Part shown: positions 1-64,000 of the stretch, one piece after another
How positions within the stretch are numbered: position 1 is the stretch's first letter
How the letters are laid out: the number at the start of each line of letters is the position of its first letter
Assembly (NCBI GenBank): GCA_050251945.1
Contig: JBFWLW010000003.1
Location: 1 to 64,000, forward strand
DNA: 64,000 bases
Origin: Deferribacterales bacterium
GTDB taxonomy: Bacteria; Chrysiogenota; Deferribacteres; Deferribacterales; Geovibrionaceae
Direction of reading: 5' to 3'
Position numbers and translations under genes: made by a program
The notes under the pieces: generated by a model
Told to the model about the DNA's origin: nothing
Database searches by the model: none
The model's input: only the letters and a program-made list of their open reading frames with translations

Positions 1-116
1 TGCATCGACCAGCTATCGGGTGTGTTGTAACCTTCTGCCTCAAAGGCAAAAGAAACATACGCCGACGTGCCAAGCAGGAGAGCTGTAATTAACAGACTGC
101 TTAACAAATGTCGCAT
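1..116 (-). CDS. Exported protein, N-terminal part only (runs off the window edge)
   Basis: AGGAGG RBS, ATG at 116, open frame MRHLLSSLLITALLLGTSAYVSFAFEAEGYNTPDSWSM with a Sec signal-peptide pattern; absent from the ORF track because it is truncated. Confidence 0.7.
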   Translation of the reverse strand, partial: MRHLLSSLLITALLLGTSAYVSFAFEAEGYNTPDSWSM

Positions 117-203
117 GGGTCCTCCTTTTATCGTTGCGCAGAACAGCAGCCCAGCCGTTATTATCAATGGTTCCTGTTCCGCATGAACCCATCACTACCG
201 CCG

Positions 204-226
204 CGAAGGTCAAACAAGGGTCAACG
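204..226 (-). promoter_or_regulatory. Putative OmpR-family binding site (GTCAAAC repeat, 11-bp period)
   Basis: gtcaaac at 209 and gtcaacg at 220; cgaaggtcaaac (204-215) is identical to 4985-4996. Confidence 0.55.
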
Positions 227-328
227 GCCGACAGCATTTGTATGTCAGCATAAAAAATTATTTAAGGAGGACGCAAAGATATTGCTGAACGGGGGCGTAT
301 AAAAAGCAGCGTTATTGGAAGGGTTATA

Positions 329-2704
329 TCAGCGTTCTTTTATCACCGGAGGATCGTATGCCCTATTTCTCGGCGGTTTCTTATCCAGTTTTTTTATAGC
401 CACAAGGCAGGTGTTCGCAGATATTGCCTGTGCGAATTTTGATGTGGGTCTGTCAGGCGTCAGTATGTTTACCTGACCGGACAGGCATCTCGTATTCTCA
501 ACCGACGGATCTTCCGCGCAGTACCATGCGCCTTCCGCCACGGCGAGAACACCTCTGACAATGTTATCCGTGACATATGCGCCGACAACCACACTTCCGC
601 GGTCGTTGTACACCTCGACCAGTTCACCGTGAGCGATATTAAGCCTTTTTGCATCGTGCTTATTTATGAGTACGGGTTCCCTGCCGTTGATCTTGTAACG
701 TCCTGCAAAACGGGTGAAATCCGCCTGCGAATGGAGCCTGTGTTCCGGATGCGGAGTGATAAGCTGAAAATGATATTTCTTTCTGAGCTTTGAGGCATAG
801 CCCTCTTCAGGCGTAGCCCAGAAAGGATATCCGGGGCAGTCATTATAAGAAAACGAAGCAATTTTTTCAGAAAATATCTCTATCTTGCCCGAAGGAGTGC
901 GCAGATGATTCTTAACAGGATCCTGTCTGTAATCTGCGTAGCGGACATAATCGTCACTTTTTTCAGGCGGCGGAAAATGGATGTATCCTTTCTCCCAGAA
1001 CTGAGAAAAACTCATTTTCGTCTTAACCTTGCTAAAGCTCCATTTTATCCATTCATCGGCAGTTCTGCCTCCGGTGAACTGCTTTTCAAACCCCAGCCGT
1101 TTTGAAATATCCCTGAAAATATCAAAATCATCCCTCGCTTCATGCAGGGGTTCTATTATCTTTTTCATGGCAAAGATATTCTCCACTCCAAACGAAGAGC
1201 CGAAGGCAATATCGTTTCTTTCAAAGCTGGTGGTTGCGGGAAGAACAATATCCGAGTATTTTGCAGTCGGCGTCCACCAAGGTTCATGGGTTATGACTGC
1301 ATCAACGCTTCTGAATCCTTCGATGAGCCTGTTGATATTAGGGTGATGACCGATAGGTGTGACCCCTGCGGAATAGATGAGCTTTATGTTAGGATATGTC
1401 ATCTTGCCGCCGTCATAGTCTATGGTTCTGCCGGGGTTGACCAGCATTTCCGCCATTCGCGATGCGGGGATATAGATACTGACCGGGTTTCTGCCCTCCG
1501 GCAGCATCAGCGGTATGCCGCCCCCTGAATAGGGCGTCCCTGCACTGCAAAACGACATGTTAAAGAACAGTCCGCCGCCCGGCAGACCTATCTGACCTAT
1601 CATGCACCCCAGAGCCACAAGGCTCCAGTGGAACTGTTCACCGTAGCGAACCCTTTGGCACGCCCAGCTTCCAGTGAGTATGGTTCTGTGATTAACGGCA
1701 TATCTGGCAAGCTCTTTTATCTTTTCAGCCTTAACACCGCATATCTTTTCAGCCCATTTTGCGTTTTTCGGCACACCGTCGCTTTTCCCCGAAAGATATT
1801 TGATAAAAACGTCGAAACCGACCGTGTAACCGTCTATGAATTTCTTATTATAAAGATTCTCTTCAAAAAGAGTGTGGCACATGCCAAGTATCATGGCGGT
1901 GTCGCTTGCGGCTCTGATCGGTACCCATTCGCATTTAAGCTCTCTTAAAGTCAGACTTTTCGTAGGGTCTATGGACACTATGCGGGTTCCTTTCGCACGC
2001 ATCTTTCTGAGCCACTCGTTTCCCGTGTGTATCGGAACCTGATAGTCTACTTTGTCGGTTTTAAAGGGATCCGTTCCCCACATGAGCAGAAATTCCGTAT
2101 TTTTCAGCATCACTTCTCTGGACGTCTGCTGACTGTAAACTTCCAGATCGCCCATGATATAGGACAAAAGGTGCGCGGCGGCACCGGCGGAATAATCGCC
2201 CACAGTATCGCAGTAGCCCCCGAAAAGCCCCAGCATTCGCCCCTGAAGAGCTGACGCCTGATTTATCCGTCCGGGGTGCGCCCATCTGGCATAGGTTGTT
2301 TTAAATATTGATTCGTTGCCGTAGCGCTGTTTTGTTTTTATAAGCGACTGAGCCACCAGATCAAGCGCCTCTTTCCAGCTTACACGGACAAACTCCTCCG
2401 CACCTCTTTTGCGGCGGTTGTCGGAGCCGTCCAGAAAGCTTCTTCTTACGCAGGGATATTTTATTCTGTTGGAAGAATATATCGCTTCAGTGAACGCCTT
2501 TATCAGATCAACAGGCTCAATATCCATCCCCATGGCTTCAATCTTTATTATTTTACCGTCTCTGACATACGCTCTGAGCGGTCCCATATGGGTGGCATGT
2601 TCAACCACCCTGTCACCTTTCCCTGCAAATACCTCGGGGCTGTATGAAATAGCTGTCAGAGCGGCGGCTGCCGCCATAATAAACTGTCTGCGGCTCAAAT
2701 CCAT
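329..2704 (-). CDS. Tat-exported molybdopterin oxidoreductase, TorA/DorA/BisC (S-/N-oxide reductase) type
   Basis: SRRQFI twin-arginine signal; no N-terminal Fe-S motif; GDYSAGAA Ser ligand; TPSGKIEI and HSQ motifs; GGAGG RBS before ATG 2704. Confidence 0.9.
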   Translation of the reverse strand: MDLSRRQFIMAAAAALTAISYSPEVFAGKGDRVVEHATHMGPLRAYVRDGKIIKIEAMGMDIEPVDLIKAFTEAIYSSNRIKYPCVRRSFLDGSDNRRKRGAEEFVRVSWKEALDLVAQSLIKTKQRYGNESIFKTTYARWAHPGRINQASALQGRMLGLFGGYCDTVGDYSAGAAAHLLSYIMGDLEVYSQQTSREVMLKNTEFLLMWGTDPFKTDKVDYQVPIHTGNEWLRKMRAKGTRIVSIDPTKSLTLRELKCEWVPIRAASDTAMILGMCHTLFEENLYNKKFIDGYTVGFDVFIKYLSGKSDGVPKNAKWAEKICGVKAEKIKELARYAVNHRTILTGSWACQRVRYGEQFHWSLVALGCMIGQIGLPGGGLFFNMSFCSAGTPYSGGGIPLMLPEGRNPVSIYIPASRMAEMLVNPGRTIDYDGGKMTYPNIKLIYSAGVTPIGHHPNINRLIEGFRSVDAVITHEPWWTPTAKYSDIVLPATTSFERNDIAFGSSFGVENIFAMKKIIEPLHEARDDFDIFRDISKRLGFEKQFTGGRTADEWIKWSFSKVKTKMSFSQFWEKGYIHFPPPEKSDDYVRYADYRQDPVKNHLRTPSGKIEIFSEKIASFSYNDCPGYPFWATPEEGYASKLRKKYHFQLITPHPEHRLHSQADFTRFAGRYKINGREPVLINKHDAKRLNIAHGELVEVYNDRGSVVVGAYVTDNIVRGVLAVAEGAWYCAEDPSVENTRCLSGQVNILTPDRPTSKFAQAISANTCLVAIKKLDKKPPRNRAYDPPVIKER

Positions 2705-2705
2705 T

Positions 2706-4091
2706 TTAAACCTCCCCGACTCCGCCAGAACCTTCACGGCTCTCCGGATAATTATTCTGTCCCTGATCAGAGCAGCAGATGGTTATCTTCGTCCCCCTGC
2801 CCTCTTCCGAGATTATGTTCATTTTCCAGTTTAACTGAACACACATCCTCTGCGCTATGGAAAGCCCGAAGCCGAAACCTTCGGATGCGGAAACACCCTC
2901 TGTGCGGTTAAGATTGTCCATCACGCTCATTGGTATCCCCGGTCCGGTGTCCTCAACACAGACACATGCGCCGTATATGGATATTTTTACATGCCCTTCG
3001 TTTGTATATGTCATGGCATTTCTGATTATGTTGCTGACAACTATATAAAAAAGCTCCGAAGCCACAGGCAGCACCGCCGGGGAATACTCTTCAACGGTGA
3101 CTTTCAGTGGTTTCATGCGCAAAAGATAGCTGTTGTTTTCCACGCTCTCCCTGACAACCATGGCAACATTGCAGGAACCCACGATATCGTCGCGCTCCTG
3201 TTTGGAGAGCCACAAAAACGAACTTATAAGGTGTTCCATATTGCTGACAGCTCTTTTAATTCGCGACAGGAGATGTTGATTTTTTCCGTCACCCTCACCT
3301 ATGTTCTCCGAAAGCACCTTTACGGTATTGCGCAGAACGGTCACCGGAGTACGCAGCTCATGGCTGGCATCCCGCGCGAACACTTTTTCTCTGTTTATGG
3401 CGGACTGCATTTCAGTTATAGCCATTTCAAGAGTGTTCGCCAGATACCCCACCTCGTCGTTTCCGAATCTCCGCGTCAGACTTTCAGGCATAGTTCCGGT
3501 CTCTTCCCATTTTTTTATTATCCTGCTCAAGCGCACCACAGGGTATATCGTCTTATACGCAGTGATGGTTCCCAGCAGCAGCCCCAGTATGAAAACCGGA
3601 AGCACGATTATCATCAGGTACTTTCTGGACGTACTCATAAAAAGATGGTCTGTAAGCAGTGTGGTCGTGTTAAACAGCAGATAAAATCTCTGACCGTCCT
3701 GAAGTGCGCGGATGGCTATATAATAACTCTGTTTATCGTTATCACGTTCATAGTTGCCCTCCGGCAGCGACGTCAGCGTCTTGACAGCCCATTCGGGAAG
3801 ATTGCCGTCCCCCAGATACGATGTCATATACTGAGATTTCGGCATAGGTATCTCGGCTGTGAACACGACAGGTGACGAAGGGGTATTCACTATAGATTTC
3901 AGATATCTGTCTGTTTCAAGCTCCAGCCTCTTTTTCAGAGTTTGCTGCTCGGCATATTTAGTTGAAAGCATGATGCCGACAAACAGGGCGATGCCCAGAA
4001 TTATGCTGAAACCTGCAAAGACAAGAACAATTTTAAAACGAAGGGAACCAAGTAGATTTACTATTACGGCTTCTGTGTATTTTTTAATCAT
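2706..4091 (-). CDS. HAMP-domain sensor histidine kinase
   Basis: Two TM segments, ASHELRTP H-box, NIIRNA N-box, DTGPGI and GFGFGL G-boxes. Confidence 0.93.
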   Translation of the reverse strand: MIKKYTEAVIVNLLGSLRFKIVLVFAGFSIILGIALFVGIMLSTKYAEQQTLKKRLELETDRYLKSIVNTPSSPVVFTAEIPMPKSQYMTSYLGDGNLPEWAVKTLTSLPEGNYERDNDKQSYYIAIRALQDGQRFYLLFNTTTLLTDHLFMSTSRKYLMIIVLPVFILGLLLGTITAYKTIYPVVRLSRIIKKWEETGTMPESLTRRFGNDEVGYLANTLEMAITEMQSAINREKVFARDASHELRTPVTVLRNTVKVLSENIGEGDGKNQHLLSRIKRAVSNMEHLISSFLWLSKQERDDIVGSCNVAMVVRESVENNSYLLRMKPLKVTVEEYSPAVLPVASELFYIVVSNIIRNAMTYTNEGHVKISIYGACVCVEDTGPGIPMSVMDNLNRTEGVSASEGFGFGLSIAQRMCVQLNWKMNIISEEGRGTKITICCSDQGQNNYPESREGSGGVGEV

Positions 4092-4220
4092 AAATAATGT
4101 GCTGCTGCATTGTTATAAATATCAGGAAACAAGCATTTGGTATGTAAATATAATGTACCACGCTCCAATATTTGTAAAGCTTAAGCCTCGCATGATAACG
4201 CTACTTATCGTGAAGAGACA

Positions 4221-4937
4221 TCAGTTTACATGCCTTTCCGAATCATCAATCTTGTATCCGCGCCCTCTTATAGTCTGAAGAAGCTGTTTTTCAAAAGGTT
4301 TATCAACAAGGGTTCTCAGCATGCAGAAATGGGATTTAAGCGCGTTGCTCATGGGCGGCTGGTCTTTCCATATGTCATATTCCAGCTCTTCCTTTGAAAC
4401 AAACCCGGGTGATTTTTCCATCAGACGAAGCAGTATGCGGAAACAGACGTATGAAAGCCTTATGCTCTGCCCCGCACGTTCCACTATCCCTTTGTCGGGG
4501 TCAAGGGTGAGATCGGCAACCTTAAAGACATCCGCAACACACTGCCTGTGTCTTCTTGAAACAGCCTGAAGCCGAACAAGCAGTTCCTCAAGCTCAAACG
4601 GCTTGGTCAGATAATCGTCAGCTCCGCACTTAAACCCGTTCAGCTTGTCGGAAAGCACAACTCTGGCGGTAAGCATCAGCACGGGAATTTTCAGATGCAG
4701 GCTGCTCCTTATCTTTGAGCAGACCTCAAACCCGTTCATTCCGCGCAGGTTTATATCAAGAATAATAGCGTCGTAACAGTTGTTCTTTAAAAGCAGAAGA
4801 GCCTGCTCACCCGACATTGCAAAATCCGTTGCACACTCCCTGCTCTCCATAAAGTCTATGATGCTCTCCGCAACGTCAAAATCGTCTTCAATAAGAAGCA
4901 GCTTCATCCCCTGATTTTCAGATTGTTCTTCTTTCAT
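4221..4937 (-). CDS. OmpR/PhoB-family response regulator
   Basis: LLIEDD, ILDINL, LTA, GADDYLTKPF, winged-helix C-terminus TIRGRGY. Confidence 0.95.
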   Translation of the reverse strand: MKEEQSENQGMKLLLIEDDFDVAESIIDFMESRECATDFAMSGEQALLLLKNNCYDAIILDINLRGMNGFEVCSKIRSSLHLKIPVLMLTARVVLSDKLNGFKCGADDYLTKPFELEELLVRLQAVSRRHRQCVADVFKVADLTLDPDKGIVERAGQSIRLSYVCFRILLRLMEKSPGFVSKEELEYDIWKDQPPMSNALKSHFCMLRTLVDKPFEKQLLQTIRGRGYKIDDSERHVN

Positions 4938-4978
4938 GAGTCCACCTCTATATTTTTAATGACATAAACAGAAGAATT

Positions 4979-5007
4979 GTCAAACGAAGGTCAAACGAAA
5001 GTCAAAT
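4979..5007 (-). promoter_or_regulatory. Putative autoregulatory OmpR-family box (three GTCAAA(C/T) repeats, 11-bp period)
   Basis: gtcaaac at 4979, gtcaaac at 4990, gtcaaat at 5001, upstream of the response regulator. Confidence 0.65.
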
Positions 5008-5106
5008 GGCATTTAACTTTTAATTGTCTTTTACATCATGATAAAAAGATAGGTCGGCAGAAATTAAAGGCAAACGGAAAAAGACAGGGGCGGTGTACCC
5101 GCCCCT

Positions 5107-5243
5107 GACTGATGACAAAGTCAAAAAAATGCGAGATCGCTTCGTCGCTACGCTTCTCGCGAAGACGTAAGTTGCTGTCATTGCGAGGAAGCTGCAGGCT
5201 GACGCGGCAATCTCATTGATTTTAACCAGTTTATCAACAACCT
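5107..5243 (-). mobile_element. MITE-like element, copy 1 (REP doublet between imperfect terminal IRs), flanked by a directly duplicated hairpin
   Basis: Ends gactgatgacaaagt...tttatcaacaacct; reverse-complement homologue of 14543-14682 and 49725-49864; ggggcggtgtacccgcccc at 5087-5105 and again at 5245-5263. Confidence 0.75.
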
Positions 5244-5271
5244 GGGGGCGGTGTACCCGCCCCTCTATCAA

Positions 5272-8200
5272 TCAGAATCTTATGGTAAGATCTGCGTTTA
5301 TGCTCTGGTCTGTGGATTCGCCGGAGAAATTGCCTTTATAGGCAACACCGACAGACGTTCTGGCAGAAACACTGCTGTCAACGCCAAGCTCGAAAACAAC
5401 CGTATCGCGGGCAACGGGTGTGCCCTCTGTTGTGAAGGCATCCGCTCCGTCAAGAGCAACAGTCGTTTCCGGCGTTCTGTCACCAAAGGCGTGCTTAAGC
5501 CCGACAGAGCCGTTGGGTCTCAGTTTCAGACCGCCAAGAACGGTCTGTGCCTCAACACGAAGTCCCGCCGTAGCAAAAACAGTGTCCATATCGGACGAAT
5601 CGCCGCGAAGGGCGGAACTGCCGCCGTCTTCGCTGAAACCGTCTGTATCAAGTTTTGCATATGCAGCGTTCAGGAAGGGAGTGACCTTGCTGCCGCCGTC
5701 TTTAATATCATAGCTTATTTCGCCGAAGAACTGATAGCTGTCGGCGTCATAGTCCGCATCCTGATGTTCGCTGAAACTTCCGAACTCGACGGTTCTGCCG
5801 GTATCCATCTTATGCCATCCGTATGCCGCACCGAAAGTGAGCGTGATATCGTTTATAAGTTTTTCGGCATATGCACCCAGATAGTAGCTTTTCACTGAAC
5901 CGGAGGATGAAAGTGCATCCACGTCATAATTCGTGTTGGAGGCTCCGAAGACAAGACCCGCACTCATTGACGTGTTTATTTCTCTCTCTGCGCCAACCAT
6001 CACGCCGCCTACTGTCCGGCTGAGGTTAGATGTGCCGCTGTTGCCGTCCCAATCAGCTTTTGCGCCAAAAACATTGAACCAGAAATTGTAATTATGTGTC
6101 TGGACAGGAGCGCGCGACAGCACTGCCTCTCTCACAAAACGGCTGTCATCCAGAAGCATGGTCTGTGCGGAAGCATACATTTCGCCTGAAAGCATGGAAA
6201 AAGCCTTCTCTGCTCCTTTTTCGCTGAGCGGAAGAACGGCTCTATAAATGGAGCTGTCTATGCCGAGTGATTCAACTGCATTTGCAACACCGATCTGGTT
6301 ACTTGTTTTGGCAATACCCGAAAAGTCCATGTTGTTGCGCAGAAGCTCTATATACACATCATTCGTATCATATTCGAGATAGACGTCAAGGAACGCAAAA
6401 CCGTCTGTAACCGTATCAAATTTTCCGGTAACACCATCTGTAGAGGTGATCACGGTGTATTTTGTATATGGGTTGTAATCAGAACCGTCACTTGTTCCGT
6501 CTTCCGGTAAGATATTTATTGTTGAACCGCTTTCTATTGTCACAGTACCTGTCGATCTCACCTGATCGCTGTCGCCGTCCTTATCTATCTCAACTTCATA
6601 CGTAGAACCTGTTGAAAATGTTACGTCGGTGACATTCATCGTTCCGATGGAGTTTCCCGGCGCAAGCACGCCGCCGGAATCAACAACGATATCTCCGTAA
6701 TTACCGGAACCGCTGAGTGTGCCGCCGTAAACATCAACATTACTGACAGAACCGTTTATGGAAAGCGAACCGCCGTATATGCTCCAGCTCACGTTATCGG
6801 AATCACCTGTTATCTCCCAGACGCCGTCACCTGTTTTTTCAACGACATCGACACCTTGATACTGTCCGTCATCGCTGATAAGTGAGGTATCCAGAGTTCC
6901 TGTCTCGGAACCGCTGAGCTCAAGTGTGGTGGTACCCGTTCCGGATGTCACTTTTCCGACAATAACTGAGTCCGCGTCAATTACAAGCCTGTTGTCGCCA
7001 TCGCCAAAAGCTATCGCGACGTCGTCTTCACTGCCGGCATCAATAGTACCCTCGTTCACGATTGTAGTATCACCGTCACCCGTTTCAATTGCAGTGCCGG
7101 AACTGACAGTTATAGAGCCTGTGTTAATCAGATAATTGCTTGTTCCGTCCAGAACAACGCCTTTGGTCGCTGCGGTCACTGTTCCGGCGTTAGTAACATT
7201 AACGTCACCATCCGCACTTACGCCGCTTATACCTGAAAGTGCGTTGACAGTTCCGGCGTTCACTATCGTAACTTCGCCAATGGTGGTTTCGGCATATATG
7301 CCGAAGTCATCCTCAGCGTTTATTATACCGCTTACTGTGTTGGTTATGCTGATATCTCCCGTATATTCGGCATATGCGAGTATGCCCGCGTATCCTGCTC
7401 TGTCGGCGACAACAAGGTCATCGTCGGAGGCGGTAAGCGTTCCGCTGTTTACAACTGTTATCGTACCGTTTTCGCTCATCGCATGGATGGCGCTGTCGTC
7501 ACCCGACGTAACGGAACCTGAGTTTTCAATACTGACATCCCCGTCATCCGACCATGCCACAAGCCCCTGACGCGTTTCCGATTCAACCGTTCCGCTGTTG
7601 TTTATGTATGCGAGACCGTGATAGTTAATTGCGCGCATGCCTGCCAGATATGAGCTGACAGTGCCTGTGTTGGCCAGACTCACAGTGGCTGGATCAGCGC
7701 TTGTGTTATTATATCCGCCGTCACCGTAAATACCCCAGTCGTCAACAGACGTGGAACTTCCGTTGTTCACGATGGTAACCGAACCAAGATTTGTCGATCC
7801 GGTGATACCGGGACCGCCTGAAGCGTTTGACTGCGCTGTACCGTTGTTAGTTATCGTAATGTCACCGGAAGTGTCATTTTTTACCCAGACAGCTCCGAAT
7901 CCGCCGTTTGATGTGACGCTGACGTCTGATCCGATAATCACTATCGCATCGCGGTTCGCAGAGTTGGTCTGCATTACTACACCACTGTATGAAGGGCTGT
8001 TGATGGTCGTACTACCAGAAAGTATGAGTGTCTGTGTTATATCGCTGACGTTATCGTCAGTGGTGCGCAGTTCCACCCAATTTGATGTCTCGCCGTCCAC
8101 CGTAAGGGTTATACTGCCGCTTCCGGTACTGGTCTGGATATAATCCGTACCGCAGTGGGTGGATGTAACAGTTGCATCGCCGGTATTAGTGCACGAAGCG

Positions 8201-8304
8201 TACGCTGGAACCGAAGTCACAGCCGCAAAAGCGATGATACTGATAACGATAAATTTGGAAAATGACGGGATTGGGGGCTTTGATGGTTTTTGAAACCTGT
8301 TCAT
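5272..8304 (-). CDS. Autotransporter (type Va) with Ser/Thr/Gly/Asp-rich beta-helical passenger, probable adhesin
   Basis: Signal peptide ending AYA; repeated xNxGTV motifs; PGNSIGT and LSGEMYAS linker motifs; C-terminal beta-barrel ending in F. Confidence 0.9.
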   Translation of the reverse strand: MNRFQKPSKPPIPSFSKFIVISIIAFAAVTSVPAYASCTNTGDATVTSTHCGTDYIQTSTGSGSITLTVDGETSNWVELRTTDDNVSDITQTLILSGSTTINSPSYSGVVMQTNSANRDAIVIIGSDVSVTSNGGFGAVWVKNDTSGDITITNNGTAQSNASGGPGITGSTNLGSVTIVNNGSSTSVDDWGIYGDGGYNNTSADPATVSLANTGTVSSYLAGMRAINYHGLAYINNSGTVESETRQGLVAWSDDGDVSIENSGSVTSGDDSAIHAMSENGTITVVNSGTLTASDDDLVVADRAGYAGILAYAEYTGDISITNTVSGIINAEDDFGIYAETTIGEVTIVNAGTVNALSGISGVSADGDVNVTNAGTVTAATKGVVLDGTSNYLINTGSITVSSGTAIETGDGDTTIVNEGTIDAGSEDDVAIAFGDGDNRLVIDADSVIVGKVTSGTGTTTLELSGSETGTLDTSLISDDGQYQGVDVVEKTGDGVWEITGDSDNVSWSIYGGSLSINGSVSNVDVYGGTLSGSGNYGDIVVDSGGVLAPGNSIGTMNVTDVTFSTGSTYEVEIDKDGDSDQVRSTGTVTIESGSTINILPEDGTSDGSDYNPYTKYTVITSTDGVTGKFDTVTDGFAFLDVYLEYDTNDVYIELLRNNMDFSGIAKTSNQIGVANAVESLGIDSSIYRAVLPLSEKGAEKAFSMLSGEMYASAQTMLLDDSRFVREAVLSRAPVQTHNYNFWFNVFGAKADWDGNSGTSNLSRTVGGVMVGAEREINTSMSAGLVFGASNTNYDVDALSSSGSVKSYYLGAYAEKLINDITLTFGAAYGWHKMDTGRTVEFGSFSEHQDADYDADSYQFFGEISYDIKDGGSKVTPFLNAAYAKLDTDGFSEDGGSSALRGDSSDMDTVFATAGLRVEAQTVLGGLKLRPNGSVGLKHAFGDRTPETTVALDGADAFTTEGTPVARDTVVFELGVDSSVSARTSVGVAYKGNFSGESTDQSINADLTIRF

Positions 8305-8391
8305 GTTGTTCTCCGACTGAAAATTTTACGTGATATTCTTCTAAAACTCAGAAAAGAAAGCCATCCCCGCAAAACGGCAAAACAAGAAATG

Positions 8392-8407
8392 CATCCGTAT
8401 ACGGATG
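8392..8407. promoter_or_regulatory. Perfect 16-bp palindrome, putative operator
   Basis: catccgtatacggatg, 88 bp upstream of the autotransporter start. Confidence 0.4.
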
Positions 8408-8498
8408 TTGAACGAATTGTGTTACAATTGAATATATTATGAGGTTATCAGGAACACATTCCAGAGTCAATTGAATATCATGTTACTAATAACATGGT

Positions 8499-8876
8499 TC
8501 ATTCATTATACCTGTCCAGCATAACGGTTCCCACAGTGAAACAAACCGCAGTAAGTCCCAGAAGAAGTATGAATGACGGCATTGTCTCAACGGTCAGCTC
8601 TCCTGCGCGGATAAGCATATTTGCATGGCTTAAAGGCAGCAGCCATACAACTTTTTGCAGCCAGTGCGGAAGAAAATCAACCGGATAAAACGTTCCCGAA
8701 AAGAACGCCATCGGCATTATAATGAAGTTTGTCAGCACGGCGTGGTTCTCGATGTCGTCAATGACAACACCGATGATGACCCCTGCCGCAAGATGCACCG
8801 CAAACAGCACCACAGAGCAGACTGCGAGCGGATACATCATTATTCCGCCCTTCTGCATCATATCTGCTATGTCCAT
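8499..8876 (-). pseudogene. Chimeric remnant: ExbB/TolQ/MotA-like N-terminus fused to an ABC-2 permease C-terminus
   Basis: MMQKGGIMMYPLAVCSVV is typical of ExbB/TolQ starts; PMAFFSGTFYPVDFLPHWLQKVVWLLPLSHA is an ABC-2 permease signature; only 125 aa; AGGAGG RBS. Confidence 0.7.
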
Positions 8877-8895
8877 CTCTCCTCCTGTAAAATTA

Positions 8896-8914
8896 GATAC
8901 TGATTTTCAATATC
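8896..8914. promoter_or_regulatory. Fur box
   Basis: gatactgattttcaatatc matches GATAATGATAATCATTATC at 15 of 19 positions, just upstream of the exbB-like start. Confidence 0.65.
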
Positions 8915-9018
8915 AATAATATAATTCAATGTCAAGCTTGAGATGTTAAAGACAGGTATGTGAAAATTTTGATGATGATGGTATCGGGCGGCACAGAATG
9001 CCGCCCTTTATGCTTGTG

Positions 9019-10233
9019 TCAGACAGCTTTATACTGCGGAATAGGTTCTTCCGCGATCTGCGGCTGTCCGGCGTTTCTGCCGTGTGTGAAGTAATAGAGA
9101 ACGAGGCAGAGAAGGGATATCACAGCCAGCAGTAAATACATTCCTTTATAACCCGTTGCGGGGATCACAAGTCCCAGAACAAGGGGACCCATGCCGACAC
9201 CCGCATCCACGAAAGCGTAGAAGGTGGAGTTTGCCAGAGCAAGTCTGTCAGGAGGCGTCAGCTTAACGGCTATGGCAAGTCCGCATGACTGCACAACGCC
9301 AATGCCGAAGCCTATAAGCGCCGCAGACGTAAGAACACCCACGGCGCCCTTTGAAGCACCTAAAATACACATCCCTGCCGCAACGGCGACAAAAGACGGG
9401 TACATGGAAACGTTTTCGCCTTTAGAATCAAAAAGTTTTCCGGTATACGGTCTGGAAACCAGTATTACGACGGAATAGACAACAAAGAACATTGAGGCGG
9501 CGGCTGTCAGCCCCTCCTGTTTTGCAAAAGGGGTGATGAACGCCATCACACCGGAATAGCAGAAATACATCACGAGACACACGAAGCTTATGGGTACGGC
9601 GGCAAATTCAAAGTATGATGAAAGTCCGCCGCGCACACCGGCAGGCTGTCTTTCCGCTACAAGAACCTCTTTATCGCGGCTCATGAATACAGTTCCCGCC
9701 AGACATATCACAGCGGCGGCTGTGCAAACCGAAAATATCGTGTCAAACCCGCCGTGCGAGATGATAAACATGCCGATGAACGGTCCCACTGCGGAAGCCA
9801 GAGTGATGCTGAGCAGATAATAGCCCAGCCCTTCGCCCCTGCGTTCGGCAGGGATCATCCCTGCGACTATGGTTCCGACGGCAGTTGCCGCAGCGCCGTA
9901 TGCTATGCCGTGTACCAGCCGCACCGCATAAAGCAGATAGAGGCTGTGGGCTGTGAAATAGAGCAGTACGGTGCCGAGGCAGATAAGCGTACTGTAAAAA
10001 AGCAGATTCCATCTGCCTGTAAAGCTCATCCATTTTCCGCAGAACATTCTGGATATCAGCGCACCGATAACAAACAGTCCGGCGGCAAACCCGCCTTCGC
10101 CTATGGAGCCTCCGATTGATTCGGTGACGTAAAGCGTCATTATCATCATGGGAATATAGTAACCAAGCATCAGAAAGAAATTGACCGATGCTCCCAAAAT
10201 AAAGTCTTTAGTAAAGACTTTCTGAGAATTCAT
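9019..10233 (-). CDS. MFS transporter
   Basis: About 12 hydrophobic segments; GKLFDSKG and PAERRGEGLG MFS motifs. Confidence 0.92.
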   Translation of the reverse strand: MNSQKVFTKDFILGASVNFFLMLGYYIPMMIMTLYVTESIGGSIGEGGFAAGLFVIGALISRMFCGKWMSFTGRWNLLFYSTLICLGTVLLYFTAHSLYLLYAVRLVHGIAYGAAATAVGTIVAGMIPAERRGEGLGYYLLSITLASAVGPFIGMFIISHGGFDTIFSVCTAAAVICLAGTVFMSRDKEVLVAERQPAGVRGGLSSYFEFAAVPISFVCLVMYFCYSGVMAFITPFAKQEGLTAAASMFFVVYSVVILVSRPYTGKLFDSKGENVSMYPSFVAVAAGMCILGASKGAVGVLTSAALIGFGIGVVQSCGLAIAVKLTPPDRLALANSTFYAFVDAGVGMGPLVLGLVIPATGYKGMYLLLAVISLLCLVLYYFTHGRNAGQPQIAEEPIPQYKAV

Positions 10234-10643
10234 ACTGCACAGTGCTCTTTAACTATCATAACAGGCACCTTTGCGTGCTGAACAACGGCATGGCTGACAC
10301 TGCCCAGATATTCCTTAATGCCTGTCAGACCGCGACTGCCCATTATTATCATGTCGCTTTCGGTCTTTTCCGCCTGTTCCAGTATGGCATAGGAAGGAGA
10401 CATTCCGGCTATCATCATGAACTTCTGACGACCCCTGAAATTGTTCAGGATTGTGAGCGCATTCGTCTCAATGTCCATGTCCTGATCGTAAATATCCGCA
10501 AGCTCCGCAGAAGGCGCGCCGACGACAACGTGCATCGCCATTATTTCGGCACCGCAGGTATCGGCCAGAGCAATTGCCCTTCTCAAAGAAAGGTCAGCCG
10601 CCGCGGAACCATCATAAGCAACCAGTATTCTTTTACACCACAT
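10230..10643 (-). CDS. Universal stress protein (UspA family)
   Basis: ILVAYDGS and MGSRGLTGIKEYLGSVSHAVV motifs. Confidence 0.93.
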   Translation of the reverse strand: MWCKRILVAYDGSAAADLSLRRAIALADTCGAEIMAMHVVVGAPSAELADIYDQDMDIETNALTILNNFRGRQKFMMIAGMSPSYAILEQAEKTESDMIIMGSRGLTGIKEYLGSVSHAVVQHAKVPVMIVKEHCAV

Positions 10644-10750
10644 GGTCAGTCCCCCTTATGTTTTGCAAGAATATAACATCCGCCATTAATAATTTGAAAT
10701 ACATATTTCATCATGGTAATATAACTTTCAAGCTATTAGAGAGGTGAACC

Positions 10751-11644
10751 ATGGAGTACATACAGCTTAGATATTTCCTCACTGTTGCTGAACATGAAAA
10801 CATAACCCATGCGGCGAACGAGCTGAATATCAGCCAGCCTTCGCTGAGCAAGACCATTTCCAGACTGGAAGAGAATCTGGGCGTTGAGCTTTTCGAGCGA
10901 AAGGGCAAGAGGATACTTCTGAACGAGTTCGGAAGGATGTTTGAAAAGCGGGTGCGCAGGATATTCGTTGAGATGGATCAGGCGCAGAGGGAGCTTACGG
11001 ACATGGCGAAGCTCCGGAGGAACAGGATAACCATCGGCTCAACAGTTGCGCGGATAATGCCGAAGCTTCTCACGGGTTTTCTAGGCGTACATCCGAACAT
11101 TCTGTTCAACCTGATACAGATAACAAGCCACGAAAAGATACTGAAAAGCCTTTTGGACGGTGAAATAGATCTGAGCGTGTCCATTCTGCCCATAGACGAA
11201 GCGGGAGTGGAATGTCACAGACAGGCATCCGACGAGATACTCATAGCCGTTTCAAAAAACCACAGACTCGCAGGACAAGGTTCCGTGAGCCTGATTGAAA
11301 TAGCAAACGAGCCTCTGGTCTACCATTCCAACGAAACGGGACTGCGCAGGATAACCGATTCGTTTCTGAAAAGGATGAAGATAAACCCGAAGATAGCTTT
11401 TGAATGTACCACGCCGGATATCATATGCGAGCTTGCGGGCAAAGGTTTCGGCAATACGCTGATCCCCGCGTCATGGCTGGATACGGTGGACGTGTCTTCT
11501 CTGTCGTGTCTGCATATAAACGATTTCAAGTGCGAACGGGGCATCTGGCTCTCGTGGGTGACAGACAGATATATGCCTCCGTCAGCCGATGATTTCATAA
11601 CCCACGCAAAGGTGTATTTCTCAAAAGGCTACAGTCTGAAATAG
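10751..11644 (+). CDS. LysR-family transcriptional regulator
   Basis: N-terminal HTH (AANELNISQPSLSKTISRLEENLGVELFER); 297 aa; divergent from usp-MFS. Confidence 0.95.
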   Translation: MEYIQLRYFLTVAEHENITHAANELNISQPSLSKTISRLEENLGVELFERKGKRILLNEFGRMFEKRVRRIFVEMDQAQRELTDMAKLRRNRITIGSTVARIMPKLLTGFLGVHPNILFNLIQITSHEKILKSLLDGEIDLSVSILPIDEAGVECHRQASDEILIAVSKNHRLAGQGSVSLIEIANEPLVYHSNETGLRRITDSFLKRMKINPKIAFECTTPDIICELAGKGFGNTLIPASWLDTVDVSSLSCLHINDFKCERGIWLSWVTDRYMPPSADDFITHAKVYFSKGYSLK

Positions 11645-11653
11645 CATCAAAAA

Positions 11654-11684
11654 TTGGTACCCTCCGATTTCGCTGATCTGGACC
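11654..11684 (+). promoter_or_regulatory. Putative MocR operator
   Basis: TTGGTAC (11654) and CTGGACC (11678), 24-bp period, upstream of the yeeE/yedE genes. Confidence 0.55.
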
Positions 11685-11745
11685 TTTCAATAAAGCCGTT
11701 TATTGAGCAAAATTAATCAGAACAGCTCAGCAAAGGGGAGGAGGG

Positions 11746-12270
11746 ATGATATCACGGGTTATCACCGCCAAAACATGGACACCATGGGTAACAGGAGCGC
11801 TCACCGGAATACTCGCAGCTCTATGCTGTGTATGCGGCAAGACCGTTCTCGGAGCTTCCGGAGGTTTCATAACAGCCGCAAGCTTCATGGGTAAATACCT
11901 GAACATGCCGTGGCAGGATCTTCTTTATTTTAAATTTGTAAAACCGCCCGTGATTTCCTTCCAGCTTATCCAGTTTGCAGGGATGATAGCCGGTTCTTTC
12001 ACTGCGGCATATCTGTCGTCCGATTTCAAATTGCGGCTCACGCCTGACGAGGGCATGGGCGGACGCACAGGCTCTGACATAATCAAAAGATGGGTAACGG
12101 TATTCTTCTGCGGGATACTCATTGAGTTCGGCGCAAGCGTGGCAGGCGGATGCACAAGCGGGCTTGGCATATCAGGCATTATACAGCAGTCACCCGCCGG
12201 CTTTTTATTTTTTGCAACGGCTTTTGCCGCCGCAGTCCCAACTGCTTTCATAGTTAAAATGCTGAGGTGA
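11746..12270 (+). CDS. YeeE/YedE-family sulfur/selenium transporter, half 1
   Basis: WTPWVTG, LGASGG and FGASVAGGCTSG motifs. Confidence 0.88.
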   Translation: MISRVITAKTWTPWVTGALTGILAALCCVCGKTVLGASGGFITAASFMGKYLNMPWQDLLYFKFVKPPVISFQLIQFAGMIAGSFTAAYLSSDFKLRLTPDEGMGGRTGSDIIKRWVTVFFCGILIEFGASVAGGCTSGLGISGIIQQSPAGFLFFATAFAAAVPTAFIVKMLR

Positions 12271-12800
12271 TCTGTATGTTCCTACCGCTTATCATAGGCT
12301 TTCTGTTCGGTTTTCTGCTTCAGAGAACAGGGCTTGGTCACAGCTATAAAGTAACCGGGCAATTTACTTTCAGAGATAATACCATGCTGAAATTCATGGT
12401 ATCAGCCCTTGCCTCCGGCATGATTACCGTATCGTTCTTCACCGACGCAGGCATGCTCTCTCCATCTTCGATGCCCGACACTTATGCCCCCGGCAACATC
12501 ATCGGCGGCGCGATACTGGGCATCGGAATGGCAATAGCCGGAGTTTGCCCCGGCACTCTCATAACAGGAATAGGGCAGGGAAATATAGACTATCTTATTC
12601 CCGGGGTTCTCGGATTTCTCACAGGCGGGGTGCTGTTCGGATACTCTTTTAATCCGCACTTTCTGAAACTCAGTGCGATAGGATTCAGCAAAGGTCTCAC
12701 AATGGCACAGCTCACAGGTGCAGGTCACTGGATATTCTCTTTGGAGATGCTTATAATAGCCGCTTCCGCATTTCTCATCACAAGGAAATTTAATATATGA
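12267..12800 (+). CDS. YeeE/YedE-family transporter, half 2
   Basis: GFLFGFLLQR and GGAILGIGMAIAGVCPGT motifs; start overlaps the upstream stop. Confidence 0.88.
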   Translation: MICMFLPLIIGFLFGFLLQRTGLGHSYKVTGQFTFRDNTMLKFMVSALASGMITVSFFTDAGMLSPSSMPDTYAPGNIIGGAILGIGMAIAGVCPGTLITGIGQGNIDYLIPGVLGFLTGGVLFGYSFNPHFLKLSAIGFSKGLTMAQLTGAGHWIFSLEMLIIAASAFLITRKFNI

Positions 12801-13219
12801 GAACAGTCCTTCTTATTCTCCTGCTCGCAGTATGTACCGAAAGCATCTCCTATTCCTCGTCCGGACAGAAGACCGTCGGCGGCATAAAAACCGCGGTTTC
12901 GGCGCAGGAGCTTTTAAAGATAACGGGAGCGTCCTCAAAATTCGTTTATTACGATCTGCGGACATATCTGGAATACTCTATTGTTCACGTCCCAAAATCA
13001 ATCAATCTGCCCATGCAGTATCTTAAGAACAGAATGGACGAAATAGGCGGTCACGACGAAATAATTCTGATTGCCAATGACGAAAAAGAGGCGGCTCTTG
13101 CCTCGCAGATGATAAAAAGCAGATATCCCGATAAAACCATCCGCTTTCTCGGCGGCGGAATAGGTTCATGGATAAACGCCGGATACCCTATCCAGAACGA
13201 GATACCTCACGGATGCTGA
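12797..13219 (+). CDS. Exported rhodanese-like domain protein (no canonical active-site Cys; ends in Gly-Cys)
   Basis: DLRTYLEY, HVPKSINLP and LGGGIGSW motifs; N-terminal signal-like stretch. Confidence 0.82.
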   Translation: MRTVLLILLLAVCTESISYSSSGQKTVGGIKTAVSAQELLKITGASSKFVYYDLRTYLEYSIVHVPKSINLPMQYLKNRMDEIGGHDEIILIANDEKEAALASQMIKSRYPDKTIRFLGGGIGSWINAGYPIQNEIPHGC

Positions 13220-14441
13220 GAAGCGCGTCGCAGAATCTGTCAACCTCTTCAATACTATTGTACATTCCGAAGCTGATACGCACCATACCAGGGCGTTTCT
13301 GATGCCAGTCCGCAAGGTTTAAAGCAATGTCTGACAATGAGATGTTCAGAAGTTTCTGAACGTAAGGCTGAGCGCAGAAACAACCGCTCCGCACGGCTAT
13401 ATCCGCCGTCGTCGAAAGAGCGGCGGCAAGGTCGGAATGGAAAATATCCCTATAATTAAAGCTTATCACCCCGATACCGTTCCTTTCGGAATAGAGGCGC
13501 ACGCCGTCAATCTGTTCAAGTCTGGCAAGAGCATAATCCGTCAGCTCGGATTCGTGCGCATATATACTCTCCATCCCTTCGGCGGCAAGCGTTTTCATGG
13601 CGGCTCCAAGGGCCACAACACCCATCAGGTTCGGCGTACCTGCTTCAAATTTTGCAGGTGAACCGCCCCACAGAACGCTGTTCTTCGTGACGATATCCAC
13701 AGTGCCGCCGCCGGACATGAACGGAAAAGCGGCTTCAAACGTTCCGGTTCTGCCGACAAGGACTCCTGTTCCAAACGGTGCGTAAAGCTTATGGGCGGAA
13801 AAAGCGAAATAATCTATGCCGTCCGCTGTCATATCAACAGCCTTGTGCGGCGCGAGCTGAGCAGCGTCAACACACAGTTCTGCGCCATATCCGCGAATAA
13901 GACCGGATATCTCTTTAAGCGGATTCGTGAAACCCGTCACGTTGGACGCTCCCGTAACGGACACCATGGCGATATCGCCTCTGTGTTTTTTCAGCAGGTC
14001 TTCCAGACTGTTAAGGTCAAGCCTGCCAGCGCTGTCAGTCAGAGCATGCACAACGTTAAAGCGCCTGCGCCATGGCAAATCGTTTGAATGATGTTCCATC
14101 TCCGTGACAATGACCGTTCTCTTTCTGTCGGGAATTATATTGGCAAGCAGATTAAGGCTTTCGGTGGTGTTTTTCGTGAAAAGGGCGGTGTGCGTGTTTT
14201 CATCCGCGCCCGTGAAACGCAGAACGTCCGCTCTGGTCTGTTCGTAAACGCCGGAACAATGATCCGCACGTCTGCCTGAACCTCTGTGGACAGAGGAATA
14301 GCAGCAGGCGAAATCCCGCACAGCGTCCATAACGCTCACAAGAGGAAGCGTTGTGGCGGCATTATCAAAATTTATACCTTTAACGTCATTGCCGCAGCCA
14401 ACGACAAGACGTCTTAATGAATTGCTATGGTCTTTGCTCAT
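13188..14441 (-). CDS. Class-V PLP-dependent enzyme, SufS/CsdA-like cysteine desulfurase or selenocysteine lyase
   Basis: FDNAATT, EHHSN, DAAQ, FSAHK (PLP Lys), EAGTPN and RSGCFCA catalytic loop. Confidence 0.88.
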   Translation of the reverse strand: MSKDHSNSLRRLVVGCGNDVKGINFDNAATTLPLVSVMDAVRDFACCYSSVHRGSGRRADHCSGVYEQTRADVLRFTGADENTHTALFTKNTTESLNLLANIIPDRKRTVIVTEMEHHSNDLPWRRRFNVVHALTDSAGRLDLNSLEDLLKKHRGDIAMVSVTGASNVTGFTNPLKEISGLIRGYGAELCVDAAQLAPHKAVDMTADGIDYFAFSAHKLYAPFGTGVLVGRTGTFEAAFPFMSGGGTVDIVTKNSVLWGGSPAKFEAGTPNLMGVVALGAAMKTLAAEGMESIYAHESELTDYALARLEQIDGVRLYSERNGIGVISFNYRDIFHSDLAAALSTTADIAVRSGCFCAQPYVQKLLNISLSDIALNLADWHQKRPGMVRISFGMYNSIEEVDRFCDALLSIREVSRSG

Positions 14442-14542
14442 ATGTAAACTTTATTATAACTCTTCATAAAGGCACAGTACCAGATGAAAAATAAGTAAAG
14501 GGGCAAGAATGTATAAAAAACAGGGCGGAATTTTCCGCCCTC

Positions 14543-14682
14543 AGGTTGTTGACAAACTTGTTAAAAGTTAATGAGATTGCCGCGTCAGCCTACAGCTTCC
14601 TCGCAATGACAGCAATTTACGTCTTCGCGAGGAGTGCATGCGACGACGCGATCTCGCATTTTCCTGACTTTGTCATCAGTCT
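14543..14682 (+). mobile_element. MITE-like element, copy 2, flanked by a perfectly inverted 22-bp hairpin duplication
   Basis: Ends aggttgttgacaaact...actttgtcatcagtct; 14521-14542 is the exact reverse complement of 14683-14704. Confidence 0.78.
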
Positions 14683-14776
14683 GAGGGCGGAAAATTCCGC
14701 CCTGTATAAAGGAGGTCGTCGTTTACGCGTTACCTACAGGATCGTTTTATCCTACGCACAGACGATGAGAACAGTA

Positions 14777-16009
14777 TTATTTATTTCCGAATGCGAATTT
14801 ATAAGTAACATAATATCTTGTATCGTTATAATCCTCGCCGCCGTCAACTTTGATATCCGCATATCTGGCTCTTACGCCGAAACCGTCCAGAGCGCCGGAG
14901 AATGCATACTGAACGCTGTAATCCATTTCTGACATATCTTTGCCTGTTGACGCGGGCACATCATAGCCGGCATAGAACACGTATGCGCTGAGACCCTTAA
15001 CTCCGAGTTTGCCGAAGTCGTAGCCGACTTTCAGAGCTTTCGCTTTCTCTTCTGCTCTGCCTGCCGCAAGTATCTGCTGAATAATTGCCTTCTCGTCGCC
15101 CCAAGGAGCCACTATGCCGTCGTCGCCTGTTTTCGCATAGAAAGCGGTGATGTCGAATCCAAGTGCTTTGATACCGCCGCTGATGCCGTACTGGTTAGTG
15201 TCAAGGTCGCCGTTCAGTTCATCGCCCTGAGATTTCTGCCACAGGACAGATGGTTTGGCATAAAGAGTAAAACCGTCGAAATCTTTTGACAGTGCAACTT
15301 TGAAGAATGTCTGATTATAAACGTCCTCCATTGTGTAGTACCATCCCTGAACGTTTGTTTTGACAACATCAACCGGAACGTTGTATGAAGCGCCGAGTAT
15401 GACCATCGCTTTATCGTCGTCAATTGTGGATGCGCCGCCGGGTTCGTTTGCCACAGCCTCGGAAAGCGAGATGAAATGATCGTCGCTCCAGCCCATTGAA
15501 TCTGTAATGTAATATGCGGACAGAGTAAGGTTGTCCACGCTGTTGTTCACAACGGACAAACCTTTGTAGGTTCTGGGAAGCATACGCAGGTCATGCACTT
15601 CCATAAAGGGTGTGCGGATCTCCTGTGCGCCGTATTTCACTACAGTATTAAAATACTCACCCTGAATGTAGTATTCCTGCATACGGCTGAAGCTCTGGTG
15701 ATCGCCGTTGTCATCCTTCTGAAGTGTGCCGTAAACAGTGTGGTGGTCGTTACTGTCAACATCGTTAACGGTACCGAAAGCAGTACCGAAAGAGATGCCT
15801 TTCAGGGGCGCGGTCTTATAATAGAGAAGTCCGCCCACTGCCATATCGCCTCTTGTGCTTGTGCTGCCTTCAAAGTCCCTTGTAAAATCCAGAAATCTTA
15901 TGTCGCCTCTCACAGAACCCTGTGTGAACATGTCTTTAACGTTATCTGCGGCAAAAGCTGTAAATGTAAGCAGCATAGCCGGAATTAACGCTGTAAGTAT
16001 TTTTTTCAT
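14777..16009 (-). CDS. OprD-family outer membrane porin
   Basis: Signal peptide ending AFA; YYKTAP, GAQEIRTP and RMLPRTY motifs; amphipathic beta-strands; aromatic-rich C-terminal strand. Confidence 0.85.
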   Translation of the reverse strand: MKKILTALIPAMLLTFTAFAADNVKDMFTQGSVRGDIRFLDFTRDFEGSTSTRGDMAVGGLLYYKTAPLKGISFGTAFGTVNDVDSNDHHTVYGTLQKDDNGDHQSFSRMQEYYIQGEYFNTVVKYGAQEIRTPFMEVHDLRMLPRTYKGLSVVNNSVDNLTLSAYYITDSMGWSDDHFISLSEAVANEPGGASTIDDDKAMVILGASYNVPVDVVKTNVQGWYYTMEDVYNQTFFKVALSKDFDGFTLYAKPSVLWQKSQGDELNGDLDTNQYGISGGIKALGFDITAFYAKTGDDGIVAPWGDEKAIIQQILAAGRAEEKAKALKVGYDFGKLGVKGLSAYVFYAGYDVPASTGKDMSEMDYSVQYAFSGALDGFGVRARYADIKVDGGEDYNDTRYYVTYKFAFGNK

Positions 16010-16024
16010 ATTATCTCCTTATGT

Positions 16025-16654
16025 CTAACCGAGCATGAGCATCGTAAGGTCTAAAACGCCCTTGAAATACTCTGTTTTCACATGTTTTTGCGCTTCCTCA
16101 TAAAACATGGGGAACCAGCCTTCAATGTGTCTGCCGACAAAACTGTCGAGACATCCGGTCAGTCTGTCGTATTCGTCCGTATTTCCGCAGTTCAGCGCGT
16201 TCACTTTGAGCAGTGCAAGAAAACCTGCAAACTCAAGCGCGATGCCGATATAATCCTGACGGTTTTTAAGGTCTGAATATCCGCAGTAACCTTCGTCCAG
16301 ATAAAGCTGTGTCAGCTCAGAAAAGAGCTGTGTACCCTTGTCGCCGACATAAAGAGCTTCATACGGAGCTTTGGGGCCGTATTCGGGAGATACCCCCCGG
16401 AAAAGCTTTGTCCAGTCTCTCTTAAGATCGAGAAGCGACTCGCTCTCTTCTCCCGCTGCGGTATCCTTTGCATAATCCGTTATCTTTCTGAAACACTCCC
16501 TGAAATCTTCGTCACATATGCCTTCAATGTCGATATTGCGCATTGCGGCAACGCAGTTGAGGTCAGGATTGATGTTATAAAAAGCAGCCAGAAGAGTGAA
16601 AACTTCCGCTTCGTTCTCTGCCGCTATAGTCTTTGTTTCAAGTACACTGCTCAT
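16025..16654 (-). CDS. TorD/DmsD-family molybdoenzyme chaperone
   Basis: WTKLF, PYEALY, QDYIGIALEF (variant of the E-x-x-DH motif) and HIEGW; follows the Mo enzyme genes. Confidence 0.88.
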   Translation of the reverse strand: MSSVLETKTIAAENEAEVFTLLAAFYNINPDLNCVAAMRNIDIEGICDEDFRECFRKITDYAKDTAAGEESESLLDLKRDWTKLFRGVSPEYGPKAPYEALYVGDKGTQLFSELTQLYLDEGYCGYSDLKNRQDYIGIALEFAGFLALLKVNALNCGNTDEYDRLTGCLDSFVGRHIEGWFPMFYEEAQKHVKTEYFKGVLDLTMLMLG

Positions 16655-16707
16655 GTAAACCTCCGGTTCGGTAATGTGCGGCGGTCATCCCGCCGCACCG
16701 TGATTCA

Positions 16708-17316
16708 TCAGTCGATGTAAAAAACCCTCGGTTTTGTGCCTTTTTCGGGCATATAGGGTTTCGGTTTGAATTTCTTGAACATCTTGGAAATTTCGCTTTC
16801 CGGATCGTCCAGATCACCGAATATTCTCGCCACACCTGCGCATGTTGCAACACAGGCAGGGGGAAGACCTTTTTCGCGTCTGGGTGCGCAGAAAGTACAT
16901 TTGTCAACAGTGTTGACAACGTGCTCTTTCATCCTCTCAGCTTCATATTGGTTCTGTTTGCCGACTTCGCTCCAGTATGTGGGGGTCTCCTCGCTATTGA
17001 AGTATCTTGCGCCGTAAGGACATGCTTCCATGCACATCTGGCATCCGATACATTCGGAAGCTGTAACCTGAACTGTTCCGTCCGCGAGCTTTTTGGAAGC
17101 CTTTGTAGGGCATACCTTAACGCAGGGTGCATTGTCGCAGTGGTTGCATATCAGGGGCATGTATTCCATATGAGCGTTGGGAAACTTACCCTTCTCAATG
17201 GAAAGCGTCTTTGTCCAGAATGTTCCCGGAGGCGTTGCATTTGCGACTTTACATGCTACCGTGCATCCCTGACAGGCATAGCATCTTCTTTTGTCTATGA
17301 TCATTGCGTATCTCAT
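16708..17316 (-). CDS. 4x[4Fe-4S] electron-transfer subunit (DmsB/PsrB/NrfC type)
   Basis: CYACQGCTVAC, CNHCDNAPCVKVCP, CIGCQMCMEACP and CTFC...PACVATC. Confidence 0.95.
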   Translation of the reverse strand: MRYAMIIDKRRCYACQGCTVACKVANATPPGTFWTKTLSIEKGKFPNAHMEYMPLICNHCDNAPCVKVCPTKASKKLADGTVQVTASECIGCQMCMEACPYGARYFNSEETPTYWSEVGKQNQYEAERMKEHVVNTVDKCTFCAPRREKGLPPACVATCAGVARIFGDLDDPESEISKMFKKFKPKPYMPEKGTKPRVFYID

Positions 17317-17328
17317 TGCATCCTCCCG

Positions 17329-20046
17329 TTACGCTTTGTAGATTCTGACCGGAACAGAGTTTGAAACACCGATTGCTACAGCGCAGCAGTCGGATATTTT
17401 CGCGTTGGTCAGTTTGTTGTACATCGGATATGAAGCGGCTTTTTTGCCGAGACTGTCTACAAGACGTCCCAGAGCGCCGGCAACACCCACAACATCGGGG
17501 AAGATAAGCTCGGTAACGTGCACCTCGCCTTTAATCTTTCCGTTCTCAGATTCAACCCAGATGGTGTCTCCCTCTTTAATGCCTTTCTCTCTGGCAGTCT
17601 TTGTGTTGATGGAGAGTTTGCCGTATGTGGGGTCAAAAGTTCCGCTTGCCTCGTTCAGATAGGGCATCTGGTCGTTACCGCCGATCCTCATGGGGGAGGT
17701 GGGGGTTTTCCAGTTAATGGAGATCATGTCATATTTGTCGCCCTTCTTAACTTCTGTAAGTTTTTTCGGACGCCATTTGATGACTGCTTCATAATATTGA
17801 AGCTGGTCTTCCATGTCGAAATCGGGGATGTAAACTTTATCTTTGTATTCAGTGAAGAACTTACGCAGACCGTCTCCTGATTTTTTAAGGCGCTCGAAAT
17901 AGATGGGGTGTCTTGTCTCGCCCTTTTTGAACCATGAAGAGTTGTATGCATCCGCAGCAGCAAGATCCATCACCAGCATACCTTCTTTCTTCATCTCTTC
18001 CAGAGACTTGTGGAAATATGCGCGAACGCCTTTGTCCCATATCTCGCGGATGCTGTAGCGTTTGCCGGGAACAAGCTGATCTTTTTTCTCAAGCTGGGCA
18101 AAAGTGATCTCACCAAGCATTACGCCTGTTTTGTTTACGTTGGCGTTGAAGTCGTCGATCATTCCGATGCGTTCGCAAAGTTCGATAATGATATCCTGAG
18201 GCTGTCTGGAATCATAGACAGGCGTAAAGGGTTCTCTGTACATCATTACTTTTTTGGTGACGGTATCTTTTGTATAAACGTCGAACGCGCCTTCATAGCA
18301 GTTTACGGATTCTTTTTCGAGAAGCGCGTGGCAGGGCAGCAGTACGTTTGACATATGCGCCATTTCATCATAGTGATAAGCCACTGTCGCCGTGAAAGGA
18401 ATCTTAGCTACCGAATCGGCAACCATATAAGGCTCAGTTGTACTTGCGATGGGGTTGCTGCCCACAACAAGAAGAGCGTCTATTTCATATTCCAGCCCGT
18501 ATTTTTTGGGGTCTGCCGCAACTCTGTATGCCAGCGTGGGCAGAGTGTGCTTGTGCGGGAAATATTCGGAAAGGTTGACGTGCTGGGGCGGATACACAGG
18601 GTCTTTGTAGCGCGCTTCGCCTTTGGGTGCAACAACGCCGTCCTGATCTGGGCTGAGGTATGCTCCGCGCTGTGTTCCGAGCATGCCGCCGGGTACGTCG
18701 ATGGAACCCACCAGCATGTTCATGATTTTGGTCATAAGGTCTGCGGGAACGCCGTCTCTCATGTTTTTGATACCGCGTTTTCCCTCGCATACGGACGTTC
18801 TTTTCGGCAGAACAAGTTTCTGTCCCTTACCGTTCACCAGCTCAATTGTTTCGCCGATGCTTGCATGTTCGATAAAGTCTTTTGCGATCTCGCGTATCTT
18901 TTTCGCAGGAATGCCGGATTTTTTAGAAGCCCATTCGGGAGTATTAGTTTTGAATCCCTTTTTAACAAGAACAAATGACGCGGTGGTTTTTACACCGTTG
19001 ACCATGACGTTCTCTGCGTAGATATCGGGGTCTTTAAGGGTTTTATCGTCAAAAGATTTAATTTTACCGTCGGCTGCATCGCGGATCTGCGGTTTGCCGT
19101 CTGTTCCTCTGGCATAGTAGCCGTCCGGTCCTATCAGATAGGGACTGTTTGTGCGCCATGCGAGGAAATCGAAGTCAAGTTTTTTTACTTCATACATCAT
19201 ACTGTGGATAACGCCCATCATGAACGCCAGCTCTCCGCCGGGTCTGATCGGCACCCACTCTGTTTTGGATGCGTCGGGACCGCAGTGAGGGTCGACACAT
19301 ACAACTTTGATGTCTTTTTCGTATACTATTCTGTCAAGAAGACCTCTTACCCCGCCGTCGGAAGACGCAATACCCATGCCAAGGTTCATCCCCATTGCAA
19401 GGATATATTTTGCATATGTCGCATCCGGTTTAACACCGGGGAAAACACCGTGGACAAGGTCGGAAGCATAGTGAAGAACGCAGAGAGTTCCGTTACTTTT
19501 AATATAGTTGGGCGTACCGTACGCACCGGCGAAATAGAACATGAAAGTACAGAAGAAATCCATGTCGCCGAAACCGACCTGATAAATGAAGCGTCTGGGG
19601 TCTCTCTCGCGAACCTGTTTAAGAACACCAGCAGTGGTGCTCATAGCCTCTTCCCATGATATCTCAACCCACATAGGGTCTTCGGAAAGACCTTTCTTCG
19701 GGTTGGTTCTTTTCATGGGTGCTTTTACTCTGTAAGGGTTATAAAGGTTCTGGATAATAGACTGACCCTTAGCGCAGAGCGCGCCTTTGCTTGTGGGGGT
19801 ATTGGGGTTCCCCATGATCTCCACAACCACACCGTTTTTAACTTTGTAAAGGTTAGGGCATGTACCTCTCATACACATACGGCAGTGTCCAAAGTGCCAC
19901 CCGTCTTTAAGAAGCTGTTCGGTTCTGTCCATCGCCGCCGCTTCGGCCGCATGTGCAGGGCTGAGATTTATCCCCATCAGCGATGCGGCACCGGCAATAC
20001 CGGCAGCCTTTAAAACAGATCTTCTGCTAAGCGTAATCTGTCTCAT
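17329..20046 (-). CDS. Tat-exported molybdopterin oxidoreductase, catalytic subunit with N-terminal [4Fe-4S], substrate unknown
   Basis: SRRSVLK Tat motif; CRMCMRGTC...LCAKG Fe-S motif; GTPN...GTLC probable Cys Mo ligand; C-terminal MGD-binding domain. Confidence 0.9.
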   Translation of the reverse strand: MRQITLSRRSVLKAAGIAGAASLMGINLSPAHAAEAAAMDRTEQLLKDGWHFGHCRMCMRGTCPNLYKVKNGVVVEIMGNPNTPTSKGALCAKGQSIIQNLYNPYRVKAPMKRTNPKKGLSEDPMWVEISWEEAMSTTAGVLKQVRERDPRRFIYQVGFGDMDFFCTFMFYFAGAYGTPNYIKSNGTLCVLHYASDLVHGVFPGVKPDATYAKYILAMGMNLGMGIASSDGGVRGLLDRIVYEKDIKVVCVDPHCGPDASKTEWVPIRPGGELAFMMGVIHSMMYEVKKLDFDFLAWRTNSPYLIGPDGYYARGTDGKPQIRDAADGKIKSFDDKTLKDPDIYAENVMVNGVKTTASFVLVKKGFKTNTPEWASKKSGIPAKKIREIAKDFIEHASIGETIELVNGKGQKLVLPKRTSVCEGKRGIKNMRDGVPADLMTKIMNMLVGSIDVPGGMLGTQRGAYLSPDQDGVVAPKGEARYKDPVYPPQHVNLSEYFPHKHTLPTLAYRVAADPKKYGLEYEIDALLVVGSNPIASTTEPYMVADSVAKIPFTATVAYHYDEMAHMSNVLLPCHALLEKESVNCYEGAFDVYTKDTVTKKVMMYREPFTPVYDSRQPQDIIIELCERIGMIDDFNANVNKTGVMLGEITFAQLEKKDQLVPGKRYSIREIWDKGVRAYFHKSLEEMKKEGMLVMDLAAADAYNSSWFKKGETRHPIYFERLKKSGDGLRKFFTEYKDKVYIPDFDMEDQLQYYEAVIKWRPKKLTEVKKGDKYDMISINWKTPTSPMRIGGNDQMPYLNEASGTFDPTYGKLSINTKTAREKGIKEGDTIWVESENGKIKGEVHVTELIFPDVVGVAGALGRLVDSLGKKAASYPMYNKLTNAKISDCCAVAIGVSNSVPVRIYKA

Positions 20047-20122
20047 TAATGCACCTCGTTATAGAATTAAAAGAACCAGCTGTTTCTGACGGAAATATCG
20101 CAGATAATTTGTGTAGTAAAAA

Positions 20123-20153
20123 GGTCCAGAAAATGAAATTAACCAGCGCCCAG
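20123..20153 (-). promoter_or_regulatory. Putative MocR operator
   Basis: On the minus strand CTGGGCG-N17-CTGGACC, 24-bp period. Confidence 0.55.
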
Positions 20154-20319
20154 AACATAAGACAAAAACAGTCCGCTTATGCCGTAATTCAAACAGATAT
20201 ATAACAAATAATATTAATATACAAGATAATTACATCGTTATGTAAAAAACAGATGCACGCATGCCGGACAGGCTTTTTTTGTGAGATCATTTTGAGATAA
20301 GACCTGTTTTTTTGTCAGA

Positions 20320-20381
20320 CTGGTCTCTATCTTTATACCCGAACTAGACCCTTTACAATAACGTACGGTGAGCAATATAAT
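20320..20381 (+). promoter_or_regulatory. Putative MocR operator plus sigma70 promoter of the regulator
   Basis: CTGGTCT (20320) and CTAGACC (20344), 24-bp period, followed by TTTACA-N18-TATAAT. Confidence 0.55.
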
Positions 20382-20440
20382 AACGATATACACAATTATT
20401 ATGATTCAAAGCCATGTGTAGGCTACATGAGGTTAAAAAA

Positions 20441-21865
20441 ATGCTGTTTAGCTGGAAACCGGATACAAGCCTTAAATCACCGATGTACATGCAGCTTGCG
20501 GATTATTTCAGAGCGAAGATAAAAATGGGCGACCTGAAAAACGGTACGAAACTGCCCGGCAGAGAGACGCTGATGGAATCGCTGAACGTCAGTAAAACGA
20601 CGCTGATATCGGCTTTTTCACAATTGCAGAGAGAGGGGCTTCTGACATCTCACCCGAAATCGGGCTATTTCATCAACTACAACCTTGAAAACGGCAGGGT
20701 GAACTGGAACGACTATACCCGCATGGCAAGGCATAAGACCAGTGTGTACGAATACAGGCACTGGGGCGAATCCGACGGATTGACGAATTTCAGCCTCAGC
20801 AGCGATTTTCACATGGAAAAATATCTTGTTGACGCAATGCGGGGAGCTTCCGAAAGGATAAGTGCAGGCAAAACAGCACCGGAGCTGACTAAATACGGAC
20901 TCACTTCACTGCGGGAATCCATCAGAAAACACTTGGAAAAACTGGGGATAAAAACTAAGACGGAGAACATCTTGATCTCTTCCGAAACCATACAGAGACT
21001 GTTCCACGTTTACGAATCGCTCCTTAACGCCAACTCGAACTTCCTTTATGAAAACACCAACATAATAAACACCATATCGAACATTCACTCCATCGGTATG
21101 AACATGATACCTATAAAGATGGATAAACACGGAATGTCCGCAGTTGAGCTTGAAAAGAAGCTTATCAAATGCAAATGTTGTCCCATAGTACACGTCGACC
21201 CGACCGATCAGGCGCCCACGGGCGTTGTCATGAGCAAACGCCGCCGTCAGGAGATTATGAACATTATACAGAAATACCGCGTTCCGCTGGTCGAGATAGA
21301 CCACTCCAGCAATATATGGCACGACAGACCTGCGCTGAATCCGCTGAAATCCATCGACAGGAACGATAACATAATCTATTTGGGCAGCCTGCTGAAATGC
21401 CACCCGTATGATTTTCAGCTTTCGTGGATAGTCGCGGACAGATTCATTATAGAACACCTGAGCAACGTGTTCATACAGACCGGCGTGAAGCCTAACTTTA
21501 CCATGCAGCTGCTTGTCGACGAGATGATAAGAAGCGGAAACATCTACAAAATGACAGAGGACATCAGCAATTTTATACGCAGCAGAAAGGAACTGACCCT
21601 CGCTCTCTGCGAAAAGCACCTGAAAAGCAGAGGCTTCTGGATCGAGAAGAACTGCAACTTCCACTTCTGGCTGGACTTCCCCGACGTCAATTTCAAGAAC
21701 ATCTTCTCCAAAAGGGAACTGATAACAAACATCTATCCGGGCTACTTTTTCGACAAGAACGACACAAGCCACATACTTCTGTGCCCTGCATCAATTCAGG
21801 AACAGGACATCGAAAAAACCATCATCCGGCTGAAAGACCTTGTGAATGAAAATTACCGCGGATGA
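20441..21865 (+). CDS. MocR/GabR-family regulator (GntR HTH plus PLP-dependent aminotransferase-like domain)
   Basis: PMYMQLAD...GTKLPGRE...LNVSKTT wHTH; DQAPTG and YLGSLLK; start 20441 chosen from the GAGG RBS (20414 is an alternative). Confidence 0.9.
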   Translation: MLFSWKPDTSLKSPMYMQLADYFRAKIKMGDLKNGTKLPGRETLMESLNVSKTTLISAFSQLQREGLLTSHPKSGYFINYNLENGRVNWNDYTRMARHKTSVYEYRHWGESDGLTNFSLSSDFHMEKYLVDAMRGASERISAGKTAPELTKYGLTSLRESIRKHLEKLGIKTKTENILISSETIQRLFHVYESLLNANSNFLYENTNIINTISNIHSIGMNMIPIKMDKHGMSAVELEKKLIKCKCCPIVHVDPTDQAPTGVVMSKRRRQEIMNIIQKYRVPLVEIDHSSNIWHDRPALNPLKSIDRNDNIIYLGSLLKCHPYDFQLSWIVADRFIIEHLSNVFIQTGVKPNFTMQLLVDEMIRSGNIYKMTEDISNFIRSRKELTLALCEKHLKSRGFWIEKNCNFHFWLDFPDVNFKNIFSKRELITNIYPGYFFDKNDTSHILLCPASIQEQDIEKTIIRLKDLVNENYRG

Positions 21866-23040
21866 ATTTTGAGGAAATACGCCGCTGCCGCGCCCGCCAG
21901 AAGCACGGGAACAAGTGAGTAGGAAGCCATCTCCCAGCCTGCCTTTTCCGCTATGGCGCCGAAGAGGAATGGTCCAAGACACATGCCGAGATACTGACCG
22001 AATGCAACGATAGACATACCTACCCCTGCCGCTTTCGGGTCTTTAACTATCTCCGGCACAGCCGAAAAGGTCGCAGGCGCTATCATCCCCGCCGCAGAAC
22101 CAACAAGAAACAGACAAACGGGTATCATAACTCCGCTCACTTGATACGGTATCACTATTACAAAACTCAGAACAAGGAAGCTGAAGAAAAGTACGCCTCT
22201 GTAAACCCTGAGCTTATGTATCAGAACCCCCGCAACAGGAGATGCCACCAGCGAAGAAATGAGAAAAAAACTTGTGATCGCAGACGCGCGCTCTTTTGAA
22301 TATCCGAACTCGGATTCCAGATATACGGGCGTGAACGAACAGACAGCAATAACCATTATATTGAATATCATGAATACCAGAGCAAGTATCCAGACCCCGG
22401 GTGTTTTGTAGACTTCTTTGATGCTGACATGATGTTCCCCGCCTTCATAATAGTGCGGCGCCTCATCAATGCGGGGCATACGGAAAGGGTATATCATAAG
22501 AACAAGTATGAACGCCGTATATATAGTGGTCATCCCCCATACGGATTTCCAGCCCAGCCAGCCGTTAAGAAGCGGAGCCACAAGGAGCATCACTATACTG
22601 CCCAGAGAAACCCACGTCGACCAGATGCCCATAGGCATTCCGCGTTTTTCAGGCGGGAACCATGCCGATATTACAGCGGGCGCGACAACGGATATCAGGC
22701 ACATTCCGATTCCCTCTATCACCCTGCTGGTAAGCATCGAAGCAGTATCAACGGCAAACCAGCCGATGAACGAACCGACGAAAAGGGAAGCAACAGCTAT
22801 TATCCCCGAAAGTTTAAGCCCGACCCTGTCAACAATATAACCGGAAGGCAGAGATATGAATATCCCCACCAGTGCGAAGACAGACATCATAAGTCCGGCT
22901 TTTGAAAGGTCTATGCCTAGTTCCGCCATAAGTATTGTCATAACCGGGGGAACCTTGAACTGATTCAAAGGCGCAGAGATACTCGCCAGATAGATAGTGG
23001 CAAGTATTATCAGCGGGAAGCTGAATTTATTTTTTAGCAT
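21853..23040 (-). CDS. MFS transporter (CynX/NimT-like)
   Basis: About 12 TM segments; GYIVDRVG motif A; WFPPEKRG. Confidence 0.9.
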   Translation of the reverse strand: MLKNKFSFPLIILATIYLASISAPLNQFKVPPVMTILMAELGIDLSKAGLMMSVFALVGIFISLPSGYIVDRVGLKLSGIIAVASLFVGSFIGWFAVDTASMLTSRVIEGIGMCLISVVAPAVISAWFPPEKRGMPMGIWSTWVSLGSIVMLLVAPLLNGWLGWKSVWGMTTIYTAFILVLMIYPFRMPRIDEAPHYYEGGEHHVSIKEVYKTPGVWILALVFMIFNIMVIAVCSFTPVYLESEFGYSKERASAITSFFLISSLVASPVAGVLIHKLRVYRGVLFFSFLVLSFVIVIPYQVSGVMIPVCLFLVGSAAGMIAPATFSAVPEIVKDPKAAGVGMSIVAFGQYLGMCLGPFLFGAIAEKAGWEMASYSLVPVLLAGAAAAYFLKIHPR

Positions 23041-23206
23041 TTTATCCCCACATAGAACAAAAAAGAATATTTGTGTACCGACATTATAGTTATATTTAAT
23101 TATTTGTCCAGATTTCTACTGTCAGTTCAACGTTAAATTTGCCAATATCAGCAGATATGTAATATATTACTCACCGCACACGAAAACAGATACGAGGAGG
23201 CATGTT

Positions 23207-23671
23207 TTGTCCATAGAAAAGGTAAAAGAATATTTCGCAAGGTTCGGCATCTCCGACCGTATTCAGGAATTCAGCGTTTCAAGCGCAACAGTGGAGCTTG
23301 CTGCTGCAGCCCTTAAATGTGAGCCGGCACGCATTGCGAAGACACTCTCGTTTTCAACGCCGGAAGGAGCCGTTCTTGTGGTGATGGCAGGCGACGCAAG
23401 GGTGGATAACCCTAAATTCAAAGCGCAGTTCAACGCAAAAGCCAAGATGCTCTCCCCCGACGAAGCTCTGGCACAGATAGGGCATGCTGTGGGCGGAGTC
23501 TGCCCGTTTGCAGTGAAAGATGGCGTAAAGGTGTATCTGGACGAGTCTCTTAAACGTTTCAAAACAGTTTTCCCGGCCTGCGGAAGCAGCAGCAGCGGTA
23601 TCGAGCTGTCCATCGACGAACTTGAAAAATATTCGGACGCATCGGCATGGGTGGATGTCGGCAAATATTAA
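23207..23671 (+). CDS. YbaK/EbsC-family aminoacyl-tRNA editing protein
   Basis: SSATVELAA, IAKTLSF, GHAVGGVCPF and PACGS motifs; GAGGAGG RBS before TTG. Confidence 0.9.
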   Translation: MSIEKVKEYFARFGISDRIQEFSVSSATVELAAAALKCEPARIAKTLSFSTPEGAVLVVMAGDARVDNPKFKAQFNAKAKMLSPDEALAQIGHAVGGVCPFAVKDGVKVYLDESLKRFKTVFPACGSSSSGIELSIDELEKYSDASAWVDVGKY

Positions 23672-23812
23672 ACCAAGGCTCAGTTGACCGCTCATATTAC
23701 ATCAGGCATAACAGCGGCATGGAACGCCGGAAGCCTCGGTTATCTATACAGATGTACAAGCGAAAATTACCACAGGAACGGGCAGAGTGATGGTTGACAG
23801 AGGCAGCCTTAA

Positions 23813-24562
23813 TCAATAGACTACGCAAAGTCTGCCGTCTATCTCCCGTATATCCATCGGGATGCTGTAAACACCGGACACACAGCCGCTTTTAAGCTCG
23901 GAGCTTCTGCAGAAATCCGCCTGTTGCCCGCCGTCCAGAAGCAATATGCTGTCGGCATATCTTAAAGCAAGATTCAGATCATGTATAACCACAAGAGTTG
24001 CAAGTCCCGATTCCTGCGTGAGCTGTCTCGCGGTCTCCATGATATCTATCTGATTCTTAACGTCCAGATGGTTAACTGGCTCATCAAGTATCAGCACAGA
24101 CGTTTCCTGAACCAGCGCGCGGGCTATCAGAACCTTTTGCAATTCGCCGCCGGAAAGCTCCGTAACGTTGCGTTCAAGCAGGTGGTCTATCCCCAGCCGT
24201 AAAGCGACGTCCGAAACCATCGCTCTGTCCTCCGGAGAAGGGTACCAGCTTATATAAGGCTTCCTCCCGAGCAAAACGGCATCGGAAACAGAGCTTGAAA
24301 CAGCGTGCATCACCTGCGGCAGATACGCAACGACCTTCGCCCGCTCTCTCGGTACGAGGGATATGAGTTCTTCCCCCATGTATCTTACACTTCCGCCGTC
24401 AGGTCTTATAAGTCCTGTTATCACCTTCATAAGCGTGGACTTTCCCGCTCCGTTGGGACCTATCACAGCGCAAAGCTCACCGGAGCCGACTGAGAAACCG
24501 ATACCGTCCAGTATCTTCCTGCCGTTTTTCAGACTGTATGAAATATCTTTTATATCAAGCAT
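23813..24562 (-). CDS. Metal-chelate ABC transporter ATP-binding protein
   Basis: GPNGAGKS, LSGGELQ, LILDEP and HDLN. Confidence 0.95.
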   Translation of the reverse strand: MLDIKDISYSLKNGRKILDGIGFSVGSGELCAVIGPNGAGKSTLMKVITGLIRPDGGSVRYMGEELISLVPRERAKVVAYLPQVMHAVSSSVSDAVLLGRKPYISWYPSPEDRAMVSDVALRLGIDHLLERNVTELSGGELQKVLIARALVQETSVLILDEPVNHLDVKNQIDIMETARQLTQESGLATLVVIHDLNLALRYADSILLLDGGQQADFCRSSELKSGCVSGVYSIPMDIREIDGRLCVVY

Positions 24563-25586
24563 TTTTCAAAGACCTCCTCAGAAGAAGACCGAGAAACACC
24601 GGAACACCTGCAAAGCTGGTTATCACGCCCACCGGAAGTGCCACGGGGTAGATAATTGCCTGTGCGGCAATATCTGCCGTCAGCAGAAGGACGCCTCCCA
24701 GAATACCCGAAGCTGGAATGAGAAATCCGTGTCCCGCCTGACGAAAAACAAGACGAACCATATGGGGCGCTATCAGACCGATGAAGCCTATCACACCGTA
24801 AAAAGCGGTGGCAAAAGCCGCCATTACCGCTGTGACAAGAAGCGACAGTACGCGTACGCGCCGCACCTCGACCCCCAGCCCCGCGGCATAGGATTCACCC
24901 CACGCAACAGCGTTGTAGTCCCAGCTATATTTCAGGACAAACAAAACACCCGCAAGGCACACGCCCGCCATGGAAAAAGCCTCTGTCCAGCCCCCCTTTC
25001 CAAGGTCGCCGAACGTCCAGAAGACCGCCGCCGCAAGCTGGCTGTCTGTGGAAAAATACTGCAAAAGCATCGTACACGCTCCAAAAAACGACGACACGGC
25101 GACGCCCGCAAGTATAAGCCCCTGAGGTGTCATACCTCTCACAAACGAGAACAGCAGTATCACCGCCGATGCTGTGAGCGAACCCGCAAAAGCTCCTGCG
25201 GCAACAGACCCCAGACTGCCCAACACTACTCCGGAACCCGTATACTGCGTGCTTCCCGCGCCAAGAACGATAATAGAGAATGCCGCTCCGAACGCCGCTC
25301 CCTGCGAAAGCCCGAGCGTGAAAGAGGACGCAAGGGGATTGTTCAGCACGCTCTGAAGTATCACCTCGCAGACTGCAAGGCTCATCCCCGTGAAAACAGC
25401 CGCTGTTATCCGCGGCAGTCTCAGGTGGTATATAAAATATTCAAGGTCGGCATCCTTACCGCTCATAAACAGAGCCGAAAGGGTGTTGCTCCATGAGCTT
25501 TCACCCGCACCTCTGTGCAGCCCCACAACAGCGGCGGCAAAAAGAAGCGCAGCCATCACAGCAAAAAAAAGTACCTCTTTTCTCAT
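24555..25586 (-). CDS. FecCD/BtuC-family ABC permease
   Basis: LRLPRI, LNNPLAS, GVIGFIGLIAPH and PVGVITS. Confidence 0.95.
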   Translation of the reverse strand: MRKEVLFFAVMAALLFAAAVVGLHRGAGESSWSNTLSALFMSGKDADLEYFIYHLRLPRITAAVFTGMSLAVCEVILQSVLNNPLASSFTLGLSQGAAFGAAFSIIVLGAGSTQYTGSGVVLGSLGSVAAGAFAGSLTASAVILLFSFVRGMTPQGLILAGVAVSSFFGACTMLLQYFSTDSQLAAAVFWTFGDLGKGGWTEAFSMAGVCLAGVLFVLKYSWDYNAVAWGESYAAGLGVEVRRVRVLSLLVTAVMAAFATAFYGVIGFIGLIAPHMVRLVFRQAGHGFLIPASGILGGVLLLTADIAAQAIIYPVALPVGVITSFAGVPVFLGLLLRRSLKNA

Positions 25587-26653
25587 TTATCAAGAGGTTC
25601 CAGTTTCAACCCTTCGGATGAAAGAACTACCCTGCGGTATCCGCCGGAATCCTTTTCAAACTGACTGTAAAGAGCCGCTCCGTCCAGCATCTCAAATATT
25701 TTATCCGCTTCCGCAGCGGGATCAAGTGACGCATACTTTTCGGGGTATGCCGCTTTCGCTACCATAAAGGCGTTTGCGAGCATAACTTCAGGGTTTACGA
25801 AATATGCTGTGTTCGGAAGAAGCAAAAAGACCTTTCCGCTCTTGAACGCAGGAAGTTTTTTGAACAGGATCGGGTCGTCCCTGTACTGCTTTTGCAATAT
25901 CGCAAGCCCGTCTCCGTCGAGAAAGATCATCTGCGGTGAAAGACTGATTACGAACTCTTTGTTCACGAATATCTGGCTGTTTTTTCCCGCCTTCTCCCCC
26001 AGATTCTTAACCTTCGCGATATTAAACGGCAGAAAATTTCCCGACGTACTGTCTATCCCCTGAAAACCTTTGTAGGCTATTCCGCCGACGTATGCCGAAA
26101 CCTTCTGTGCGGGTTCAGTATTAAGCCTGCTGATTACTTTCATGATATATGCGTTAACCTCTGCGGCTCTCTTCTGCCTGCCAAGCACTTCGCCTGTGAT
26201 GGAGATGGAACGCATATAAGTTTTAAGGTCAAAAGACCTGCCGCCGTAGCCCACAGCAACAACCGGAATACGTATCTTGCGCTGGAGACTGTCTGGAATG
26301 GTCTTGTCGTCAGTATTGATAAAAACCACGTCAGGCTTATGGCTGATAATGGCTTCCGCGTTGAAACTCTGGACGGGACCGCCTTTAGCTACAACCGGAA
26401 GATTCTTCGCCAGTTCCATGTTCGCATAGATATACGGTTTCGGGAAATTAGCCCGCTTATCAATATCCTCAACTGCCACCGCCAGATTCTGCGCCTTCAT
26501 ATATGTTACAAAAGTCATACTGCTGCCCAGGGCTATAAGCCTGTCAACTTTTTCAGGCACCGCAACCTTCCGTCCGAGTATGTCCGTGACGTTTCTTGCA
26601 TGAGCCGATGCCGTGATAACAAGCATCAGCAGTAAAACTGTTAAACGCGCCAT
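25583..26653 (-). CDS. Periplasmic metal-chelate binding protein (FeuA/BtuF fold)
   Basis: Signal peptide ending AHA; VTDILGRKV and NAEAIISHKPD; operon context. Confidence 0.9.
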   Translation of the reverse strand: MARLTVLLLMLVITASAHARNVTDILGRKVAVPEKVDRLIALGSSMTFVTYMKAQNLAVAVEDIDKRANFPKPYIYANMELAKNLPVVAKGGPVQSFNAEAIISHKPDVVFINTDDKTIPDSLQRKIRIPVVAVGYGGRSFDLKTYMRSISITGEVLGRQKRAAEVNAYIMKVISRLNTEPAQKVSAYVGGIAYKGFQGIDSTSGNFLPFNIAKVKNLGEKAGKNSQIFVNKEFVISLSPQMIFLDGDGLAILQKQYRDDPILFKKLPAFKSGKVFLLLPNTAYFVNPEVMLANAFMVAKAAYPEKYASLDPAAEADKIFEMLDGAALYSQFEKDSGGYRRVVLSSEGLKLEPLDK

Positions 26654-27399
26654 ACTATTACCTCTATGCGGTATTTAGTTCTGTCTGTGTATTCGCCACT
26701 TTCGTTTCTGAACCGCTCAACGTATTCGCGGATATATTTTTCGTCCAGCGGCACGTTATACGTTGAAAGCATGTCATATGTGTTCTTTACCATCCCGTCC
26801 AGCGTCCGCGAAACCACCCATTCACCGTCGACAGTTTCCGCAGAATATCCGTATCCGTTCTTTTCAAGCCATGCCTTCATGTTTAGCGAGTCGCTGAAAT
26901 CCCTCTGCGTGATGCCGAATTTTCCATACAGTCCGTTCAGTACAGCAGAATCCATCTTCCCGGCAAAGCCCATATAAGCTACATGACCGCATGAGCAGTC
27001 AGTCACTTTCCACCGCGCCTCGTCGGACTGTATGGCAGGGGTCATGGAACAAAACACAACGTCATATTTTCTGTCGGTTGAAAACCCTTTCCAGTCCGTA
27101 TGAACAGTCACAATGTTGTCCACACCGTTGTCTTTCGCATCCTCGTTCAGGATACGGAGCATCTCACCTGAAATATCCGTAGCAGTGACACTCTTCGCCT
27201 CTTTTGCGATGCGGATGGTATACATACCGCTTCCGCAGCCGACATCCAGAATGTCCGCATCCTTAAAAACAACGCCCATACGCTTTATTTTTCCGAGCAT
27301 CTCAGCTTCGTAATTGTCTTCTTTAGTCTCGTATCTGGGAAAGGTCTGCGCCTTGTTATCCCAGAAATCCGTCTGCTGATCTTTTGTTAGAGTATCCAT
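26641..27399 (-). CDS. Class I SAM-dependent methyltransferase
   Basis: ILDVGCGSG and DISGEML motifs. Confidence 0.9.
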   Translation of the reverse strand: MDTLTKDQQTDFWDNKAQTFPRYETKEDNYEAEMLGKIKRMGVVFKDADILDVGCGSGMYTIRIAKEAKSVTATDISGEMLRILNEDAKDNGVDNIVTVHTDWKGFSTDRKYDVVFCSMTPAIQSDEARWKVTDCSCGHVAYMGFAGKMDSAVLNGLYGKFGITQRDFSDSLNMKAWLEKNGYGYSAETVDGEWVVSRTLDGMVKNTYDMLSTYNVPLDEKYIREYVERFRNESGEYTDRTKYRIEVIVWRV

Positions 27400-29561
27400 T
27401 TTACGCTCACCCCCATATTAATTCCGAGTGCGGGATATCCCCACGACTCCTCGTAATCCGTGTCCGTAATGTTGTCTGCATAAAGCTCAAGAGTGACTTG
27501 TTTCGTGAGTTTATGTTTCAGACTGGCGTCAACGGTTATATAGCTGTCCAGTGTGGCGACGTCTGTGGTGTTGATTGCGTACTCGCGCTCACCAACGTAG
27601 GTCGAGCCGACATCCAGCCACGTCTTTTCAGTCATTTTCCAGCTAAATCCCGCCTGTGCTTTGTAGTCAGGGATGTAGTCCACCTTGTCAAGGTTGCCGT
27701 CGGGGTCGGCTGGGTCGTCATCTTTCTTCGTTTTCTGATATGTCACGCCGAAATTTCCCGACACTTTTTTCGTAATGTCGTGGGCTCCGGTCAGCGTTAC
27801 TCCAAGAAATTTTGCCTGAGCGTTGTATGCCGCAAACTGCGTCTTTTTCGATGTAAGCGAAACGGGAACAGCTTTATGTATAATGTAGTCATCCACATCA
27901 TAGTAATAGGCGGATAACTGGACAAACTCATTGCGTGAAAAACTGTGTCTGTATGCCGCGTCCAAAGCGTTTGCCTTTTCAGGCTTAAGTGCGCCTTCAA
28001 GATATGATATCTGTCCCGCGTTTGACTGTGAGTTCCAGTAAACCTCGGGCAGTGTGGGTGTTCTGTAGTTCTGATAAACAAAGACGGATACTTTATCCGC
28101 AGGTGTGATGGAATAGGTCGCGCCCAGTTTGGGAGTGACGGCTGAATCGGTGAAATCAGCATCCTCGACATCGGAATCAAAGTTGTCGTATCTCGCTCCG
28201 AAATTTAAACTCAATCTATCGGTAACGCTGTAAGTGTCGGAGATAAAAACACCGTCGGTTCGCGCATCGTTGCCGCCGGAATCGGACATATTGCCTGTCC
28301 AGCCGTTCTGCACTGCAGAGTTGTAATTCGTATCGACATATTTCACATCTATACCGCCGGATTTAAGATGTTTCTGTTCCGCGCCCGCAACTATAACATG
28401 CCTGCCCTTCGTTATCTCGGTTTTCAGCTTAAAGCCGTAACTTCTGTCCACCGCAATATCTCTGTCCAGAACGAGATCGCCGTCGGATGTCAGCGTCGCG
28501 TCAAAAGTGTCCAGAGCGCTGGTCTGTGCAAGCAGTCTGGATTCCACGTCAGCATAGTTTTTTTCCCGCCTGTCCTCGATATTCTTATAAGCGGACGCTT
28601 CGATATACACGTCATTGCCCATGAACTGCGAATATTTCACGTCAAGAAGCTGCCTGACCTTGCTCCAGTAGGCTCCGTCGCCGATGACGGTCATGGATGG
28701 CGTGGGAGTTCCGCCAGCGAAAGTCTCTCCGCTTGAAAGGGGATAATCGTCGTAAATCTTTGTATTATAACCTGCAAGGGTAGGGTCGGAATCGCTCGTT
28801 GAAACACCGTCTGCGCGGTTGGAACGTATCAGCCCGCGTCTTGTTTTCGTGTAGTTATACCCGAATACAAACTCGCCGCCGTCCCATGGTGTCTGCACAT
28901 AGAGTTTGGGTGCGATGTGGAAAGATTCATAATCGTTGTTGAGCAGGTACTCTTCCGCCTGCTGGTGGCTGATACCCAGACTGATTCCCACAGCGCCGAA
29001 CTGCTGTCCGTATGAACCACGGATATTGTGAAAATCGTCAGCATTGTCCCATCCGCCCAGTGTTCCGTAAAGACTGAGGGAAGGATTGGCGGACGGATGC
29101 GCCGTATAAGCGTTGATAACGCCGCCAAGGGCGCTGTTGCCGTATTCAGCTGAACTGCCGCCTTTGATAATCTCAATTCGGTCGATACTGTCCAGCGGTA
29201 TGGTGCCGAAATCTATGTAATTGCCGCCCACGTTGCCTGTGGAGCTTATGTTTCTGCCATCCAGATTGAGAAGAATCCTCTTGCTCTCCATTCAGCGGAT
29301 TGAAAGAACGTCACCGCTGTCGCCGAACGACGCTTTACGCTTCATGGATATCTCGGGGTCTTTTGCAACAAAATCGGCAATGTTGTTACTGCGGTTTTTT
29401 TCGACCACCTTTGCATCGGTTTTGTCCAGAGTGTTCACTGCGCCGGAATAAGCCGTATCCTCCACAGTAATGGTATCCAGATAATAAGTATCCTGCATAA
29501 GACTGTCCGCCGCCGCCGTTGCGGCGATCATGACCATTACGCAGGTCAACAGCTTTTTCAT
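27387..29561 (-). pseudogene. TonB-dependent receptor interrupted by one in-frame TGA (29292-29294)
   Basis: The ORFs 29292-29561 and 27387-29291 are contiguous and in frame; LSIR*MESKR falls where plug domains read IRG; LDTITVE TonB box, IDRIEIIKG plug motif and a beta-barrel C-terminus. Confidence 0.85.
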
Positions 29562-29586
29562 AACTCCTCCTCTTTCCGTTCACGGA

Positions 29587-29650
29587 ATTAAACAACCGTA
29601 CAGAGGAGTTGTCAATAAAAAACGTATTACTTTTTCTATTTTAGTATTAC
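29587..29650 (-). promoter_or_regulatory. Sigma70 promoter plus NikR-like operator
   Basis: TTGACA-N17-TTTAAT on the minus strand; GTATTAC-N13-GTATTAC at 29624-29650, one mismatch from a GTATTAC-N13-GTAATAC palindrome. Confidence 0.45.
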
Positions 29651-29697
29651 CAATAGAGCGCGAGCATATGCCAAGATGTTGCAGAATATGAAAAAAA

Positions 29698-29838
29698 TTA
29701 GCTCATATATTTTACAAGAAGCCCGAGAATGACAACAACAAGTAGCATGAACAGCAGCCTGCCGTTAAAATGGTCGTCATGACCGTATTGATCGTTCTCC
29801 TGTTCTTTGTTCTTGTCCTCTTTGTGGACAAAAAGCAT
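29698..29838 (-). CDS. Small 46-aa membrane protein
   Basis: MLFVHKEDKNKEQENDQYGHDDHFNGRLLFMLLVVVILGLLVKYMS; GGGGG 7 nt before ATG; single C-terminal TM helix; below the ORF-track length cut-off. Confidence 0.5.
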   Translation of the reverse strand: MLFVHKEDKNKEQENDQYGHDDHFNGRLLFMLLVVVILGLLVKYMS

Positions 29839-30371
29839 AGGGATACCCCCGAATGAATGTTGAAGCAGATTTTATAGTGATTAAAGATGCTTGTAAAGGA
29901 GAATGAAATACCTGTCGTTCACTATTTATGGATATGATATATCCATGATAAATCAAGCGAATGATGACTTCTGTTAAATTTTTACATAAAAATGTTAATT
30001 CTGGTTATTTGAAAACATAATACTTATTTTTATAATATTAACAATACTATGTGGCACAAAAGCATGATTCTAAGAAAAAAATGCAATTTCACTCTTATTA
30101 TCCTAAAAATATAAGTTCATTGATAAATAAGGGTAATTTTTTATATATTATTATCAAATAATATTTTTTTTAAATTGATATTTAAACTAACTTAAATTAA
30201 CGGTAAAATTCACTTTTACCGCATATTTACATCTTTCATCATAAACCACTGTTGTAGCAAATGAAATAATCGACCTATCATTAATAATAGTATCATTTTT
30301 TTGTATACAATGAGTTTTTTTTCTGTTTAAATCTGCACATTATTTCACAGTTATTTCAAGGGGTGTAGAAT

Positions 30372-33300
30372 ATGAAACAACTGCAGGCTATAGTCGGCAA
30401 GATCAGTGGCACATATTATGCCAGCACGCCTGAAGGCGAGGTAAGACTTCTTAAAGAGGGCGACCCTGTTTATGAAGGAGAAGCGGTTTACTCACAAAAT
30501 GAAGGTTCTGACGGGAACTTCATAAACCTTACCCGTGTCAACGGCGAGACTGTTGTTCTGACGGATACTTCATATTATCTGGTGGAGAACAACGTTACCG
30601 GAAACGACGAAACGGAAAAACCGCAAAACCTGCGGGAAAATGCACAGGGTACCGAAGAAACATTTCGCGGAAGAGCACGTGACGACGCGCAGCAAACGCA
30701 ACAGGAAGAAGAGACTGCAATCTCTTTTACTCCCGACGCAGGCGAAAGAGTTGAACCCGGCATAATCACGGTTGAATACAAACCGGAAACGGCCGTTCCT
30801 GTCATTCAGGAAGAAACACCGCAAACACAGGAGTCGGCACCGGAAGCCCCTGTTTCAAGCGTCTCAAACAATGCTCCTGAAACTCTCGACAGCGTTGTGA
30901 CAGGCATAGAGGACACTTCGTACACATTTAAACCGTCCGACTTCGGCTTCACCGATATTGACGGCGATCCTTTACAGACCATACGCATAGACACATTGCC
31001 GGAGAACGGTACTCTGTACATCGACGGCATACCCGCATCCGCAGGAACCACAGTCACTGCTAACCAGATATCATCCGGTCTGCTCACTTTTCTCTCAGAC
31101 ACTGACGAAAACGGGCAGAACTATACCACATTTCTTTTCAGCATTTCAGACGGAAAGGACTTCAGCTCTCTGCCGGGTAACATGACGGTGCATATCCTGC
31201 CCGTCGACGATCCGACACTTCTTTCCATTGACGCAACAAACCCTGCAGTTTTCACCGAAAACAGCGCCGCAACTGCAATTGCGGACGGCATAACCCTTAG
31301 AGATACCGATTCGGAAATCACTCAGGTAACGGTGAAAATAGGCGGAATGGTCAGCGGAGATGTCTTAAGCTGTACAACTCCTGCGGAAAGCGGGCTTTCA
31401 GCATCGTATGATGCCGCCACGGGCACGCTCACCATCACGGGAACTGCATCTCCTGCCGTTTACCAATCGGTGTTGGAGAGTATCGAATTCATTAATACAT
31501 CTGAAGACCCCACCGCAAACGCAACGTCCGTAACAAGAACTCTTGAGTGGACAGTCACAAATTCAGAAAACATAGAAACAGCGACGACATCAGATATATC
31601 GGTCGTACCCGCAACAGACAGCCCTGAACTTGCCGTTTCAGGAGCCGCAGAATACAAAGCCGGCGGAAACGATGTTACGGCACTTTCATCAGCGCTGATA
31701 GCAGACGTTGACGACACCCATATGAATGGCGCAGTGATCACTATAACGGCGGGATTCACCGAAGGGGACTATCTCTCTGCCGCAACGGCAGGCACTTCCA
31801 TCACAGCATCATATGATGCGGCGACTGGAACTCTCACCCTGACAGGCACCGACACACTTGAAAACTACCGTGCGGTTCTCACAGGGATGCAGTACGGTTC
31901 CACAAACCCGACGCCAGCCATCGACAGTGCCACACGCGAGATAACATGGCAGGTGACGGACGCCAACAGCGACCTTGCGGGTGCAGGGATCAGCAACTCC
32001 GGTACAAGCACTGTAGCAATAGACCCTGTACCCGTTGCAAATCAGGCGGCTGACAAAACGGTCACCGAGGCAGATGAAGGCTCGCCCGCCCCGCAGGCAG
32101 AGGGCAACCTTTTTACAGACGGTACGGAATATGAAGACGGAAAAGATTACATACCGGAGAACGGAACCCCCGTTGTTTACGAAGTGCGTTACTATGACGA
32201 TCTCGGACAGCTTCAGACGACGGAGCTTACCGATACTGTTACTGTCATCGATACTCTTTACGGCGAACTGACAATAAACAGGGAAACGGGTGATTATACT
32301 TTCAAACCCGACGACGTTCTCAACCATCCGTCGGGCAACACACTCACAGAAACTTTCAGCTACAGCATAAAAGACACATCTGACGGCGACGTTTCAAACT
32401 TTGCCGACCAGAACATCGTGATATACGACGGCACAGACCCTATTCTGAATCCGGAAGGCACCGGGGTCAGCGAGATGAATCTCCCTGACGGTCTGATTCC
32501 CAATCCGGCGGCTCTCATAAAATCCGGCACTCTCGGCGTGGAAGGCGGAAGCGATACTTTCAGCGTCCGTTTCGATAGCGACGCAGTGGATAATCTTACC
32601 TCTATGGGACTGACATCAGGCGGATACAGCATAACATATGAAATGTCTTCCGACGGACTCGCCATCGTTGCAAAAGCCAACGGCGCAGAGGTATTTACGG
32701 TAACAATCACGGATCCGGCCTCCGAATCCGCAGGTTATACGTTCGAGCTGAAACAGCCTCTGGATTCGGGCGAGGATGTAACGTACACCTTCCCTGTCAC
32801 AGTCACCGATTCCGACGGCGACAGCGCAGGTGCGCAATTCGACGTTGTAGTAACCGACGTTAAACCCATGGCAAATCAGGCAGCGGATATCAACCTTACG
32901 GAAAAAAGCTATGACGGCGCAAGCGTAACGGCAACGGGCAACCTGCTTACAGACGGCACAGGCTATTCCGACGGACAGGACTATGTTCCTTCCGGCGGCA
33001 CTGCATACATAAACGAAATCAAATACTACGACGGGAACGGCGACCTTCAGACAGTCACACTGACACAGACAGTGACAACGCTGAACACCCAATACGGCGA
33101 ACTTACCATAAACAGAGAAACTGGCGAATACAGCTATACGCTGACAGAGCCTTCCGACCACACCGATTCCGACACACTTACGGAAAGTTTCAAATATAAC
33201 ATCATCGACATAAGCGACGGTCAGGTCTCAAACTTTGCAGACCAGATCATAACAATCAGTGACGGTGCAGACCCCGTATTCGTATCCGCAACCGGCGTTA

Positions 33301-36300
33301 CTGTCGAGGAAACGGATTTCACAGGCGGGCTTGCCGGCGAGACCAACGCGGAGCTTTCCGAAACGGGCATCATCAATGTCACAGGCGGAAGCGATACCTT
33401 TGACGTGACGATAAATGACAGTATCGTGAGCCAGCTTGAAGCGCTTAACATCACTGCGGGCGGAAAAGAGGTGACATACACACTGTCCGAAGACGGACAC
33501 ACGCTCACTGCCACAGCAGACGGCGCTGAAGTGTTCGTTCTGTCGCTTACAGATACAAACACGGAAACAGCCGGTTACAGCTTCGCGCTTAAATCCCCCA
33601 TTAACTATGTTAACGATCTCACTATTTCCATACCCTTGGACGTGGCAGATGCGGACGGAGATACCGTATCAGGTTCCTTCGATATAACCATAGCGGACGA
33701 TTATCCGGTTGCGAATTCTGCTGCGGATGTAACACTGGCGGAAAAATCATACGACGGCACGGAAAACAGCGTTGACGGCAACCTGTTCACCGACGGCGCA
33801 GACCATGCGTCAGGCGAGGATTTCATACCCGTCAACGGAACAGGTCAGATATATCAGGTGAAATATTATGATCCGGCAGGTGTTTTGCAGACCGCAACCC
33901 TGACCCAGACAGTGACCACTCTTGATACTGAATACGGCGAACTGACCATCAACCGTGATACGGGCGCATACATCTTCACAGCCGACCAAACCATCGACCA
34001 CCCCATCGGCAACAGCGTTACGGAAACCTTCCAGTACAACTTTAAAGACACGTCTGACGGCGACGTTTCAAACTTCGCAACTCAGAACGTGATAATCACC
34101 GACGGCGCAAACCCCACCATCGGAACGCCCGATGCGTCCACAGTATACGAAGCATCCCTCACAGGCGGGTCAGACCCCGATGCGGCGGAGCTTACGCAGA
34201 CAGGAACACTCGGCGTGACAGGCGGAAGCGACACTTTCGATACGGTTTTCAACCAGAGCACCATCGACTACATGAACTCTCTGACACTCAGAACACCCAG
34301 CAATACGCTCATAACCTACAGTGTTACAAACAACGGTCATACCCTGACAGCGTCCGCAGGCGGAGCCACCGTGTTCACGGTGGATATCAGCGACCCGGCG
34401 GAGGATACTGCAGCATACAGCTTTAACCTCTCAGGCTCCATAAAGAACGCAAACGACGTCACCCTCGCGATACCATTCACGGTTACAGACAGCGACGGCG
34501 ACAGCGTTTCATCTTCCATAAATGTTACGGTGGTGGACGACAATCCAGTGGCATATGCCGCGCCTGACACCGTAGTTTACGAAAAATCCGTAAGCGGGGC
34601 GGGCAATCTGGTCGTAACAGCCAATCTGTTCACCGACGGAACCACGTCGGATTTTATCCCTGCGGGCGGTGTTAAGCAGATAAATCAGGTAACGTATGTC
34701 AACGCTTCGGGAGTGGAGACAACCGCAACCCTTGCCGCCGGAAACAATACGCTTACCACGCAATACGGCACTCTGGTGATAAACAGCACCACAGGCGCAT
34801 ACACCTTCACATCCGCCGACAATATTGACCACACAGGAACAACTGACGATCAGGTCGCAGTGACCTTCAGCTACAACTTTAAGGACACCACCGACGGCGA
34901 CGTTTCCAACACGGTTTCACAGACCATCATAATTAAAGACGGACAGGTTCCCGACGCAGGCGCAGACGTTTATGTGACCATGGACGAAAAATATCTCATA
35001 AAAGGTTCCGAACCTGACAGCACAATGACCGTTGAAACGGGAGAGCTGAACATAACCCGCGGAAGCGACGAAATAACAACTAAATTCGCCGTAACCGAAG
35101 CGGATATGCTGGCTCTCGGTCTGGAATCAAACGGAGTGGCGCTTACATACACAGTCACGGATACCGTGATAACAGGTATGGCAGGTTCCGACACCGTTTT
35201 CATAATAACGATAGTCAACAGTACAGGGCTTAACCCCGAATATAAGGTTGAGCTGATAAGCAACCTCGACAACCCGCCGGAATCATCAGGCGACACGGAC
35301 ATAACTTTTGTCCTTCCCGTCGTAGTGACGGACATCGACGGTGATACCGATACAAACAATATACACATCACAGTTGTGGACGATTCTGCAAAAGAGGTTC
35401 AGAACATCACCGTTATTGAAGATATTGCAAAGACGTTCACCACAAACGCGGACGTTAACCCCGAATCCACAACGGCATCAGTCGCAACATACGGTGACAT
35501 AACCATCAATACGGACGGGACCATAACTTATACGCTGAAACCTGAATATCAGCATTACAGCGGCGGAGACCAGTTCACCTATACAACAGTGTCTTCGGAC
35601 GGCGGCTCCAAGACGACTACAGTGAACATAACTGTAACCCCTGTTGATGACGCACCTGCATGGGCGGGCGATACGGACTACGGCGCACCGTACGGAACAC
35701 TTATTGAGGACGCAGGCAACATCACACTGACAAACCTGACGCTGCCCGTTATAACTGACAACACGGATAAAAACGGTGCCGATGCCGGAGACCATCCCGA
35801 AAGGCTCGGATATATCACATTTGAGAACGTTCCGGCTGGAACAGTCTTCGGATATGTTCATGACTCCGTAGGCGGTTCCGTAACGGTGGATTCTTCCAAA
35901 ACCGTCACCATAGTGATAGTAAATGATGACGGTTCGCTCAACACGGACTACCACTACACAGGGCTTTCCACATCAGGTGCAGGAGTGATCGCACTCACCG
36001 AGGCGGAATATCAGGCACTGACATACAAACCCGCCCCCGACAGCGCGAAGGACGTAACCTTTGAGGTTCATTCCACCAGCTATGAGGTCGACGACAGCGG
36101 CGTTCCCCTCGACATGACCGGAGCCGAAAGCTACGACGAAGTCACTGTCGTGGTTAAGGCAGTAACAGACGATGTGAGCCTTGCGCTCACTGATTCCGGC
36201 ACAGACACCGCAACAGGGGACGAAGACGGCTGGATAAACGTCAGCAGTCTGTTCGACGGAGTTACCGGCGACTACACTGACGGTTCCGAAACCCAGACAT

Positions 36301-39300
36301 TTACAATTTCGGGACTCCCCGCCGGATGGACGTTCTACGTAACGACATCGGACACGGTTCCCGCAGATTCCGCAAGCGGAACGGCTGTTGGCGACGACGG
36401 CGAATTCACCGTCACGTTGGCGCAGGGCAAAACCTTTGAAGACTACTATATCTATGTCAAACCGCCTAAGGATTATTCAGGCACAGTCACAGGGCTGACA
36501 GCCACTCTGGAATCCACCGACCACGAATCGGCAGGCGACTATAACGCAGGAACGGCAGTCGATCCCGAAAGCGCGCAGGTGACAGGCATCAGCATAACCG
36601 TGAACCCCGTGACAGACACACCCACCATAGCGGTGCGCGAACTTGTCACATCGGAAGATACGGCTGTGACCATGGATATCCGCCCCATAATGACCGACAG
36701 CAGCGAACAGGCGCTCTCTGTTTCAATAGCGGACATCCCCGAAGGCGCTAAAATAACAAAAGCCGACGGAACAGTGCTTTATGACGGCACACTCCCCGAC
36801 CCCACAGGAAGCGTTACTCTGGTCATCGGCGTGGATGTCACATACGAGGAGCTGAAAGATATCAAATTCGTTCCTCCGGCGAACTCAAACGTTAACGACA
36901 TAGTTCTTAAAATAACCCCGGCCATACAGGATCCCGGCGCGGATGCTTTCGGAGTGGAATACGAAGTTCCGGTACATATCAAGGGCGTTGCGGATTCGCT
37001 TTCAGTTAACGCTCCTTCTTCCTACACAGGACTTGAGAACGGAAAAGTACAGTTTAACGCGCACGCATCAACAGCGGACACCGACGGTTCGGAAACGATC
37101 TCCTATCTTGTGGAGGTTCCCGCAGGCGTAAAATTTGTAGACGCTTCCGGAAATCCGGCGGGTTCGTACATGGGCAACAACATGTGGGCTGTTTCTCAGG
37201 CAGAGGTCGACGCGGGCGTTTATTTTGAAGCAGCGCAAGACTGGTCGGGAGTTATATCCGGTCTGAAACTGGTTACAACCGTAACAGAAAACGACGGTCA
37301 CTCGCTCTCAACCGAATCGGCATTCGACATAACTGTCAACCCCGTAGTAACAGCCGACAACAGCATAATAGGCAGTGCATCGGGCAATGAGGACGATTAC
37401 ATAACGCTCAGCATCGGAAGTGCAGGGGACGGTTCCGAAACCGTTGCGCAGGTATCCATTCCGATGGCAAGCATACCCGCAGGACTGGAGCTTGTCGTAT
37501 GGAACGGTTCCACATGGGTAACTCCTGCCAACGACGGCACGAACTACATAGTGAACCCCTCGGATGTGGACGGCGGAACTTTCAGCGGAAACATTGCTCT
37601 GCACGTTACCGACAGCGGCGCATTCTCCCAGCTTAACGGAGATGGCGTTGCAACTATACAGAACGTAACTGTCACCGTGCAGGATAAATACGACGGTACC
37701 GCGGGCGGAACGGAAGTTATAACTTCAACGTTTACCAACGACGCATCCGTCAGCATCGAAGCGGTGGCAGACGCACCGGTTTTAAGCTATACCTCCGGCG
37801 GCGTGATAAGCGGAACATGTTCGGGTCCGGACATTGACCTCGGCGTGGACAAAACGTACACGGACAACGACGGTTCAGAAATACATTATTATATAATCAG
37901 CGGCGTCCCCACAGGTGTAAACCTTATTAACGCCACATATAACGGCGACGGAACATGGTACGCCGAGGACATAGCGAACGTTCAGGCGGACATCACCCCC
38001 GCGGCATCGGACGGAAGCTATACCTTAACAGTCGTTGGCTATTCGGTTGAACAGTCGAACGGAGACACCGCGACATCGTCCGAAATGTCCGTCACAATGA
38101 ACATCAGCATAGGCTGTACCGGTCCCGGCGAGCCTGCATATGTGGTTGAAGCGCCTACCCTCACTCTTCAGAAAAATCCCGTGGCGGAAGATTCGGGAAG
38201 CGTGACACTGCGCACATACATAACGGCTCTCAGCCTCAGCACACCGCAGGACAGCTCAACGGAAACGTTAAGTCTGGTCATCAAGGATATCCCCGCAGGT
38301 ATCACGCTGGAATCGACAGATGAATCCATAGTGTCACTGCGCTACTACACGGATACCGACGGAAATCAGGCTATCAGGGTCATAATCAGCGATTCAAACA
38401 ACGCCCTTGAAGCGATGAACTATGTCAGTGTGACGCTCCCCGCGAACTACAGCGGAGACCTGCCTGCGTTTGACATAATCGCCGTTGCAACCGAAACAGG
38501 AAACGGATATCCCATAACAGCGAACACAGAGGGCGAGCTTGTTATAAACATCAACCCCGTGGCGGACAGCCTCACCGCATCCGCAAACCCGACAGTGGAC
38601 GAAGATAAGATAACAAAACTTTCACTCACCCTCGGCACAGGCGACGATGTGACATCAGCCGACGACAGCACGGAAGTTATCAGCGGCGTCAGGATACAGA
38701 TAACGTACGGAACATTCGTGGATGAAGACGGCAACGGACTGGGCAACAATATAAGCGTCACCGTCGACCCCGACGGCACAGTGAAAACACTTGGCGGAAC
38801 GATTGTCTATTTTCTTTCAGACGGTCAGGATGCAACGAAAACAGTGGACATTGTTGTAAGCGGCACAGTCACCGACACATCAATAGTGGACGGTTCCGTG
38901 ATAACAAGCACTCCTCTGAACGACAGCCAGACAATACATATAAGCGTTAATCCCATACCCGACCCGGCAGGTTCGTCTGACGACGACCCCGACAGCACGT
39001 CCGCTCTGGCAGCGAACGACGTGACCGGAGACGAGGACACTCCAATACAGCTCGACCTTACGATATCATTCCCCGACGGCGACAGCTCCGAGCTTCAGTC
39101 ACTTAAGATAACGGGAGTTCCGGCGGGAGCCATGATAACGGATTCCACAGGAACCATCGTAGGTCAGAACAACGGCGACGGTTCATGGATGATAACTTCC
39201 ATACCCGCAGGCGGTCTGTTCTTCGTCGGCTCTCAGAACGCCAGCGGAGAAGTAGCTCTCAGTGTCGTTGCATACGCCATTGAAAAAGATACCATGCAGA

Positions 39301-40385
39301 TAGACGAACACTCCGCAAGCTTTACTGTAACTGTTAACGGCGTTGCGGACGGCGTCATAATCACTCCCCATGACGGAACGGGCGATCAGGGCGATTTTAT
39401 CGAATCAAGCGACCCAAGAGGATTTCTTGAGGGTGCGCTCATCGAAACCGAATCGTTCCTCGTCTCACCTTATAACGGAACTTCCGACACCTATAACGAT
39501 TCCAGACAGGACGAGCTTTATAAGGTGGTGTTCACCGGCGTGGACAGCGGAATGGACTTCTATTACAAAGACGGCTCCGGCTATGTTCATCTCACGGACA
39601 CCGACACAAGCGACGGCACCTATACCATTGAAAAGCTTACACAGGAACAGCTCGACAACCTGATATTCGTAAGTAACGACACATCAGGCACCGTACAGCT
39701 TGACGTTTCAGTTTATTCGCAGGAGGTAAACAGCGACGGAGACGTGATAAGTACGTCAGAAGACCATGCGGACGGCTCCATCAAAATTGATGTGGCATCC
39801 ACAGCGGTAAGCGACAGCAATGTCGAATCCATGAGCTTTGCCGGCGGTGTTCTGCAAGTCGATCTTGCGGATTCGCTCTCCGGCGTTACGGTTCACTCCG
39901 ATAACGCTTCCGTAGGCGGCACGATACCCAACGACATACAGATAACAGCCCATGCAACAGAGACCGCCAGCGTGGTGGTTTCGGACGGCGACACACACGT
40001 TGCAACCATTGAAGTAGGATCCGTCGGCGACGACGTGTTCAGCTTTGACCCCGACAACTATTTTGCGGGAATGGGCGGCGAGGATACTGTCAAACTTTCG
40101 GACAGCATAGATCTGGATTCTGCAAAATCCCATATGTCGTCCATTGAAAAGATAGATATGACCGGAAACGGTGCGCAGAGCATCGACCATCTCTCCGTGG
40201 AGAATGTCAGCGACATTCTGGACGGTTCCACAACACTCACCATTGACGGCGACACCGACGACAGCGTGTCTCTGGACAGCGGATGGGGAACTGCATCCAC
40301 GGACGGGGATTATAACGTATATACCGCAAATTACGGCGGCGTTGATTACTCGATCAAAATTCATAATGACGTAAATGTTGGATAG
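30372..40385 (+). CDS. Giant T1SS-secreted adhesin (LapA/BapA-like; retention-module N-terminus, Ig/cadherin-like repeats)
   Basis: 3337 aa, Thr/Asp/Gly-rich, no signal peptide; GEVRLLKEGDPVYEGE N-terminus; TDSDGD repeats; RTX-like GDDVF and IEKIDMTG C-terminus; adjacent to T1SS genes. Confidence 0.92.
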   Translation: MKQLQAIVGKISGTYYASTPEGEVRLLKEGDPVYEGEAVYSQNEGSDGNFINLTRVNGETVVLTDTSYYLVENNVTGNDETEKPQNLRENAQGTEETFRGRARDDAQQTQQEEETAISFTPDAGERVEPGIITVEYKPETAVPVIQEETPQTQESAPEAPVSSVSNNAPETLDSVVTGIEDTSYTFKPSDFGFTDIDGDPLQTIRIDTLPENGTLYIDGIPASAGTTVTANQISSGLLTFLSDTDENGQNYTTFLFSISDGKDFSSLPGNMTVHILPVDDPTLLSIDATNPAVFTENSAATAIADGITLRDTDSEITQVTVKIGGMVSGDVLSCTTPAESGLSASYDAATGTLTITGTASPAVYQSVLESIEFINTSEDPTANATSVTRTLEWTVTNSENIETATTSDISVVPATDSPELAVSGAAEYKAGGNDVTALSSALIADVDDTHMNGAVITITAGFTEGDYLSAATAGTSITASYDAATGTLTLTGTDTLENYRAVLTGMQYGSTNPTPAIDSATREITWQVTDANSDLAGAGISNSGTSTVAIDPVPVANQAADKTVTEADEGSPAPQAEGNLFTDGTEYEDGKDYIPENGTPVVYEVRYYDDLGQLQTTELTDTVTVIDTLYGELTINRETGDYTFKPDDVLNHPSGNTLTETFSYSIKDTSDGDVSNFADQNIVIYDGTDPILNPEGTGVSEMNLPDGLIPNPAALIKSGTLGVEGGSDTFSVRFDSDAVDNLTSMGLTSGGYSITYEMSSDGLAIVAKANGAEVFTVTITDPASESAGYTFELKQPLDSGEDVTYTFPVTVTDSDGDSAGAQFDVVVTDVKPMANQAADINLTEKSYDGASVTATGNLLTDGTGYSDGQDYVPSGGTAYINEIKYYDGNGDLQTVTLTQTVTTLNTQYGELTINRETGEYSYTLTEPSDHTDSDTLTESFKYNIIDISDGQVSNFADQIITISDGADPVFVSATGVTVEETDFTGGLAGETNAELSETGIINVTGGSDTFDVTINDSIVSQLEALNITAGGKEVTYTLSEDGHTLTATADGAEVFVLSLTDTNTETAGYSFALKSPINYVNDLTISIPLDVADADGDTVSGSFDITIADDYPVANSAADVTLAEKSYDGTENSVDGNLFTDGADHASGEDFIPVNGTGQIYQVKYYDPAGVLQTATLTQTVTTLDTEYGELTINRDTGAYIFTADQTIDHPIGNSVTETFQYNFKDTSDGDVSNFATQNVIITDGANPTIGTPDASTVYEASLTGGSDPDAAELTQTGTLGVTGGSDTFDTVFNQSTIDYMNSLTLRTPSNTLITYSVTNNGHTLTASAGGATVFTVDISDPAEDTAAYSFNLSGSIKNANDVTLAIPFTVTDSDGDSVSSSINVTVVDDNPVAYAAPDTVVYEKSVSGAGNLVVTANLFTDGTTSDFIPAGGVKQINQVTYVNASGVETTATLAAGNNTLTTQYGTLVINSTTGAYTFTSADNIDHTGTTDDQVAVTFSYNFKDTTDGDVSNTVSQTIIIKDGQVPDAGADVYVTMDEKYLIKGSEPDSTMTVETGELNITRGSDEITTKFAVTEADMLALGLESNGVALTYTVTDTVITGMAGSDTVFIITIVNSTGLNPEYKVELISNLDNPPESSGDTDITFVLPVVVTDIDGDTDTNNIHITVVDDSAKEVQNITVIEDIAKTFTTNADVNPESTTASVATYGDITINTDGTITYTLKPEYQHYSGGDQFTYTTVSSDGGSKTTTVNITVTPVDDAPAWAGDTDYGAPYGTLIEDAGNITLTNLTLPVITDNTDKNGADAGDHPERLGYITFENVPAGTVFGYVHDSVGGSVTVDSSKTVTIVIVNDDGSLNTDYHYTGLSTSGAGVIALTEAEYQALTYKPAPDSAKDVTFEVHSTSYEVDDSGVPLDMTGAESYDEVTVVVKAVTDDVSLALTDSGTDTATGDEDGWINVSSLFDGVTGDYTDGSETQTFTISGLPAGWTFYVTTSDTVPADSASGTAVGDDGEFTVTLAQGKTFEDYYIYVKPPKDYSGTVTGLTATLESTDHESAGDYNAGTAVDPESAQVTGISITVNPVTDTPTIAVRELVTSEDTAVTMDIRPIMTDSSEQALSVSIADIPEGAKITKADGTVLYDGTLPDPTGSVTLVIGVDVTYEELKDIKFVPPANSNVNDIVLKITPAIQDPGADAFGVEYEVPVHIKGVADSLSVNAPSSYTGLENGKVQFNAHASTADTDGSETISYLVEVPAGVKFVDASGNPAGSYMGNNMWAVSQAEVDAGVYFEAAQDWSGVISGLKLVTTVTENDGHSLSTESAFDITVNPVVTADNSIIGSASGNEDDYITLSIGSAGDGSETVAQVSIPMASIPAGLELVVWNGSTWVTPANDGTNYIVNPSDVDGGTFSGNIALHVTDSGAFSQLNGDGVATIQNVTVTVQDKYDGTAGGTEVITSTFTNDASVSIEAVADAPVLSYTSGGVISGTCSGPDIDLGVDKTYTDNDGSEIHYYIISGVPTGVNLINATYNGDGTWYAEDIANVQADITPAASDGSYTLTVVGYSVEQSNGDTATSSEMSVTMNISIGCTGPGEPAYVVEAPTLTLQKNPVAEDSGSVTLRTYITALSLSTPQDSSTETLSLVIKDIPAGITLESTDESIVSLRYYTDTDGNQAIRVIISDSNNALEAMNYVSVTLPANYSGDLPAFDIIAVATETGNGYPITANTEGELVININPVADSLTASANPTVDEDKITKLSLTLGTGDDVTSADDSTEVISGVRIQITYGTFVDEDGNGLGNNISVTVDPDGTVKTLGGTIVYFLSDGQDATKTVDIVVSGTVTDTSIVDGSVITSTPLNDSQTIHISVNPIPDPAGSSDDDPDSTSALAANDVTGDEDTPIQLDLTISFPDGDSSELQSLKITGVPAGAMITDSTGTIVGQNNGDGSWMITSIPAGGLFFVGSQNASGEVALSVVAYAIEKDTMQIDEHSASFTVTVNGVADGVIITPHDGTGDQGDFIESSDPRGFLEGALIETESFLVSPYNGTSDTYNDSRQDELYKVVFTGVDSGMDFYYKDGSGYVHLTDTDTSDGTYTIEKLTQEQLDNLIFVSNDTSGTVQLDVSVYSQEVNSDGDVISTSEDHADGSIKIDVASTAVSDSNVESMSFAGGVLQVDLADSLSGVTVHSDNASVGGTIPNDIQITAHATETASVVVSDGDTHVATIEVGSVGDDVFSFDPDNYFAGMGGEDTVKLSDSIDLDSAKSHMSSIEKIDMTGNGAQSIDHLSVENVSDILDGSTTLTIDGDTDDSVSLDSGWGTASTDGDYNVYTANYGGVDYSIKIHNDVNVG
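32031..35388 (+). repeat. Four diverged tandem intragenic repeats of about 280 aa
   Basis: Units begin PVANQAAD (32031), PMANQAAD (32865), PVANSAAD (33705) and PVAYAAPD (34545); periods 834, 840 and 840 bp. Confidence 0.85.
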
Positions 40386-40393
40386 GAGGATTG

Positions 40394-42631
40394 ATGAAAA
40401 GGGTTATTGCAGGCATAGTGGGGCTGCTTTGTGCCACTGCACACGGAATGACATTACAGGAAATGGCGACAGAGGTTGTTAAAAGCAACCCCGCCGCACA
40501 GGAACAGGTGAAAAGCTACAACTCGCTGTATCAGGAGTACAGAAAGGCTAAGGGCGGTTATCTGCCACGTCTGGACATCTACGGCGGCATAGGTCACGAG
40601 TGGGTAAACAACTCGAACACAAACTGGGAGGACTGGGACACAGACTTCTATTCAGGTAAGGTTGTTCTCCGACAGGATCTTTTTAAAGGGTTCGGCGTAC
40701 AGAACGAGGTGAAAAAACAGCTCTCAAAAATACGCTCCACCCAGTACCTTTACTATAATGAGGTGAACACCCTCTGCTTTGAATCGTCACAGCAGTATCT
40801 TAACGCGCTTAAGACCATGACGATAATGGATATTTCCAATCAGAACATCAAAAAGCAGGAAGAGTATCAGAAGCTTATAAAGGAAAGGGTCGATTCGGGA
40901 GTTGACAACGGTTATGACCTTGAAAGAGCGAATGCAAAACTTGCGACACTCCAGACAGACAACCTTGTTAAGCTGAACGACTATAAAGAGGCTGTGATCC
41001 GCACCCAGAAACTGCTCGGCAGATTTCTCGACGGACTGGAAATGACCAAGCCGGAACTGGATGACGTCTTTCTGCCGTATTCGCTTCAGGAAAGCATAGA
41101 AACGCTGAATAAGAACAACCCAATGCTCATTTCGTCCATATATGACATTGAGTATTACAAAAACAGCCACAAAGAGAGCAAGAAAGACTACTGGCCTGAA
41201 ATATACGCAGAACTGAGCCATGACCTTTCAAACGACATGGGCGGTACGGACGGTCTCGAAAGGGAGACAAAAGCGTCCATCAACCTGCACTATAACCTCT
41301 TTAACGGTACGAAGGACTACAGAGAGGTTCAGAAGAACATCAGTCTCGTGCATAAAGCTGTGGAAACAAGAAACCGCGTGTCCAGAGATCTTAATAACGA
41401 TCTCCAGCTCACATGGTCGGCACACAGACTGCTCGCACAGCAGCTCACTCTTCTGCAAAAAAACAGAAACGCCCTTTTGAAAGTGCTGAAAGCTTACAAA
41501 TCAGAGTTCAATATAGGCAAGAGAAAGGTAGTGGACATCATGGATCTTGAAAACGAGATATACAATATCGACGTGAAGATAGCCTCCACAAACTACGAGC
41601 TTCTCCTGTTCAAATACAAACTGCTCTACACCGTCGGCAAACTTCCCGATGTTATGGGTGTCAAGCCCGCCATTACGGAAAGAGAGGGCGACAAGCTCAC
41701 CGTGATTAAAGATGTACTTCCCGTAAGCGACGATAAGGACGCGGACAAGGTCAACGACGCAAAGGACTTCTGCCAGAACTCCGAAGGCGATACCGAGCTG
41801 AGCGGATGCGATGCGAAATCCACCGCAGGTTTTCTCAGCGACAGGTTTGAAGAACCAAAAGCGGTAATAAAGTCTAATATCGTAACAAACGTTGATCAGC
41901 TTAAACAGAATAAAATGACCAAAAATACTCTTACAACCGTTGCTGTGAAGTTCTTCAACTCCAAAGAAAACGAGTTTACCCCTGAAGCTATCGAGCTTAT
42001 GAGGGAAATAGTTACCCAGCTTAAGGACGCCGCAAACGACAACACCATAAACTTCTATGTCTACTCCAAAGACAGCGATGTTAAAAACGAAGATTACGTT
42101 CTTTCATCCAAACGCGCATACAATCTGTTCCGCGTGATGCTGAAAAACAACATAGTGATGTCCAGCCTTACGGCATACGGCAAAAACTACCCTGCAAATA
42201 CGGCCGACATGCCCGAAAACTACATTCAGATAGCCGTCACCGACCATAACGATGTTCAGGAGGACGTCTATGAAGTGTTCTCAACATCAGCACTCTCTTT
42301 TAAAGGAGCAAAGGCGGAAAGATCTGACGACCTCGGCAGACTGGATGAAGTGGCGCTTGACACCATGAGACATTTCGCCGCGATGGCAAGAACCCAGACG
42401 GCGAACCTTAAAGTCGACGTGATAAATTTCAGCTATGACAAGCGCAACACCGCCGCAAACAAAAGCATCAGTGACGCACGCGCAGGCGCCGCCGCGAAAG
42501 AGCTTGAAAAAATGGGAATGGATAACGTTATCGTCACCAGTTTCGGCATAGACCACGAACTGAACGAAGACGACATCACGGCGGACAAAAACTCGCCAAA
42601 GAACAGAACATATTTAATAATGCACAAATAA
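40394..42631 (+). CDS. TolC/LapE-family T1SS outer membrane protein with a C-terminal extension (Ca-binding loop and two OmpA-like domains)
   Basis: Signal peptide ending AHG; AKGGYLPRLD and EFNIGKRKVVDIMD TolC motifs; DKDADKVNDAKDFC; LSSKRAYNL and NKSISDARA. Confidence 0.88.
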   Translation: MKRVIAGIVGLLCATAHGMTLQEMATEVVKSNPAAQEQVKSYNSLYQEYRKAKGGYLPRLDIYGGIGHEWVNNSNTNWEDWDTDFYSGKVVLRQDLFKGFGVQNEVKKQLSKIRSTQYLYYNEVNTLCFESSQQYLNALKTMTIMDISNQNIKKQEEYQKLIKERVDSGVDNGYDLERANAKLATLQTDNLVKLNDYKEAVIRTQKLLGRFLDGLEMTKPELDDVFLPYSLQESIETLNKNNPMLISSIYDIEYYKNSHKESKKDYWPEIYAELSHDLSNDMGGTDGLERETKASINLHYNLFNGTKDYREVQKNISLVHKAVETRNRVSRDLNNDLQLTWSAHRLLAQQLTLLQKNRNALLKVLKAYKSEFNIGKRKVVDIMDLENEIYNIDVKIASTNYELLLFKYKLLYTVGKLPDVMGVKPAITEREGDKLTVIKDVLPVSDDKDADKVNDAKDFCQNSEGDTELSGCDAKSTAGFLSDRFEEPKAVIKSNIVTNVDQLKQNKMTKNTLTTVAVKFFNSKENEFTPEAIELMREIVTQLKDAANDNTINFYVYSKDSDVKNEDYVLSSKRAYNLFRVMLKNNIVMSSLTAYGKNYPANTADMPENYIQIAVTDHNDVQEDVYEVFSTSALSFKGAKAERSDDLGRLDEVALDTMRHFAAMARTQTANLKVDVINFSYDKRNTAANKSISDARAGAAAKELEKMGMDNVIVTSFGIDHELNEDDITADKNSPKNRTYLIMHK

Positions 42632-42643
42632 CTTAAATTGCCG

Positions 42644-42682
42644 GAGGGCGCTCTCTGCAAAGTGCGCCTTCCGTTTTTTTTT
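42644..42682 (+). terminator. Intrinsic terminator-like hairpin inside the T1SS cluster
   Basis: ggagggcgc...gcgccttcc stem followed by a long T run. Confidence 0.55.
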
Positions 42683-42696
42683 CGGACTGGAACAAG

Positions 42697-44817
42697 ATGG
42701 AAACAACTGCATCTAAAATAGATAACGTGTCGTTTTTCGACGCTCTGCACCTCTTCATCTGCAAATACGAAAGGCAGATAACCCCCTCAGTGCTTCTTTC
42801 GGATATACCTATGGAAGAAGGCAAAAGCATACCCGACATGATGGGAATCAGCGGAAAGAAATTCACCGCCCAGCTGATAGCAGAAAGGTTCGGGCTCAAC
42901 TCAAAATTCATCAGAAAAAATATTACGGATATCCATCCCGACACGGCTCCTTTCATCTTTTTCATGAAAGACGGAACTGCAGCCGTTGCGGATTCTTTCG
43001 ATAAAGAAACAGGAACAGTAAGGGTGCTAACAAAAGACGGGTCATCCGAAAGGATTCCTTCGGAGCTGGACTGTGCGGATGCCGCATTTCTCATTAAGCG
43101 CGAAACGGTGTTCAACGATTCCAAAGCCACGGATAAAAAAAACGCATGGTTTTTCGACGCAGTCAGGCTTTCCGGCGGTATCTATGCCAACGTTCTGCTT
43201 GCATCTCTGTTTATAAACATCTTCGCAGTGGTAACTCCGCTGTTCACTATGAACGTGTACGACAGAATAGTGCCCAACAACGCGGTTGAATCCCTCTGGG
43301 CTCTTTCAATCGGCGTCGTTATCGTTTTCGTGTTCGATTCGGTACTGAAATACCTGCGCCACCATTTTCTTGAAATTTCAGCGAAAAAGACAGAGATGAT
43401 GCTTTCAAGCAGACTTTTCGGGAAAGTCATGGACTACAGACTGTCCGACAGACCGAAAATAGTCGGTTCTTTCGCATCAAATATTAAAGATTTCGATATG
43501 ATACGGAACTTCCTCTCATCCTCAAGCCTTGCGGTGTTCGTGGACTTCCCTTTCATGATCATTTTCTTCGCGGTGATAGCCTGCATAGGGGGAACGCTTA
43601 TGTTCTTCATTCCGCTTATCATCTGCATACTGATACTCGCGTATGCCTTCGCTATCCGCAAGCCCCTGCAAACACTCATTCAGGACAGCTACACTGTGTC
43701 CGCAAGAAAGAACGGTCTGCTGATAGAATCCCTCAAATGTCTCGAAACAATCAAGTCGTTCAACTTCCACAAGTTCCGTCTATGGGAATGGGACAGCATA
43801 GTTGCTAAGGCGGCTAACCAGTCAAAGGCTGTCAAAAGCTATTCATACACGATGAACACCTTTTTCGGTGCAATGGTGTCCTTTAACACCGTCTGCATCA
43901 TAATCGCGGGCACATATCTAATAGGCAGCAATGAGCTGACCACAGGCGGGCTTATCGCCACTGTAATGCTCTCGTCCCGAGCGCTTTCACCCGTCGGTCA
44001 GGCGATATCGCTGATAACCACGTACGATCAGGCGAAGGTCGCTTATAAGGGTATCAACGAAATAATGCAGAAGAATACCGAATCGGAAAACAGGAAAGAC
44101 CTTGTGGCACCCGCAGAATTCAAAGGCGAAATAGAGTTCCGCAACGTTTCATTCAAATATCTTGAAGACGGCGTAAGCGTCCTTAAGAACATCAGCTTCT
44201 CCATACGTCAGGGTGAAAAAGTTGCGATACTCGGCAAGATGGGTTCCGGCAAAACCACCATAATGAAGATGCTGATGGGATTTTATAAACCGTCCGACGG
44301 CGAAGTAACAGTTGACGGCATCTCCGTAAGCCAGATAAATCCCGCGTCACTGCGCGAAAATATCGCATACGTTTCCCAGAAGATAGAGATATTCAGAGGC
44401 ACGCTCCGCCAGAATATCACCATACGCAGAACAGACGCTGACGACGATTCCGTTTTGAGAGCTATAGAAACGGCAAGCCTGCAGAATATGGTTAACAGGC
44501 ACCCGAAAGGTCTGGCGGGCGAGATTGAAGAAGACGGAAACAACCTTTCCGGCGGACAGAAACAGGCGGTCGGCATCGCCCGCGCATTTGCCGCACCGTT
44601 TTGTATGGCATTTCTGGATGAACCCACGGACGGCATAGACCACAACGCCGAAACGCGCATCATAGAAAATCTGAAAAATATGCTTAAAGATTCCACCGTG
44701 GTGCTGATAACCCACAAGAACAATCTGCTGGCGCTGGTTGACAGGGTGATAGTCCTTGAAGACGGACAGATCATTTTTGACGGTCCGAAAGAAAAAATGT
44801 TTAAAAACAACGGATAA
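42697..44817 (+). CDS. T1SS permease/ATPase (HlyB/LapB-like)
   Basis: PLFTMNVYDRIVPN, GKMGSGKT, LSGGQKQ and FLDEPT. Confidence 0.95.
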   Translation: METTASKIDNVSFFDALHLFICKYERQITPSVLLSDIPMEEGKSIPDMMGISGKKFTAQLIAERFGLNSKFIRKNITDIHPDTAPFIFFMKDGTAAVADSFDKETGTVRVLTKDGSSERIPSELDCADAAFLIKRETVFNDSKATDKKNAWFFDAVRLSGGIYANVLLASLFINIFAVVTPLFTMNVYDRIVPNNAVESLWALSIGVVIVFVFDSVLKYLRHHFLEISAKKTEMMLSSRLFGKVMDYRLSDRPKIVGSFASNIKDFDMIRNFLSSSSLAVFVDFPFMIIFFAVIACIGGTLMFFIPLIICILILAYAFAIRKPLQTLIQDSYTVSARKNGLLIESLKCLETIKSFNFHKFRLWEWDSIVAKAANQSKAVKSYSYTMNTFFGAMVSFNTVCIIIAGTYLIGSNELTTGGLIATVMLSSRALSPVGQAISLITTYDQAKVAYKGINEIMQKNTESENRKDLVAPAEFKGEIEFRNVSFKYLEDGVSVLKNISFSIRQGEKVAILGKMGSGKTTIMKMLMGFYKPSDGEVTVDGISVSQINPASLRENIAYVSQKIEIFRGTLRQNITIRRTDADDDSVLRAIETASLQNMVNRHPKGLAGEIEEDGNNLSGGQKQAVGIARAFAAPFCMAFLDEPTDGIDHNAETRIIENLKNMLKDSTVVLITHKNNLLALVDRVIVLEDGQIIFDGPKEKMFKNNG

Positions 44818-44821
44818 CAAT

Positions 44822-46159
44822 ATGTTTTTCAAAAAAGACAGGAACAGGGAAGAACTGGACTTCCTACCCATAGAGACCGCATCATCAGTTGAAGGTACTT
44901 CATACAAATCCAGAATGATACTTTTCGCCATCGTTCTGTTCTCATTCTGCGCCATTGTATGGGCTTCATTCGCAGAGGTTCAGGAGGTTGTGCGCGGGTT
45001 CGGAAAGATAATCCCATCACGTCACGTTCAGGTGATACAGAGCCTTGAAGGCGGCATCGTCGCAGAAATACCCGTTAAGGCGGGCGACATAGTGGATGTC
45101 GGACAGCTTCTCATCCGGATAGACAACAAAAGGTTTGTCAGCAATCTGGGCGAAAACACAGTCAGCCTCGGTCGCATGAAAGCGAAGGCGATAAGACTTT
45201 ATGCCGAAAGCTACGGGGTAGGCTTTGACGAAGCACATAAAAAGCTGAACTTCAAAGACATCCCTGAAGATGCTCTGCAGGAGGAACGCAGTCTGTTCGG
45301 GAAAAACGCCGCATACACCTCAAACGACGCAAGCATAATACGCGAACAGATAAATCAGGTGCATATAAGAAGCAAGGAACTGCAGGAGCGCATCGCAAAC
45401 CTGAACTCCGCCCTCGCTATGACCCGCAAAGAGATTGCAATGACCGAACCGCTCATCTACAGCGGCGCGGCATCACAGGTTGACCTTCTGAAACTGAAAA
45501 AAGAGGTGAACAGCACCCAGTCGGAAATTGACTCCGCACGCACCAGAATTCAGGAGAACAGCGCCAGCATCGCCGAATATTCGCGCAAGCTGGCAGAGGT
45601 ATCCATGAACAGCAGAAGCACCGCCCAGAAGGACTTCAACGAAATCATGACCGAAATAGGCAAAACGAGGGAAACCATAACCGGCGTTAAGGATCAGGTG
45701 GACAGAAGCAAAATAATGTCACCTGTCAAAGGCGTCGTAAAACAGATATTCACCAATACTATCGGCGGCGTTATAACTCCCGGAATGGACATCATGGAAG
45801 TCGTACCCATTGAAGACAAGCTAGTTGTTGAAGCTAAAGTAAAACCTTCGGACATAGCATTTATAAAAGAGGGTGACAGAGCGCTGATAAAGCTCACCGC
45901 ATATGACTACAGCATATACGGAGGACTGCACGCCACCGTTACACATATCAGCCCCGACACCACCGTGCAGGAGAAAGAAGTCTTTTACAGCGTGCAGCTC
46001 ACCACGGACAAAAACCATATAGAGAAGAACGGTAAGTCCAATAAGATAATCCCCGGCATGGTCGTTCAGGCAGACATAATCACCGGCAAAAAGACCGTTA
46101 TGCAGTATATCCTGAAACCTATAATCAAAACTAAGCAGAGCGCTCTGACCGAGAGATAA
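44822..46159 (+). CDS. HlyD-family T1SS membrane fusion protein
   Basis: VQVIQSLEGGIV, SPVKGVV, YSIYGGL and PGMVVQADIITGKKT. Confidence 0.95.
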   Translation: MFFKKDRNREELDFLPIETASSVEGTSYKSRMILFAIVLFSFCAIVWASFAEVQEVVRGFGKIIPSRHVQVIQSLEGGIVAEIPVKAGDIVDVGQLLIRIDNKRFVSNLGENTVSLGRMKAKAIRLYAESYGVGFDEAHKKLNFKDIPEDALQEERSLFGKNAAYTSNDASIIREQINQVHIRSKELQERIANLNSALAMTRKEIAMTEPLIYSGAASQVDLLKLKKEVNSTQSEIDSARTRIQENSASIAEYSRKLAEVSMNSRSTAQKDFNEIMTEIGKTRETITGVKDQVDRSKIMSPVKGVVKQIFTNTIGGVITPGMDIMEVVPIEDKLVVEAKVKPSDIAFIKEGDRALIKLTAYDYSIYGGLHATVTHISPDTTVQEKEVFYSVQLTTDKNHIEKNGKSNKIIPGMVVQADIITGKKTVMQYILKPIIKTKQSALTER

Positions 46160-46196
46160 TTTTGATTTTACAGAAGCTCCGTGCTATATTTCTTTT

Positions 46197-46856
46197 ATGA
46201 AAATGAAATATCTTTTTCTGATGCTTTTCGTTTTTTTAAGCGAGACCGGATGTTTTTCCGGCAGACAGACCGTTCTTATCCCCACTCCGGAGAACGGATT
46301 CACCATTGCGCCTGTTCAGGAAAAATTCATAGACTATTATCTGCGCGAACTGGACGACAGCGAAAAGACAAAGCTTGTGGAAACAGTTAAATCAGCCGCG
46401 GGCACAAAATATATCTGGGGCGGCAATGCTCCGGAAGATGGCATCGACTGTTCCGGTCTGCTTGTCTGGGCATACTCACAGCTGGGCTACAAAGGCTTCC
46501 GCAACGACGGCGATATAGTTGACGACATAACGTCAAACGATATGTACACCTACGATGTCGCAGCGGCGGAACCCGTAACGCAGATGGATCAATTTCTTGA
46601 ATACAATCCCGGCGACCTGCTGTTTCTGGATGTAAACCACGACGACAAAATAGACCACGTTGCCTTTTTCATGCATTACGACATGGAAACCGGAACCGTC
46701 TGGGTGTGGGATGCATCAATAAACACAAAAATGGTAGCTTACAGACCCGTAACAGCCATACTTCAAAAAAATCCTTACATGGGAAGACCGATGCTTCTGG
46801 TAAAAAAACAGGATGAAGCACCTGCCGACGACCTGATCGCAGGAGCGCAGAAATGA
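46197..46856 (+). CDS. NlpC/P60 (C40) peptidase, probable lipoprotein
   Basis: YIWGG and DCSGL catalytic Cys; DHVAF His; signal peptide followed by Cys. Confidence 0.85.
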   Translation: MKMKYLFLMLFVFLSETGCFSGRQTVLIPTPENGFTIAPVQEKFIDYYLRELDDSEKTKLVETVKSAAGTKYIWGGNAPEDGIDCSGLLVWAYSQLGYKGFRNDGDIVDDITSNDMYTYDVAAAEPVTQMDQFLEYNPGDLLFLDVNHDDKIDHVAFFMHYDMETGTVWVWDASINTKMVAYRPVTAILQKNPYMGRPMLLVKKQDEAPADDLIAGAQK

Positions 46857-47212
46857 GACCGAAAGAAGTAATAGAGCTTTTTGTAAAACACTTTAACGAC
46901 AAAGATCATAACGCGCTGGCAGAACTGTACGCCGAAAACGCTGTTAACCATCAGATAGCCGAAGAACCGGTGCAGGGCAAAGAGAACATCAGAGAAATGT
47001 TCAGAAGCTCCTTTGAACACGCGGAAATGGTCTGCATCGTCGAAAACATCTTTGAAGACGGTGAGTGGGGCATCCTTGAATGGCGCGATCCGCTCGGTCT
47101 GCGCGGATGCGGTTTTTTCCATATATCTGACGGTAAAATAGTTTTTCAGCGCGGCTACTGGGACAAACTCTCTTTCCTCAGACAGCACAATCTGCCTCTG
47201 CCTTTAAAATAA
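46853..47212 (+). CDS. SnoaL/NTF2-like protein
   Basis: LAELYAENAVNHQ, ILEWRDP and QRGYWD; 119 aa. Confidence 0.85.
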   Translation: MRPKEVIELFVKHFNDKDHNALAELYAENAVNHQIAEEPVQGKENIREMFRSSFEHAEMVCIVENIFEDGEWGILEWRDPLGLRGCGFFHISDGKIVFQRGYWDKLSFLRQHNLPLPLK

Positions 47213-47324
47213 TATCTTTTTTGTATTATTTTCAAATCTCTCACGATTAAACCATTGTTAAAGATTTTAATCAGGTGTAATATTGGCATAAGCCCAAATT
47301 AATCTGGCAACAGGAGGCAGTCTT

Positions 47325-48638
47325 ATGGACGCAATAGCATTGTCCAGACTCCAGTTTGCACTCACGGCCGGTTTTCACTGGCTTTTTGTGCCGCTTACAC
47401 TGGGTCTGATAATTCTGGTCGCCATAATGGAGACCATGTATGTCCGCACAGGAGACAGGGTTTATCTGAACATGACCAAGTTCTGGGGGAAGCTTTTCCT
47501 GATAAATTTTGCCGTCGGTGTTGTAACGGGCATTACGCTGGAATTCCAGTTCGGCATGAACTGGGCGGAATATTCAAAATACGTCGGCGATATCTTCGGT
47601 GCGCCGCTCGCCATAGAGGCAACGGTGGCATTCTTTCTTGAATCAACATTTCTGGGCATCTGGATATTCGGATGGAAAAAAATAGGTAAAAAAACCCACC
47701 TCTTCGCCGTTTGGATGGTGGCTCTTGGTTCAAACCTCTCCGCACTCTGGATTCTCATAGCGAACGCATGGATGCAGCATCCTGTCGGCTACGTTCTGAG
47801 AAACGGCAGAGCAGAGATGGTGGATTTCGCCGCACTGATTTTCAGCCCCCATGCATGGGCAAAATTCTTCCATGCGGTATCTTCCGGCTGGGTAGTGGCT
47901 GCATTCTTCGTGATGGGCGTTTCCGCATACCATCTTCTCAGGAAAAACGAAACGGACTTTTTCAAAAGATCGCTCAAATTCGGAGCTGTTTTCGGATTGG
48001 CGGCCTCGCTGTTTCTGGCGCTCATAGGCGATACAAGCGGCGTTCAGGTTGCAGAAACACAGCCTTCAAAATTCGCCGCGATGGAATCGCTCTGGGAGAC
48101 CCAATCGGGTGCGCCTGAATACATGCTCGCAATTCCCGACAGCAAAAACGAACGCAACACAATAGAGATACTGCCTATCCCTAAACTGGCAAGCTTCCTT
48201 GCATTCCACGACTGGAATGCCGAAGTGAAGGGACTTAAAGAATTCGCCCCTGATATGCGCCCGCCCGTGGGGCTGACGTTCTTCAGTTTCAGGGCTATGG
48301 TGGGGCTTGGCACCTACTTCATTCTGGCGGCGGCTCTGGCGCTGTTTTTCATCCGCAAAGGAACGATTCAGGACAAATCATGGTTCCTGAAAGTTCTGCT
48401 GTTTTCAATCCCGCTTCCGTATATTGCGGGCGAGGTGGGCTGGATAGTGGCGGAGGTCGGCAGACAGCCCTGGATAGTATACGGGTTGATGAAAACTTCG
48501 GACGCTGTTTCAAAAAACCTCACAGTGGCGCACGTAGTGCTTTCACTGGTGGGTTTTGTGGCGTTCTACGGTTTGCTGGGCATAATAGATTTCATGCTTC
48601 TGGCAAAATATGCAAAAAAAGGACCTGAAAAGGCATAA
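47325..48638 (+). CDS. cydA: Cytochrome bd ubiquinol oxidase subunit I
   Basis: SRLQFA..FHWLFVP, EFQFGMNW, QPSKFAAME and EVGRQPW. Confidence 0.97.
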   Translation: MDAIALSRLQFALTAGFHWLFVPLTLGLIILVAIMETMYVRTGDRVYLNMTKFWGKLFLINFAVGVVTGITLEFQFGMNWAEYSKYVGDIFGAPLAIEATVAFFLESTFLGIWIFGWKKIGKKTHLFAVWMVALGSNLSALWILIANAWMQHPVGYVLRNGRAEMVDFAALIFSPHAWAKFFHAVSSGWVVAAFFVMGVSAYHLLRKNETDFFKRSLKFGAVFGLAASLFLALIGDTSGVQVAETQPSKFAAMESLWETQSGAPEYMLAIPDSKNERNTIEILPIPKLASFLAFHDWNAEVKGLKEFAPDMRPPVGLTFFSFRAMVGLGTYFILAAALALFFIRKGTIQDKSWFLKVLLFSIPLPYIAGEVGWIVAEVGRQPWIVYGLMKTSDAVSKNLTVAHVVLSLVGFVAFYGLLGIIDFMLLAKYAKKGPEKA

Positions 48639-48650
48639 GGAGGTGCAAAG

Positions 48651-49691
48651 ATGGAACTTTCTACTTTACAAATCATCTGGTTTGCCCTCTGGGGGCTTTT
48701 GTGGGCGGTTTATTTCATGCTGGACGGTTTCGACTTCGGCGCGGGTATGCTTATGCCCGTTCTGGCTGAGTCCGACACCGACAGAAGGGTTATTATAAAC
48801 ACTCTTGGTCCCGTATGGGACGGAAACGAGGTATGGCTTATCACTGCGGGCGGCGCAACCTTTGCGGCGTTCCCCACGACATATGCGTATATGTTCAGCT
48901 GGCTCTATCTGCCGCTTCTGGCTATACTTTTCTGTCTGATATTCAGAGGGGTTGCTTTTGAGTTCCGCGGCAAAAAAGACAGCGACGGATGGCGCAAGAC
49001 ATGGGACAGGGTCATAGTAACGTGCAGTTTCCTCGCCTCGCTGCTTTTCGGCGTGGCGTTCGGGAACATTTTCCGCGGTATCCCCATCAACATGGTCAAC
49101 GGCGAGTTCGTATACGAGGGCAATTTCTTTCTGCTGCTCAATCCTTACGCGCTCCTCACAGGTATCATGTTCGTGCTGATATTCGCATTCCACGGCGCAT
49201 TATGGGTATCCTGCAAAACGACGGGTGATTTACAGAAGAGAGCGGAAGAAACACACAAAAAGCTGTTTCTGCTTACGCTGGCTGTAATCCTGCTTTTCCT
49301 CATCTACACATGGTTTGACACATACCTGTTTGTAAACTATATGGAACTGCCCGCATGGTTCGCAGTTGTGGTTCTCTGTGTGGCGGCGTTCATAGCGGCG
49401 GGATTCATGAAAGGGGTGAAGGCATTTCTGCTGTCCTGTGCAGCCATAGTTCTGACAGTGTTCACAGGCATCATCGGGCTTTTCCCGAACCTGATACCTT
49501 CAAACATTGCGCCGGAGTTCTCGCTCACGGCATTCAACACATCTTCCAGCCAGTACACCCTGACCGTAATGACCTTTGTGGTACTTATTTTCGTACCCAT
49601 AGTTATCATATATCAGGTGTGGACATATTACATATTCAGGCATCCCGTGCGTCCGGAGGACGTTGCGGATCCTGATGTCGAAACCTACTGA
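48651..49691 (+). CDS. cydB: Cytochrome bd ubiquinol oxidase subunit II
   Basis: LDGFDFG, PVWDGNEVWL and RGVAFEFR. Confidence 0.97.
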   Translation: MELSTLQIIWFALWGLLWAVYFMLDGFDFGAGMLMPVLAESDTDRRVIINTLGPVWDGNEVWLITAGGATFAAFPTTYAYMFSWLYLPLLAILFCLIFRGVAFEFRGKKDSDGWRKTWDRVIVTCSFLASLLFGVAFGNIFRGIPINMVNGEFVYEGNFFLLLNPYALLTGIMFVLIFAFHGALWVSCKTTGDLQKRAEETHKKLFLLTLAVILLFLIYTWFDTYLFVNYMELPAWFAVVVLCVAAFIAAGFMKGVKAFLLSCAAIVLTVFTGIIGLFPNLIPSNIAPEFSLTAFNTSSSQYTLTVMTFVVLIFVPIVIIYQVWTYYIFRHPVRPEDVADPDVETY

Positions 49692-49724
49692 TAAATTTAA
49701 AGCCCGCTTTCAGCAAGCGGGCTC

Positions 49725-49864
49725 AGTTTGTTGACAAACTTAATTTTGATGAAATCAAATGAGACTGCTTCGTCGCAATGCTCCTCGCAGAGACAGTTTT
49801 TTGTCTTCGCGAGGAGCGCATGCGACGACGCGATCTCGCATTTTCCTGACTTTGTCATCAGTCT
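49725..49864 (+). mobile_element. MITE-like element, copy 3, flanked by a near-inverted terminator duplication
   Basis: Ends agtttgttgacaaact...actttgtcatcagtct; hairpins at 49699-49723 and 49865-49891. Confidence 0.75.
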
Positions 49865-49928
49865 AAAGCCCGCTTGCTAAAGGCGGGCTTTTTTCTGCCG
49901 TGTTTCAGACAGAACAGAAGGATGATGA
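49865..49928 (+). repeat. Direct repeat of about 64 bp, copy A (terminator plus 3' UTR)
   Basis: Nearly identical to 51967-52031. Confidence 0.8.
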
Positions 49929-49968
49929 AAAGTTGTCAAACATCATTTAGATCTGAGTTTACAACACT

Positions 49969-51855
49969 TTATGTAAGTTTAAACACTCCTGCGGTCTCCT
50001 TAAGGTCATCCGAAAGAGTATTGAGTTCGTTCGCAATATCCACAAGTCCGTTGAGCTGTTCAGCAGCCTTTGCCGATGCCGCTGATACGTCGGATATATT
50101 GGCGCTGATCTCCGATGTCGCCGCCGCCTGTTCCTCTGACGCGGCAGCCATCTGCGTTACCATGTCAAGGGTTACTGAAGCCGCAGAGATTATCTCATCC
50201 AATTTTCCGTTTGCCTTCTGCGCGACCCCTTTTCCCTCGACCACCATCTGAACACCCTGACGGATGCTCTCTGTGACCACTTTCGATTCGCCGTGTATCT
50301 CCGATATCATCCGGGATATCTCCCCTGTGGCGGTCTGTGTTCTCTCCGCAAGCTTACGCACCTCATCGGCGACAACCGCAAAACCTCTTCCGTGTTCTCC
50401 CGCCCGTGCCGCCTCTATCGCCGCGTTCAGCGCCAGCAGATTCGTCTGGTCTGCGATATCGTTAATGACGGTGGTTATCTCGTCTATCTGACCGACAGAA
50501 GCCGCCATCTTTTCAATCACCTGTGCCGAGCGGCTCACGGATTCGTTTATTTTATTCATCATTTCAACGGTATCAACAACTGAATGTTGTCCCTCCCTTG
50601 CACTGTTTTTGGTTATCTGCGCCTGAGAGGCAGCAGTGTTGGCGTTCTCCGCCACCTGCATCACAGTTGTGTTCATCTCCTCAATGGCACCCGCAAGGCT
50701 CAGAACGTCCGCCGACTGTTTGTTCAGCTCGCCGGATATGATATTTATATTCTTAGTTATCTCCGTACTCTGAACGGCAGCACCGTTTGAAAGCCCGTTT
50801 ATTTTTTTAAGTATCAGAGTAAGTTTTTCTATAAATCTGTTAAAGAACAATCCCGCTTCACTAAGTTCGTCTTTGCCTTTGTCGTCCAGCCTTTTCGTAA
50901 GATCGCCCTCGCCCTGTGCGATGTCCCTGAACATGCTTACCAGTCTGTTCAGCGGTTTAAAACCGTAAACCAGAACACCTGTCAGCACAGCCGCACTTAA
51001 CAGCAGCATGAAGATGCCTATCGAAACCGCCGCAAGAGTCTGCTGTTTAAGAGGTTCCAGAATTTCATCCTTATCTATCGTAAAAGCGCAGACCCAGCCG
51101 TTCTCCGGAACCACGGAATAGTAGAGCACCTTCTCTATTCCATCGAAGGTATATTCGTATTTGCCACTGGGAGAGCTTGACACAAGTTCTCTGAAACCTG
51201 GCATCTTGTCAAATGCGTTCGCCTTGAGGATAAGTTCCTTATTCGGGTTGGCGACCATTATCCCGTCCTTGTCTATGATAAAACTGTAACCGGATTTTCC
51301 GTATTTCTTCTGTACGCGTTCCATGAGCGAATCAATATTCATGGAACTGCTGATTGCACCTGCAAAAGAGCCGTTCACCTTTACGGGAGCATATATGACC
51401 ACCGTGGGAACCTTGTACTGTTTATGGATGAAAGGGGATGAAATGCTTGTCCGTTCAGTTTTCTTGACATCCAGATACCATTCCAGAGAATAGGGATCCC
51501 AGTCTGCGGGAGCAATCCAGCCTTCCGATTGAACATATCTGCCGCCGGTATCGAAAAGAACAAAAAACGAACGGAAATCATCCCTGCCGTTAAAAGGCTT
51601 AAGAGCTTTCATCACCCCTTCGTCCGTAATTCCTTCAAACCCAACACTCGCCGCGATTCCTTCCATAACGCTCTTATGCTCTTGTACCCACATGTTTATA
51701 GTGTGCGACAGGATATCGGTCTCTTTTTTAAGCCCGTCCTCCGTCATGTTTACCTGTATGTTGTAGGTTTTTCTTCCGGTCTGTAAAATGATAATAAAAA
51801 CAGTCAGCACCATCACGGACAGCGCCGCAAAGATTATCTTGGACTTAAGCTTCAC
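49969..51855 (-). CDS. Methyl-accepting chemotaxis protein (dCache sensor, HAMP)
   Basis: QTNLLALNAAIEAARAGEHGRGFAVVADEVRKLAERT; GGAGG RBS before GTG 51855. Confidence 0.95.
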   Translation of the reverse strand: MKLKSKIIFAALSVMVLTVFIIILQTGRKTYNIQVNMTEDGLKKETDILSHTINMWVQEHKSVMEGIAASVGFEGITDEGVMKALKPFNGRDDFRSFFVLFDTGGRYVQSEGWIAPADWDPYSLEWYLDVKKTERTSISSPFIHKQYKVPTVVIYAPVKVNGSFAGAISSSMNIDSLMERVQKKYGKSGYSFIIDKDGIMVANPNKELILKANAFDKMPGFRELVSSSPSGKYEYTFDGIEKVLYYSVVPENGWVCAFTIDKDEILEPLKQQTLAAVSIGIFMLLLSAAVLTGVLVYGFKPLNRLVSMFRDIAQGEGDLTKRLDDKGKDELSEAGLFFNRFIEKLTLILKKINGLSNGAAVQSTEITKNINIISGELNKQSADVLSLAGAIEEMNTTVMQVAENANTAASQAQITKNSAREGQHSVVDTVEMMNKINESVSRSAQVIEKMAASVGQIDEITTVINDIADQTNLLALNAAIEAARAGEHGRGFAVVADEVRKLAERTQTATGEISRMISEIHGESKVVTESIRQGVQMVVEGKGVAQKANGKLDEIISAASVTLDMVTQMAAASEEQAAATSEISANISDVSAASAKAAEQLNGLVDIANELNTLSDDLKETAGVFKLT

Positions 51856-51966
51856 CGTTTCCCTCCCGAACAATCAATAATTGTTGCATATCTGTGAACA
51901 GTATAGAAAAAAGCAGATGTAAAAAAAGTCCCAGACAGGCAAAATTCATAGAGCCCAGATATCAAA

Positions 51967-52031
51967 AAAGCCCGCTTGCTAAAGGCGGGCTTTTTTTCTG
52001 CCGTGTTTCAGGCAAAACAAAAGGATGATGA
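51967..52031 (+). repeat. Direct repeat of about 65 bp, copy B, containing a bidirectional terminator
   Basis: aaagcccgcttgctaaaggcgggcttt hairpin with A and T tails; same sequence as 49865-49928 but with no MITE beside it. Confidence 0.8.
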
Positions 52032-52036
52032 GATGT

Positions 52037-52708
52037 TTATTGCTGCTCTTCCGGAAGTCCTGTATTTTCCCGCTTAACTCCCGAAAACATAGAGCCGACC
52101 ATACCGAATATCCATGACGCGTAAGCATGGATTATCGCAAAAATTACCATAAAGACCGATACGAAAATATGCACCAGTCTTGTTGCCGCCGCCTGCGCAC
52201 CGAGGCTGGGAACTATTGCATGGCAGAATCTGTTCACGATGTCGAATGTTGAAGGAAACACCAGAGCAAGTCCGGTCAGCACCATCACTATCCACAGCAC
52301 AAACCAGCCCCACCATGCAACCACCTCTGTAGGGACTATCTTTTCAACGTATCTCTTTTTCTGAGCGTCATATTTTACGGGGCTATGCACCTTTTCGCCC
52401 GCAACGAAGGTTTTTATCTCGTGCATGAAAAAGTCGATGGCATACCCTATCCTTGAAACCCCGAACCATTTGTATTCACCGCTGACGATGAAGTAGTAAA
52501 GAAAGAAAGTAATGGTTCCAATCCATGCAAAACCTAGCACAAGGTGCAGACTGCGTCCGGCACTTCTTGTAAAAAGGGACAGATGCAGGTATTCGCTGAC
52601 GCCGAAACCGGAAAGAAGAAGCAGAAGCACCTCAAGAACTATCGCCCAGTGCAGAAGCCTGTAAAGAACGCTGTGTCTTTTGACCTCGACAGTATTATTC
52701 TTCGTCAT
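52037..52708 (-). CDS. Di-heme cytochrome b membrane subunit (FdnI/HyaC-like)
   Basis: Four TM segments with His ligands: RLLHW, SLHL, LVHI and IIHA. Confidence 0.85.
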   Translation of the reverse strand: MTKNNTVEVKRHSVLYRLLHWAIVLEVLLLLLSGFGVSEYLHLSLFTRSAGRSLHLVLGFAWIGTITFFLYYFIVSGEYKWFGVSRIGYAIDFFMHEIKTFVAGEKVHSPVKYDAQKKRYVEKIVPTEVVAWWGWFVLWIVMVLTGLALVFPSTFDIVNRFCHAIVPSLGAQAAATRLVHIFVSVFMVIFAIIHAYASWIFGMVGSMFSGVKRENTGLPEEQQ

Positions 52709-53771
52709 CGTTTTTCCCCTTAGTTATGCGTTTGTTGACGGCGTGTGCGCCTATACCCGCGATGGTTCCGATAACAGCTGCGCCTGCAAATGTCGTAACA
52801 TCAGTGCCGTATGCTGTTTTAAGGGTGTTGGGACCTCTGTGGGGTTCCATTTTCTCGTCGTGGCAGTCGCCGCAATCCATTTTGCCTCTGGTGAACTGAC
52901 CTGTTTCAAATTTTTCACCCTTGTCGTGGCATGTCATACAACCCACCGTGTCGTGTGAAAGCTTCATTGGGAAAACAGCGTCCAGTTCGCCTTTCATATG
53001 CGCGTTCAGCATTTTTACAGCCATAGCCGCAATATCCCCTGTGATACGTCCGCATCTTTCTGCACGTTCCTTTGATCCGCTGGCATAGCCGGATTTTTCG
53101 CACCATTTGCCCACGCTGACGTGGCAGAGAACGGAATCGCTGGCGGAGCGAAGAAGCGCTTTATCGGATTTCATCTTTTTAGGATAAAATTCGTGATGCA
53201 CTGCCATATCGTTTGATTCCTTCGTTGGAAACTCTTCAACTTCATAGTATCTGAGCAGTCTCTGGATCAGCTTTTCCGCCTGTTCCATAGGGAGTATGTA
53301 TGTGATGGCGCAGGCGGCTCCGTTTGGCGCACCGCAGAGAGTACCGAATCCGGCAACACCGCCGGCACCGTATGACATGGGAACCTGAAGCCCGTGTTTT
53401 TTGTTATCAATGTTTGCCATGAAATCATCCATGGTGGGCAGGGGGATGGTGGTGTAGGGATATCCGGCTTTTTCCTTAAGTGCAGTCATGATCCCCCAGA
53501 ATGCACCGCCTGCGCACTCCTGAAGGTAATAGCCGAGGTGTCCGAGCTTGCGCACATATTCAGGATCCAACTCCTGATATTTGCCCCATGGCAGCTTAGG
53601 CGTCTGACCGGGTTCTGTGGGAGTCGCAGGCTCCACAGCGTCCGGCTGGACTGCCGTTTCGGCAGGTTTTTCCTCATCCGCAAATGCATTGCCCGCTGCC
53701 ACACTGCAGACGGCGGCAGTTGACAAAGCAGCCACCCCCTTAATAAAATCCCTTCTGTTCAAAGTCTTCAT
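52695..53771 (-). CDS. Tat-exported split-Soret cytochrome c-like (C-GCAxxG-C-C family) protein with a C-tail anchor
   Basis: NRRDFIK; LPWGKY; ECAGGAF, LCG, CHVSV and RAERCG motifs; two CxxCH (CMTCH, CGDCH); hydrophobic C-terminus. Confidence 0.8.
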   Translation of the reverse strand: MKTLNRRDFIKGVAALSTAAVCSVAAGNAFADEEKPAETAVQPDAVEPATPTEPGQTPKLPWGKYQELDPEYVRKLGHLGYYLQECAGGAFWGIMTALKEKAGYPYTTIPLPTMDDFMANIDNKKHGLQVPMSYGAGGVAGFGTLCGAPNGAACAITYILPMEQAEKLIQRLLRYYEVEEFPTKESNDMAVHHEFYPKKMKSDKALLRSASDSVLCHVSVGKWCEKSGYASGSKERAERCGRITGDIAAMAVKMLNAHMKGELDAVFPMKLSHDTVGCMTCHDKGEKFETGQFTRGKMDCGDCHDEKMEPHRGPNTLKTAYGTDVTTFAGAAVIGTIAGIGAHAVNKRITKGKNDDEE

Positions 53772-54067
53772 GTGTTACCTCTCAGAAAAAAAGTATTAAA
53801 AGTACATATTGATATTCATGCGATTATCTCATCGCCTACCAACCACGCAAAAATACTGTCTGCGCAGAACTATAGTTAAGCGCACTAATTAAATGAACAT
53901 TGGTGAATTACAGATATTTGAACACAGTGCGACCGTTGCCGCAAATTGCGAATAATGAAGGATAAAATTAATTATAATTTAAAACTGTCTTGCTTTTACT
54001 AAACAATAGCACTATAAATATTATTATCCAATCAATAATACTTGATTCGCATATAAGGGAATCTTAT

Positions 54068-54952
54068 ATGAACATTACGATCAGACAGATTGAAACATTT
54101 TACTACACTGCAAAACTGGGCAGTCTTTCGCTTGCGGCGGATAAACTCTGCATTACGCAGGCGGCAGCCAGCATGGCTTTGAAAGAATTTGAACATCAGA
54201 TGGGCGAACAGCTCTTCGAGCGTGCCGGCAAAAAGCTGATACTCAACGGCAAGGGCAGCGCCATACTCGAAACCACGGCTGAAATACTATCGAAATCCTG
54301 CGAACTTGCCACTTTCTTCTCTGAAAAACCCTGCCTCTGCGGTAACGTCATTCTTGGTACCATCCCGTCCATAGCAAACTATGTAATGCCGGAGTACATC
54401 ACCAGCTTCATAGAAAAGAACAGAATGGGCAGCATCAACATACACATCGGCAACAGTCAGACTATCATCGACAGGGTTCTGCGGTTTGAGGACGACGCAG
54501 GCATCATCGACAAATGCTGCTGTCAGCCCACACTGCGCGCCCTTCCATGGCTTAAGGACGAACTTGCCATCTGCGTGTCCCCAAACCATCCGCTGGCGGA
54601 TAAAGAAGAGGTTACTAAAGACGATCTGCAAAACTGCAAATGGATAATGAGGGAATACGGCGCAGGTTCCAGAAGGGTTCTGGAGGCTCAGATAAAGACG
54701 CACGACATAAAACTGGACGTACTCTGCGAGATGGAGCACAACGAGGCTATAATGACCGCCGTTGCGGGCGGCGATGCGTTGAGCTGTCTTTCAAAGAACG
54801 TGCTTGCGGATATGATACGGCTGAACAGGATAAAGACTTTGAACACCCCGTTCATGAACATGCACAGGCAGTTTTATTTCATCATACATCAGGACAAGTA
54901 CCGCCCGAGGCTCCTGCGGGAGTTCATGAAACATATGGGACTGGAAAACTAA
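54068..54952 (+). CDS. LysR-family regulator (CysL/YeiE-like)
   Basis: AADKLCITQAAASMALKEFE HTH; WIMREYGAGSR; divergent from the cytochrome pair. Confidence 0.93.
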   Translation: MNITIRQIETFYYTAKLGSLSLAADKLCITQAAASMALKEFEHQMGEQLFERAGKKLILNGKGSAILETTAEILSKSCELATFFSEKPCLCGNVILGTIPSIANYVMPEYITSFIEKNRMGSINIHIGNSQTIIDRVLRFEDDAGIIDKCCCQPTLRALPWLKDELAICVSPNHPLADKEEVTKDDLQNCKWIMREYGAGSRRVLEAQIKTHDIKLDVLCEMEHNEAIMTAVAGGDALSCLSKNVLADMIRLNRIKTLNTPFMNMHRQFYFIIHQDKYRPRLLREFMKHMGLEN

Positions 54953-55635
54953 AGAGCCATATCAGCCGCCGTCTGCGCATGTATAACAGTTGTGTCGAAA
55001 ACAGCTATGGAGCTGTCCTGCGGTTTTATAAGCAGTCCTATCTCCGTGCAGCCGAGGATAACACCCTCCGCGCCGCGTTTCTCGAGACAATTTATGATAA
55101 GCTGATAGCGCAGTTTTGATTCGTGCTTTACTAAGCCCTGAACCAGCTCTTCGTAGATTATATTGTGAACCGTGTCTCTGTCCGCCTTTTCAGGCACTAT
55201 AACTTCCAGTCCGCTGTCGATAAGCCTCTGTTTATAAAAATCCTGCTCCATAGTGTAACGCGTGCCGAGCAGCGCAACTTTTTTCAAGCCCTGCGCCTTT
55301 ACGGCTGTGCAGGTTGCGTCGGCTATGTGGACGAAGGGTATCTTCACGCTGTTCTGTATTTTGTCCGCAACTTTGTGCATCGTGTTTGTGCAGAGCAGAA
55401 TGAAATCCGCGCCGCCCGCCTCAAGACGTTTTGCGGCATCGGCAAGAATCTCCCCCGCCTCGTCCCATCGGTTCTGCACCTGAAGAGTTTCTATCTCCGC
55501 AAAATCGACGGAATATATCAGACATTTTGCCGAGCTGAACCCGCCCAGCTTTTCTTTTATCCGCTGATTTATAAGTTTGTAATATTCTGCCGACGACTCC
55601 CAGCTCATGCCGCCGATAAGCCCTATAACCTTCAT
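54949..55635 (-). CDS. Aspartate/glutamate racemase-family protein (YgeA/RacX-like)
   Basis: IGLIGGMSWES, CTNTMH and LGCTEI; AGGAGG RBS before 55635. Confidence 0.92.
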   Translation of the reverse strand: MKVIGLIGGMSWESSAEYYKLINQRIKEKLGGFSSAKCLIYSVDFAEIETLQVQNRWDEAGEILADAAKRLEAGGADFILLCTNTMHKVADKIQNSVKIPFVHIADATCTAVKAQGLKKVALLGTRYTMEQDFYKQRLIDSGLEVIVPEKADRDTVHNIIYEELVQGLVKHESKLRYQLIINCLEKRGAEGVILGCTEIGLLIKPQDSSIAVFDTTVIHAQTAADMAL

Positions 55636-55708
55636 GATAGCGCCTCCTGTCACTCTAAGATTGTCAAGATAAAGCCTGTGTGTCAATATGTATGGTGAAA
55701 GGTGGTAC

Positions 55709-57292
55709 ATGAAAAAGAAATTTTACTCCCTGCCGATCCGTATGCAGATGCTTATTATGATCTCCTTCGTTGTTCTTCTTCAATTATTTTTCAGCGGAAT
55801 ACTTTTTTCCGGCATGGTTGCGGACTTCCTCAAGATACAGATAGGCGACAAAGCACTCCGCATAGCGGAAACAATCGCTTCGCTGCCGGAAGTTCAGGAA
55901 GCGGCTGCTCTTGGAGACCGGGACGGTGCCATGCAGGAACTTGCCGAAAATATCCGCAAATCCACAGACGCGCGCTACATTGTTATAGCCAACAGAGACG
56001 GAATACGTCTTTCTCATCCAAATCCGGAAAACATCGGAAAAAAATTCAGCGGAGTGGACTATTATGACGCTCTTCTCAACGGCAAATCATACGTTTCAGA
56101 ATCGGTTGGAACTCTGGGTCCATCCATCAGAGGTATAACGCCGATATTCTGCTATGGGGAAACAGTCGGGTTCGTCGCAGTCGGCTACCTTAAAAGCAGT
56201 GTACAGGCAACCATTTTTGAACATCAGAAAAAACCGCTGGTCTTCGTATTTATGATGCTCGTAACAGGGTTGACAGCCGCTGTTCTCATCGCAAATTACC
56301 AGAAAAAAGTCACTCTGGGGCTTGAACCGGCAGAGATAGCCGATCTTTTCATAGAGCGGACTGCGGTCATAGAATCTGTCCGTCCGGGAGTCATAGCGGT
56401 CAATGCAGATAAAAAAATACGCCTGATAAACAAGTCCGCCGTGAGGGCGCTTAATATAAACGACGATGTCACCGACCGGAACCTCAGTGAAATATTCCCA
56501 TCCGAACAGGTGGACAGGGTTCTCTTTTCAGGCGGAAACGCGGAGGACAGCGAAATATTCATCAGCGGAGTTTCAGTTCTCTGCAATATTATGCCTGTAA
56601 TGTATATGGACAGGATACAGGGTGCCGTTATAACATTCAGACGCAAAGATGAACTTGAAGTTCTGTCACAGGAGCTTAACCGAGTAAAAAGCCTGTCCGA
56701 TATGCTGCGCGTGCAGTCTCACGAATATTCCAATAAGCTCCACACGATAGCGGGACTTATCCAGCTGGGTGCATATCAGGAAGCGCAGGAGCTTATTCTT
56801 GCCGAAACCGCGGAATATCATGATATGATGTCCGCCGTGAACACTGCGATACCAGACCCGGTGGTGTCCGCCGTTGTCATGGGAAAATACAACAGGGCAA
56901 GGGAACTTAAAATTGATTTTGTGATATCAAAGGAAAGCAGCATGGCGGACATACCGCCCCGCATCGACAGGAAAAAAATTGTGACCATCCTCGGCAATCT
57001 GCTGGACAACGCTTTCGATGCCGTGCAGGATGCCCCGGAAAAACGTGTTGTCATGTCCATGCAGGATACCGGTTCATCCCTTATTTTCACAGTTGAGGAT
57101 TCAGGCACAGGAATGGACGGCGGGCTTTCTGAAGACATTTTCAACAAAGGGGTCAGCACAAAAGGCGAAGGCAGAGGGATTGGTCTTTATCTGGTGAGCC
57201 GCGCGCTCACAGAGCTTAAAGGTTCTGTCGGCATAGCCAAAAGCAGGCTCGGCGGTGTAAAATTCCGTATAAGCATCCCGAAAGAGGTGTGA
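55709..57292 (+). CDS. CitA/DcuS-family sensor kinase
   Basis: RLSHPNP and GTLGPSIR carboxylate-sensing motifs; PAS region; QSHEYSNKLH; GNLLDNA. Confidence 0.93.
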   Translation: MKKKFYSLPIRMQMLIMISFVVLLQLFFSGILFSGMVADFLKIQIGDKALRIAETIASLPEVQEAAALGDRDGAMQELAENIRKSTDARYIVIANRDGIRLSHPNPENIGKKFSGVDYYDALLNGKSYVSESVGTLGPSIRGITPIFCYGETVGFVAVGYLKSSVQATIFEHQKKPLVFVFMMLVTGLTAAVLIANYQKKVTLGLEPAEIADLFIERTAVIESVRPGVIAVNADKKIRLINKSAVRALNINDDVTDRNLSEIFPSEQVDRVLFSGGNAEDSEIFISGVSVLCNIMPVMYMDRIQGAVITFRRKDELEVLSQELNRVKSLSDMLRVQSHEYSNKLHTIAGLIQLGAYQEAQELILAETAEYHDMMSAVNTAIPDPVVSAVVMGKYNRARELKIDFVISKESSMADIPPRIDRKKIVTILGNLLDNAFDAVQDAPEKRVVMSMQDTGSSLIFTVEDSGTGMDGGLSEDIFNKGVSTKGEGRGIGLYLVSRALTELKGSVGIAKSRLGGVKFRISIPKEV

Positions 57293-57293
57293 A

Positions 57294-57974
57294 ATGAATA
57301 CGATAAGAACACTCATTATCGAAGACGATATAAAAATATCTGAACTGCATCGGCGGTTTCTGGAAAAAGTCGGCGGGTTTGAAATCATAGGTATAGCCAA
57401 CAGCCTTGCCGACGGCGAATACATGATAGAAAACCTTGACCCTGAACTTGTTCTTCTCGATCTGTTCTTTCCCGACGGGAACGGGATAGATTTTCTGAAA
57501 AAGACCCGACAGCAGGGCAAAAGCGTTGATTTTATCCTCATTACGGCGGCGAAAGAGGCACATCTGCTGCAGGACGCTCTGAGAGGCGGAATATTTGACT
57601 ACATCGTCAAGCCTGTGATATTCGACCGCTTCAAAGCATCGCTTGAGAAATTCCGCAACTTCCGCCATGAGCTTACAAGATGCACCATTCTGGAACAGCA
57701 GGCCATAGACAACATAATTCACCCGGCGGCAGAAGCCGCAGAAGCAGCCGACAGCCCAAAGGGAATAGACCCCATAACCCTGAAAAAAGTGTGCGGAGTT
57801 TTTGAAAACACCGACGGAAAAGGATTCTCCGCGGAAGAGGTCGGGAAGATAATAGGGGCGAGCCGCAATACGGCAAGACGATATCTGGAATATCTGCTGT
57901 CGTCAGGCTTTCTGTATGCTGACATAGATTACGGAACAGTGGGCAGACCGGAACGCATATTTTACAGAAACTGA
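57294..57974 (+). CDS. CitB/DcuR-family response regulator
   Basis: PKGIDPITL, SRNTARRYLEYL and YGTVGRP. Confidence 0.93.
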   Translation: MNTIRTLIIEDDIKISELHRRFLEKVGGFEIIGIANSLADGEYMIENLDPELVLLDLFFPDGNGIDFLKKTRQQGKSVDFILITAAKEAHLLQDALRGGIFDYIVKPVIFDRFKASLEKFRNFRHELTRCTILEQQAIDNIIHPAAEAAEAADSPKGIDPITLKKVCGVFENTDGKGFSAEEVGKIIGASRNTARRYLEYLLSSGFLYADIDYGTVGRPERIFYRN

Positions 57975-57979
57975 CCCCG

Positions 57980-58024
57980 TGAGCAATATGAGCAAAATCA
58001 CCGGAAATAACAAAATCAACAGTA
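57980..58024 (+). promoter_or_regulatory. Putative CitB/DcuR-family binding region
   Basis: Imperfect repeats at a 9-bp period: tgagcaata, tgagcaaaa, tcaccggaa, ataacaaaa, tcaacagta. Confidence 0.45.
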
Positions 58025-58103
58025 TTTTGGCAATATTGAACTAATGTAATTTTTAAGTCATTTTAATGTCACAAAGTCTTAACTGCTACTATGGAGGACG
58101 AAG

Positions 58104-59588
58104 ATGAGTGATATTAAAAGACGTGACTTTATCAAAGGCGCAGTGGCATCAGTTGTCACAGCCGGAATATTCTCGGCTCCCAACGCATCCGCACAGGTTT
58201 TCTGTAACGCGGACAAGATAAAATGGGACGAAACACTCGACACGGTTATCATAGGCTCAGGCTTCGCAGGTCTGACAGCCGCATGCCATTCCAAACTGAA
58301 CGGGACTGATCCCGTTATCTTTGAAAAACGCGCACTGGTGGGCGGAAACTCCGTTCTTTCAACGGCATGGCTGAACGCCGCAGAAACAACAATCCAGCGG
58401 GACAAATTCGGTATCATGGACGACAGCCACGAACTGCACTATCAGGATACCATGAAAGGCGGCGACTTCAAAAACGACCCCGCAATGGTGAAAAAACTTA
58501 CCGACGAGGTTACAAACTCCGTCGAATGGCTCAAATCAATAGGCGCCCCCTTCCCGAAAGTAATCTTCATGGGCGGAGCCGTTAAAAAGAGAGCCCACGC
58601 CGTTTCAAACGAATACGGCGGCGGACTTGTCAAACTGCTCTACAACAAAACAAAAGAACTCAAAATACCGCTTCGCAAGAAAACAAACGTTCTTGACTTC
58701 GTGATTGTCGAAGACAAAAACGGCGTAAAAGAGATGCAGGGGCTTTACGTCGATCAGAACGGCAAGAAAAAATATGTTCGTGTAAAACGTGCGGTTATCG
58801 TTGCCACAGGGGGATTCGGAGGCAGTGCCGAGATGGTTGAAAGATATGACCCTTCACTGAAAGGTTATGCGACAACCAACTTCAGAGACGCCTCCACGGG
58901 AGAGGCAATGGTAGCCGCCATGGACAAAGGCGCTGACACAGCCGGAATTAACTATATCCAGATTCACCCCACCCTCTCGCGCACTGAAAGCGGAAAGGGT
59001 AATATCCTCATCACCGAGGGGCTGCGGGGAACAGGATTCATACTGATAAATAACCAGTGTAAAAGATTCGTAATGGATCTTGACAGAAGGGACGTGGTCT
59101 CCGCAGCCATCCTCCAGCAGCCGCAAAAGTATGCGATACTTATCGGCAGTCAGGAAACATACGAAGGCAAAGTGGCTGACTATATCAAACTCGGTCTTGC
59201 GTTTGAGGCAAACACTCTGCAGGAACTCGCGCAAAAGGTCAAACTTGACCCCGCCGCTCTTGCTGATGTCATCAGCGAATACAACGGCTACGTTAAAGCA
59301 GGCAAAGACCCGCAGTTCAACAGACGCGACCTCACAAAACCGATACTCACGGCACCTTTTTATGCCATACCCGTTCAGCCCGCAATTCACCACACAATGG
59401 GCGGTCTGCGCATAAACACCGAAGGTCAGGTGGTTGACGTTCACGGAAACATCATCAGGCGCATGTATGCCGCAGGCGAAGTTACCGGCGGTATCCATGG
59501 AACAAACAGACTCGGCGGCAATGCAGTCGCAGACTGTCTCACATTCGGAAGACTTGCGGCACAAAGAGCCGCACAGGAAAATGCTTAA
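58104..59588 (+). CDS. Tat-exported flavocytochrome c flavoprotein subunit, probable periplasmic fumarate reductase
   Basis: KRRDFIK; IIGSGFAG FAD motif; QIHPT, TEGLRG, RRD, HHTMGG and NRLGGN match the FccA/Fcc3 active-site set. Confidence 0.88.
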   Translation: MSDIKRRDFIKGAVASVVTAGIFSAPNASAQVFCNADKIKWDETLDTVIIGSGFAGLTAACHSKLNGTDPVIFEKRALVGGNSVLSTAWLNAAETTIQRDKFGIMDDSHELHYQDTMKGGDFKNDPAMVKKLTDEVTNSVEWLKSIGAPFPKVIFMGGAVKKRAHAVSNEYGGGLVKLLYNKTKELKIPLRKKTNVLDFVIVEDKNGVKEMQGLYVDQNGKKKYVRVKRAVIVATGGFGGSAEMVERYDPSLKGYATTNFRDASTGEAMVAAMDKGADTAGINYIQIHPTLSRTESGKGNILITEGLRGTGFILINNQCKRFVMDLDRRDVVSAAILQQPQKYAILIGSQETYEGKVADYIKLGLAFEANTLQELAQKVKLDPAALADVISEYNGYVKAGKDPQFNRRDLTKPILTAPFYAIPVQPAIHHTMGGLRINTEGQVVDVHGNIIRRMYAAGEVTGGIHGTNRLGGNAVADCLTFGRLAAQRAAQENA

Positions 59589-59595
59589 TTTTTGC

Positions 59596-59621
59596 GGGGG
59601 AGCGACGTCTCCCCCTTTTTT
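59596..59621 (+). terminator. Intercistronic hairpin with U-tract
   Basis: GGGGGAG-cgacgt-CTCCCCC-TTTTTT. Confidence 0.55.
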
Positions 59622-59636
59622 ACCGATGAGGATATT

Positions 59637-59975
59637 ATGAAACTTAAAGCTATAATAATACTTACAGTTCTGGCTTTCATCGCCGTTGTTGTTTCAGGTG
59701 CTGTCGCTCAGGAGCTTAAGGGCAAACACAAAGAGAACAGCATAGCCTGCGTTGACTGTCACAAAACGGAAACGCCGGATTCACCCGCAGACGTTGAAGC
59801 GTGTGTGGAGTGTCACGGCACACAAGAGGATATGGCAAAGGTTACCGAAAAACTGCCAATCAATCCTCACGATTCGCATTTAGGCGAAATAGACTGCACC
59901 GAATGTCATAAAATACATGAACCTTCGGTGATCTTCTGCAATCAGTGCCATAACTATAAAATGAATCTGAAATAA
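59637..59975 (+). CDS. Small tetraheme cytochrome c (flavocytochrome partner)
   Basis: Signal peptide; CVDCH, CVECH, CTECH, CNQCH and NPHDSH. Confidence 0.93.
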   Translation: MKLKAIIILTVLAFIAVVVSGAVAQELKGKHKENSIACVDCHKTETPDSPADVEACVECHGTQEDMAKVTEKLPINPHDSHLGEIDCTECHKIHEPSVIFCNQCHNYKMNLK

Positions 59976-59999
59976 CCTCCTTTTACACGTCACATTCTT

Positions 60000-60111
60000 A
60001 AGGGCGGAAATTCTCCGCCCTTTCTTATTTCCGCAATAAGACTGCTTCGGGCTAAAACCCTCGCAGAGACGGTTTTCGTCTTCGCGAGGAGCGTCAGCGA
60101 CGCGGCGATCT
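60000..60111 (+). repeat. Terminator hairpin followed by a stand-alone REP-like doublet (MITE core without terminal IRs)
   Basis: agggcgg...ccgccct at 60001-60021; agactgcttcg...ctcgcagagac and gtcttcgcgaggagcg...gcgatct at 60039-60111. Confidence 0.7.
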
Positions 60112-60154
60112 GAATCCTTCTTTTTTTAATCGTTCCGAAGAGCTGAATTTTTCC

Positions 60155-60193
60155 GCAAGAATCGGGTGGAAACATCTCTTATTTAGCTGTAAT
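60155..60193 (+). promoter_or_regulatory. Ada/Cada2-type box plus -10 element
   Basis: GCAAGAATCGGGTGGAAAC identical to 62879-62897; TGTAAT at the same 14-nt spacing. Confidence 0.6.
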
Positions 60194-60217
60194 CTGTATC
60201 CTCATCAGGAGAATAAT

Positions 60218-60877
60218 ATGAAAACAGTTTTCGCGCCCGGCTGTGCGCTTTTCATCCATAACATAGAACTTGCAGAGAAAATATCCGCATATCTGAGAGC
60301 CAGATACAACATAGGCGAGGTACATGAAACCTGCTGCCATCATGACCCGAATGTCACCGAGGAAACAAAACTGGTCTGCGTCTGTTCGGGATGCATACGC
60401 CGTTACGACACTCTGTACTATGACGTGAGCGCCATCTCCCTTTGGGAGCTTATCGACCGCGATCCCGACTTTAACTTTCCGGACTATGGCGGCATGACCA
60501 TGACTGTGCTTGACGCCTGCCCGACAAGACTCTATCCGCAAATGCACGATGCCGTGCGCTCCATAATGGAAAAGATGAATATAAAAATCGTCGAACCGGC
60601 GCGGACAGGAAGCGAAGGAAAATGCTGCGGAGACAGTTTTTACGGTGTTCTGCCGAAAGAACAGGTTATTGGAAAGATGTGCGAGCGCGGAAACGAGATG
60701 CCCGCGGAAGACGTCGCAGTGTACTGCGTATCCTGCGTTAAGGCGATGAAGAACGGCGGAAAAACTCCGCGTTATCTGCCAGACCTGCTGTTCGGCACTG
60801 ACACGCCAGCTGGTGAGTGCGACCCAGACGCATGGCACGCACAGGTTGACGATTTCATTGAGAAACACCAGACCTAA
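60218..60877 (+). CDS. Cysteine-rich CCG-domain (Fe-S) protein
   Basis: PGC, CC, CSGC, DAC, CCG and CVSC motifs. Confidence 0.85.
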   Translation: MKTVFAPGCALFIHNIELAEKISAYLRARYNIGEVHETCCHHDPNVTEETKLVCVCSGCIRRYDTLYYDVSAISLWELIDRDPDFNFPDYGGMTMTVLDACPTRLYPQMHDAVRSIMEKMNIKIVEPARTGSEGKCCGDSFYGVLPKEQVIGKMCERGNEMPAEDVAVYCVSCVKAMKNGGKTPRYLPDLLFGTDTPAGECDPDAWHAQVDDFIEKHQT

Positions 60878-61652
60878 GATATTTGGCGGGCGGACTGCCC
60901 GTCTCCTTGCGGAATGATTCTATGAATGCACTAATACTCTGGTAACCGAGATCGTAAGCCGCCTCGGTAACGGACATGCCGCTGTCCATCATCTGCACCG
61001 CCTTGATCATCTTAAGCCTCTTCCGCCATACGCCAAACGTCATACCCGTCTCTTTCAGAAAAATTCTGGCGAAATTGCGCGGACTCGTGTTCGCTTCTAC
61101 AGCCCATTCATCAAGGGTTTTCCGGCATGACGGATTCTCGTCAAGATACTGCATTATGCGAACCAGAAGAGGGCTGGAAGCAGCAGGCAAACAAAAAGGT
61201 TCCTCCTTCGCTTCCGCTATTTCATCAACTAAAACAGCAGACAAGTTAGCCAGCTTACTGATATCCGCAGTTTGACAGAATTTCGCTATCAGCTCCCGAA
61301 GGAAAGGGCTTACAGACATAACAAAGCATCTGTCCGGCAGTCTGTGGGTGCACGACGGGTCGAAGAAAAGATTTTTCACCAGTGTTCTGCCTGAAAATTC
61401 AGCTCTGTGGGAAACACCGCCCGGAATCCAAACCGCCTGCAGAGGGGGAACCACCCACATACCTTTCTCAGTTATAACTTTCTTCACCCCTGCACTGGCA
61501 TACATAAGCTGTCCTCTGGGATGCTCATGGAAATCAGGACATATCTGACCGTGTATCTCTGCAACATAGGTCATTACAGGTCTTGAGCCATCGATTACAT
61601 AGCCGGTTTCGACAGGTTTAAAATTTGTCTGTTTTACGATATTCATAGTCAT
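60855..61652 (-). CDS. AraC-family regulator (cupin sensor, NimR-like)
   Basis: HEHPRGQL, WVVPP..AVWIP, ETGMTFGVWR and LGYQSISAF. Confidence 0.93.
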   Translation of the reverse strand: MTMNIVKQTNFKPVETGYVIDGSRPVMTYVAEIHGQICPDFHEHPRGQLMYASAGVKKVITEKGMWVVPPLQAVWIPGGVSHRAEFSGRTLVKNLFFDPSCTHRLPDRCFVMSVSPFLRELIAKFCQTADISKLANLSAVLVDEIAEAKEEPFCLPAASSPLLVRIMQYLDENPSCRKTLDEWAVEANTSPRNFARIFLKETGMTFGVWRKRLKMIKAVQMMDSGMSVTEAAYDLGYQSISAFIESFRKETGSPPAKYLRSGVSQ

Positions 61653-61710
61653 ATTATCGTTAGATTTTCAGCTACTGCAAGGTTTATAATCTTTCCCACA
61701 GGAGGATGAC

Positions 61711-62877
61711 ATGAAAAAAGCACCTGTCTTTCACGACACGACACTCAGAGACGGCAATCAATCACTCGCGAAACCTTGGAATCTTGAAGAGAAACTGGAA
61801 GTGTTCGGGCTATTGTGCGGGCTGGGTGTTGAAAAGATAGAAGCCGGGTTTCCATCTGCATCGGCTATGGACTTTGAAACATGCAGGACAATAGCCGAGG
61901 TGGCGGACGGAAACATCACAGTCGGGGCGCTCACAAGAGCCGTACAAAAGGACATAAAGACCACATACGAGAGCATAGCTCATGCGGCAACTCCGCGCAT
62001 ACACATAGTTCTGGCGCTCAGCCCGTTCACAATGGAACACGTACTCAGGATGCCTCCCCAAAAGGTTAAACAGCTTGCGGTGGAATCAGTTGCATACGCC
62101 CGCTCACTCATAAAGAACAGAGGCGAGGTGCAGTTCACCGCTGAACATTTCGGCGACTGCATGGAAAATCTCGATTTCGTCACAGAAACATTTCTCGCAT
62201 GTGCCGATGCCGGCGCGGACATAATAAATATGCCTAACACAGTTGAGCGCTACCGTCCGTATCTGTTCACAAACATGGTGGAAAAAGTTGTAACGGCACT
62301 TCCGAAGCATATTCTGGCTTCCGTCCACTGCCACAACGACCTCGGCATGGCGACCGCAACTTCCGTGGAATCATATTTCGCAGGTGCAGTGCAGATTGAG
62401 ACCTGTATGAACGGCATAGGCGAACGTGCGGGCAACGCGAACCTGTTCGAGATAGCGGCGGTATTGAACAACTGCGGCGTGGACACGGGGCTTAACATGA
62501 AACTGTTTGCTCAGACAGCAAAACACATGGCAGAGCTTTCAACAACACCTATACACCAAAAGGCGCCTCTTTTCGGGGAAGAGGTTGTCATGCACAGAAG
62601 CGGCATACATCAGGACGGGGCTGTTAAGACAAAGCATATGGCAAAAGGGGCATACCGTCCCATGGATTTCAGTGCCATCGGCAGAGCGGATAACGACAGA
62701 ATGGGGTTCACCAGCCAGTCTGGGCGCTCCGCACTCTTAGAGGTACTGGCTCAGGCGGGTATAACCATTTCCCAGCAACAGGCGGCGGCGCTGATAAAGA
62801 TATGCAAAAAAACATCCGAATCTGAAGGGGAGCTTTCACCCGACAGGATACTGGAACTCTACACAAAAGTCAGATAG
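61711..62877 (+). CDS. leuA: 2-isopropylmalate synthase-like enzyme, short form without the C-terminal regulatory domain
   Basis: DTTLRDGNQ, HCHNDLG, GIGERAGN and HRSGIHQDG; only 388 aa. Confidence 0.75.
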   Translation: MKKAPVFHDTTLRDGNQSLAKPWNLEEKLEVFGLLCGLGVEKIEAGFPSASAMDFETCRTIAEVADGNITVGALTRAVQKDIKTTYESIAHAATPRIHIVLALSPFTMEHVLRMPPQKVKQLAVESVAYARSLIKNRGEVQFTAEHFGDCMENLDFVTETFLACADAGADIINMPNTVERYRPYLFTNMVEKVVTALPKHILASVHCHNDLGMATATSVESYFAGAVQIETCMNGIGERAGNANLFEIAAVLNNCGVDTGLNMKLFAQTAKHMAELSTTPIHQKAPLFGEEVVMHRSGIHQDGAVKTKHMAKGAYRPMDFSAIGRADNDRMGFTSQSGRSALLEVLAQAGITISQQQAAALIKICKKTSESEGELSPDRILELYTKVR

Positions 62878-62878
62878 A

Positions 62879-62917
62879 GCAAGAATCGGGTGGAAACCTG
62901 TACAGCAATGATATAAT
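62879..62917 (+). promoter_or_regulatory. Ada/Cada2-type box plus extended -10; probably a leaderless transcript
   Basis: GCAAGAATCGGGTGGAAAC, then TGaTATAAT ending 8 nt before the ATG; no SD sequence. Confidence 0.65.
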
Positions 62918-62925
62918 TTAAACCC

Positions 62926-63750
62926 ATGAGAGATTATGAACGCATTGAGCGGGCAATAAGATATATTGAGGCGCACGCACAGAACCAACCGACGCTGGAC
63001 GAAGTGGCGGCTCATATTGATTTAAGCCCGTATCACTTTCAGAGACTTTTCACGGACTGGGCGGGGATAAGCCCGAAGAGGTTCATGCAGTGCCTGACCA
63101 TTCAGGCGGCAAAAAAACTTCTGGACGAATCCCGCCCTGTTCTGGATGCCGCATTTGACGTAGGCTTGAGAAGTCCGTCACGCCTGCACGACTTGTTCGT
63201 CAGCGTTGACGCCGTCACCCCCGGCGAATACAAATCCATGGGCGGCGGGCTTACCATACGCTACGGTTTTCAGCCTACACCCTTCGGAACATGTCTCACG
63301 GCAATAACGGAAAGAGGCATATGCGGACTATCATTTATTCACAATACGAACGAAACGGAAGAATTTGAAACACTGCGGTCGAACTGGCAGAACGCAGAAT
63401 TCGTTCATGACGACAGCGCCGTAAAAGAAGTAACTGAAAAGATATTCTCTAACGACAAAAGCGACATAAAAATATTCATGAAAGGAACAAACTTTCAGAT
63501 AAAGGTCTGGACGGCAGTGCTGAACCTCCCTGTTGGTGTGTTCGCCAGCTACAGCTACATAGCCCGCATGATAAGCATGCCGAAAGCTTCCCGCGCGGTG
63601 GGCAGTGCGCTGGGGCGCAACAACATCGGCTATCTGATACCCTGCCACAGAGTTCTTCGCGAAACCGGAGCCGTAACGGGCTACCGGTGGGGAACGGAGC
63701 GCAAAAAAGCAATGATGGCATACGAATCAGCCTCATCTGAAACGTTCTAA
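62926..63750 (+). CDS. Bifunctional AraC-HTH / O6-methylguanine-DNA methyltransferase (Cada2-type Ada, no Zn domain)
   Basis: SPYHFQRLF, SRLHDLF, GTNFQIKVW, RAVGSA and IPCHRV. Confidence 0.92.
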   Translation: MRDYERIERAIRYIEAHAQNQPTLDEVAAHIDLSPYHFQRLFTDWAGISPKRFMQCLTIQAAKKLLDESRPVLDAAFDVGLRSPSRLHDLFVSVDAVTPGEYKSMGGGLTIRYGFQPTPFGTCLTAITERGICGLSFIHNTNETEEFETLRSNWQNAEFVHDDSAVKEVTEKIFSNDKSDIKIFMKGTNFQIKVWTAVLNLPVGVFASYSYIARMISMPKASRAVGSALGRNNIGYLIPCHRVLRETGAVTGYRWGTERKKAMMAYESASSETF

Positions 63751-64000
63751 TCTCTTTTTATCTCTGGCATAAGCCTTTTCTCCCGACTTCTGTGTCATGT
63801 TCCAGATAAAAGCATACCATGGCATCCTGTCCACCCATTTGCCCCTGCGTTTTGGCAACGCGACAGCATTTTCAGCACCACCAGTTGAAACATCCGCAAT
63901 TATTAAGCCTTCCTGCTGGTCAAGTCTCTCAATCACATTTCCGCCGCAGTCAGCGATGGCAGTCTGTCCGGCAAAAAAAGTATCCTGCAAAGGAAACCCG
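63733..64000 (-). CDS. Carbon-nitrogen hydrolase-family protein, C-terminal part (partial)
   Basis: FAGQTAIADCGGNVIERL...EGLIIADV resembles nitrilase-superfamily C-termini; the frame is open to the window edge. Confidence 0.6.
   Translation of the reverse strand, partial: GFPLQDTFFAGQTAIADCGGNVIERLDQQEGLIIADVSTGGAENAVALPKRRGKWVDRMPWYAFIWNMTQKSGEKAYARDKKRLERFR

Follow-up and report, generated by a model that had tools for sequence, protein, structure and literature searches.

A co-regulated gene module on contig JBFWLW010000003.1 of a Deferribacterales bacterium (assembly GCA_050251945.1) may deliver sulfur by an outward relay to the metal of an exported Mo-bisPGD reductase, probably installing or restoring a putative sulfido ligand; we assign this reading a probability of roughly 0.45. 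All eleven genes that a first-pass annotation had claimed for 11654..23111 are present there, each in its place and of the family named. Coordinates are positions in the window, i.e., the whole 64,000-nucleotide stretch analysed, and paired genome ranks refer to the first and the rebuilt operator matrix described below.

11654..11684, + strand: predicted MocR operator of the yeeE-rhodanese unit, a direct repeat of period 24 (genome rank 4 / 9)
11746..12270, + strand: YeeE/YedE half 1 (PF04143), PmpA-like, with a GGCT motif and Cys136
12267..12800, + strand: YeeE/YedE half 2 (PF04143), PmpB-like, with a GxCPG motif and Cys94
12797..13219, + strand: exported rhodanese-fold carrier (PF00581), with a hydrophobic N-terminus and a C-terminal P-x-G-C tail (Cys140)
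13188..14441, - strand: SufS-like cysteine desulfurase (PF00266), no signal peptide
14477..14507, - strand: predicted MocR operator of the desulfurase gene (genome rank 7 / 4)
14777..16009, - strand: OprD-family outer-membrane porin (PF03573), last gene of the Mo operon
16025..16654, - strand: TorD/DmsD-type private chaperone (PF02613)
16708..17316, - strand: four-[4Fe-4S] electron-transfer subunit, 16 Cys, no signal peptide
17329..20046, - strand: Tat-exported Mo/W-bisPGD catalytic subunit, with FS0 Cys55/58/63/91, Mo-ligand Cys189 and His192
20123..20153, - strand: predicted MocR operator of the Mo operon (genome rank 2, both matrices)
20320..20350, + strand: predicted MocR operator of mocR (genome rank 1, both matrices), just 5' of the -35 box
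20414..21865, + strand: MocR-family regulator (PF00392 + PF00155)
21853..23040, - strand: MFS transporter, tied by neighbourhood, putative regulon member
49969..51873, - strand: dCache chemoreceptor (Pfam), likely a further regulon member, operator upstream
51928..51958, - strand: predicted MocR operator of the chemoreceptor gene (genome rank 6 / 3)

The operator shared by these promoters exceeds what chance would give. Enumeration de novo over eight mocR-moA spacers (moA heading the Mo operon) from other genomes returned a CTGG-type hexamer at period 24 in five to six of the eight, against at best 3/8 in four control shuffles. A first matrix, derived from a hand-made pattern and trained on other genomes only, was scanned over about 6.15 million genome positions; a matrix rebuilt from the de novo seed gave the second rank of each pair, and under it the sites at the two sulfur-gene promoters had chance values near 1e-4 and 2e-4. 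As in a MocR regulon, the conserved direct repeats lie near the -35 boxes of their targets, and mocR itself has a promoter-like TTTACA-18-TATAAT at 20352. The yeeE operator also stands 5' of the orthologous gene in genomes G002, G006 and G011, the desulfurase operator is strong in G002 and G008 and weaker in G006 and G011, and a similar repeat precedes the chemoreceptor orthologs in G002 and G011. The first-pass annotation had proposed an operator common to several promoters; this held for mocR, the Mo operon, sufS and yeeE, all within the top nine ranks, and failed for the MFS gene, whose single half-site over the -35 box scores at chance level (P about 0.44). The MFS gene nevertheless adjoins the module in G002, G006, G008 and G010, and its homologs adjoin other members of the MocR subfamily, while the OprD gene keeps an equal position in G002, G006, G008, G010 and G011. 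The genes thus co-occur across genomes, and they constitute one conserved, probably co-regulated system.

The regulator, which probably starts at its second Met as in its orthologs, had been expected to sense an amino compound through PLP. This is unlikely, since the pyridinium-binding Asp is kept in 0/22 members of a subfamily alignment and the Schiff-base Lys in 8/22. In the protein itself Ile295 replaces the Asp and Gln335 the phosphate-binding Arg, with Lys328 retained at the Schiff-base position, a residue pattern that suggests a regulator independent of PLP. It resembles TauR and other MocR proteins in its GntR winged helix and aminotransferase-like domain, its divergence from its target, its direct repeats and a CTGGAC-like half-site, TauR's being CTGGACYTAA as given in PMC5320631; it differs in its degenerate PLP-binding residues, in the lack of taurine genes and in targeting periplasmic reductases. 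Relatives of the regulator adjoin flavocytochrome c reductases, DmsA-like enzymes and a reductive-dehalogenase-like gene. Because related MocRs with the same repeat precede unrelated reductases (loci L144 and L155), the repeat reflects the DNA-binding domain and not the ligand.

The fold, the four-Cys FS0 motif, the Cys ligand and the twin-arginine signal place the Mo enzyme among the Cys-ligated, Tat-exported members of the DMSO reductase (MopB) superfamily. No NCBIfam family scored over its cut-off, and the clade analysis likewise set the enzyme outside the characterised clades. Its homologs carry the name 'MopB_phenylacetyl-CoA', and it groups with organic-substrate relatives; non-Tat relatives adjoin genes for 2-oxoacid dehydrogenase, UbiD, TRAP or phenylacetate-CoA ligase, i.e., organic substrates. 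The clade extends to gut Sutterella and Arcobacter relatives. We conclude that the enzyme is probably a respiratory reductase of a small organic compound, and the fact that a porin, a chemoreceptor and a regulator are dedicated to it suggests that this compound is external.

PadB, which is inactivated by cyanide, is a distant relative (28% identity) in a separate subclade, and the enzyme itself is not a PadB. The PadBCD system shares the Cys-ligated Mo-bisPGD, the FS0 cluster, the [4Fe-4S] partner and the wider family, and two putative PadB loci (L064 and L066, assigned by gene context only, beside phenylacetate-CoA ligase) fall in the same large clade. However, the active-site loop differs, and no Tat motif was detected in the L064 and L066 loci. 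Unlike the cytoplasm-facing PadB architecture, the enzyme described here has a Tat signal and its locus has neither CoA ligase nor membrane anchor; a CoA ester would be an implausible periplasmic substrate. ArrA was likewise rejected (120 vs 1600 bits at the NCBIfam cut-off; the fold search aligned it to 6CZ7 at about 20% identity).

The desulfurase is of the SufS (group II) type, with its PLP Lys in SAHK and Cys356 of RSGCFCA at the SufS catalytic position (that of RxGHHC) when aligned to solved SufS; RxGCFCA occurs in 113/120 of the top homologs. It is not SufS proper of the SUF Fe-S pathway (306 vs 475 bits at the TIGR01979 cut-off; no suf genes in the locus). The YeeE genes form a split pair of the PmpAB type as defined in PMC11582611, with one conserved Cys per half matching Cys293 or Cys91 of TsuA in that account, and the half 1 motif is kept in orthologs. 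Unlike TsuA(YeeE)-TsuB, PmpAB and SoxT, this pair has no TusA-like TsuB alongside, its partner is a PLP desulfurase, and the proposed direction is outward. The carrier is not a catalytic rhodanese: the loop Cys is absent in 5/5 orthologs, whereas canonical relatives have CRSGNRS. Its P-x-G-C tail is invariant in the five aligned orthologs and in five close homologs; invariant residues of the carrier include Tyr57, Pro66, Arg79, Pro137, Gly139 and Cys140. TGA follows Gly-Cys in 5/5; a C-terminal selenoprotein (Gly-Cys-Sec) was rejected, as G008 lacks selA, selB and selD and, in this genome, a stop after Cys is most often TGA (13/20 long ORFs).

Modelling of the carrier with the enzyme placed the tail at Mo-ligand Cys189 with a score of 0.85 (runs 0.85, 0.85 and 0.81), the best of three controls scoring 0.44; the mark used is reached by 116/157 solved and 2/215 mismatched pairs. 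Runs agreed in at least 85% of contacts, with partner pLDDT of at least 84. The predicted interface comprises enzyme residues 183, 189, 192, 202-203 and 500-501 and carrier residues 133 and 135-140, and takes in the six carrier invariants named above. The tail may be generally sticky, since one control that retained the carrier scored 0.44, and the interface residues are no better conserved in orthologs with the sulfur-gene cassette (desulfurase, split YeeE, carrier) than in those without. The model predicts docking at the Mo site, so that maturation of this site, originally a fallback interpretation, now looks the stronger reading.

We therefore outline a relay as a working scheme. The MocR-type protein would bind the substrate, likely without PLP, and activate mocR, the Mo operon, sufS, yeeE and the chemoreceptor gene via the 24-bp direct repeat; the sites are computational, and we infer activation and ligand. 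OprD would admit the substrate, which the periplasmic enzyme would then reduce using electrons that pass through the [4Fe-4S] subunit, the enzyme's location being read from sequence and the reductive direction presumed. By family chemistry, the desulfurase would convert cysteine sulfur to a persulfide, which the YeeE pair would presumably hand outward over Cys136/Cys94. Cys140 of the carrier would accept it, and the carrier tail would then reach in to the Mo next to Cys189, as the docking model predicts. A cytoplasmic cysteine desulfurase would suit an outward flow of sulfur better than an inward one, and the sulfido ligand of bis-MGD enzymes is described as lost on O2 exposure and chemically reinsertable (PMC13653126).

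Flow in the opposite direction seems to us rather unlikely. The sulfur of an organosulfur substrate would then be left on Cys140 and imported by YeeE, the SufS-like and MFS proteins handling the sulfur or amino-acid product inside. Product pick-up would suit the tail modelled in the substrate funnel equally well. The YeeE proteins characterised in PMC11582611 are importers, yet no TusA/YeeD-like acceptor is encoded in the locus; the half-site resembles that of TauR, but the PLP site is degenerate, the same repeat precedes unrelated reductases, and no Xsc scored over cut-off in 5/5 genomes. In G006 and G011 the cassette borders directly on a metNIQ-type ABC operon, but metNIQ lies on a separate contig in G000. 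None of selA, selB and selD scored over cut-off in G008, which is 100% complete and has the cassette; selenium is not required. The inward pathway for a sulfur or selenium amino compound, as first proposed, is weakened by the degenerate PLP site, the missing selD and selAB and the cassette-free close orthologs; its notion of one linked system is supported.

It is unlikely that the carrier-bound persulfide is itself the substrate, with the Mo site reducing exported, cysteine-derived sulfane to H2S either for cysteine-linked respiration or to prime elemental-sulfur respiration. Sud and ExtH are rhodanese carriers that work with PsrABC/PhsA, and the present enzyme shares with these systems Tat export, a Cys ligand aligned with that of PsrA and an exported rhodanese partner; Arr and Psr are its closest solved relatives. 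It nevertheless scores 192 vs 694 bits at the NCBIfam PhsA cut-off, which with the missing NrfD/PsrC-type anchor excludes PsrA/PhsA/SrrA, and its carrier is single-domain without a loop Cys and comes with a desulfurase and a YeeE pair that are co-regulated. A Gly-Cys end is also found on the ExtH-like rhodaneses that the ext-Psr operons of G000 and G011 encode. Substrate sulfur may therefore be the cargo of such tails, and in the window's genome these rhodaneses accompany a Psr-type enzyme; that genome, however, already has Psr-type enzymes. In G026 a second copy of the desulfurase and split YeeE is surrounded by ext-type genes for selenite/sulfur reduction, on a 5.7-kb contig that carries no Mo enzyme; in Geobacter, a gene from a cluster of this type codes for a polysulfide reductase (PMC13510729). 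The loci L090 and L105, with enzyme relatives at 30-35%, have NrfD anchors, whereas a 60% relative (L077) uses NapC/NirT, which is probably suited to higher-potential acceptors. The grouping with organic-substrate relatives and the dedicated porin, chemoreceptor and regulator also speak against a persulfide substrate.

Among 68 Deferribacterota genomes the desulfurase is confined to six of the nine that have the Mo enzyme, and yeeE half 1 is in the same six of 41 genomes; the cassette is absent from all 59 enzyme-free genomes and from 3/9 enzyme-bearing ones. The genomes are kin, so these counts are not independent. There are four arrangements, namely that of the window, G002 and G006, that of G008, that of G026 (with the Mo enzyme of a sister subclade) and that of G011 (about 16 kb away, operators still present). 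Across the family, sulfur-trafficking genes lie near 10/25 Tat-bearing and 0/19 non-Tat loci. As further support for the relay, the 30-35% enzyme relatives in L090 and L105 share their operon with a cassette that is not orthologous to this one, made up of a TIGR01977 desulfurase, a split seleno-YedE-like pair and a lipoprotein bearing a Cys at or close to its end, and the 60% relative in L077 is followed by a triple rhodanese and NapC. It is highly improbable that the sulfur genes are a separate unit travelling on the same island: their absence from three enzyme-bearing genomes, their presence beside ext genes and the relatedness of the six genomes would allow it, but the operator kept even 16 kb apart, the four arrangements, the 59 enzyme-free genomes and the predicted carrier-enzyme contact argue against it. 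Cassette-free orthologs occur in G010 (79%), G009 and Sutterella (62%), and an accessory repair role by the outward relay fits a dispensable cassette. In favour of the relay, searches for FdhD were negative in G000, G008, G010 and G026, whereas the cassette-free Sutterella genome G068 has it; G010 (100% complete), with the 79% ortholog and neither cassette nor FdhD, speaks against it.

In the FdhD/IscS and XdhC/NifS systems of Moco sulfuration, too, a cysteine desulfurase feeds a sulfur carrier serving a Mo centre (PMC13653126); those are cytoplasmic and act before cofactor insertion, whereas here the carrier is exported, the relay crosses the membrane and docking is modelled on the folded enzyme. 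More tentatively, a trans-envelope relay of cysteine desulfurase, split YeeE and swinging-arm rhodanese could install or repair the sulfido ligand of a folded periplasmic Mo-bisPGD enzyme, as the first bacterial in vivo route of desulfo-molybdoenzyme repair. Such a route would have been recruited on at least two occasions within a single enzyme family, and the respiratory reductase that it serves would be an undescribed one. A 2026 review (PMC13653126) counts among the open questions the sulfido ligand in bis-MGD enzymes besides formate dehydrogenase and bacterial in vivo repair, and the locus is a small defined system for both: it supplies donor and channel, a carrier that has a single reactive cysteine, and a docking site predicted by modelling. 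If true, the relay would also provide an example of export through YeeE. The substrate of the enzyme clade could be sought through two ligand-binding domains, those of the co-regulated chemoreceptor and of the regulator.

All eleven genes claimed by the first-pass annotation were found as described, and the features that matter here are the following.

11746..12270 (+), first half of a split YeeE
12267..12800 (+), second half of the split YeeE
12797..13219 (+), exported rhodanese-fold protein ending in Cys140 (the carrier)
13188..14441 (-), SufS-like desulfurase
17329..20046 (-), Tat-exported Mo-bisPGD subunit (moA), first gene of the Mo operon
20414..21865 (+), MocR regulator
21853..23040 (-), MFS transporter

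By its named relatives, the window belongs with Seleniivibrio, Denitrovibrio and Geovibrio (Deferribacterales), and a study of Seleniivibrio woodruffii molybdoenzymes may mention an ortholog. The Mo operon runs moA, Fe-S subunit, TorD and OprD, without a membrane anchor. The enzyme carries a twin-arginine signal and an invariant four-Cys FS0 motif, and its Cys189 falls at the Mo-ligand position in alignments to PsrA and ArrA. Its homologs bear the family name MopB_phenylacetyl-CoA. In a FastTree tree of 82 sequences (L120, one short ORF, left out), its clade received a support of 1.0 and spans 51-100% identity, with members from Deferribacterales, Sutterella and Arcobacter-like sources. PadB itself is a cyanide-sensitive enzyme. 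The PadB pathway is given in PMC9765128; passages from PMC10100899 do not mention phenylacetyl. Two loci adjoining phenylacetate-CoA ligase (L064 and L066), PadB-like by gene context in a comparison made without an authentic PadB sequence, are 28% identical to the window enzyme and fall in a separate subclade, and PadB orthology was rejected on both grounds. No NCBIfam family reaches its cut-off, and the enzyme lies outside the characterised clades.

Genes for 2-oxoacid dehydrogenase, UbiD or TRAP adjoin the non-exported relatives, pointing to organic substrates for the family. Respiratory reductases of gut anaerobes, Sutterella among them, typically have a signal peptide and a neighbouring regulator (bioRxiv 10.1101/2022.12.26.521950). 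The single-chain model of the enzyme (mean pLDDT 78.8) allows no substrate to be read, because pLDDT falls below 50 at residues 160-167 and 186-189. A fold search returned generic Arr/Psr/Fdh/Nap matches only, and an Atlas search generic names only. A tblastn search of the genome with distant NrfD/DmsC queries gave no match, a negative that was set aside because the genome has an NrfD-like gene. A paralogous module in the same genome (G000:C4:180239-186776) comprises a MocR gene, a 61% Mo enzyme, an Fe-S subunit, TorD and its own operator, with a porin of another family (PF13557) and no adjoining sulfur genes; it could share the cassette of the window. Elsewhere, a tight Burkholderiales clade of Tat Mo enzymes (L057-L061; ~30% to that of the window), with TorD and polyferredoxin, occurs in the neighbourhood of genes for arsenite oxidase or flavocytochrome sulfide dehydrogenase.

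The Mo enzyme was found in 9 of 68 Deferribacterota genomes (one partial) and the desulfurase in six, all within those nine; the first YeeE half occurs in the same six genomes, of 41 searched, and since the genomes are kin these counts are not independent. Other YeeE-family genes occur in seven further genomes without the Mo enzyme. The arrangement in the compared genomes is as follows.

G002 and G006, gene order as in the window
G008, order MFS, sufS, yeeE, rhodanese, mocR, moA
G026, mocR, sufS and yeeE on a short contig, its Mo enzyme belonging to a sister subclade
G011, sulfur genes ~16 kb from the Mo operon

In the neighbourhood comparison proposed earlier, the desulfurase occurs only with the Mo enzyme (6/6), and it is missing from the enzyme-bearing genomes G009, G010 and G049 (86% complete), as well as from four enzyme-bearing Burkholderiales genomes (three labelled Sutterella). 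No YeeE-family gene was found in G009, G010, G068 or G069. Because some enzyme-bearing genomes lack the desulfurase or YeeE, the cassette is accessory. A metNIQ-type ABC operon abuts the cassette in two genera, in differing orientations (L024:15966-18544; L070:6631-9163). In the window, the intergenic region of oprD and sufS contains a repeated element bearing GC-rich inverted repeats (~14520-14700), and a similar stretch near 5050-5200 (5020-5271) was seen as common shadow-ORF text. Next to yeeE, a LysR gene transcribed divergently from paired Usp and MFS genes (9019-11644) has no operator; this block is kept only in G002 among the loci seen, and is probably unrelated.

Sulfur genes recur beside relatives of the enzyme. 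At L090 (35%) and L105 (30%; different subclades), the genes after TorD encode two seleno-YedE-like halves, a lipoprotein whose Cys is terminal or nearly so and a desulfurase of TIGR01977, and none of them is an ortholog of a cassette gene in the window; the two cassettes are 67-82% alike and thus count as one recruitment. At L077, a triple rhodanese and NapC follow TorD. Among 44 family loci, several of them near-duplicates or with less than 3 kb of flank on one side, sulfur-trafficking genes lie within the sequence fetched around 10 of the 25 loci with a Tat signal and around none of the 19 without one. In this count, the cassette of L117 lies at a distance of 6.5-9.4 kb and may have no connection, and L072 probably is a Tat protein whose start is truncated. 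The desulfurase of L094 was not counted as a cassette, as it belongs to a SUF operon with SufB-like genes alongside.

Both the PLP Lys and the catalytic Cys are conserved in the desulfurase, which lacks a signal peptide. The two cysteines essential to TsuA (PMC11582611) are retained in the YeeE halves. The carrier has a hydrophobic N-terminus, no loop Cys, and a P-x-G-C end in every close homolog read; selenocysteine read-through of its Gly-Cys-TGA was rejected. When folded together, carrier and Mo enzyme scored 0.85 against 0.44 for the best control, on a measure whose mark 116 of 157 solved pairs reach, against 2 of 215 mismatched ones; these counts apply only roughly to the alignments made here. 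The runs shared at least 85% of contacts, with partner pLDDT of at least 84, and the confident interface includes enzyme residues Cys189, His192 and His500 and the last six residues of the carrier. Stretches 148-150, 173-179 and 481-488 of the enzyme and 56-62 and 66-70 of the carrier are also predicted to belong to the interface. By entry name, no such complex was matched among 16 solved rhodanese relatives or 41 enzyme relatives. The model supports binding of the carrier to the Mo enzyme and does not indicate the direction of sulfur flow. The tail may dock into other pockets too, since the 0.44 control retained the carrier. Co-variation of interface residues with cassette presence was uninformative.

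Sulfur would flow outward, from the desulfurase to the Mo centre, a reading to which we assign a probability of roughly 0.65 and which we infer as the simplest because a desulfurase is a source of sulfur. The most likely purpose, at a little under even odds, would be to serve the sulfido ligand of the Mo centre, given that the cassette is dispensable, the family substrates look organic, the operon lacks a polysulfide-respiration anchor and the ligand is oxygen-labile (PMC13653126). Against this purpose, the accessible part of that review knows of no in vivo repair of the ligand in bacteria, G010 has neither cassette nor FdhD, and a second cassette in G026 lies among ext genes. FdhD is found within the gene cluster of the Eggerthella 21-dehydroxylase (PMC11835702). 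Inward salvage of sulfur from an organosulfur substrate is unlikely.

It is somewhat more doubtful still that a persulfide is the substrate of the Mo enzyme. Sud is the rhodanese carrier of PsrABC/PhsA-type systems, and the Mo operon of the window is without the anchor used for polysulfide respiration. An ext-type operon in the same genome (L156, G000:C2:338000-351049), with an ExtH-like rhodanese, ExtI, ExtM and ExtN/O, continues into genes for a Psr/Phs-type Mo enzyme and its Fe-S and NrfD-like subunits, a layout shared by L157. In L069 (G026:C74), the second desulfurase and split YeeE are flanked by genes for ExtN/O and ExtI, and the small rhodanese is absent. Since in G000 and G011 the ext operon, whose ExtH-like rhodanese has a Gly-Cys tail, leads to a Psr-type Mo enzyme, this second cassette may by analogy likewise supply a Mo enzyme, in its case by carrying substrate. 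Chance association of the sulfur genes with the Mo enzyme, which occur together in kindred genomes, is highly improbable.

A direct repeat of period 24 with CTGG-type hexamers was the top de novo pattern in 5-6 of 8 mocR-moA spacers of other genomes (shuffles, 3 of 8). As the first pattern had been drawn by eye with the window already in view, the matrix was remade; with mocR-moA spacers of other genomes alone as the training set, the mocR, moA, yeeE and sufS sites ranked in the genome top 7 or, rebuilt, top 9. Orthologous sulfur-gene promoters had a site in all seven cases tested, both in G011 included (chance values 4e-5 to 0.017). Sites lie at -35 boxes or just upstream, the placement reported for MocR activators (PMC5320631). 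The common operator proposed earlier thus stands for these four promoters and not for the MFS gene, whose half-site does not support full membership. A further predicted site precedes a dCache chemoreceptor (49969-51873) and recurs upstream of its orthologs in G002 and, with period 23, in G011; this chemoreceptor lies downstream of genes for a split-Soret-like cytochrome c (52695-53771) and cytochrome b (52037-52708) in the segment 49969-53771 (-). The two cytochromes may be an electron source for the Mo enzyme, which has no anchor. C2:152731, the one match examined among the remaining top-ranked matches of the genome, was not counted, as it precedes a Nudix-like gene and not the nearby iscS-type gene.

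Amino-compound sensing via PLP, which had been expected of this MocR, is unlikely from its sequence. In comparison with solved aminotransferases and GabR, the pyridinium Asp is replaced by Ile, the phosphate Arg by Gln, and the carboxylate Arg is missing, all residues of known role in fold-type I enzymes; across 22 subfamily members the Asp is kept in none and the Lys in eight. At 12 other loci of the subfamily, Mo enzymes (DmsA-like or other clades) lie near four (L148, L149, L154, L155) and flavocytochrome c reductases or homologs near four (L146, L147, L148, L155), while a reductive-dehalogenase-like gene that shares the operator (L144:10508) and a lone TorD (L140) each adjoin MocR in one; the remaining loci were uninformative. 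The likeness of the operator to a TauR half-site probably reflects the DNA-binding domain, and a taurine/TauR pathway was rejected, no Xsc exceeding the cut-off in five of five genomes.

No paper in the mostly open-access literature searched combines YeeE with rhodanese, cysteine desulfurase and molybdopterin oxidoreductase, nor was anything found there on the Mo enzyme clade, in keeping with the earlier view that the gene set is not a characterised pathway. This PLP-degenerate MocR subfamily of Deferribacterota looks like a controller of periplasmic reductases, and there is therefore little support for a sulfur amino compound. The genes described here form a conserved and real system, probably co-regulated, that brings known families together in a combination not met with in that literature.
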